Positions 1 through 64,000 of a stretch of DNA of 64,000 bases are shown here, one piece after another. The stretch is from Octopus bimaculoides (taxonomy: Eukaryota). The DNA lies in assembly GCF_001194135.2 (NCBI RefSeq), contig NC_069004.1:9372255-9436254 (forward strand), given 5' to 3'. The first letter of the stretch is position 1. Each line of letters begins with the position of its first letter. A program made the position numbers and the translations under genes. The notes beneath the pieces are model-generated. The model saw nothing but the letters and a program-made list of their open reading frames with translations, had not been told where the DNA came from and did not search any database.

Positions 1-14361: not shown

Positions 14362-14410
<49 letters not shown>

Positions 14411-14558
14411 ATACATATATGTATGCATACACACACACACACACATATATATATATGACACACATATGTATATATATATATATAAATATATATACATCTG
14501 TATATTTTTACATATATATATGTATACATATAACACATATATATTTTTTGTATGTGTC

Positions 14559-14646
<88 letters not shown>

Positions 14647-15419
14647 AATGAGTCATGCCCACTAACATTGCTGCCATGTAACAACTCACATCAATCCATC
14701 GCCATGCAGATACACACACACGCACGCACACACACACATGTGCATGCACACTCCGCTATGCACACCCATTCTGCTCTCACTTCTACTAATCCGCTTTCTT
14801 CTCAACAACAGCTTCTTACTGTTGTTACCAATGATGAAGGCTCTGTGTTGTTTCGAGACTTGTGTAGAACGGAAGGCCTATGACACAGTCATGACAATGA
14901 GGGAAGCCTGTTTGTCTGCCTGTCTGTTTTTTGGATGTTATTTAGTGTATCTGTGTGCGTGTACGTGTGTGTGTGTGTGAGTGTATTTGTGTGGTGTATT
15001 TGTATGCTCACATTTTTGCGGATGCTTGTATGAGCAAGTGTACTCGTGCCATGCAGTTTGCCCGAGGGTGTTTATACATCCATACCTCTTAACGGTTATT
15101 TTTAATACTTTTCTCGCTGGATTGTGCAATCATTTCTCTTTTTGTCATCTGTGATTTTATTTTTGATCTTCTATATAAATGAAGATATTTCCTCCATCTG
15201 CCTGCTTTTCTCTCTACAAAACAGAAAGTTACATTGTGGAACAGTAATTTTAATAAGTTGTATTTATCTATCACCCGATGAGATACATCTGCACCACCGG
15301 ATGCTCCTGAACCAGTGGCTGAGTATCCCACCCAAGAGGAATCGATGCTAAATGTGTCGAAACAATTGTCGTGATTAATAATAAATTCTCATATATTCCA
15401 TCTTCTGTCTTTCATTTGC

Positions 15420-15456
<37 letters not shown>

Positions 15457-16668
15457 TTTTAAAATTTTTTTTAATTATTTATGCGCCCTTTCAAAACCTA
15501 GCCAGGCTCATGGGCCCAGTTTCCATGGCATATGTGTTCCCCCCAGCTGGACGGGATGCCAGTCCATCGCAGCGTTACTCAGGAAACAGGAAGAAAGAGT
15601 GAGAGAAAGTTGGGGCAAAAGAGTACAGCAGGGTTCACCACCATCCCCTGCTGGAGCCTCATGGAGCTTATTCATATATGTGATGGTATAAACACACATA
15701 CACGCTTTTACATGTGTCTGTGCGATTGCACATGAGTTTGTGCGTGTGTGTGTGTGCGTGCGTGCATGTGTAATGTATAGTGCTGCATACATCCGATATA
15801 GACAGGAATGTAAGGCTATCTTCTGGACATGGCAGGTGTATTTAATGAACAATTTAGAACTATTTACAGTTCAGTGATATCAGAGAGAAAAAAAATATGA
15901 GCTGTGGAGTAAACTGTGTAGTTTAGATATTTTCTTGAAGTAAACTGTGTTTTACTTCAAGAAGCAAAAAAACCAAAAAAAAACCACCACTGTACACAAC
16001 TATTCACAAGTTATGACTGCGTGGTTAAGAAGCTCACTTTGCAGCCACAGTTTTGGTTTCAATCCCACTGCATGGCACCTAGACCCAAGCCAAGCAATGT
16101 CTGGTGAGTGAATTTAGTAGGCAAAAACTGTGTGTGAGTTCAAATTCTTTGGGGATCGACTTTGCCCTTCATCCTTTTGAGATCGATGAAATAAGTACCA
16201 GTTATGCACTGAGGTCGATGTAATTGACTAACCGCCTCCCCCAAAGTTTAGTAGAAGAAGCTATGTGTTTGTGTATGTGTCCTTGTCTCCCCACCCCACC
16301 TGACTGTTGGTGTTGGTTTGTTCGTGTACCTGTAACTCAGTGGTTTGACAAAAGAGACTGATAGAATAAGTATTAGACTAAAATATATAAGAACTAGGGC
16401 AGCACCCCCAACATAGTCACATTCCAAATAAAGATGAATGATACTTTTCTATGCTATGCTGTGACACCACCCTGAAGGGTTTAGTTAATTAAATTTTCTA
16501 TTATAAACATATAAACTAATCTGACAGTCCTCAGTCAAACCATCCAACCCATGCCAGCATGGAAAGCGAATGTTAAAAGATGATGATGATGATATAGATA
16601 GATATATACATGTATACATACGCATATACATATAAACATATAAAGCATACATAGATGTTTGTGTGTAC

Positions 16669-16700
<32 letters not shown>

Positions 16701-16907
16701 GGAGGAGACTTTGTAGCAGTCTCTTTTGTAAGAATGAGAGTTGAAACATCTGACCATCTTCAGGAAAAAACAAACTGAATGTATTTAATCTGTTTGAAGT
16801 ATTGAGTTCTTTTTTATTGTTGATTACTATGAGTATTCATTTAGCATTCCTCTCTCCATCCATCTGTGTGGTCTACCTGCATCCCCCTCCTGTTTCAGTG
16901 TGTGCAC

Positions 16908-16962
<55 letters not shown>

Positions 16963-18233
16963 TATCTCTCTGTATCTAAATGTTCTATGTATATATGTAT
17001 AAATAATATAAGACTAGCTATCTGTCTATCTGCATATACACGTGCTTCACACATCCATATATATATATATATATATATGCATACACATACAAAGAGAGAC
17101 ATATGTATCTATATAGAGAGGGAGGAAGTAAAATGTGTCTTCTTTTACATATGCGCACACACACGTGTGTGTGTATATATATATATACATATATACTATA
17201 AACTATTTTACCTCAATATATACATACACATAACATCCAATTTAACTAACATTATTCCATTTATCTAAACACACCTGACCCAACTGAGAACTTCTGACAA
17301 AATAGCCTCCAGTGCCCCTTAGATGATTGGAAAAGGAAAAAGAATAATACTAACAAATAAATAAGATAACATAAAATATGAATAAAAAAAATGTAATAAA
17401 ACAGTAAAAAGAAAGAAAGCATGTTAGTTGGCTTTCAACCAAGAAGCTAGTTAAATGAATCCATACCCCCATGGGTTTACTAAACCATTTCAAATTCATT
17501 GCCGATATATAATAGATAATAGCTGGTCTCAGGTGATGCTAAGTTCATAAAGCTAGAAGAAAATGTTTGATATGAAGATATGTTGGTGTTGTAAGGGGCA
17601 GGAACGAGAAGGTGAGGTGTTATATCTGAGAGATTAATAACTCCATTGCTGTCATCATCATAATCGTCATCACCATCATCTCTATCATAATCATAGCTCC
17701 TGCCATTGATTAGCGAAGATTTTGTGACGTCAGTAGTTGAGGGCACAGGTGTGTTGAACTGTCGGTTAATAGTGATGATTTAATACTCCTCACCGTCGTT
17801 CTATGAAAACTTTTTGGAAAGTGTCTGAAGCGACCAGGTGTGAAGATCTGCCATCATCACACTTGTTTATTAATTTTGTGCATTTACTTATCATCATTAA
17901 CATCACTATTTACATAGTGTATATATGCATACACATTTATACATATGTGTGTGTGTGTGTGTGTATACATACATATAAATACATATACATTTATATATAT
18001 ATATATAGTAAAGTCTATTTGCCAACACAATGTGGAAGTCCTACACAATATGATGTTACTACTTTTTAACCCCAGGAAAACATCTCTTCCAGCTGGCTAC
18101 TGACACATAGTCTGCATCCATATATATATATTAATGTATATGCATTTATACCTATGTACACACACACACGCATGTGTACACATATGCATTTATATATCTG
18201 TGTGTGTGTGTATACATCTTTCTCTCTACACAT

Positions 18234-18283
<50 letters not shown>

Positions 18284-19282
18284 AGACAACTCAACATGTG
18301 TAGAAATATAAACATGCATTGCCCCATTACATACAATTGTTAGATCATCTGTTATGGGTCAATGATTACCAACATTCTACAAAACTCAGGTAAGACTCAC
18401 AATAGAGTATCAACCATAATTAATTAGAGATACAAAGCTGACGAACTGGCAGAATTGTTAACATGTCAGACAAAATGCTTAACAGAATTTCTTCTGGTTC
18501 TTTACATGCTGAGCTCAACTTAGCCTTTCATCTTTTCAGTGTAAGACAAAGTACCAGTCAGATACTGGGGATCTATGTAATCAACTATCCCCTCTCCTCA
18601 GAATTCCTGGCCTTGTGCCCAAATAAAAAAGAATTAATTAGAGATATGACCAGGAAAGTGTAAAACTTTGCATCCGTATATCTTATTGAAATCTTTAAGC
18701 TTTCTTATTTCACTGTAATACTTTTGGCAAATGGATGAACCCCACCACTTCTTTTCCTTCCACAATATGGCAACATTATTGCAAGTGTCAATCAAGGAGA
18801 TAGCAAAGTCAATAGTCTTATATTCCTCTTGTACAAAACATGTTTAATTTCATTAAATGAAATGCATTATGGAAATATCACCTGACATACATGCAAGATA
18901 TTGCATGTGACTTGTGCACAATAACAGCAGCTAAATAGTGTCAGCTAGTGCCAGGGGCAATAGGTTGGCTGTCACATGTGCACCAGTTCTAAAATGCAAT
19001 GATCTGTTTTAATAAGAACTTGGAGTAGAATTCTTCAATAGAATACAATCATTTATCAATGATCCAGATTTTTTTAAAATTTCATTTCAACCTCATTTTA
19101 TTTGCAGTGATATTGGCTGCTGTTGTGGCTGTTGTAATGGTGATAGTAATAGCTGATACAGTGGTGGTGGTCGTGGTAGTTGTTGTACTTGCTGGCATGG
19201 TTGCAGTAGTAGATATTGGCCTTATGGTAGTTAGTTGTTATGACACACGCACACACATGTACATTACATATATATATATATA

Positions 19283-19672
19283 TACTCTTTTACTTGTTTC
19301 AGTCATTTGACTGTGGCCATGCTGGAGCACCGCCTTTAGTCGAGCAAATCGACCCCAGGACTTATTCTTTGGAAGCCTAGTACTTATTCTATCGGTCTCT
19401 TTTGCCGAACCGCTAAGTTACGGGGATGTAAACACACCAGCATCGGTTGTCAAGCGATGTTGGGGGGACAAACACAGACACATATACACACACACATTTA
19501 TATATATACATATATACGACAGGCTTCTTTCAGTTTCCGTCTACCAAATCCACTCACAAGGCTTTAGTCGGCCCGAGGCTATAGTAGAAGACACTTGCCC
19601 AAGGTGCCACGCAGTGGGACTGAACCCAGAACCATGTGGTTGGTAGGCAAGCTACTTACCACACAGCCACTC
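19283..19672 (-). mobile_element. SINE family B (tRNA-like head GAGTGGCTGTGTGGTAAG, core GAGTGGATTTGGTAGACGGAAACTGAAAGAAGCC), near full length
   Basis: Other copies: 6760-7052, 20960-21540, 32345-32705, 38925-39280, 45478-45645, 50100-50262 (minus); 40800-40945, 57538-57900, 62085-62510 (plus). Confidence 0.85.
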
Positions 19673-19809
19673 ACACAAGTGTACCTACATACAAACACAT
19701 TGTATATGCATACACACACACACATTCCCAAACATATTATATACTGTAAGTACATACACACATATTCTGGGGTTTTGAGATTCTGACCTTCTGCAAATGT
19801 TATGCCTCA

Positions 19810-19845
<36 letters not shown>

Positions 19846-20324
19846 TAAATACCAAAATAAGCCAACTTTCATTTATATTAAATATTTCATCCGAGAATGT
19901 TGGAAACATGCTAGACTGCAGTCACGCAATGATCGAGAAAATTTATGAGAACAAAGTGAAAGTAATAATGCATTACAGATAAAAGCTACAGCAATTGTTA
20001 AGCAATGCCCTGGTTTAATGACTGAAGCGTAAAGGCTATTGGTAATTTAATTAAAGGATCAAAATCAGTGTGATATGTCCATTAGTCTTGGTTTAGTGAA
20101 GAAAACCAAAAAGCTCAGATCCTTTTCAGTGGATTAAAACTTGGACAAGTAGCAAGCAAAGGTGATAATGGGGAAGAATTTGGTTCAATCATTCTAACCC
20201 TTTTCATACCAATCTATCCGAGACTTCTCTGAATTATGTGATACAAACTTCTGACTTTAAAGTGGTCTGAATTAAAACTTCCCATCGCAATTTTATGTTG
20301 ATATAGGTTTCAAACACCAGCTTA

Positions 20325-20780
20325 TCATCATCATCATCATCGTTTATCGTCTGCTTTCCATGCTAGCATGAGTTGGACGATTTGACTGAGGACTGGTGAT
20401 CCAGATGGCTACACCAGGCTCCAATCTGATTTGGCAGAGTTTCTACAGCTGGATGCCCTTCCTAACGCCAACCATTCCGAGAGTGTAGTGGGTGCTTTTA
20501 CGTGCCACCAGCACGAAGGCCAGTCAGGCGGTACCGGTAACGGCCACACTCAAAATGGTGTTTTTTACGTGTCACCTGCACAGGAGCCAGTCCAAGGGCA
20601 CTGGCAACGACCTCGCTCGAATGACTTTTCACGTGCCAGGAATGCAAAGCTGTGACACAAGTGCCTGGAAGGCTATGCTGGTAACAATCATGCTCGAAAG
20701 GTGGTGCCATCACGATTTCGCTTTCGCTTGCCCCAACAGGTCTTTGCAAGCAGAGTTTAGTGTCCAATGCAGGAGACAAA
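20325..20780 (-). mobile_element. Retroposon family D with (GAT)n tail (RTE-like 3' end or derived SINE)
   Basis: (CAT)n-...-ctttccatgctagcatg...tttctacagctggatgcccttcctaacgcc block. Also at 4660-4750, 6590-6730, 8690-8885, 16505-16590, 24670-24870, 26600-26820 and 47400-47590. Confidence 0.75.
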
Positions 20781-23064
20781 GCTCCTTCCTGAGTCACATA
20801 CACTCATAGGGCTTGATCCTCTAGCATATATATACGACCCCTGGATGGGATGCCAGTCTGCTGCAGGAATACTCACTTTTTGCCAGCGGAGTGGACTGGA
20901 GCAACATGAAACAAAGTGTGTTGCTCAAGAACACAACACAGCACTCAATCAAGCAGTGACAGGGGGAAAACGCAGATATATACCTATATATACACGACAG
21001 GCTTCTTTCAGTTTCTGTCTACCAAATCCACTCACAAGGTTTTGGTCAGCATAATGTTATAGTAGAAGACATTTGTCCAAGGTGCCACACAGTGGGATTG
21101 AACCCAGAACCATGTGATTGGGAAACAAGTTTCTTACCACACAGCCATGCCTGTACCTATATATATCTTTATCTTTTATCTCTTACTTGTTTCTGTCATT
21201 AGACTGTGGCCAAGCTGAGGTACCATTTAGAAGAGTTTAAGTCAAACAAATCAACTCCACTACTTATACTATCAGTCTCTTTTACTGAATCTTAAGGTAT
21301 GGGGACAAAAACAAACCAGCACCGGTTGTCAAGCAGTAGGAAAACAAACACACTCACACACACACACATATATATTTACATATGCATGATGAGATTCTAC
21401 AGTTTTCTGTCTACCAAATTTACTCACAAGGCATTGGTGGGTCTGGGGCTATAGCAGAATACATCTGCCCAAAAGTGTTACACAGGGGCCTGAAGTCAGA
21501 ACCACGTGGTTGCAAAGCAAAATTCTTAACCATACAACCTTGTCCACACCTGTGACAGACAGACAGACAGACAGAGTTTGATTTTAAAAACCTTAAAAAT
21601 AATGACGAAAATTATAAAGCAAGAAAAAGAGATAAAAAAAAAAAAACCAAAGTAAAACACCCAAAGCATAGTTTATTGACACTGATATCATCATCATCAT
21701 CATCATCATCATCACTGCCATTGTCGTTATCATCATCATCATCATCANNNNNNNNNNNNNNNNNNNNNNNNNNNNNNNNNNNNNNNNNNNNNNNNNNNNN
21801 NNNNNNNNNNNNNNNNNNNNNNNNNNNNNNNNNNNNNNNNNNNNNNNNNNNNNNNNNNNNNNNNNNNNNNNNNNNNNNNNNNNNNNNNNNNNNNNNNNNN
21901 NNNNNNNNNNNNNNNNNNNNNNNNNNNNNNNNNNNNNNNNNNNNNNNNNNNNNNNNNNNNNNNNNNNNNNNNNNNNNNNNNNNNNNNNNNNNNNNNNNNN
22001 NNNNNNNNNNNNNNNNNNNNNNNNNNNNNNNNNNNNNNNNNNNNNNNNNNNNNNNNNNNNNNNNNNNNNNNNNNNNNNNNNNNNNNNNNNNNNNNNNNNN
22101 NNNNNNNNNNNNNNNNNNNNNNNNNNNNNNNNNNNNNNNNNNNNNNNNNNNNNNNNNNNNNNNNNNNNNNNNNNNNNNNNNNNNNNNNNNNNNNNNNNNN
22201 NNNNNNNNNNNNNNNNNNNNNNNNNNNNNNNNNNNNNNNNNNNNNNNNNNNNNNNNNNNNNNNNNNNNNNNNNNNNNNNNNNNNNNNNNNNNNNNNNNNN
22301 NNNNNNNNNNNNNNNNNNNNNNNNNNNNNNNNNNNNNNNNNNNNNNNNNNNNNNNNNNNNNNNNNNNNNNNNNNNNNNNNNNNNNNNNNNNNNNNNNNNN
22401 NNNNNNNNNNNNNNNNNNNNNNNNNNNNNNNNNNNNNNNNNNNNNNNNNNNNNNNNNNNNNNNNNNNNNNNGACAGACAAAATACTGCCAAGCATTTAGC
22501 CCAGATGCTAAGAATTCTGCAAGCTTGCTGCCTTAGGAGAATTGATAATAATAATAATAATATTAATAATAATAACAATAATACTAATAATAATAATAAT
22601 TATGGTTTCACATTTTGACACAAGGCCAGCAATTTTGAGGAAGAGGTAAGTCAATTACTCCTATATGGACCCCAATGTTCAACTGGTACTTATTTTATCA
22701 AATCCTCAAGGATGAAAGGCAAAGTCAACCTTGGCAGAATTTGAACTCAGAACGTAAAGGCAGACAAAATACCGCCAAGCATTTTAGCCCAGCGTGCTAA
22801 TAGTTCCTTCCGCTCGCTCACTGCCTTAGGAGAATTTGATGATAATAAGATTAATAATAATAATCCTTTCTATTTATAGGTTGAAGGTCTGGAATTTGTG
22901 GGGAGGGGATAGTTGATTTCATTGACCCCCTCGCCCCGACCCCAGTACTTGACTGGTACTTAATTTATCGACCCTCAAAGGATGAAAGGCAACAATGGAC
23001 TAAATGCAGCTAAGCATTTTGCTCAGTGCTAACAATTCTGCCAGCTCACTGCCTCAGGAGAATC

Positions 23065-23103
<39 letters not shown>

Positions 23104-23425
23104 TATCATTATTATTATAATATAATAATAATTATTATTATCATTATTACCATAATTATCAACAAAGGAGTTTCATCGTTTACTTTACGCATTCCCNNNN
23201 NNNNNNNNNNNNNNNNNNNNNNNNNNNNNNNNNNNNNNNNNNNNNNNNNNNNNNNNNNNNNNNNNNNNNNNNNNNNNNNNNNNNNNNNNNNNNNNNNNNN
23301 NNNNNNNNNNNNNNNNNNNNNNNNNNNNNNNNNNNNNNNNNNNNNNNNNNNNNNNNNNNNNNNNNNNNNNNNNNNNNNNNNNNNNNNNNNNNNNNNNNNN
23401 NNNNNNNNNNNNNNNNNNNNNNNNN

Positions 23426-23482
<57 letters not shown>

Positions 23483-23491
23483 GCATGTATA

Positions 23492-23523
<32 letters not shown>

Positions 23524-23738
23524 CATATATATATGTACATATTTTGATGTGGGTGTGAATATACATTGCATATATATATATGTGCGTGTTAGTATGTATA
23601 TATGTATGCAAATTTATAAATATATCTCTATATGCCTGTGTATGTAAGTGTGCGTGTGTGTATGTATACATACATACATACAGACAGAACGATGTGTTTC
23701 TTGTTTGGCCTGTTGTCACATCCACCAAAATGGCTGTG

Positions 23739-23932
23739 CTACCTTCTTTTCTCTCCTTTCTGGGTACGTTTCTTCTCGTTTTCCTTCCTCTCTTGGCGTT
23801 TGTTTTTCTGTGCTTCGCGGTCCTGTTTGTCCTTCTCCTTCTTCTTCTCGTTCTCCTGCTTCATCTTCTCCCGCATCTCTTTCTCCTGCCTCTGAATGCT
23901 GTCCCGGTTCATGTTAGCCAGCAGAGGCATCG
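23739..23932 (-). CDS. CCDC43: CCDC43 coding exon 5, C-terminal charged coiled coil (MPLLANMNRDSIQRQEKEMREK...KRQERKENEKKRTQKGEKRR*)
   Basis: The C-terminus closely matches vertebrate CCDC43 (KQERKEKEKKRTQRGERKR). U12 branch TCCTTAAC then tgtttgaaag|; TAG stop at 23741-23739. Confidence 0.92.
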
Positions 23933-24953
23933 CTTTCAAACAGTTAAGGAGTCCAAGACCGAAAAGAAATAGCAACCGGACACACGTGACCAGCGAGGGG
24001 TAGGGAGAAAGAGTAGCAGAGGTAGAAGAAGGGGAGGAAGTAAAATATAAGTTAGCAACGAGAGGTAGAGAGGGAATGGTCTGTGTATTACAGCATACGT
24101 AAGTGTTAAAGCATACCTACGCGTGAGGTCGCATGGCCCAGCGGTTAATGTGTTGCACTAACAATCATGAAATTGTGGTTTCAATTTCAGGACCAAGTGG
24201 AGTGTTGTGTTCTTGAGCAAAACACTTTGACACCCAGCATGTGGTACACTGTGCATCTGTTCAGGCAACGTCGATTTGATGGAGGAAGTGAGAGAATGTA
24301 CTGCACATGCATTTGATGACTATAAATAAATCATTTATACAGCTTGTTTAGCAAAAAACTGCAGAACCATCTTTCTCAGATGAGAGCCTACGATCACATT
24401 ACAGCTGAGTTCTACACAATTGTGTTAACTTTATTTCTATTTCTAACAAGAATACATTCTATTTTTTGTGCCAGGTAACCAGCAAACTTGAGTCAAGCAG
24501 AGTAATGTACCTTATACAATGTGTGTGTGTATACAGACGTCTCCATACCTTCTGCTTGTTTCAGTCACCAGACGGTAGCCCTGAAGGGTTTTAGTTGAAC
24601 AAATCAGCCCCATAAAGTGACAGTATGATGTCAACTTAATGTGACAGTCCCATATATGTTATGTGTGCATGTTTGCATTTTGCCAGTGCATGACAATCGT
24701 AAACAAATGTCACCGTCATACAACCAGTCATTTGTTTCCAATCTTCCATGAAAATATGTCAGGCCATAAGAAAAATTTACCTTGCTTGGAAACTGGTGAG
24801 GGTTAGCAACAGGAAGGGCACCCAACTATAGAAATCTGGTTTATGTAAGTATAGGAAAGAGGACATTAAAATGATGCTGAGAATCATGTTTGGAGGATGT
24901 GGAAATGGTAAATGGCTGAAAGTAACAAAAGAATTTATTAGAAAAAAGGATAC
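23933..24953 (-). other. CCDC43: U12-type GT-AG intron, CCDC43 intron 4
   Basis: 5'SS GTATCCTTTT at 24953-24944; branch point TCCTTAAC at 23950-23943, 10 nt before the exon. Confidence 0.88.
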
Positions 24954-25078
24954 ATGTAACTGGGTTCAAATTGTTGCTACCGGCAGCAGAAGCTGCAGGG
25001 ATCAGGTTTGCTATGTTACCTGGGACAGAAGTATTGGCTCCTGACTGAATGGGTTCCGGTTCTGATAGTTCAATTCCC
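24954..25078 (-). CDS. CCDC43: CCDC43 coding exon 4 (GIELSEPEPIQSGANTSVPGNIANLIPAASAAGSNNLNPVT linker)
   Basis: 125-nt open exon preceded by the U12 branch site TTTCCTTGAC-tatccctcag| and followed by the U12 donor T|GTATCCTTTT. Phases 2 to 1 exactly bridge exons 3 and 5. Confidence 0.85.
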
Positions 25079-25125
25079 CTGAGGGATAGTCAAGGAAACA
25101 ATTAAAAAAAAAACGAAAAAAAAAA

Positions 25126-25167
<42 letters not shown>

Positions 25168-25794
25168 TGCACATATATATATATATGCATGTATGCACAT
25201 ACAACAAGGAAAGAAAAGAGTCATAAAAAAAAAATTCAAAAACAAGTGGGGATATTAACATTTGTTTTTTTTTTGTTTAAATAACTATTTTTAACATAAG
25301 CAGAAGAAACTGGTTCCTTATTTTACCAAGCAAAGAAGGATGAAAAGCAGAGCTGACCTTAACCTGGATTGAACCATTCATCTAACAAACTGTAGGAAAA
25401 CGCCTGCCTGTTCGTCCATCCATCCTTTCTTTCCTTCCTCACCACTCACTATTCCTAGGAGGGCCACAGAGGTAGAATGCTCAGGTATCTCTGCACAAAA
25501 GCCCCATCAGAAGCAACTGCCATGGCACTTTCCTGCTGGATTTCCAAACATGACTGACACTATGGATATTATCCAACCGCATTGCTTTTGGTTCACCCCA
25601 AGGTCTCCTGCTGGTTGGCCCTGGTTTGAAGAATCTGTTTTGCAATCCTTTCCTGCAGCATTCTAACCCCATATCTGTAATATTGTGGCATCCATTGTTC
25701 AAATTAGCAAATATTGGTAGCTCGATACATTTCTAAATAAATATATATATATATATATATCATTTAACGTCCGCTTTCCATGCTAGCATGGGTT

Positions 25795-25830
<36 letters not shown>

Positions 25831-26268
25831 GTATGTATGTGTGTATTCTTTTACTTGTTTCAGTCAGAATTGAAATATGAATGGGTTGGCTATGTATGCA
25901 ATTCTGTCTTACATGCAGGTCATAGGTGGAGAAAACTGGGATGAATAAACTACAGTAACAACAAAAGCAATTCTGAACACTTGTCTGAGATTAGCGAACA
26001 GAAAGGTAGCAGCGTGCTTATGTATGGTGAGTCATCTAACCATCAAATATCGACTTCAGTCAAATATGAATTGCTTCCCTTGATCATTTGTTTTTTTTTC
26101 TATTCGATTCGTATGTGTGCGAGTGTGTAAACACACATACACAAACAAACACATACTCACACATCCATACACACATCATGACCCTCTTAATACAAATATC
26201 TCCACTACCACACACTCACTCAGACACACACACACAAAAAAGCCTCTAATACCAATTACTAAGGATAC
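25079..26268 (-). other. CCDC43: U12-type (minor spliceosome) GT-AG intron, CCDC43 intron 3
   Basis: 5'SS GTATCCTT at 26268-26261; branch point TTTCCTTGAC at 25098-25089, 10 nt before the exon. Confidence 0.85.
25470..25700 (-). mobile_element. LINE (RTE-like) C-terminal remnant within CCDC43 intron 3
   Basis: PGPTSRRPWGEPKAMRLDNI resembles the degenerate G-x-R-P-x-G-R-P-x-x-R-W-x-D end motif of LINE ORF2. Confidence 0.45.
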
Positions 26269-26434
26269 TGGTCAGCTTCATCACAGACTGTAGAGTACTG
26301 CACCAATATGGCACGTTTCTGGGCCAATTCCTCTTCACTGAGTTGTTTGGCTTTCTTCTCAGTACAACTGGTCACAACATGTGTATTAGTGAGCATTTTG
26401 GACAGCCGTTCATCCAGGGGTGTCTTGTTGGGTT
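26269..26434 (-). CDS. CCDC43: CCDC43 coding exon 3 (EPNKTPLDERLSKML...LSEEELAQKRAILVQYSTVCDEADQ)
   Basis: Acceptor tatctttcag|AA in phase 1; ends CA|GTATCCTT (U12 donor). Aligns to vertebrate VSEEEKQRKAALLAQYADVTDEED. Confidence 0.9.
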
Positions 26435-27189
26435 CTGAAAGATACATAATGCACATGTATAGAGAGAGAAACAAGCTAACAGGAGGAATGAGAATAGAGA
26501 AATAGATAGATCAATATGGTAATAGTGGGGTACATGGATGAGGTACTGGTGGGGTACATTGGTATAGAGAAATCAGTCAGTGATGTACCAGTAGGGTACA
26601 TCATCATCATTTAATGTCCCTTTATCCACGACAGCATAGGTCAGATAGAATACATTGAGACAGATTTTCTAGGGCCAGATGTCCTTCCTATTGCCAAACC
26701 TCAGCCATTTCCAAGCAAGATAATATTTCCCTATGACCAGACATGTTTTGCACAAAGGATTGGAGATGAACAACAACCTTGTTTGTACGAGAACGATGCT
26801 TATTTATAACCATCATGAGATGTCTAGACAAGGCTACACATGCACACAAAACTGAAAAAGCCCACAGTATATATATATATATAATTAAGGCTATAGAAGA
26901 GACAATATGGTCTCTTCTATGCCCTTAATTATAATTGTATTTTATACTATCCTAAATCTCTATGCAGATGCTACTTTTGTGGTAGAAAAGGTTAAAAGAG
27001 GTGAGACTATATCTTTGGATGAGGAGTAGGAATGTGTTAACGAGTGACTTTTAAGGCAATTAATACGGTGGTCTTTCTTTGGATGTGACTTACGATGTTG
27101 GGACGAAATTGTAGAAGGGGGACAACTTAGTTTCACGTGAAACCCGTATACATATTACACACATATATATTGTGTTGAGCCAAATGATT

Positions 27190-27420
27190 TTGCAATATTT
27201 GGTAACTTATTTGTATAATTCGTCGAGTTACAAACAAAAGCAGCCTCACATTTAAAGCAGAGGCCATCGTGTTGCACCGCCTGAAGCCACCTTTCTTTGA
27301 TCCCACGTTGATACCAGTTCTTGTCTCCCGAGGTGAAGAACTCCTTCACTGAATCTTCCACCTTTTTCTTTTTGTTGGTGAAGTGTTACAGGCGCAGGAA
27401 ATAAACCATGGATTGAAACA
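27190..27420 (-). mobile_element. Mariner transposase C-terminal remnant
   Basis: VEDSVKEFFTSGDKNWYQRGIKERWLQAVQHDG matches the mariner C-terminal F-x-x-K-x-x-x-W/F-Y-x-x-GI...RW pattern. Confidence 0.7.
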
Positions 27421-27544
27421 AGTAATAATCCGAGAGAAATAAGTTCAGACTATATGCTGGGTGTGACATCAGTTCAATTCCCTCAAGCTCCTGCAGTTTA
27501 TTCTGGGCAATTATGCAGTATGGGGTCGTGCTGCAGAAGAGCTC

Positions 27545-27830
27545 CCTTTCTTATTTCTTTATTGTCCACAAGGGGCTTAAACATAGAGGGGACAAACAAG
27601 GACAGACAAAGGGATTAAGTCGATTACACCGACCCCAGTGCGTAACTGGTACTTAATTTATCNNNNNNNNNNCCGACCCCAGTGCGTAACTGGTACTTAA
27701 TTTATCGACTCCGAAAGGATGAAAGGCAAAGTTGACCTCAGCGGAATTTGAACTCAGAACGTAATGGCGGACGAAATACCGCTCAGCATTTCGCCTGGTG
27801 TGCTAATGCTTCTGCCAGCTCGCCGCCTTT
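27545..27830 (-). mobile_element. Family-A SINE in CCDC43 intron 2
   Basis: Reverse complement of the 41425 copy; interrupted by a 10-N gap. Confidence 0.8.
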
Positions 27831-28029
27831 GAAAGTGAGAAGAGCTCACTTTCTATTAACCAATGTCAGGTATTTTTGTCATACAATGGCATACATTGAC
27901 TCTAGCTGTAAGGAGTAACAAGCTGGCATCAATAGCTCAACCATCGAAATGAACTCATAGTGAATTATCCCCTCAAAATTTCCACCAGATGCAGAGCATC
28001 ACCTTGTGTTTGAAATGCCCAGGTTTAGA

Positions 28030-28225
28030 GACAAGTTCCTGAAGCTGGTACTTGCTTAACCACTGTTTATGCACGTTAGGAAAGCAGAAAAATATTTTCC
28101 TTGGATATTACTTGCTCTGATCTATGGCTCCTGTCACTTCAACCAAGAGAAGGGGAAAGCTTCAGTGAAGGAGTCCTTCGCCTTCAAGGGCAAAAACTGG
28201 TATCAGTGTGGGATCGAAGAAGCAC
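28030..28225 (+). mobile_element. Mariner transposase C-terminal remnant (opposite orientation)
   Basis: ASVKESFAFKGKNWYQCGIEE; nucleotide similarity to the reverse complement of about 27290-27400. Confidence 0.6.
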
Positions 28226-28350
28226 ACAACAGCAAGGGGGTGGGTATTAAAATTGGCAACAGATTAAGTCTAACACTTTTGGTGCTTACCTGGAAAAAAA
28301 TTTAGCTTTTAATAAGAAAATGGAAAAAAAAAATCCTGAAAGTTGCTTAC

Positions 28351-28435
28351 CCTTTTTGTTTTCTTTGGAATCTACATTACACATCTCATCCCATTTCTTT
28401 ATCACTTCATCACAGATTTCTTCTTTAGAGTCTTC
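28351..28435 (-). CDS. CCDC43: CCDC43 coding exon 2 (EDSKEEICDEVIKKWDEMCNVDSKENKK)
   Basis: Found by manual reading; not in the ORF track. Acceptor tttgtttcaatttcag| and donor G|gtaagc; 85 nt, phase 0 to 1. Peptide aligns to vertebrate EEDSLLNICKEIVERW. Confidence 0.88.
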
Positions 28436-30721
28436 CTGAAATTGAAACAAACAAACTGGTTTAAGAACAACAATGAAATGGAAATGTTCTGTGATTGTTA
28501 AACGGATCTGTCAATGGACTGACTCCAAGACTATTCCTTCTCCAAGCTATTGCAAAAGTATAATGCCTCTGGTCACATGTGATACACAGACAGGACCCTC
28601 CTACACCAACAAAGCAGAATCTACAGACATACAGAAGCAGAGACAGACTCATAGCTAGATGAATGTATCACCATTATGTCATCTATTCTTCAGACATTGC
28701 TACATAACCACTCCAATGCTGTTTAAATCTCCTAAAAAAATCTCAACTGGCAAAAATGAACTGTACCTGTATTTCAAAGGGTTGGCCTTGTCACATTCTA
28801 TGTCATGCTGAATCTCCCCAAGAACTACATTAAGGGTATGTGTGTTTGTGGATTGTTCAGCCACTTGCGTGTTAATTTCACAAGCTGGCTGTTCCATTGA
28901 TCAGATCAACTGGAACACTAGTCGTCATAACCAATAGAGTACCAGTTCATGCTGCACTACATTCACCTCATTAGTGCATGTCAGAGTGTGACACAGTGTA
29001 AATGAGAAAAATGTTGCTTGGCTGACTACCTGCATACCATAGGGCTGCTCAACCAATGCTGAGCTGGTGGAAGGTACATCCTAAAAATAGTCTACAATTA
29101 TGGTCCAGACAAACATAAAACTGACACAAACAACAGCATCAATAAGAACTACAGCTATTATATCCTCATTGTATCTATCTTGCTAGTCTTAGCTGTGGCC
29201 ATCGTCTAATGCACCATTGCATGTCAGGGTGTCCAATATGGTTCTTACCTAGGCTTGTGGCGTGGTATATTTGAACTGAGAAATTTGTTGTCCATGCAAA
29301 GTTGTTCAGTTAACTTTACCTCTTTCCAGTAGATCTACACATTTTCAAACACTATAGTTTATCTTGTTATCAAAGACTGACGTTACACAAATAACAACAG
29401 GTAAACAGTGATAATAGACAGGCAGAGTGGAGAAATAACACCAGGCTTCCATCACTGCACACGTTATATGGAATACTGGATGCAGAATGTACTCTTGTGT
29501 TGAGCGTTATAAACAGGAGAAAAGCCATAAGAAACGGTGCCATTGTGGTAACATTTCATTTTTACTTCAACCAACTACCGAGTTTCAAAGTGTCACCTTG
29601 GGGTACTTACTCTAGTCCTACGAAGATTTGAACCAGGTAACTACGGGTAAACGAAACATTTAGTCAATTATTTAATGTCTCCTCTATTTCAGTGAAGTAC
29701 ACCGACCTATGATATATTCTATTTGAACATGGTATGGATCCGAAGAGTGAGCGACCAGCTGAAGAAAACATACAGACAATTGCATATCTTCGAAGCTCAT
29801 AACTCTATCACCATATGGTACGGATTTATTTCCGGTCATGTGAAGATATAAATACAACTCCGCGAGATAACAACACCTTGGACAGTTTGTATATTATCGT
29901 TATCGTCAATGATTTCCACCTATCTAATCAAAAAGTCGGTGACTTTTGTCATGAAAGAAAAACATTGGTTAAATATTTTGTTTATGTTTGGGGAAGGTGT
30001 TTCACGCTTGAGTCCTGAGTAAAAGACTACACTCGATTGGTTCTTCAACGCTACATTCTCACTCACTGCCTCCCCTAACCCACTTCGTTTTCACCTGAGA
30101 ATCATATAAGTAAACACGAGGATAGCAAGAGAGATTCTTTATGGTTGCTCGACTTGCTAAAAATAGCAGCCAAATCGACTACCCCTCCTTACTCAAATTA
30201 CATCCCATCGTCTTAAAAAAAGGTGGGGGCACATTGGATAATATGGTCTTAAAACAATGGATAGTCTCAGCTGCAAGCCTTCGATCCGAGCTCACCTGAG
30301 GGCTAAACAAAAATTAACAAGACCGTTTAATTAAACAGAGAAAAGAAAAGAGATAAAGAGAGTCTGAAGGACCAAGAATTTGTGTGGATTTGAAAAAGAA
30401 TAAACTGATAATTTGACAAAAATAAGGCGATGAGGGTTTGTTTCGAAGTCTCTCAGAAAAATAGCATTCCGTCCAGTAAGACGGAATGCCTTTTCTTGCT
30501 ATCTCATATAAAGAATAGAATCGTACAAGAATGGAAGATAACCAAATTAGCAAAGAATTTTAAGGTAAGATTTAAAGAGAGAAACCTACACAGAATAAAA
30601 CAATGTTTTCTTTTACTAAAATGCGTCATAAGCATTAGGGTAAATACAATTTAAGAGCGTATATTTATGTATATATGTGTGTGTGTGCGTATAATGTAAT
30701 ATGAATAAGATAAGTTGTATG

Positions 30722-30810
<89 letters not shown>

Positions 30811-31055
30811 AATATGTTACGTTGTTTAGCCTTAACATAGACCTATGTACAAAGGTGTTCCAGTAGTGACCATCCGTCTTAGAGTGTAATTCCACTGTCC
30901 GATTGTATTCTTTTTTTTAAGACAAAAAGGAGTGATTTGAGGGCGGTTTAGTAGCTATTTCTGTTAGGTTGTGCGACCAAGAAGGGGAAAGTTCTTGGCT
31001 TATACCTACGTGATGATATATTATAAGATGTGTATCTGTGTGTGAAATACCGTAC

Positions 31056-31241
31056 CGCTATTTCCCCGACGATGTCCAACAGGGAGTCCTTCTTCTCATC
31101 ATATCCGCTGTACGACTCGAGGATGCCATTGATGTACGTGACAAACACACCGGCATCAAGATCGTCATTTAATTGCAGCAGTCTCGTCTCCAGCCATCGT
31201 GTAAAGCCATCAGAGTCATTACACATGGATACAGCCGCCAT
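31056..31241 (-). CDS. CCDC43: Coiled-coil domain-containing protein 43, coding exon 1 (MAAVSMCNDSDGFTRWLETRLL...LLDIVGEIA)
   Basis: Peptide resembles the CCDC43 N-terminus (F-x-x-W-L-x-x-R-L, VF-x-x-YI-x-GIL). ATG at 31241; donor GCG|gtacgg in phase 0, matching exon 2. Confidence 0.88.
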
Positions 31242-31256
31242 GCTGAACTCTTGCCA

Positions 31257-31264
31257 CCGGAAGT
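31257..31264 (+). promoter_or_regulatory. ETS/GABP-type motif CCGGAAGT just upstream of the CCDC43 ATG
   Basis: Exact consensus about 15 nt 5' of the start codon, typical of housekeeping promoters. Function is inferred. Confidence 0.45.
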
Positions 31265-34200
31265 TGCTCTCACGCACTCGCACTTACACTCACAGGTACA
31301 GACACATGCATAGTTACACTCACACAATCAGTCACCTAAATTCACACACACACACACATATTTATTTACACTCTGATACAAACATACATTAACAACTTTA
31401 CAGTCACACTCATTTAAACTAACATATGCACATACACATGTACGGTCACACTCACACAGGCAGTCGCTTACACTCACGCACACATCTATTTAAAACTCTT
31501 GCACAGAAACACGTACAACTACACATTTACGGTTACACATACACACACAAAGAAACGAACATAGGACCACGCACATATTTACACTCTCGTAGAAACGCGT
31601 AAAATGACACCTACATAGTCACACTTACACTCAGAAATACTCAAACACACACATAGTTACATACACTTTCACACAGAAATACATACGTTGACACATTTAT
31701 AGTTACACACACTTACAGAAATACTGTCTCATAGTTACACATTAACAAATTCATGGGTGTTTTGCATATACCTATACATAGATACAGATATGTCCATATA
31801 AGACGGGACATACAAGGTGAATTCTTATATATACATACACAAGAATTTATTTTTAGCTCTTATGATTTCGTTTCGGCACCTCATTCCAGGGTTTGTTTTC
31901 ATTATACCTTTACTAATTTGGAAATGACAAGCAACGGATGGCCGCTGTGCTTGAAATAGTTGCAAAATATTCCTCAAGTCACAAAGTCTCAATACAAGAA
32001 GTTTATTACATTTAACAATGTAATTCTGAATATACAGAAAGGGTGCGATGGTCGTCATTTGAATATCTTTGATCAGAGTTGACAAAAAGGAACAACAGCT
32101 AGACAAACTTCTGATAACTTCGATTCGTCAATATTCAGGTTCGATTCGCAGCAGAAGCTACTTCGTTTTAGTTACTCACCTTATGTTCTTGAGAAAGGCA
32201 TGAATATTAATTTTATCCTTATTTTATTCCTCTCTGAAATATTAACATTGTGGATAAAAAAAAAAAAATGACTAATTTTATTGTAATTAAAGAAAGTGTT
32301 TTTATTTTCCTAAATATTGAGAAGAGGGAGAGGACTAGAGTTCGGAGCGATGAGCTTTGTCTTTCATCAGATTGCGGCCATGCTGGGGCACCGCCTTAAA
32401 GAAGTTTTAGTCGAATGAATCGACCCTAGTACTTTTTTTTTTAAGCTTGGAACTTATTCTATTTGTTTCTTTTGCCGAACTGCCAAGTTACGAAGACAAA
32501 CACATCAACACCAGTTGTCAAGCGGTGATGGGACACACACACACACACACACACATAAATATACGGCGGGCTTCTTTCAGTTTATGTCCACCAAATCCAC
32601 TCACAAGGCTTTGGTCGACCTGATGCCATAATAGAAGACACTTGCCTGCAGTGCGACTGAGTCCGGATCTATGTGGTTGGGATGGAAACTTCTTACCACA
32701 TAGTCACATGCTGATATGGATGTCTGCAGGAGAAATTGGATGAAAGGAACCTCTACATGGTCACTTAACCTGCTAAAATCTGCCTCAAATTACACCTGCC
32801 ATCTTTAAACAAAAGTCACACAGCGCCCGAAAGAAACAAACAAATTACACTCATACAGAGAAAGAGCAGGTTGAGCTATCCACGCTGAGGCCCCTTCATT
32901 AGCTCACAGAATTCAGGGCTACAGTTCGCAACATTCTTTCGTTTCAGTCAATGGACTGCGGCTATGCGGGGGCACCGCCTTGGGAGTATAGTCGAATAAA
33001 TCGACCCCAGTAATGTTTTGAGTTTGTTGCTTCTTTAACCGGTCTCTATCGCCGAACTGCTAATTCGAGGGGCATAAAAAAACTAACACCAGTTGTCAAG
33101 TGGAAAGTGGGGACAAACACACGCATAGAAGGATCAGTTAATTATGATTTTATTCAGCCTATTTCCCTCTCAGATTCACACACTTATTGCAGCGGTCAGT
33201 CAGTTTTTCTGATCCCTGTAAAAGAACTCGGAAAGTTGAGCCTCCAACCAAGCCTTTCGCGGTACCCTTAAAGCCAGAAACTTTTCAACACTTATCGTAT
33301 ACGTATACACGAAATGCTTCCACACAGTTTCCGTCTGCCAAATCCACTCGTGTGGCTTTGGTCTCTTCTGGGCTATAGTAGAAGTGAGACTGCAACCGAA
33401 ACCATGCGGTTGCTAAGCGAGCTTCTTCTGGTTGTTTTTGTATTTACGCAACTACATTGTCGAATGTGTTCTTCGGCAGAATTCTAGTTTTAGCACCCCA
33501 TATAACCACCTCATAACTTGGGGGGGGGGGGGTGATTTTCAGAAAATTTTTGCGAATTTGTGTTCGACATATTGGTCGGTCCGGAGCCATAGTTTCAGTC
33601 ATCATACTGCCGCCATAACTTAATTACAGAGGCTTTCCCTCTGTGTGTTGTGTATCAAACCGTATCATATTTGCCCATTATGACGGAATCGATGAACGTA
33701 GCTTGAAGTTAAGTTTCTTCTCAAAGAACAAAAATAAATTAAAGGAGACAATAAGACTTCGTTTTTAAAAAATTTAGACCTGGGTTTGCACTCCTTAAGC
33801 ATATTTCGTTTCTGAGCCAGAGCGAATAGCATTTAAATCCTTCCCTAATAGCAGACGTTTCTACATTAAAATGAATAGTGTGTATGCAACTAACGCAGTT
33901 ACCTCCCTTACACCGCACTACCTCATGGTCGAACAATGAATGTGAAACCATCGTAATTATTTCTTCGGATAATTTCAGAAAAAAGAAACCAATATCTTAA
34001 TTGTCATAGGTAATTATTTAAATTAATTATGTACACAACTGGTTGACAGACTCTGTGTGTATGCATATATATACATATATATATACACACACACACGTCT
34101 TATGTTGAGCCCGTTCTTGTAACAAAGTCAATATCTAACAGTGTATGTGTATTTAAATATATAATATGAATCTACCTCAGCTATATCATGTACATGTAGT

Positions 34201-36623
34201 CTGTTAGGAATGCTTGAAAGGGATATTTCTTTTAGAGGTAAGGATCTGTGAGAATTAGGAGATTAGTAATGTATCTGGGTTGTTTGAAGGTGATTGTAAA
34301 CACGTGTAAATGCATAAGCGATTGTTTTGAAGGTGAATTGACTGTTATTAGTAGCAGATCGTAGCGGTTTCCTCGATTGTCTGATATATTTCTCCGTCTT
34401 CCTTGGAAGGACGACAAGCACTTATTTATCCACCGGTCAGCTCTGATCAAGCAGTGGTATTCCAGTCACAGCTGTCCCATTTTTCTCAGCCTATATATTG
34501 AACATGTAATTTTTTTTAAAGACACTAAGAGGTGGTTTGAGATAGACATAGCTGCATATTTTGCCAATCAGTTTGACTAGATCCTTAATATTCAGTCAAA
34601 TCAAACGATTAATTAAGTCCCTCGCTTGTTTTGAGAGAAATTCCAAGAGCGTCGGACAATATTCTTAATTATATCTCGGCTTCCTTCTACTTTTGTGTAC
34701 TTGTTAAATTTCTTGTATATTTCTTATTTCTCTGCCATTCGTTTAACCCATGAATTTTAGTTTCTTTACGATGAATTATTTATGTTAATATTTAATGTTA
34801 AACAATATTTCATCCAAAACCCTTTTTAATTATAATAGTAGTGGTTGAAGAAATCCTTTGTTTTTAGTCTTTTCTTGTTTGTGATACAATCATTCTAAAT
34901 TAATAAAACTTCAAAATCAAATTAGGTTAACATGTTGTCGATTTCAATAGTTTAATAAAAGACAGATTGTGAAAATTGCCTTCCAGTTTCAAACATTGCC
35001 GTATTTGATGATATATAAGACTCACTATTGCCCACCAAAATTCACTCCTGGTCCTATAGACAGTGTTAGGAATCCTATAAGCTAATTTTGTCCTGAATAT
35101 ATGCTGACGAAATTTTGGTTGGTCTAATATGCTCATGCGTCTTTTATGCCATCAAATACGGTATATTTGTTTGGATTTTCGTTTAGCTCTTACATAATAT
35201 AAATTTCCAACGTAAGCTCAAGGTCACACATTTCGTAAAAGGGAGCAACGGAGTGCAGGACTTGACTGATTCTTATTCTACCGACATCGTAAATATGAAA
35301 GACAAAGTCGATTCCAGTTCGATTTAAACATTGGGAAGGAATGTTGAAATTATCGAGTCAACCAATATTATGAATGACATCTCCACTCACACTAATCTTC
35401 AGTTTACACCGCCGGTGTAGACCGAATAACTGTACTCTTGTTTTGATAAACATCCTTGGAGGCAAAAACATAAACTGTGTAGGAATTTACATGGAATAAA
35501 AATGGGAAATAATAATAGTCATTAATCTCTTAACAACTCCGTCTGTTTCGTCTCAAATTAACCCTAAATAAACAGATCTTAGGATCGAATGGTACAGATT
35601 TGATTATGGAGTTAAAGAATTCGCTTCGAACTGCACGGTTCCGCGTTCAATCCTTCTGTGCGGTACCAAGGGTGTTTTCTGCCATAACTTCGGGTTGATT
35701 AGTACCTTCTGGGAAGAATGTGGTAGTCAGGAACTATGGTACCTCATCATGTCGTGTACTTTATGTATGCATATATCATTTGCTGATGTATGTCGGCGAA
35801 AGATGTTGACACCAGCAAGATAAACCGGTGTTTTGGAAACCATGTCCCGCCGTAACGAAAACAAAAACATGTCTAGCGGCGACTATCTCGTTTATTCAAT
35901 TTCATTACTACTGGAATTACACATCCAATAAGTACGTCCCTTTTTAAGATGGTAGAGTATGATGTGAAGGAGATTTAGCTGCTAAGAATCTCCTTTGCTA
36001 GCTCGATTTAGCTATGCCCACAAGTAGGTATAATTCATAGTTCACCATTGTGAGCTGTGACATTATAAAGGTGAAGCGAATTCATTATCTTGCAGAGTTG
36101 AGCTCAAATTCCTTTGATAGGAAAATTCGTATGTCTTCCACAGAAGACTTGGAAATGAATGACATCACTTGTATGCTGATGACACTCGCTTACAACTATT
36201 ATGTGATGACAAGACAACACACACACACACACACGCACATACACACATGCACACACTCACACACATTCAATAGGTTTCTTTTAGTTTCTGTCTTTAATAT
36301 CTACTTGCAAGTGGATTAGTTGGCCCAGGGCTAGAGTTGAAGACATTTACCCAAGGTGCTGCACAGTGGGACCGAACCTGAAACCACATGGTTGAGAAGC
36401 AAACATCTTAAACACACAGCTATGCCTATCGCCACCACCACCTCCACCACCATCATCATCATCATCATCATCTTCATCATTTAACCTCCACCCTCCAATG
36501 TAGATGTAAAAGCAAAAGGTGATGATAGGAATATTTATTTTGATTTTGGTTTTATTTTTCAGTTCTGTGAGTCTGCGATATTCCATACCATTTTTTGGCA
36601 ATGTGTGACGTTCAGTTGCTACA

Positions 36624-37166
36624 ATGTCGTTCTGTTTACCATACCTCAGGCTTTACCGCCATCTCTCAGCATTCACAGCTCTGTGTCAAAGACATTTTCA
36701 ACTGGGACAGATTCATTCGCTCAAAGTGACCCCTGCCCTTCCTCTGGTCAGAACGGCTGCAACAAAAGCTGCAAAGCATGAAGTAATAGTTTCACAATCA
36801 ACGTGTATCTTTGAAAACCTTTCTCTGGAAGAATGGCTATTCGAAAACACAGACTTGGAAAATACATCTTATCTGTTGATCTGGCGAAACACTGAAACGG
36901 TTGTGATTGGGCGGCACCAGAATGCTTGGATTGAAGCCAATGTGCCACTGCTGGAACAGAAAGGTGTCAGCATTGCACGCAGGAACAGTGGCGGAGGAAC
37001 CGTTTACCATGATCTTGGCAACATCAACTTCTGTTTCCTAACATCGCGTGAACGATACGACAGAAAGTGGAACCTGAATCTTGTGACCGAGGCTGTTAAC
37101 GATCAGTGGATGTTAAATCTCAGTGTGAATGCCCGAGATAACATCATGTGGAATGACATGTTTAAG
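36624..37166 (+). CDS. LIPT1: Lipoyltransferase 1, mitochondrial, coding exon 1
   Basis: Contains LplA/LIPT1 motifs: ENLSLEEWLF, LLIWRN-x-x-x-VVIGRHQNAWIE, ARRNSGGGTVYHDLGNINF. N-terminus resembles a mitochondrial presequence. Donor AAG|gtgagt, phase 0. Confidence 0.96.
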
Positions 37167-38095
37167 GTGAGTAACCAAGAATGTTATTTTGGTTCTTTAT
37201 TAGTCAGTATGTCATAGACATTGTGACCTTGTCACCATAAATGATACCTTTGTACAAACATACCAACCACTTGAGGCTTGTTGCAGTTGTCCACGCTTTC
37301 AGGTATTTGCGACAGAAGTCAAGCGACAAATGTACATTACATGTCATTTATATGATTTCAAGTATGTTTTTTTGTAAATCTTTGTAACCATGTTACGAGT
37401 GAAATACATTGCCTTTCCTTTATGAAAGACAAATTTGATTCCTGTTCAATTTAAACTCTGACCATTAGGAAACAATGTTGAAATTATTGTGTCAACCAAT
37501 ATTATGAATGACATGTCCACCGACACTCATGTTCAGTCAACACTACCAGTGTTGACTGAACGACTGTACTGTTGGACAAAATGCTTCGTGGCATTTCATC
37601 TGTCTTTACATTCTGAGTTCAAATGCTGCCAAGGTCAATGTTGCCTTTCATCCTTTCAGTGGTTGATAAAATAAGTACCCATTGAACCCTGAGGTCAAAG
37701 TAATTGTCTTCTCACCTTCACTGAAATTACTGGCCTTGTGCCAAAATTTGAAACAGTCATTAAGGTGGTGAGGCAGCAGAATCATTAGCTTGTTGGACAA
37801 AAGGCTTAGTAGCATTTTGTCCAGTTTTACATTCTGAGTTCAAATCCCACCAAGGTCAGCTTTGTCTTTCATCTGTTGAGGCTATTACAATATCATAGAG
37901 AGTTAAGCTAGGTTACTAGGCTACATCTACGTGACCTCTGATGTATAATTTTGGCCAGCAGTTGTGAGTTTTGAGCCTACATTGAGTGCATTGGATGCAG
38001 GGGGATTTTTAAACCCATTTTTGGGTAAAAAAAGGTGTGTCTTACAGGCCATCAAATATGGATGTTTTGCGTCCTTGTCCCATTTTGTATTATTT

Positions 38096-38131
<36 letters not shown>

Positions 38132-38171
38132 GAAACTCTGAAATGATTTTGGTGTTTGTTGATTTTGACAG

Positions 38172-38279
38172 GTCTCTGGAACTGCTGCAAGGTTGAAATC
38201 CAAACGTGCCTATCATCATTTTACTCTGCTTCTTGATGTCAATCTGAATAACCTACAATCCTTTCTCCAGAGCCCTCTG
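38172..38279 (+). CDS. LIPT1: LIPT1 coding exon 2 (VSGTAARLKSKRAYHHFTLLLDVNLNNLQSFLQSPL)
   Basis: Found by manual reading. Acceptor ttttgacag| and donor CTG|gtgagt; 108 nt. The exon 1/2 junction gives K-VSGTA...AYHH-x-TLL, the conserved catalytic-lysine region. Confidence 0.93.
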
Positions 38280-38615
38280 GTGAGTGACTTTTATCTTTCA
38301 CATTTATCATAACACAGAAATCATCTGCAAGCAGCTACAGCAGCAGCATCACCACTACCACTACCTCCATCATCACCACCACCACCACTATTACCACTAT
38401 CATCCACCACCTCCTCCTCATTGTTATCATCATCATCGTCATCATCACTACAACTATCACCACTTTCACCACCATCAGTTGTAGTAGTGGTAGTAATAAC
38501 AGTTCTTGTTTTCCTTTATTGACATCACCGTATATATCTTACCTAATTCTTCACCCGCATTGCTCAAAAGTCCCTTGAAACATTTAATTTTTGTTTTTGT
38601 TTTTTTTCCCCTTAG

Positions 38616-38753
38616 CTTGGAGCAAGTAGTCGTGCCACAGCCAGCATCCCTTCCTCTGTCATCAACCTTGTTGATGTGGAACCGCAGTTGACATACGACA
38701 ATGTCATCCAGTGTGTTGCTCAGCGATTTCTTAGTTTCAATCAGAACTCACAG
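38616..38753 (+). CDS. LIPT1: LIPT1 coding exon 3 (LGASSRATASIPSSVINLVDVEPQLTYDNVIQCVAQRFLSFNQNSQ)
   Basis: Long pyrimidine tract then ccccttag|; donor CAG|gtaatt; 138 nt. ATASIPS-x-V-x-NL motif of LIPT1. Confidence 0.92.
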
Positions 38754-38924
38754 GTAATTAAAAGACAGCTGTTTCCTTGGTGTTCCATCAATCCTTATTA
38801 GATATTTTTGGCTTAATTAACTAATTAACCCCTTTGTTTCCATATTTCTGTTGAAATTCCCTTCCATTCTTTCAATTAATTTTGAAAATAATGAAGAATT
38901 TGGTAAAAATAATCCTGTCATTAT

Positions 38925-39280
38925 CTTTTGTTTTTACTTGTTTCAGTCACTAGACTGTGGCCATGCTGGGGCAATGCCTTGAAGAGTTTTTAGTCAAATG
39001 AATTGACCCTGGTGCTTCTTTATTTTATTGGTCTCTTATACCGAACTGCTAAGTTACAAGGACATAAACAAACCAAGACTGGTTGTCAAGTGGTGGGAGG
39101 GGACACACACACACATATATATATGACAGACTTCTTTCAGTTTCTGTCTACCAAATCCACTCACAATGATTTGGTCGGCCTGAGGCTATAGTAGAAGACA
39201 CTTACCCAAGGTGCCACCCAGTGAGACTGAACCCAGGACCATGTTGTTGGGAAGCAAGTTTCTTACCACACAGCCACTCC
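38925..39280 (-). mobile_element. Family-B SINE in LIPT1 intron 3
   Basis: Collinear with the 19283-19672 copy. Confidence 0.8.
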
Positions 39281-39544
39281 TGTGCCTTTAAAGATGTTTG
39301 CTGAGCAGTCACCCATCTAAGTACTAACCAGGCTCCTTATTGCTTAACTTCAGTGACCGGACAAGAAACCCTTTTGTTACCAAATTTCTGTTGAAATGCA
39401 CTACCACTGGAACATATACAACCCCAGTGAGAGTTGAACTTGGTATGTAAATGGACTAAGCTAAATACAGCAGACCAGACTATTTAGTCTCATATTTTAC
39501 CATTCCTGCTTCTTTTAATGCCCTTTAACAATATNNNNNNNNNN

Positions 39545-39882
39545 GATTTCGATTCCCAAACCCGGCGTTGTGAGTGTTTATCGAGCGAAAACACCTAAAG
39601 CTCCATGAGGCTCCGGCAGGGGATGGTGGCGAACCCTGCTGTACTCTTTCACCACAACTTTCTCTCACTCTTACTTCCTGTTTCTGTTGTACCTGTAATT
39701 CAAAGGGCCAGCCTTGTCACACTGTGTCACGCTGAATCTCCCCGAGAACTACGTTAAGGGTACACGTGTCTGTGGAGTGCTCAGCCACTTGCACATTAAT
39801 TTCACGAACAGGCTGTTCCGTTGATCTGATCAACTGGAACCCTCGACGTCGTAAGCGACTGAGTGCCAACAACAACAACAAC
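39545..39882 (+). mobile_element. SINE family C (tRNA-like head, tail ...GGAGTGCC(AAC)n)
   Basis: Related copies at 8195-8330(-), 24122-24330, 28700-28950, 44683-45000 and 47640-47851(-). The head is cut by an N gap. Confidence 0.8.
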
Positions 39883-40982
39883 AATATCCTCAATCATTCC
39901 TTTTGTTTAACAACCAACTGTTTTAGTAGAATACTACAATTAATTACTTTTCAGAATGTTATTTGTCACCCTATTTTACTGCCGCAGAAATTTGCAACCA
40001 TGATCAGCTTTGGTTGAAGTTCCTATACCCCTGAATAAGCTTGAATTTGTGTGCCTCACTTAGGTCAATAACCTTAAAAAAATATGTAGTATGGAGAAGA
40101 GAAATAACTCTAGTTGCTTAAGCTGTTATAATTATAAAGAGTTACGTCCCTAGAAATATTAGCTTGCATATTTCTCTAATTCTTTCACGCTCACTAATTC
40201 CATTCACCACCATCCACGTCCAACGTTTGAAGAATATTGCTTGTTGTTGTGTAGTTGTTAAGCTTTAATCGACAAGACCTAAGATTAAAGTCATTTAAAC
40301 GTGATCATTTCTTTTTTGCATTATATGTCCAGGACGCCAATATCGAACGCGTCTTTTCTTTTTTTTAATGGCGGCAAGGCGTAATTTGAGGGAAATACGA
40401 CCGATATTTTCGGCAGGTCGGATGACCACGTAGGCACTTCTTCATTGCGTCTTTCCTTATTTCTTTGGTTGAAGGATCAGGGCGGCGGCGAGGCAGTGGG
40501 TAACTAACTTTCGAAGAAGCTATGAAATAAATCTCAGCGAATTTCTTAGGGGATGCAGATTCTGTCTGTCTGTCTCCTGTACGTATATGTATATACATTG
40601 TGTGTGTATATATATATATATAGTTAAAAAAAACAATAACAAAAAAACACAAAAACACAACAAAGTGAGGACGTGATATGGATAGTATTATTGGACGCTC
40701 AGGAAAGGAAAGAGAGAGTGTATGAGGTTTCGGGCGTAGCCCTTCGTCGGAAAGATGGAAAGTTCGGAGAATGGAAGAACGGAATATATATATATATATA
40801 TGCACAGGCATCGCTGTGTGGTTAAGAAGCTTACTTTGAATCACGTGCAGCACCTTGGCCAAGCGTCTTCTACTATTGCCTTGTGCTGATCAATGTCCTG
40901 TGAGTGAATCTGGTAGACGGAAACTGTGCGGAAACCCGCCGCGTGTGTGTTATATATATATAAGCAAATGAATAATAATAAT

Positions 40983-41304
40983 AGACGTTGGATAAATGTC
41001 AATTCATTACGGCTGTTTCTTACTCATTTTATTAGATGAATGTGTACATTACATCACAGCAAAAACCGTATTCATCAGACGATACATATAATTTTAAAAC
41101 AATAGACGAACACTCCATGAACACGAAGTTGACCCGGCGGGCCAATAGGCGTGTCCCCACTGCGTTCATGGAGTGTTCGTCTATTGTTTTGAAATTATAT
41201 GTATCATCTGATGAATACGGTTTTTTGCAGTGATGTAATGTACACATTCATCTAATAAAATGAGTAAGAAACAGCCGTAATGAACTGACATTTATCTATC
41301 GTCT
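40983..41304. repeat. Long near-perfect inverted repeat (foldback), ~135-bp arms, 41-nt loop
   Basis: 40991-41122 is the reverse complement of 41164-41296 with about 5 differences. The mirror-image ORFs 41032..41247(-) and 41036..41233(+) reflect this. Confidence 0.97.
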
Positions 41305-41424
41305 GTTTTTATCCATTTACTTACAATACACCAAAGGGAATCATGACGAGTCGGACATCCTAGAGTATACCAAGCTACGTATGATCAACACAACGTATGC
41401 TTTGGGCCTATCATTATTTTTATT

Positions 41425-41852
41425 AAGGTGGCGAGCTGGCAGAAACGTTAGCACGCCGGGCGAAATGCTTAGCGGTATTTCGTCTGCCGTTACGTTCTGA
41501 GTTCAAATTCCGCCGATGTCGACTTTTCCTTTCATCCTTTCAGGGTCGATAAATTAAGTACCAGTTACACACTGGGTCGATGTAATCGACTTAATCCCTT
41601 TGTCTGTCCTTGTTTGTCCCCTCTATCTTTAGCCCCTTGTGGGCAATAAAGAAATAAGAAACGTTAGCACGCCGGGCGAAATGCTTAGCGGTATTTCGTC
41701 TGCAGCTACGTTCTGAGTTCAAATTTTGCCGAGGTCGACTTCGTCTTTTACCCTTTCGCGGTCGATGAGATAAGTACCAGTTACGCACTGGGGTCGATAT
41801 AATCAACCCCCTTCCCTCAAAATTTTCAAGGCCTTGTGCCAAGAGTAGAAAT
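41425..41852 (+). mobile_element. SINE family A (tRNA-like head, GGGTCGATAAATTAAGTACCAG core): full copy plus tandem head-truncated copy
   Basis: Highly recurrent in the window: cluster 2450-3445, 6265-6480, 18430-18630, 22610-23060(-), 27545-27830(-), 37545-37885, 45360-45475. Ends in (AAT)n. Confidence 0.85.
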
Positions 41853-42209
41853 AATAATAATAATAATAATAATAATTACTACTACTACTACTACTACTAT
41901 ATATAGTTGTTTGGCAACTGGAGATGTGAAACTTCAATTTGAACGAAATTTGAACTTTCGGCGCAATGAATATATTGTGATACTCTACAGCCTGTGTGGA
42001 GTGCTTTATTTTGTTTTTATCTTCTTATTTACATTGACGCTTTCGCATTTAAATGTTCACACAACAACAAACACGAATACATACACTCAAACACGCACAC
42101 TCCCCCCTCTCCTCCTTCCTCTCTCTCTCACACACACATACACACATGCACACACACACACACACACCTTTAACTACATTCCTCCTCTTCTTTTTTTTTT
42201 CTAATCCAG

Positions 42210-42626
42210 CCAACATCCATTGAATTCCTCGACCTTAAGAAAGACCGGAGCCGTTTTCCTGGTTTAGATAAAATCTTAGAAAATCGCTTGGACTGGAAAT
42301 GGATTTTTGGCAAGACTCCAACTTTTACTTTGGATCGTCATTTCATCACACACTGCTACCAATCCAGAGAGACTTGCTTAAGGATCCACTGTAAAATTCA
42401 AGATGGCTGCATTAACACGTTAGATATCCAGTTATCTCCCTTAGACCAAAAACTTGATAGACTCGCTTCCTCAACAAAAAATGCTTTACTGACAGAAAGA
42501 CTTAGCGGAAAACATTTACAACCAGTTTTTGAAAGACTGCGTCAGAATTTTTCTGAAGTCAAGGAAATATCACCACATCTTTTAGATTGGTTTTTAAATA
42601 GCTTATGGGTGACTTTTTTTGGTTGA
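42210..42626 (+). CDS. LIPT1: LIPT1 coding exon 4 (PTSIEFLDLKKDRSRFPGLDKILENRLDWKWIFGKTPTF...FFG*)
   Basis: Acceptor ttttctaatccag|; in frame with ORF 42288..42626. FPG...W-x-WIFGKTP-x-F motif of the C-terminal domain. Spliced CDS is 1206 nt = 401 aa plus stop. Confidence 0.92.
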   Translation, partial: PTSIEFLDLKKDRSRFPGLDKILENRLDWKWIFGKTPTFTLDRHFITHCYQSRETCLRIHCKIQDGCINTLDIQLSPLDQKLDRLASSTKNALLTERLSGKHLQPVFERLRQNFSEVKEISPHLLDWFLNSLWVTFFG

Positions 42627-43049
42627 AATTCTCGTTATTGTTGACATAATGATGCGGCAAACTTCCTCGACGAGTTGGATAAACAAAATTTGTTTGCACA
42701 GTTAACACTGCCATGTGCCGGTTTCCGTGTGTCTCCAACGTTCACACTGTGTTAAACGATGTGTGTGTGTTGTGTGGAGACGTGGGTTGTTGATAGAAAG
42801 GCTATAAAATCATTAAAATCGGAAGTGTGAAAAAGTAGACGTTGAAAATATGATAATATAACGATATGGTGTGCTGTATGATTATATTTTTCGAACCTTC
42901 TGTTTTTCATTGTGGACCAGCATTGATGAGCTGATTGACTGTAGTTCTATGATACAGGAAGTAATGGCTGCATGCTGTGTATCACTGCAGGGCACCTCGT
43001 GCAAGCTCTCTTGCGCTGTACCCCACCCCTCCTCCCCTGCAGACCAGAG

Positions 43050-43209
43050 ACTCCACAATGGATTATGGTAGACAGAAGCTGAAAGAAGTCTGTAATGTGA
43101 GGGCGTTTGTGCTTCATTGTCTTGACATTGCTTGGCAGTGCCCCCCCTCTCCCCACTAAATCTTTAATGGTCTCTCAGGGGTCATGTGGACCCCAGTTGA
43201 GAACCACTG
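43050..43209. mobile_element. hAT-Charlie-type terminus (single end)
   Basis: Ends gttgagaaccactg, the reverse complement of CAGTGGTTCTCAAC, a typical Charlie TIR. The partner end was not found. Confidence 0.5.
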
Positions 43210-46200
43210 CTTTAGAGAGAAATAAAACAACAAATTTCAAAACATCCTAATAAAGAAAATATAAATATTACTTCACAGCTTTATATTTGTCTCTTACAAA
43301 TATTGTGTGTGTGTGTGTGGATTTACATTTTACTGGTTCCAATAATTGGATCCTGACCATACTGGATCATCATCACCTTGAAGGTTTTTAATTGATTACT
43401 ACAACCCCTGTAATTGTTGTAAATCTGATTCTTATTTTTATTGACCCATATATATCAAACACAACAGAACATAAAGGTACAACACAATATAAACACAACA
43501 TCATGATTTAAAAAATATTTATTTAGTCAGGAGGGGAGGCATTTCCCAGAATTCTTTGCAGCAGAATAGGTGTCTGGTGGATATCCTCAAACTGGAGACT
43601 TGGCTTGAATGGCCTGAATGCTTATAATAGTGTGGCCTCCACTGAAGACAATGATGGTGTCAGGTGGGAGTGTTAAACTGTGATGGATGGAATCTACCAT
43701 ATTTGGATTTGAACTTAGAATGCATAGAGCCAGAAGAAATATATCACAGCATCCACTACATTGTGTATATTAATATGTACCATCATCATCATCATTTAGT
43801 ATCTGTTGTCCATGCTTGGATGGTTTGACCAAGGTTGCACCAGACCACAATCTGATTGTGTGTGTGTGTGTGTGTGTATGTGTATTGGATTACCAGATAA
43901 ATTACTTCATTTTTTTCTTACTTTATTCCTTTCTGATATTATTTGAATTAATATGGAAAGTATTTTTATTGCAGAGCAAGAACAGGGCTAGAAATAAGCA
44001 TAAAACACTCCAACTTTTTAAAATCGTTTTTGAATAAATTTTATCTGCTTTCAGAGATATGATGATGATGGGAGTGCCAAGTAGAAAAAAAATGACTGAA
44101 TTTGTTTGACAACACAGTGTGTGTGTATTAGTGTATAAGAGAATGACCTTTTATATAATAAAAACTAAATCAAACCTTTCAATAAACAGATCAATAAGAT
44201 AAGTTCCGAACTAAACTTGTAAGTTCAATGTCATTGACTAAAACCTCTTTAAGACAGTGTCTCCTCAATTTGTTGCTACTGTTTTTGTCGACAGGTCGTA
44301 TCCTTGGCTGAGACCCTAAACTGTTAATGGCCCAGTTCACTTGGTTGTAAATAGATAACCATTGCATAATGTATTATCTAGTTCAATGCTCTGTCCTTAT
44401 TTAAAACACTCAACTGATAGCAGCCTATATACTTTATTGTAAGTAGATGGTACATTGTAGTAGATAGTTTACTGGCTTAGATTTTTGTTATGATGCTTAA
44501 TTGTACTTAGAGTTGTGAGTGGATGCCATGATGTAGTGTAGAGTTCAGTGTTTTGTCCTTGACTAAGACACTTACACTTAACCAATAACAACTCACTTCA
44601 CCCTGTGCACTTAGTTGCATGTACCACTGAATGGTTTAGTTCACTGTATTATAGTGTAGTACATAGTACACTGTGAATGTATGTGGCTTAGTGGTTAGGG
44701 TATTTGGCTTAAGGTTGTAGGGTCATGAGTTCAACTCCTGGTGGTGCATTGTGTCCTTGAGCAAGACACTTTATTTCACGTTGCTCCAATTCACTCAGCT
44801 GGCAAAAATGAGTAGTACTTGTAATTCAAAGGGCCAGCCTTGTCACGTTTTGTGTCGCACTGAATTTCCCTGGGAATTACATTAAAGATATATGTATCTG
44901 TGGAGTGCTCAGCCACTTGGATGTTAATTTCATAAGCAGGCTGTTCCATTGATCGGATCAGCTGGAACCCTTGTCATCGTAACTGACAGAGTGCCAGTTA
45001 AAGTACACTGACACAGGGCCTTAACTGCTACCAACTCTGTTCCCTAGCTCAGAGTCTTCATTATTAACTGCTCAGTCCACTAAGTTGTAAGTAGGTGCTA
45101 CAATATGGTATAATTCATACTTTTATGTCCATGGCCAGCACACTTAGCTCAGTCCACCTATCTGTATACAGGTACCCTTTTACAATACAGTTGTATATTT
45201 TACCTTATTACCTATTAGAATAGTTTTATCCTAATAGTTGTAAACACACCCTGTATGTAGGTACCCCATAACGATCTAGTTAGTTCTTTATACTGATTCC
45301 ATGGCCAATACACTTAACTCAGATAACTGAACCCATCTATTGGTAATTATATATCACATTTAAGGCAGCAAGCTGGGCAAAATGCTTAGTGGTATTTCGT
45401 CTGTCTTTACGTTCTGAGTTCAAATTCTGCCGAGGTTGACTTTGTCTTTCATCCTTTCGGGGTCGATGAGATAAGCACATATATATATGACAGGCTTCTT
45501 TCAGTTTCCATCTACCAAATTCACTCACAAGGCTTTGGTCAGCCCGAGACTATAGTAGAAGACACACACCCAAGGTGCCACACAGTGGGACTGAACCCGG
45601 AACCATATGGCTGGTAGGCAAGCTACTTACCACACAGCCACTCCTGGCATATATATATATATATATGTATATTCATTCAACTTATGATTCACTCCTTTAC
45701 TTCTGAGAGTCTCTTAATGTTTCTTACTCTGTGATCATCATTTAGCCAACAAAGAGATAAAAAGCTTCTACTTAAAAAAGAAAAAAGAGAGAGTTTTTGT
45801 TGTTAATAAAGAAAAACCTTGAGAAAAGTCACACCTAAACATGTAACACTCCTGGCTTTTGAAATTTGCCTATAAAAATATAAATAGATAAATTTTTAGC
45901 AACTATAGGGAGTGGTGTGAGATATTTTGGCTTGAAATCCAGTCAAAAACGCCCTTTTTTTTTTTTCAGTCACATCCTTCTCATCTGTGAACAATCATTA
46001 TCGTGGCATTTTCCAGCTAAACGTTGACCAATAACTTTGTATAAAACCACTTTTTGTTATTCACCTTCAAAGCCAAAAAAAAAAAAAGAAAAAGAAACCA
46101 AAACCAATCACAAAAAGACCTAACCAACCTGAACTGCGTCCTACTTTTCCATAATAGATATTTTATGGGATTGTCAAAAAGTATTAGATTACAATTAGAG

Positions 46201-46379
46201 AACAGAGATATCACATGCAACAATGAGGTTTACCATGACAAAAGTTGTGTAATACTATGAGCAATTAGTTAAGGAAGAAGAAAAAGAGAAAGACGTTTAT
46301 ATTCGTGAATCTGTTGTACATGAAATGCTGGTAACTAGAATAGCAATAGAAAGTGGATTCATGATCGTTCACACATATA

Positions 46380-46609
46380 TTGGGTTGGTGCATAATAATT
46401 GTGACTTTTTTTTCAACAAATTTTGTTCAACAAATACAATAACAACATGTAACAAAAACATCTTTAAATGATTATTCCGGAGCATATTCACCATCTACTT
46501 CAATTACTGCTTCCCATTTGCTTGGCAGACGTTCAGACCGTCATTTAAAGATGCTTTTGTTGAATAAAATTTGTTGAAAAAAAGCCGCAATAATTATGCA
46601 CCAACCCAA
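46380..46609 (-). mobile_element. Mariner-derived MITE / internal deletion derivative, 230 bp
   Basis: TIRs TTGGGTTGGTGCATAAT(A/T)ATT... at both ends, flanked by TA. The interior minus strand encodes a transposase end (...LPSKWEAVIEVDGEYAPE*). Confidence 0.85.
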
Positions 46610-46686
46610 TATATCTCGTGAACCCATAACATTCAATAATAAACCAATATTGACAGTTGTCAGTTTTATTGTAATCAAAGAAAGTG

Positions 46687-46817
46687 TCAATTACTGCTTC
46701 CCATTTGCTTGGCAGACGTTTAGACCGTCATTTAAATATGTTTTTGTTAAATATTATTGTTTACGTTGAATAAAATTTGTTGAAAAAAAAAGCTGCTATA
46801 ATTATGCACCAACCCAA
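46687..46817 (-). mobile_element. Partial second copy of the same mariner element (right half and one TIR)
   Basis: Near-identical to 46499-46609, with a short insertion; ends ...ATGCACCAACCCAA-TA. Confidence 0.8.
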
Positions 46818-47864
46818 TATATAGTGAGTTACATATGTAAAACTGGCTTCTAAACTGGCTATATCTGACCAAAATATTTTGCCCGTTTTATGTTCAAACT
46901 GGCCTTGTCTAGCCTCTCACATCTGCTCAACAAGATCATTCTTATAATAAAGAATCACATCATTGAAATCTGAAAGCCACAAGATAATGCATGATTAATT
47001 CAAAACAATATGAATGAATAAACATTACATTTGAAAGACAAATCTGAATGTTGAAGGGTTAAAAAATATGTTGTGCTATTATGTGATTTTGTATCTTGTA
47101 CATCTCTTCTTCTTTATGGCCCTGAGCCAACCAAGGCTTCCTGAGGGGATTTGGTAAACAAAAACTGAAAGAAACTAGTGTGTGTGTTTCTGTCTCCTCT
47201 TCACATGCATGCACAATATACTGACAGGCTTGTGTGGTTCAGGAGTTTGGTTTCCTACAGGTTCAATTCCACAGCATGGTATGACACCTTTGGCAGGTGT
47301 CTTCTACCATAGTCTCAGGTTAACTAAAATCTTGTGAGATTTGGTTGACAGAAACTGAAAGAAGCCTTACATGTTTGTGTCTCCCTGTCTTGATGTCGCA
47401 TGGAACTTGTAAATGAATTTCACTATCATTCAGACCGAGTCAGTCATTTCCAATCTTCCAAAAATTCCTGTCTGGCCAAGGGGAAATTTTACCTTGCTTG
47501 GAGTCAATTCATGGCAATGGTTGATGGTCAGAAGGGCATCCGTCTGCAGAAAATCTACCTCAATGAATTCTATGTCCAACCATTGCAAGCATGGGAAAGT
47601 AGATTCTGTGATCATTTCATCATCTGACATGTGGCACGCGATGCACCTGTACTGATAACATCGATTTGATGGAGGGAGTCAGCTTATGTGAACACAAACA
47701 CTTGATCACTATAAACAAACCAGTTGTGTGGTTGTTCGCCAAGAAATTGCTGAACTTTCATACGTCGTCTAACAACGCCCGGTCTGGGATTCGAAACCGC
47801 AATCCTATGACCACGAGTCCGCTGCCCTAACCACTGGGCCATTGCGCCTCCACTCATAATGTAC

Positions 47865-48015
47865 AATCTGTGCATAAACACACAGTTCACTCGCTTCATA
47901 CCTGAAGCAATGTCTCAGCTCCGTTTTCATGCAGCTTGAAACGCTGTCTTTGGAAGCACACATCTGTGCGAGCAGCTGTTCTCTGTGATGAAGATGAATA
48001 AAACAACACATAGGA
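47865..48015 (+). mobile_element. hAT (SPIN/GTF2IRD2/Charlie-like) transposase C-terminal remnant
   Basis: VFGSTHLCEQLFSVMKMNKTTHRSR matches the hAT dimerisation motif FGSTY-x-CE-x-x-FS-x-MK. Confidence 0.75.
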
Positions 48016-48395
48016 GTCGTATAAGAGAACAAAACGAATATCCTACCCCTGCCCTACCCATACCTACTACCCTGCCATTCCTCTCACCCCACCCCAATAT
48101 CCTTCTCACCTTCACAACAACTTTACCTGAAGAAGTTTCCCATTTGGTACCGCCACTCTTATCATAACATTGTCCAGCCTCCAAGACCAACTGACCTTAT
48201 AACCCGTCTGACCACTTTCACTTTACACTGTCCTTGTAATGTTGGTTCATCCGAACAAACCCAACACCCCGCCCCATGTAATAAACCCCGCCCCGTGTAA
48301 TAACCTCCCCCTCTCCCCCACCTTCACTCACACTGTTGGCTGTACTCAGGCCAAACAATAGATTGATTGACCGTTACCATTTCAGAAGCTGATTG

Positions 48396-48444
<49 letters not shown>

Positions 48445-49276
48445 TCACCACTACTACTACTACTACTATTACTACGACCGTACCACTCTACCTTAATCAC
48501 ACTTTTGGGCTATCACATGCACTTTGCTATTTCCTCCCCCTCCTGAACACCCACGTGCACACGCACGCGCACACACACACTTTTCTACCCCCTACTCGAC
48601 TTAACCAACCCTGTTGTAAACAGTATAAAAAAATAATAACAAAACTATGAAAACGATAAACCAAACATCCAGAGTTGATGTTAAATGAGAAAATGTTTTG
48701 ACATCCATCTACGTTGATATTGATTATATTATTGGTATCATTTTGTCAGTTGTAATTATTTCTAATTATTATCATCATAGAATAAAGTGAGATGTCGTTG
48801 GCACGAATTGATCCCGTTGCTTGAATAAATAATTCGGCTTCAATTAGCGGAAGGTTTAACGGAAAATGAAACAATAGGCTACCAAGTTTTTTTTTTTTTA
48901 AGACAACCATGAATCAATGTTGATAGATCGGCTAAAAAGAACTGAGGTGGACCTCAGGTGAGTCGACAACTGTACTTTACTTCGGCTAGTTTGTTTATTT
49001 AAGACAGCGAGGTAGACGTGGCTGTATAATTGAGAAGCTTTGTTTCACTGATGCTTTGTTCTGAGTTCGATCATGCACAGCACTTTCAGAAACAAACAGA
49101 AAAAAAAATTGTTTTATTCATGGCGGTGTGACTAAGAAATTCGCCATCAGTCACTTGGTTTCGGCATCAGTCCCACAGCGCGGTAAATTGGACAAATGTC
49201 TTCTACTACAGCCCCGGGTTGACTAATGCCTTGTGAATGAATACGGTAGACAGAAACCGTATGGAAGCCTGTCGTA

Positions 49277-49650
49277 CAGTCGTCCTCAAAATTATTCATA
49301 GCTTTGTTAATTTTTGTGATGAAATGAATGCATTTTGTCAAGTTTGTTTATGAGTTATATGTGACCAATAAATGAAAGAATAGCAACAATACACAATTCA
49401 AGAAATTCTTTATTTCAAAGGTATTTTATTTATGGATTTTCAAAAAATGTCCTGTTCAAAATTATTCATATCTTCGGTTTACTGAGTCCAATATCTTTCT
49501 TTAATAGTCAATTGCATAGTCTTTGTTTTTTATGATTGCTTCTAGACGATTCTTGTGCGTGTCCACAAGTTTCCTGCATGTCTCCTGTGGGATGCTGGCC
49601 CACTCTTCTTTGGCGAAAGCCTCGAGCTGGGTCAGGTTGGTCGGCAAAGA
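49277..49650 (-). mobile_element. Tc1-family transposon 3' end with transposase C-terminal remnant
   Basis: PTNLTQLEAFAKEEWASIPQETCRKLVDTHKNRLEAIIKNKDYAIDY* matches the Tc1 C-terminus. End is TA|CAGTCGTCC; TCAAAATTATTCATA is repeated at about 49286 and about 49457 (IR/DR-type). Confidence 0.8.
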
Positions 49651-52442
49651 AAATCTGAAGAAGGAATTGTAATTCCGAAATATCATCGGACTATAGATAA
49701 CCAAATTACAACAGGTATATAGTCCACTTTTTGTTCTATAGTGCATTGTTGTACCATTCTAAACTTTTTATTCTTTACAAACAATACATAATGCTTCAAG
49801 CGAACTACAATACTCTCCTAATAATAATATATATANNNNNNNNNNNNNNNNNNNNNNNNNNNNNNNNNNNNNNNNNNNNNNNNNNNNNNNNNNNNNNNNN
49901 NNNNNNNNNNNNNNNNNNNNNNNNNNNNNNNNNNNNNNNNNNNNNNNNNNNNNNNNNNNNNNNNNNNNNNNNNNNNNNNNNNNNNNNNNNNNNNNNNNNN
50001 NNNNNNNNNNNNNNNNNNNNNNNNNNNNNNNNNNNNNNNNNNNNNNNNNNNNNNNNNNNNNNNNNNNNNNNNNTATATACTTACTTGGAAAAGTGTGTGT
50101 GTGTGTGTGTGTAGGATGGGCTTCTTTCATTTTCCGTCTAAGCCCACTCACAAGGCTTTGGTCGGCCAGACGCTATCGTAGACGACATTTGCCAAAAATG
50201 CCACGTAGTAGGATTGAACTCAGAACCATGTGGTTGGGAAGCAAGTTTCTTACCACACATCCACATAAATAGATAGATAGATAGATAGAATTTTCTCTCT
50301 CTTTCGCTGCAGTTTCTTTTTCACAATGAAGCATTCTTCCAAAATCAACCGACCAATCAACGGGTCCCATTCAGCTAACACACACTTAACAAAACAAGCT
50401 GGAAATACCAATAACAATACTTCCTATCCACTCACTATTCTTTTTCATTCATCTCAATTCCACTTTATCTTCTTCAACTTCACTCCACTTCACAAACAGA
50501 CGAGAGCAAGGAACACAGAGCATCCTGACGTAAGAAATGGCTGCCATCTTAACGAATGACGTCATAGAGACCGAGATAAATAAACAAACATTGTACTGTG
50601 TGTGTGTGTGTGTGCACATATATATAATCATCATCATCATCATCATCATCGTTTAACGTCCGCTTTCCATGCTAGCATGGGTTGNNNNNNNNNNCACACA
50701 CATCTATATATATATTTATCCATAATTTTTAACCACAATTTTTGATTTGCAGAGATTCTTAACCCCTTTTCAACTACATATATACATACAGTACAAGGAG
50801 TGCGTTGTGTTTCATAGATATTTCAAGGATTCTTATAAAAACATAACGATCGGGAAATCTAACAAAAAACACGGAAAATTTGAGAAAAACAGACACACGG
50901 AAAAAAAACCTTGAAATATTTTTATGTAACGCAATGTATTCCTCATATTTTTTTTACCCATTTGTAAAAGTATTCTTGGAATATTTTTTGTGCAATTCTC
51001 AAGTTTGTCTCTTTCCTTTTCTTTGTCTCTCTTTTTACCTTCCTTTCTGCCTATTTCTCTTTCTTTCCCTCCCTAATACTCTCCTCCGTTTCTTCTGTCC
51101 CTCTGCCCTCCACGACTCTCTTTCTCTCTCCTCCCACTATCATGTGACCCACGGCTGTCTAAGCCCCTGTCATTCTTTGTCATTTGGCCACCGACTTGGT
51201 TGGTCACGCTTCTTTGTGCTCCTTCACTTTTTCCTCCACGGTTTGTTTACTCCTTCCTTCGATCTGCCCTCCCTGTGTCTCCAGTCCTTTAGGACTTTTT
51301 CATTTCTTTTTGCGTTACTCATATTCATTTGTCTGATAGCCGTACGGTTTTTTTTGTTGTTGTTGTATATGTGTTATGACGTGGGTGTACACGTCTGGTG
51401 TAAAATGGCATTACACAAATGAATAGTTGGTTGTGTTTATCTAAAAATAACCTATCACAGAAATATATGTTAACACAGGACGCATTCCGTGCTCCTCGAA
51501 CGTAAGTACGATACTCAATATTCATTGTTTAACTATCGACTGTTAAACACACATCAAGCCAACACGGTCGAACTAACGCCGACAACTACTATTTCTTTTA
51601 CTTGGTACACATGCCATGATACAGAGGGGACAGCACAAGGACAGTCAGAACACCAGAGTGGGGACAAAAAACCATAAAACATGCGACAATCGCACGCTAC
51701 ACACCTACCTTCCAAGCACTGCTGTAAACAGCAAAAGTGTACTAAAACGTTAAAACCTAGTGCACATGCACTGCTGAGTCCAAGGTCAATCTGTGCCAAG
51801 CAGCTTTACTCTGCGTGGTTTAGTTTCGTTACTATGGCAACAAGTGTTCGGTCATATAATAATATAAATAATNNNNNNNNNNNNNNNNNNNNNNNNNNNN
51901 NNNNNNNNNNNNNNNNNNNNNNNNNNNNNNNNNNNNNNNNNNNNNNNNNNNNNNNNNNNNNNNNNNNNNNNNNNNNNNNNNNNNNNNNNNNNNNNNNNNN
52001 NNNNNNNNNNNNNNNNNNNNNNNNNNNNNNNNNNNNNNNNNNNNNNNNNNNNNNNNNNNNNNNNNNNNNNNNNNNNNNNNNNNNNATATATATATGCATA
52101 TATACATACATACATATATGTACATACCTACATATACATATGTATATATACATGCATATATGAGTACAGGACGTCAAAAAAAAAACCTGAACAAAATGAG
52201 AAATGAGAACATAACGAAAGAAACAAGTAGAGAAACGAGACAACATAAAGAACATTCTCTTCCTTTTCCTGTTTTTTTTTTTGGTCTATAACTCTCTGGG
52301 CGCAACTTTTTATGTTGTTTTTCTTTGCATTTGCCTTTCGTCCGCCACCTTTTATATTTCTGTCTACTTCGCACGATGTCCAACCGTCCGTGTTTTATTC
52401 CCCTTGTTCCAGTCGTGCTAATTTCTATCTTTCTATCCATCC

Positions 52443-52475
<33 letters not shown>

Positions 52476-52856
52476 CCTGTCTGTCTGCCAGTATGTATGT
52501 ATTTATGTACGTATGTTTGCGTGTGTATGTGTGTGCATGTGTGTTTGTGCAGGTGTGTGCGTGTGTGTGTATGCATGTTTCTCTTTAACTCTCTGCCTAT
52601 ATATCGAACTTATGTCACCGTCCATCACCATCACCACCACCACCACCACTACCACCACTACCACCACCACCACCACTACCACCTGTAGCAATAACACCCC
52701 CACCCTCATCTCCATTAAATACACTCTCCCTGCAAGCTCCAGAAATACCTAGGTAATACCTGGGTTATATAGCATGCGCATACGTCACAGATGGGATTAA
52801 AGTGATAGGGTAGAATCTGATAATTACTAGTAACTCGTACACACACACACATACAT

Positions 52857-52893
<37 letters not shown>

Positions 52894-53011
52894 TACACGT
52901 ACACATGCACGCACACACGTACGTAGACACGCATACACATGGAGGCACACAAACACCTTTCCCCGTCACTCACACTCACACAAACATGCACACAAATATA
53001 CAGACAGATAC

Positions 53012-53048
<37 letters not shown>

Positions 53049-53281
53049 ATTTGTATTTATGTGTGTGTGGTATATATATATATANNNNNNNNNNNNNNNN
53101 NNNNNNNNNNNNNNNNNNNNNNNNNNNNNNNNNNNNNNNNNNNNNNNNNNNNNNNNNNNNNNNNNNNNNNNNNNNNNNNNNNNNNNNNNNNNNNNNNNNN
53201 NNNNNNNNNNNNNNNNNNNNNNNNNNNNNNNNNNNNNNNNNNNNNNNNNNNNNNNNNNNNNNNNNNNNNNNNNNNNNNNNN

Positions 53282-53314
<33 letters not shown>

Positions 53315-53876
53315 ACACACACAAATACACATAGTCACACAGGCACACACATGTACTGACACACACAAACACATTCTTATACACTGAATATCTCAAACAC
53401 ACATACACACACACAACAGCAAGCGCACAAAAACACACAAACACATTCACACACACTCGCTAGTTTACACACACACCCACACACACACAAACATACGCAC
53501 ACCCACACGCACTCACTCACTCACACATACATTCATGCACACACACTTGCACCCCGCTCTCACAAGACTAGGTTGCATGTCTAGGCAGCCACCCGACCAG
53601 CATTACGGGTGCAGTAAAAGAATTCTTGCCATTCTTTTGAGGTAAACAACATCACAGGTGTTATGGAATGTTGTTCGTGTTGGTACACTTGGAATCGCCA
53701 ACTTGGAATCCGGATCAACAGAAGGGAAATTCTTTAGGTCTTCCTGGTTTGTCGTCGAAATTCGATAATAACCACCCGGCTTCGCCATTCCCAGAAGCCA
53801 ATGGTAAGATCTTTGCGGGTGGAATGTACCCGTCTTGGAGTCACAGACATTCTACAGCAGGTGAGGTATCTGTAGG

Positions 53877-54358
53877 CGGTGGTTGTAGTTCTGGTGGTGG
53901 TGGTGGTTGTTGTTTGTTGTTGTGGTGTAGTTGTTGTTGTTGTGGTAGTGGTGGTGGTGGTGGTAGTAATTGTTGCTGTTGTGGTGGTAGTGGTTGTAGT
54001 TGTGGTGGTGGTCGTAGTGGTAGTGGCTATGATTGTAATGGTGGTGGTGGTGGTTGTAGTGGTTATGGTTGTGGTGGTAGTGGTTGTTGTGGTAGTGGTT
54101 ATGGTTGTGGTGGTAGTGGTTGTAGTTGTAGTGGTGGTCGTAGTGGTAGTGGCTATGAGTGTAATGGTGGTGGAGGTGATTGTAGTGGTTATGGTTGTGG
54201 TGGTAGTGGTTGTAGTTGTGGTGGTGGTGGTGGTGGTGGTTGTAGTGGTAGTGGTTATGGTTGTGGTGGTAGTGGTTGTAGTTGTAGTGGTGGTGGTTGT
54301 GGTAGTAGTTGTGGTTGTTGTGGTGGTTGTCGAGATGGTAGTCGTAGTGGTGGTGGTA
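53877..54358. repeat. Compound (GGT/AGT/TGT)n trinucleotide array with higher-order ~30-bp units
   Basis: Read directly; source of the poly-V, poly-T, poly-H and GCS-rich ORFs. Confidence 0.95.
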
Positions 54359-55119
54359 AAAATGTGTATGCAGCGTGTGCGCGTGTTTGTAGTAGATATA
54401 TGTATGTAGTGTGTATGTGTGTGATAGCATACATACACAAATGCAAGCATACCACACATACCATACATACATACATACGCGTGCGCGCTTATGTGTAGAC
54501 ATACCACTCACACGCACACATACACACAAGATCTATACATACACACAAACAATTACACCTAGACACATACACACACAGAAGCATGCATACAAACACACAC
54601 ATGCACATACACGGATAAAAATGCGCCCACACAGTCACACACACGGTCTCTCTCTCACACACACACGCATGCACACACAAACACACTCAAGTATATACGC
54701 ATTGGTTCCTATTTCTTGAAATTCTTCCAGAAACGAAGCAGCTGATCTGTGAGAAACAAAGCGGCATCAAAGATATTTAGACAGCAGGAACAACATCAAC
54801 AAGATATATTTCTTAGCCACCCCCACGCATACATACATACACACACACAGACACGTGACCAAGTTCCAACCGTGGGATGATGGAGTAAATAGTAATCGTA
54901 ACTTTGAAGAAGTAAACAACGCGACGATTATGGAATTTAGTCCGTGGAGATAGAATTTGTATTTGATAGTGTGGAATCTGGTTCTATGAGGCAACAACAC
55001 AAATAACAACAACAACAACAACAGCAAATAACAGCAAAAGCATTAGGAAGATAAAAAAGAAGAACAACAACAACAACAGCAACGAGAATACATGTATACA
55101 CACAAACACAGTAAAAGAA

Positions 55120-55153
<34 letters not shown>

Positions 55154-58100
55154 NNNNNNNNNNNNNNNNNNNNNNNNNNNNNNNNNNNNNNNNNNNNNNN
55201 NNNNNNNNNNNNNNNNNNNNNNNNNNNNNNNNNNNNNNNNNNNNNNNNNNNNNNNNNNNNNNNNNNNNNNNNNNNNNNNNNNNNNNNNNNNNNNNNNNNN
55301 NNNNNNNNNNNNNNNNNNNNNNNNNNNNNNNNNNNNNNNNNNNNNNNNNNNNNNNNNNNNNNNNNNNNNNNNNNNNNNNNNNNNNNNNNNNNNNNNNNNN
55401 NNNNNNNNNNNNNNNNNNNNNNNNNNNNNNNNNNNNNNNNNNNNNNNNNNNNNNNNNNNNNNNNNNNNNNNNNNNNNNNNAGGAGAGAATTATGTCAAAA
55501 CACCAGTGTCTGATGATCCACCGACGATATTCTAAGGCAAAATGTTACAGCTAACCCCGTCGTACGTGTGTATTCACATTATCAATGAATTTGTGACAAT
55601 CGAATCTTTGCTATCAATATGGTGAAGTAAATTTCATTTCTGACATCTTGCTACGAACTTCTCATCAAAAGACTACGCAGTTTCAGGAAAAGAGACATTA
55701 AGCATGCACTAATAAGACTAACAGGTGCCGGCATGATGATAGGATGAAGATATTTATTTCTTAACCACTTGAATCCGGGCTCGACTGCACTTCTCGGTAT
55801 AATAGGGATGTATTTTCTTCTATAGATTCATATTACGCGCTGGGATAAACTGCAGAAGACCGCTGTATGTGTGTATTAGCCTTTGTCTGCCACTCTCCTT
55901 CGTTGTGTGTGTGTGTGTGTCTATCCCTATCTCTCTAGCTTTGCCTATTGATATAGGCATATACATGTAACATACACATTATATACTTATGTGTACGTAT
56001 GTGTGTGAGTGTATGTATATATATGTGTGTGTGTATTATGTACGTGCATATATATGTATATATAAATATATATGTATGTATATATATACATATATATTAG
56101 TATATAAATCTATGAATATATTGACTCTAATACACACACACACATGCGCATATATATTATCGTGTATTTTCGAATGAAGCCACAGAGTTATCTAGTTCAC
56201 TATCTGCCTGTCTGTTTGTGTATTACACTAACCAATCACAGACGCACATCGCCACACCAAGTCCCACACACGGTAGTATCAAGTAGTTTCTTACCTACGA
56301 GTTAAACAAGATGTTATTCAGGTGGTACACTCAGAACAACAGTTAACTTGGCATCCGGCTGTATATAGCACCAACACCCAGCCATTTACACACGTACGCA
56401 CACTGCATGCACACGTCGACGAATACATACACACACTCACTCAAGCACTTATCTATGTATGTACTCGTTCATTTTTAATCTTGAAAAATTCTTCCCTCCT
56501 CACCACCGTCGCCTCAAACAAACAGTTGGTCTGTAATTATGAAACAAATCTCAATCAGATATTTAGACTAACAACAACTATTTGTTATACAAAACACTCC
56601 ACATCATAGGTGCAGCGGCTATACAGTAATGATCTCTCAAAATGGCATATCTATACAAATGTTTCTCTCCGAGTTTGTTTACTCATAGCTTCCAAAAAAA
56701 AAAAAAAAGATATTTTTAGATACAATTTTCTAAAGATATATTTCACATAGTGTAGATTGCGATTCTATCGAAATTTAATGTGGAGAAAAGAATAAAAAAA
56801 TTGATGGGCGCACACACATCGCATGTATTTACAAAATGAAACTTGAAATTTCGAAAAAATATGTGATAGGTGTCAATTTGTATGTGTACGCCAGCCAATT
56901 ATTTTTTCACATCAAATCCGGATGTAATCTGAATTTACACCATCTGAAAGATATTTGCAGAAAATTTCATTAAAAATTATCAGTTTTTCTGAAAGTTATG
57001 AGGAAACAAAGACAGACAGCGTACACTTGTGTAGGTACGCCGTCGTGACCGAAGGGGGCTCTCAGCAATATGTGTATGTGTGCGCGTTTGCCTGAATGTA
57101 TGCACGTATCTATGTGTTTTTTGTTTTTCCTTCGCTTCTTAAATATCAGTGTTGGCTTCATCTAAAAAGAAAATAAAGAGGCCGATAAAATAACCCTAAC
57201 CCTAAAACAAGGGACGATTCGATCAACATAACCCGCCAAGGCGGTGCCCAGCATGGCCTTAGTTCAATGACTGAAAGAAATAAAAGGATTAAACTAATCC
57301 CTTAAATATTAACAGCACAACTTCCAAGACTGGCATTTAATAAAAGAAGGAACCAGAAGTATTACTTTCAATCATGAATCTTAATAAAATGGCAAAATTC
57401 GGCAGTTGAGAGGGGAAGTAAGCAAACCTGATGAGTCTTAAAAGAGATGAAACAAGGTGATCAATTCCTCACTCTTACATGAAAAAGGTGTTGTGATTTA
57501 TTCAAGAGTTAAAAACATGTTGTATATAATTATATGCGCAGGCGTGGCTGTGTGGTAAGAAATTTGCTTCCCAACCACATGGTTTTGGGTTCAGCCCCCT
57601 TGCGTGGTACCTTGGGCAAGTGTCTTCTACTATAGCCTCAGACTGACCAAAGCTTTGAGTGTGGGTTTGACGAAATCTGAAAAAGCCCGTCATGTAAACA
57701 CACACGCGTGTGTTTGTCCCCAGCATCGCTTGACAACCTGTGTTGGTTTCTTTACATCCCCGTAATCTGGCGATTCGACAAAAAAAAAAATCTGATAGAA
57801 TAAGTGATAGGCTAAAAAGACAATAAGTACTGGGATCGATTCGTTCGACACAAATTCTTCAAGGCGGCGACACAGAATGGCCATAGACTAATGACTGGAC
57901 CAGATAAAAGATAATAGATTTATAGATGTGCATGTGTATGTGTGTGTGTCTATATGTACTCACGTTTTAATACAGGTGTATGCTGGCGTGTGTGTGTACG
58001 TACTATATGCACAGTATGTGTGGGTGTATCTTGTATGTGTGTGTGTGTACATACAGACATACACATAAATAGATAAACACGAAATACATTTAGATACATA

Positions 58101-58205
58101 TATTTATACATGTATACGCATGAATGGTTGCATGAATGTATTTATGTGCCTATGTTAATTTATATAACTGCCTGATTCTATGTTATAGGGAAAAAGAAAG
58201 ACTAC

Positions 58206-58248
<43 letters not shown>

Positions 58249-58774
58249 AGACTATAACAAACTAATACAACGGGCGGAGTTGGAGGAGAAAGATGAGGTA
58301 AGGTGGTGGTGTGTTGTGTTTCTGTTCTCAAAGGCCTGAGAGAGTGTTTCTATTAAAAGACCACTTTTGAACTGTCTTTCTGTAATGGTTCCCACCGTCG
58401 CTTTGTCCCCACCTCTCTCTCCCTCTTTCTCTCTCTCAGAGAAATTATATTTATTTCGACACACATACTTATACACACATACTTATACACACACACACAC
58501 GTGTGTGTGTGTATGTGTGCGCATAACTCTATATATAATACATTGTATAAAGATATAGATATAGCTATATATCTATATATATATATGTATATATGTATAT
58601 AGATACACATACAAGAGAAACACATTTAACACAAATGCACACACAAAGACACATACATATATACATACATACCAAAGTAAGCATATAAACGTGAAACAAG
58701 GTGGGGAAAAATAGTACTCGAATACCAGAGGTAGAGTAATATGCTTTATTATTACTAAAGCAGCAAAAACATAA

Positions 58775-58900
58775 CAAAAATGTCACAATAAACTGCTACT
58801 CAGAGTTTCACGTTCCCGTTCGTCGGACAGTTTACATTGAGAATCTGTCCGACGAACGCGAACGTGGAACTCTGAGTAGCAGTTTATTGTGACATTTTTG
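58775..58900. repeat. Hairpin/palindromic repeat, 56-bp arms, 14-nt loop
   Basis: caaaaatgtcacaataaactgctactcagagtttcacgttcccgttcgtcggacag pairs with 58845-58900, with 2 mismatches. Confidence 0.95.
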
Positions 58901-61296
58901 TGATATTTTTACATGCACACACACGCACACACACGCACACACACCCACCCCCACATCACACCACACCCCCACACGCACACATACCCTTAGAACAGTCTTT
59001 TTTTTTTTCGCAGTTTTCGTCGAATAAATTCCAAGCAGAAGATATTGATGAGCCTGATGTCAAAAAGTTTTTTTTTTTTAATTAATTTAGGAAGTGTACC
59101 CCCTCACTGCAATCGAACCGGAAACTACTGGGTTAGAAAATAAACTTCTTATCAGACAGCTACGCCTGCAGCTACATACATACATGATGGCCGTCCACTT
59201 GTGACCGAGGAAGACCATTGTTGACCATTAGGAACATTGTACGCTTTAAGACTAACTTATATTTTGCATTTGCGGCTTACATGATGGCCGTCCACTCGAT
59301 AAAATAAATATATATAAAAGAAAAAACGCAGCACATATGGAGTAGAGGTCAGCAATGCATGTACAGAGTTTTAGGTTACATAAAGCTTGCACGATACCTC
59401 ATAGTCCCTCTCCATTCTATTGACACTATCCAGAGACAAGCCAGAGCGACATGTCTGGTGCCAATATTAATCGAAGGCTCAGGGATGTGGGGGCGCCATG
59501 ATCTCTAACACAAACCAAATATCCCCAAAATGTCCAATGCCATTCCCTGCATATTTGGTTTTATATGTGAGTGACCTTCTTCTAGAGACATGCTTCAACA
59601 GAAGATAAGGAGTGTCTCACTTCCAGTGGCCTTTTAGTACGCCGGACACCATCCTGGAACTTCTGAGTACCCGTGCTATTGCTAGATTGTCCCTGAGCCT
59701 GCACCAGGTTCATCCGACCATTCAACAGGTCTTGTTTTTAATCCTGCTGGGTTTCTAGCAACCCTCCTCACCAGGGTAGCCTGGTGGGGGTGCTGGTTTA
59801 GTCGTCGATATAAAATGAAAACTTTTCATCTAAAAACGCCTCTTCATGGCACATACTTTGGCGTGAGGTGAAGTTTTGGTTCGGTAAAATATTATATTCT
59901 CTCTTAAGTCGTTTCTTGCTGCCAGCAGCCTACATCAAAGAAGTACATATTTCTGAAGTGTCACTGTTAGTGTCGTCTGTGGCGCAAGCATTGCAGAAAT
60001 GAAGTCGAAACGAATAATTTCTAAGAATTCACCTTACGACATTAACATCACTATGACGTCACAATAGATTTGCGTCATAATTTTGGTAAGACGAAAGACG
60101 AGCATGTTATAAGCTTGACTCTTACCACACATATCGAATGGACTATGACTATGATAAAAAATGAAGATGAAATGGCTTACTTGCCCACCAAAGCAAGCAG
60201 TTTCATTTTACTGTTCTTTTAAATTACAGTTCACTTTACGGTCATGTATCTTTTTTTTTTTAAACACACTATTACAACAAATATTGCATAAGATCGTCGA
60301 AAATTACAACAAGCGGCAGCAACCCGTCGCATCCAAACTGAAGTGGTGATATTACAACTCTTTATTTTTCCAAACAGTTCTTCTAATCTCCCCCCCCCCT
60401 CTTTCTCTCTCCAATAGCACTCTCTTCTTACCTTCTGAGTTTGCCAATTTCACTCTGATAACATTTTTCCTCTTTTTTCCCTGTAGATATCTTTCTCTGA
60501 TATCTTCCGCCACTCTCTTCGTCCGACACAATTTTCTTTGTCTCAACTTCATTGTCTCTTTCATTTTCATTCTTCTGTCGTGCTCCTTCTTCCTTACTGG
60601 TTGAAGGCAACGGTTCCCGAGTTCGCATTTCACTTGAATTTTTCATTTGATTTTTCCATTTTTCTTTTTTTCTTTCTTGTTCTCTTCCTTGTTTGTTTTT
60701 TTCTTTTCTTCTCCTTGGGGCTTTTAGGTTTTGATTCTAAATTCCTTTTTCTTTTCACCACCGTAAATTCCTCGTCCATTTTCTCCTCTGCTACAGCTGT
60801 ACTCTCTTCTTGAATTTCTGTTTCTATCATTTCCTCCTCGTGTTTACCCCAATGTCTTGTTTTGTCTGTCCTTGTGGTGTCCCCTCTTTATAAAGGCCAT
60901 GTGCCTAAATAAAAGAAATCGAGCATGTTATTAGCTTGACTTTTACCCCTGACAGCTACACTAACAACATTTTTATATACACTCTGTTGAAGAACAAGAG
61001 CCTACATTAAGACAAGATTTTCAACTCTACCCGGCAATTACAACCTTTTCTCATTCACCCAACTCTCCTCTTGATTAATTGTTACCGACGCAGTCCCAAC
61101 CTTAGCTAGTTTCCTCAGATTATGAATTTTACTCTTAGATAAGATAACCCCCCATCTAGATCAAGTATAGCCAAAATAATGAAAACTGTCTTGTACTCCA
61201 GATATTACAAGCTAGCTTACATTTCACGTTCTGAATCACACACTCGTCCCTGCAATGCCGATGCTTGTCTCGAATTTCAGCGAAACGGAAGATATA

Positions 61297-61417
61297 TACC
61301 ATATTTCTGTTGAGATGCTCTGTGTTGCTTTCAATTAATTTTAGATATAACAAAGAATTTAGTAGAATAACCTAGTTATCATTAAGCAACACAGAGCATC
61401 TCAACAGAAATATGGTA
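61297..61417. repeat. Perfect 34-bp inverted repeat with 53-bp spacer (MITE-like)
   Basis: taccatatttctgttgagatgctctgtgttgctt at 61297-61330 and its exact reverse complement at 61384-61417. Confidence 0.92.
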
Positions 61418-62084
61418 ACAAAAGGTTTAAAGCAGAAAGAACGAGAAGTGGTAGTTTCAGGTGAGTTAATCAAAGAATGCTAAAGAAAATGACATGTTAA
61501 ACAGGAATTGTTTGAACGCGTGACTTCAACGAACAGTGGGAACCTGAGTATTTATTTATAGAAGGTCGTTGCATTAGAACGATTGTTTCAGTACATAGTT
61601 TCTCACATAACAAAAAGCATGTCCTCGTTTATAGTCATTATAAAAGCGCAACATTTGACGAAAATAGAACAGAAACTGGAGCTAGTTGTTTGGGCGTGTG
61701 TTGCACATACAACATATGTTTAGTTGACATGATAATTTTTTGTCAAGTCATTAACCCTGTAGACAGTTTTCAGACGTAAGACTATTTTCAGAAACTTTCA
61801 TATGTAGTTTCAGAATGACATACATATGTAAAGAAAATTTTTATTCCACGAAAACTTATATAAACACAAGACGTAGTTAAATCGGCTGATTCAACTTACA
61901 AGAATTCTCCGCTACTCTCACTAACTAATTAAAACTCCAGTACAAAAATTTAGCGATATTTAACCTGATCCCAGCCTCTTGGACTTTAGCGTTCCCCAAG
62001 TTTCTAATATATATATCTAATGTTCCATAAAAGTAATGTCTTCGTTGTTTTCTATATTAAATAATTGTATAATGTAAAAATACT

Positions 62085-62510
62085 AGGCGCAGGTATGGTT
62101 GTGTGGTTAAGAAGCTCGCTTTGCAACCGCGTGGTTATGAGTTCAGTCCCACTGTGTGGCACCTTGGGCAAGTGTCTTCTATTACTATTATAGTCCCAGG
62201 CCGATTAATACCTTGTGGGAGTGAATTTGGAAGGCAGAAACTGTGTGGAAGCCCGTCGTATATGTGTATCTATGCCTATGTTTATGTCAATGTGTGTGTG
62301 TGTGTGTGTGTGTGTTTGTCAAACACCCTCATCATTTGGCAACCAGTACTGGTTTGTTTACAGTCCTGTAACTTAACAGTTCGGCAGAAGAGACCGATAG
62401 AATAAATATAAAACTTTAAAAAAAGAAATCATATGTACTGGAGTTAGTTAAATCAATTAAAACTCGCCAAAGCGGTGCTCTAGCATGGCCGCCCTCCAAT
62501 GACTGAAGAA
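62085..62510 (+). mobile_element. Family-B SINE, diverged
   Basis: Head ggcgcaggtatggttgtgtggttaagaagctc and core gagtgaatttggaaggcagaaactg. Confidence 0.7.
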
Positions 62511-63529
62511 AATAGAAAATAAAAGATATCAACACTCGTGCAACCGTCCTGTCGACAATGGCGGTGTATGGAATTTGTATGTTTGTGAAGTCCTTGAATG
62601 AACTCTTGTAAGTACAGTGTTTACTAACGGGGTTTGTCTATTTTCTTGTCTTCTTTTGCTCTAGCCCTTTCTCCCCTAATCAGAACCATTGCGATATTTT
62701 TTTCTATCGTTTATTTGTTTTAGTCCCAAACCCTCGTAGGATTTGGTGAAACAAATCGATCCCAGTACTTACTTCAAGTCTGATACTCACGGGGGCATAA
62801 ACAAACCAACACTGGTTGTCAAGCAGTAGAGAGAGACACATACAACTACACACACACACACACACGACGGGTTTCTGTTAGTTTCAATCTATCAAATCGA
62901 ATCACAAGGTTGTGACCGGTTTGGGTCTATTGTGGAAGATACTTGCCCAAGGTGTCGCACAGTGGAATTGAACACAAGACATGCCTGATGCTAAGCGGGT
63001 GCAATGGATGGCCCTGCCCACCTCATTATTCAATGGTGTATCCTCAAATTTAGAGTAATACACTTATTTCGAAACTCCACTTTAGCGTTATTACAAATTA
63101 ATGTTCACCAAGAATATTCTGAAGTACCCACAGACACCAAAGTCTGGCAAAGGGTCTGACAAAATACCGCATAATTGGGAAACAACGTCTGCACCTGTAC
63201 CACTAAATAACTGTTCTCGGAATTTAATTCTGTCCTGAGTGGCCATAGTTTCAGGAATACATTTTTTGTTTTAGTTTGGTGATTTAAGTCAAGACACAGG
63301 TCGTCGTTGTTGAATCAGCAACAACATGGCGGTTAAACAACTGAAACATTTACATCCTGATAGGTATAGCGTATTAAAAAAGGCGATGATGAATTTGCAC
63401 TTTCCACCCTTAATCAAATGAGATCCTGGTCCCGTGACCCGGCTGTTTAAGACACCATTGAAGCAGGCAGACATTTGCGGCTTTCTCTTCGCTCATTTAC
63501 GCTCTGATTATTTACCGCATCGCACTCAT

Positions 63530-63532
63530 TGT

Positions 63533-63568
<36 letters not shown>

Positions 63569-64000
63569 TGCTCACACATATACACACTCACATACACACA
63601 CATGCGAGTACATACCTTCACATACACACACATGCGAGTACATACCTTCACATATACACACATAGACGCACATTATCTCTCACTGTCTCTTCATTATCGT
63701 TTTGCTTTTCCAAGTATTTTTGTTTCTTTCTCTTTCTCTGAAACACACACACACACACACACTCTGTCTCTCTCTCTTTCTCTCTCTTTCTCTCACACAC
63801 ACATACTTTCTCCCCCTCTCTCTCACTCCCTCTCTTTCTCTCTCTCTCTCTGAAACACACACACATACACACACACTCTCTCTCCCTCAAATATAGTTTC
63901 TCTCACCATCTCTCTCTCTCTCTCTCTCTCTCTGACACACACACACACTCTCTTTCTCTCTCTCCCTCAAATATAGTTTCTCTCACCATCTCTCTCTCTC
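63530..64000. repeat. (CT)n/(CA)n compound region with 30-bp and ~70-bp tandem duplications
   Basis: acacacatgcgagtacataccttcacat occurs twice; ctctccctcaaatatagtttctctcaccat occurs twice. Confidence 0.85.

What the first reader, a model, noticed from the sequence alone, without database searches (positions are those of the whole stretch)
23933..26268. Two consecutive U12 minor-spliceosome introns isolate a 125-nt exon in CCDC43
Seen: intron 3 begins GTATCCTT and has branch TTTCCTTGAC 10 nt before the exon. Intron 4 begins GTATCCTTTT and has branch TCCTTAAC 10 nt before the exon. Only these sites give an open 251-aa CCDC43; standard GT-AG calling would probably mispredict exon 4. Established: U12 introns are a small fraction of introns and usually occur singly per gene; adjacent pairs are uncommon and can be rate-limiting. 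Inference: the gene is strongly dependent on the minor spliceosome. I do not know for certain whether both introns are U12 in vertebrate orthologs.
Basis: partly seen in the sequence, partly recalled or inferred. Interest (0 to 1): 0.7.

Follow-up and report, generated by a model that had tools for sequence, protein, structure and literature searches.

The report
Conserved pair of U12 introns in CCDC43
The octopus CCDC43 gene does have two neighbouring introns of the rare "minor spliceosome" type around a 125-base exon, but the same pair occurs in the same places from scallops and scorpions to sharks, lizards and humans, so it is real and already known rather than new.

Summary
On the minus strand, intron 3 (26268-25079) and intron 4 (24953-23933) both start with GTATCCTT. 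Both carry a U12 branch-site motif (TCCTTGAC, TCCTTAAC) with the branch A 11 nt from the terminal AG. They flank a 125-nt exon (25078-24954). The five-exon model gives a 251-aa protein identical to the public Octopus bimaculoides CCDC43 (XP_014789563.1), so these junctions are already annotated.

I mapped orthologous proteins exactly onto their own genomic loci. The same two introns, at the same positions and phases (2 and 1), are U12-type in nine other species. They are GT-AG + GT-AG in four molluscs and a scorpion. They are AT-AC + GT-AG in a starfish, an acorn worm, a shark and a lizard. Published sashimi plots show the same AT-AC + GT-AG pair in human CCDC43, plus a "hybrid" intron that skips the exon. 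A crab has lost both.

Splicing by the minor spliceosome in octopus is therefore inferred from motifs, deep conservation and mammalian data.

Verdict: a real, ancient and previously documented arrangement. Interest is low.

The parts
31056..31241 (-). CCDC43 coding exon 1 (ATG at 31241-31239; 186 nt; ends in phase 0)
   Evidence: Same exon border in all orthologues mapped.
28436..31055 (-). Intron 1, ordinary U2-type (GTACGG...TTTCAG), 2620 nt
28351..28435 (-). Coding exon 2 (85 nt; ends in phase 1)
26435..28350 (-). Intron 2, ordinary U2-type (GTAAGC...TTTCAG), 1916 nt; contains a 10-N gap at 27663-27672
26269..26434 (-). Coding exon 3 (166 nt; ends in phase 2)
25079..26268 (-). Intron 3, U12-type GT-AG, 1190 nt, phase 2
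   Evidence: 5'ss CCA|GTATCCTT and branch site TCCTTGAC 11 nt from the 3' end. The orthologous intron is U12-type in 9 other species.
26261..26268 (-). U12 5' splice-site motif GTATCCTT of intron 3
25089..25098 (-). U12 branch-site motif TTTCCTTGAC of intron 3 (branch A at 25090)
   Evidence: The last ~45 nt of the intron are identical in O. sinensis.
24954..25078 (-). Coding exon 4, 125 nt (3n+2). It encodes a poorly conserved linker (GIELSEPEP...NLNPVT). Skipping it shifts the frame.
23933..24953 (-). Intron 4, U12-type GT-AG, 1021 nt, phase 1
   Evidence: 5'ss CAT|GTATCCTTTT, branch site TCCTTAAC 11 nt from the 3' end, no polypyrimidine tract. The orthologous intron is U12-type in 9 other species.
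24944..24953 (-). U12 5' splice-site motif GTATCCTTTT of intron 4
23943..23950 (-). U12 branch-site motif TCCTTAAC of intron 4 (branch A at 23944)
   Evidence: The motif is kept in O. sinensis while its flanks have diverged.
23739..23932 (-). Coding exon 5 (194 nt including the TAG stop at 23741-23739). It encodes the conserved basic C-terminus ...EKKRTQKGEKRR.

Best explanation
The window comes from Octopus bimaculoides and carries the five-exon CCDC43 gene on the minus strand. Introns 3 and 4 are U12-type (minor-spliceosome) introns of the GT-AG subtype.

Inferred mechanism: each intron is recognised by the U11/U12 di-snRNP, with U11 pairing with GTATCCTT and U12 pairing with TCCTTRAC about 11 nt from the AG, and is removed by the minor spliceosome. 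Exon 4 (125 nt) is therefore bounded on both sides by minor splice sites. Making the full-length 251-aa protein requires two minor-spliceosome reactions.

The pair is not an octopus peculiarity. It is an ancestral bilaterian feature of CCDC43, kept at the same positions and phases in molluscs, a chelicerate, echinoderm, hemichordate and vertebrates, and already documented in human.

Because the intron phases are 2 and 1, the enclosed exon is always 3n+2 nt long. Joining the intron-3 donor directly to the intron-4 acceptor (a 'hybrid' U12 intron) skips the exon and shifts the frame. In this window that gives a stop after six codons.

What is shown: the motifs, their spacing, the gene model and the orthologous conservation. 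What is inferred: actual removal by the minor spliceosome in octopus.
For: - Exact motifs and spacing.
- Both 5' splice sites are poor U1 sites (CCA|GTATCC, CAT|GTATCC; no AG at -2/-1). Intron 4 has no polypyrimidine tract.
- The 251-aa product is identical to XP_014789563.1 / UniProt A0A0L8FIB7, CCDC43 of O. bimaculoides, and 93% identical to O. sinensis CCDC43 X1.
- Orthologous proteins were mapped exactly onto their own genomic loci. Intron 3 (phase 2) and intron 4 (phase 1) begin [AG]TATCCTT in all nine orthologues. Most have a clear TCCTTRAC-like branch motif 8-16 nt from the 3' end; a few matches are weak (Centruroides intron 3: 5 of 8).
  - GT-AG + GT-AG: O. sinensis, Argonauta hians, Pecten maximus, Aplysia californica, Centruroides sculpturatus.
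  - AT-AC + GT-AG: Patiria miniata, Ptychodera flava, Scyliorhinus canicula, Podarcis raffonei.
- Introns 1 and 2 in the same genes are plain U2-type, which serves as an internal control.
- Between the two octopus species the 3' end of intron 4 has diverged, with indels, yet TCCTTAAC is retained.
- Human CCDC43 has an AT-AC intron followed by a GT-AG minor intron, plus a hybrid AT-AG intron joining the first donor to the second acceptor (bioRxiv 10.1101/2020.08.06.239418, Fig. S11 legend).
- Mouse Ccdc43 is listed among minor-intron genes with increased alternative splicing after U11 loss (bioRxiv 10.1101/2020.05.18.101246).
- O. sinensis isoform X3 joins exactly the U12 donor of intron 3 to the U12 acceptor of intron 4.
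- 83% of human minor introns are reported as conserved in octopus (bioRxiv 10.1101/2022.09.24.509304).
Against: - The junctions rest on the public protein model and on orthology.
- intronIC or another trained classifier was not run.
- GT-AG termini do not by themselves exclude some use by the major spliceosome.
- Intron 3 has a T-rich run just upstream of its branch motif.
Confidence: 0.93

Rival explanations
1. The U12-like motifs are chance matches, and the introns are ordinary U2-type GT-AG introns removed by the major spliceosome.
For: Window-wide counts of each 8-mer are at chance level. Both introns have GT-AG ends. Intron 3 has a T-run upstream of the branch motif.
Against: - The motifs sit exactly at both donor sites and 11 nt upstream of both acceptors. 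The naive joint probability is about 1.6e-14.
- The same motifs are present at the same two intron positions in 9 other species, while introns 1 and 2 never have them.
- The orthologue of intron 3 is AT-AC in four deuterostomes, and the major spliceosome does not normally handle that class.
- The donors match U1 poorly.
Confidence: 0.02
2. The gene model is wrong at exon 4. Under this reading the 125-nt exon is not normally included, and the main product joins exon 3 to exon 5 or uses other sites.
For: - The public O. vulgaris model (196 aa) and O. sinensis isoform X3 (217 aa) skip the exon.
- Many other GT/GC..AG combinations keep a frame open.
- No reads were available here.
Against: - Skipping shifts the frame and destroys the most conserved part of the protein, the C-terminal ...EKKRTQKGEKRR block found from fungus to vertebrates.
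- Inclusion gives the exact public O. bimaculoides protein.
- An exon of length 3n+2 lies at this place in all nine orthologues that keep the two U12 introns.
- Proteins from short Logan contigs of other cephalopods (P0006: 232 aa on a 957-nt contig) carry the linker and the in-frame C-terminus. I infer these contigs are spliced transcripts because the contig is far shorter than the gene.
Confidence: 0.03
3. The pair is a lineage-specific (cephalopod or mollusc) gain of U12 introns rather than an inherited feature.
For: In protostomes intron 3 is the GT-AG subtype, unlike the AT-AC subtype in deuterostomes. A crab has neither intron.
Against: Identical position and phase in protostomes and deuterostomes on the protein alignment. 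Subtype switching between AT-AC and GT-AG at a conserved U12 intron is a well-known process (my own knowledge of the literature, not checked here). The crab pattern fits loss.
Confidence: 0.02

Closest known systems
Human and mouse CCDC43 introns 3 and 4 (two consecutive minor introns)
   Same: Orthologous gene with two adjacent U12-type introns flanking a short exon. An exon-skipping 'hybrid' U12 intron joins the first donor to the second acceptor (human; O. sinensis X3). The shark and lizard loci examined here show the vertebrate arrangement directly, at the same positions and phases.
   Different: In deuterostomes the first intron of the pair is AT-AC, whereas in octopus it is GT-AG. The enclosed exon is 125 nt here against 56-59 nt in shark and lizard, and its sequence is not conserved.
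CCDC43 of Octopus sinensis, Argonauta hians, Pecten maximus and Aplysia californica
   Same: Same five-exon structure. Both introns start GTATCCTT, with a TCCTTRAC-like branch site.
   Different: Intron lengths differ (1.0-1.2 kb here against 4-7 kb in O. sinensis), and the exon 4 length ranges from 80 to 134 nt.
[quoted passage not shown]
   Same: U12 introns cluster in the same genes more often than chance would give. Human has 45 genes with two U12 introns against 6-16 expected (PMC1557818). Clustering was confirmed in 21 genomes (PMC7367187).
   Different: I did not establish how many of those pairs are directly adjacent. In CCDC43 the two introns flank a single exon, so that exon has minor-type sites on both sides.

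Membership tests
U12-type (minor-spliceosome) intron | 5' splice site matching |[AG]TATCCTT | tested here: met
   Intron 3 has GTATCCTT at 26268-26261 and intron 4 has GTATCCTTTT at 24953-24944.
U12-type (minor-spliceosome) intron | Branch-site motif TCCTTRAC close to the 3' splice site (about 8-20 nt) | tested here: met
   TCCTTGAC at 25096-25089 and TCCTTAAC at 23950-23943. In both the branch A is 11 nt from the last intron base.
U12-type (minor-spliceosome) intron | Poor fit to U2-type signals (weak U1 complementarity, no AG at -2/-1 of the donor, weak or absent polypyrimidine tract) | tested here: inconclusive
   By inspection only. The donors CCA|GTATCC and CAT|GTATCC fit U1 poorly, and intron 4 lacks a pyrimidine tract. 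Intron 3, however, has a T-run upstream of its branch motif. No quantitative U2 score was computed.
U12-type (minor-spliceosome) intron | Orthologous introns at the same position and phase are U12-type in other species | tested here: met
   Nine species covering molluscs, a scorpion, a starfish, a hemichordate, a shark and a lizard. Human from the literature.
U12-type (minor-spliceosome) intron | Score above threshold in a trained classifier (intronIC or a U12DB-style PWM) | not tested
   The classifier and its matrices are not available here. Introns listed as U12-type by intronIC in PMC7367187 include weaker motif pairs, such as GTATCTTTTT...GTTGCCTTGACA.
U12-type (minor-spliceosome) intron | Observed spliced junctions, and dependence of splicing on U11/U12/U4atac/U6atac | not testable with these tools
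Only mammalian orthologue data from the literature are available.
CCDC43 protein family | Full-length sequence homology to CCDC43 (PWI_CCDC43 PF26091 plus CCDC43_C PF27916) | tested here: met
   The product is identical to XP_014789563.1. The top hits are all CCDC43, down to E = 2.5e-144, and carry both precomputed Pfam families. The local Pfam copy gave no hit; I presume it lacks these recent models.

The most novel reading that the evidence does not exclude
The exon enclosed by two minor introns may be a conserved splicing switch rather than a conserved piece of protein. Its sequence and length drift freely (47-134 nt), but it is always 3n+2. It is always flanked by U12 sites, and it can be skipped through a hybrid U12 intron, as seen in human and in O. 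sinensis isoform X3. Skipping removes the conserved C-terminal domain. Bilaterians might therefore tune CCDC43 output through minor-spliceosome exon definition. The evidence here does not exclude this reading, and it does not test it either.
Probability: 0.1. Interest if true: 0.5.

Novelty: already known. Interest (0 to 1): 0.15.

Why it matters
This is a clean, textbook-quality example of two adjacent minor introns kept in place across bilaterians. It also has a practical consequence: gene callers that ignore U12 signals produce frameshifted or scrambled CCDC43 models, as in the O. vulgaris and cuttlefish annotations.

It adds no new kind of biology. The junctions are already in the public O. 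bimaculoides protein, the pair is documented in human CCDC43, and genome-wide surveys already report that most human minor introns are conserved in octopus.

Two modest new details:
- Intron 3 is the GT-AG subtype in the five protostomes examined and AT-AC in the four deuterostomes.
- A crab has lost both introns.

Tried and rejected
- The cuttlefish genomic locus (P0007), wanted for mapping a protein from a short Logan contig onto it, was not on record. That used the last locus look-up, so no cnidarian or sponge outgroup could be examined.
- The local Pfam scan of the 251-aa protein gave only noise.
- An Rfam scan of the whole window at gathering thresholds found nothing.
- Phrase searches for 'consecutive/adjacent minor introns' found no papers.
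- The other U12-like motif hits in the window have no properly spaced partner and match chance expectation. They are GTATCCTT at 5609(-) and 44298(+), ATATCCTT at 48097(+), TCCTTGAC at 42558(-) and 44556(+), and TCCTTAAC at 46268(-). The 44298/44556 pair has its only AG 5 nt after the branch A, and I saw no coding exon at its flanks by eye.
- The claim that only these sites keep the frame open was rejected.

Full report
**What is in the sequence.** The gene lies on the minus strand.

- Exon 3 ends at 26269.
- Intron 3 starts at 26268 with GTATCCTT and ends with AG at 25080-25079.
- TTTCCTTGAC occupies 25098-25089, so the branch adenosine (25090) is 11 nt from the last intron base.
- Exon 4 runs from 25078 to 24954, which is 125 nt.
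- Intron 4 starts at 24953 with GTATCCTTTT and ends with AG at 23934-23933.
- It has TCCTTAAC at 23950-23943, with the branch A (23944) again 11 nt from the end.

**Gene model.** I located the remaining exons by translating the minus strand.

- Exon 1 is 31241-31056, exon 2 is 28435-28351, exon 3 is 26434-26269, and exon 5 is 23932-23739 (TAG stop at 23741-23739).
- Joined with exon 4, these give a 756-nt CDS of 251 aa.
- Introns 1 and 2 are ordinary U2-type introns (GTACGG, GTAAGC, pyrimidine-rich 3' ends).
- Intron 3 is in phase 2 and intron 4 in phase 1.
- Skipping the 125-nt exon therefore shifts the frame. In this window it runs into a stop after six codons.

**Identity.** The 251-aa protein is identical to XP_014789563.1 / UniProt A0A0L8FIB7, coiled-coil domain-containing protein 43 of Octopus bimaculoides. 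It is 93% identical to O. sinensis CCDC43 isoform X1. The window is therefore O. bimaculoides, and the public annotations already use exactly these junctions.

**Is it more than chance?** Counted over the whole window, the two 8-mers are at chance level: 5 against 4.5 expected, and 5 against 3.4. The signal is in the placement. Two donor motifs and two branch motifs lie on the coding strand, exactly at frame-preserving borders and correctly spaced from the AG. With the window's base composition, a naive joint probability is about 1.6e-14. Identity to the public protein and orthology single out these sites.

**Comparative test.** I fetched the genomic loci of CCDC43 orthologues. I mapped each protein exactly onto its own locus with a small spliced mapper and placed the introns on a protein alignment.

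| Group | Species | Intron 3 + intron 4 |
|---|---|---|
| Molluscs | O. sinensis, Argonauta hians, Pecten maximus, Aplysia californica | GT-AG + GT-AG |
| Chelicerate | Centruroides sculpturatus (scorpion) | GT-AG + GT-AG |
| Deuterostomes | Patiria miniata, Ptychodera flava, Scyliorhinus canicula, Podarcis raffonei | AT-AC + GT-AG |

- In all nine species the third intron (phase 2) and the fourth (phase 1) fall at the same alignment positions.
- Both begin [AG]TATCCTT in every species. Most carry a clear TCCTTRAC-like motif 8-16 nt from the 3' end, though a few matches are weak (for example 5 of 8 in Centruroides intron 3).
- Introns 1 and 2 are plain U2-type everywhere, which serves as an internal control.
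- The enclosed exon varies from 47 to 134 nt, is always 3n+2, and encodes a poorly conserved acidic or low-complexity linker.
- The crab Portunus trituberculatus has only U2-type introns, at different positions or phases. The fungus Coemansia has no introns.
- Between the two octopus species the 3' end of intron 4 has diverged, with indels, yet TCCTTAAC is kept. The 3' end of intron 3 is identical over the last ~45 nt.

**Literature.**

- The legend of Fig. S11 in the CENATAC preprint (10.1101/2020.08.06.239418) describes an AT-AC intron and a GT-AG minor intron in human CCDC43. It also describes a hybrid AT-AG intron that starts at the first donor and ends at the second acceptor.
- Mouse Ccdc43 is named among minor-intron genes whose alternative splicing rises after U11 loss (10.1101/2020.05.18.101246).
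- Genes with two U12 introns are more frequent than chance. Human has 45 against 6-16 expected (PMC1557818), and clustering was replicated in 21 genomes (PMC7367187).
- A pan-eukaryotic survey reports that 83% of human minor introns are conserved in octopus (10.1101/2022.09.24.509304).

**Annotation consequences.**

- O. sinensis isoform X3 (217 aa) joins exactly the U12 donor of intron 3 to the U12 acceptor of intron 4. That is an 11.6-kb hybrid intron which skips exon 4 and frameshifts the C-terminus.
- The O. vulgaris model (196 aa) has the same skipped, frameshifted form.
- The cuttlefish genome model (P0007) departs from P0006, the protein of a short Logan contig, from the exon 3/4 junction onward.

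**Mechanism.**

- Shown here: the motifs, their spacing, the gene model, and conserved position, phase and class.
- Inferred from established knowledge of the minor spliceosome: U11 pairs with the GTATCCTT donors, U12 pairs with the TCCTTRAC branch sites, and the U4atac/U6atac.U5 complex carries out catalysis. Full-length CCDC43 would then require two minor-spliceosome reactions around an exon that has minor-type sites on both sides.

**Verdict.** The feature is real and correctly interpreted. It is an ancestral bilaterian property of CCDC43 that is already annotated in this genome and already documented in human. It is ordinary for this gene. The small additions are the subtype difference at intron 3 (GT-AG in the protostomes examined, AT-AC in the deuterostomes), the loss of both introns in a crab, and the mis-annotated relatives.

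Noticed in passing
window 36624-37217 (+) and 42288-42626 (+): An ORF with a lipoyl protein ligase A/B catalytic domain (LplA-B_cat, E = 2e-30) lies head-to-head with CCDC43, about 5.4 kb from its start codon. A gene with the same Pfam family sits divergently next to CCDC43 in the Pecten maximus and Aplysia californica loci, which suggests a conserved divergent gene pair in molluscs. The 42288-42626 ORF may be a further exon of this gene, but that is unconfirmed: it gave no Pfam hit.
   Followed up: partly
L004, L006, L007, L008 compared with window, L001, L002, L003, L005, L009: The orthologue of intron 3 is AT-AC in the starfish, acorn worm, shark and lizard. It is GT-AG in four molluscs, this octopus and a scorpion, so there has been a U12 subtype switch at a conserved position. 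The direction of the switch is unknown because no outgroup could be fetched.
   Followed up: partly
L011 (Portunus trituberculatus): The crab CCDC43 gene has four U2-type introns and none at the two U12 positions. Its nearest intron lies about 6 codons upstream in phase 0, and the linker exon is fused with the last exon. This is consistent with loss or conversion of both minor introns in this lineage.
   Followed up: partly
L001 (O. sinensis) 11963-23577; proteins P0004, P0005, P0007: Public models in relatives skip or scramble the exon between the two U12 introns. O. sinensis isoform X3 uses a hybrid U12 donor/acceptor pair, O. vulgaris CAI9740230 is the frameshifted skipped form, and the Acanthosepion pharaonis model disagrees with the protein of a short Logan contig (P0006). 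O. sinensis X2 uses an AG 3 nt downstream at intron 4.
   Followed up: yes
window 5078-5416, 12991-13869, 21748-22471, 23197-23425, 27663-27672, 39535-39544, 49836-50073, 50685-50694, 51873-52085, 53085-53281, 55154-55480: There are eleven runs of N (assembly gaps), mostly flanked by (TA)n or (CA)n microsatellites. They explain the low-GC bins in the composition profile. None lies in introns 3 or 4. One (27663-27672) is in intron 2, and one (23197-23425) lies about 300 nt downstream of the CCDC43 stop codon.
   Followed up: yes
window 5609-5616 (-), 44298-44305 (+), 48097-48104 (+), 42558-42565 (-), 44556-44563 (+), 46268-46275 (-): These are further isolated matches to the U12 donor or branch-site consensus. 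None has a correctly spaced partner, and their number equals chance expectation.
   Followed up: partly
window 53878-54357: A long imperfect (TGGTGG)n array with a 21-nt period creates 170-280-aa Gly/Cys-rich and Thr-rich ORFs on both strands. It looks like a microsatellite-type repeat rather than a gene.
   Followed up: partly
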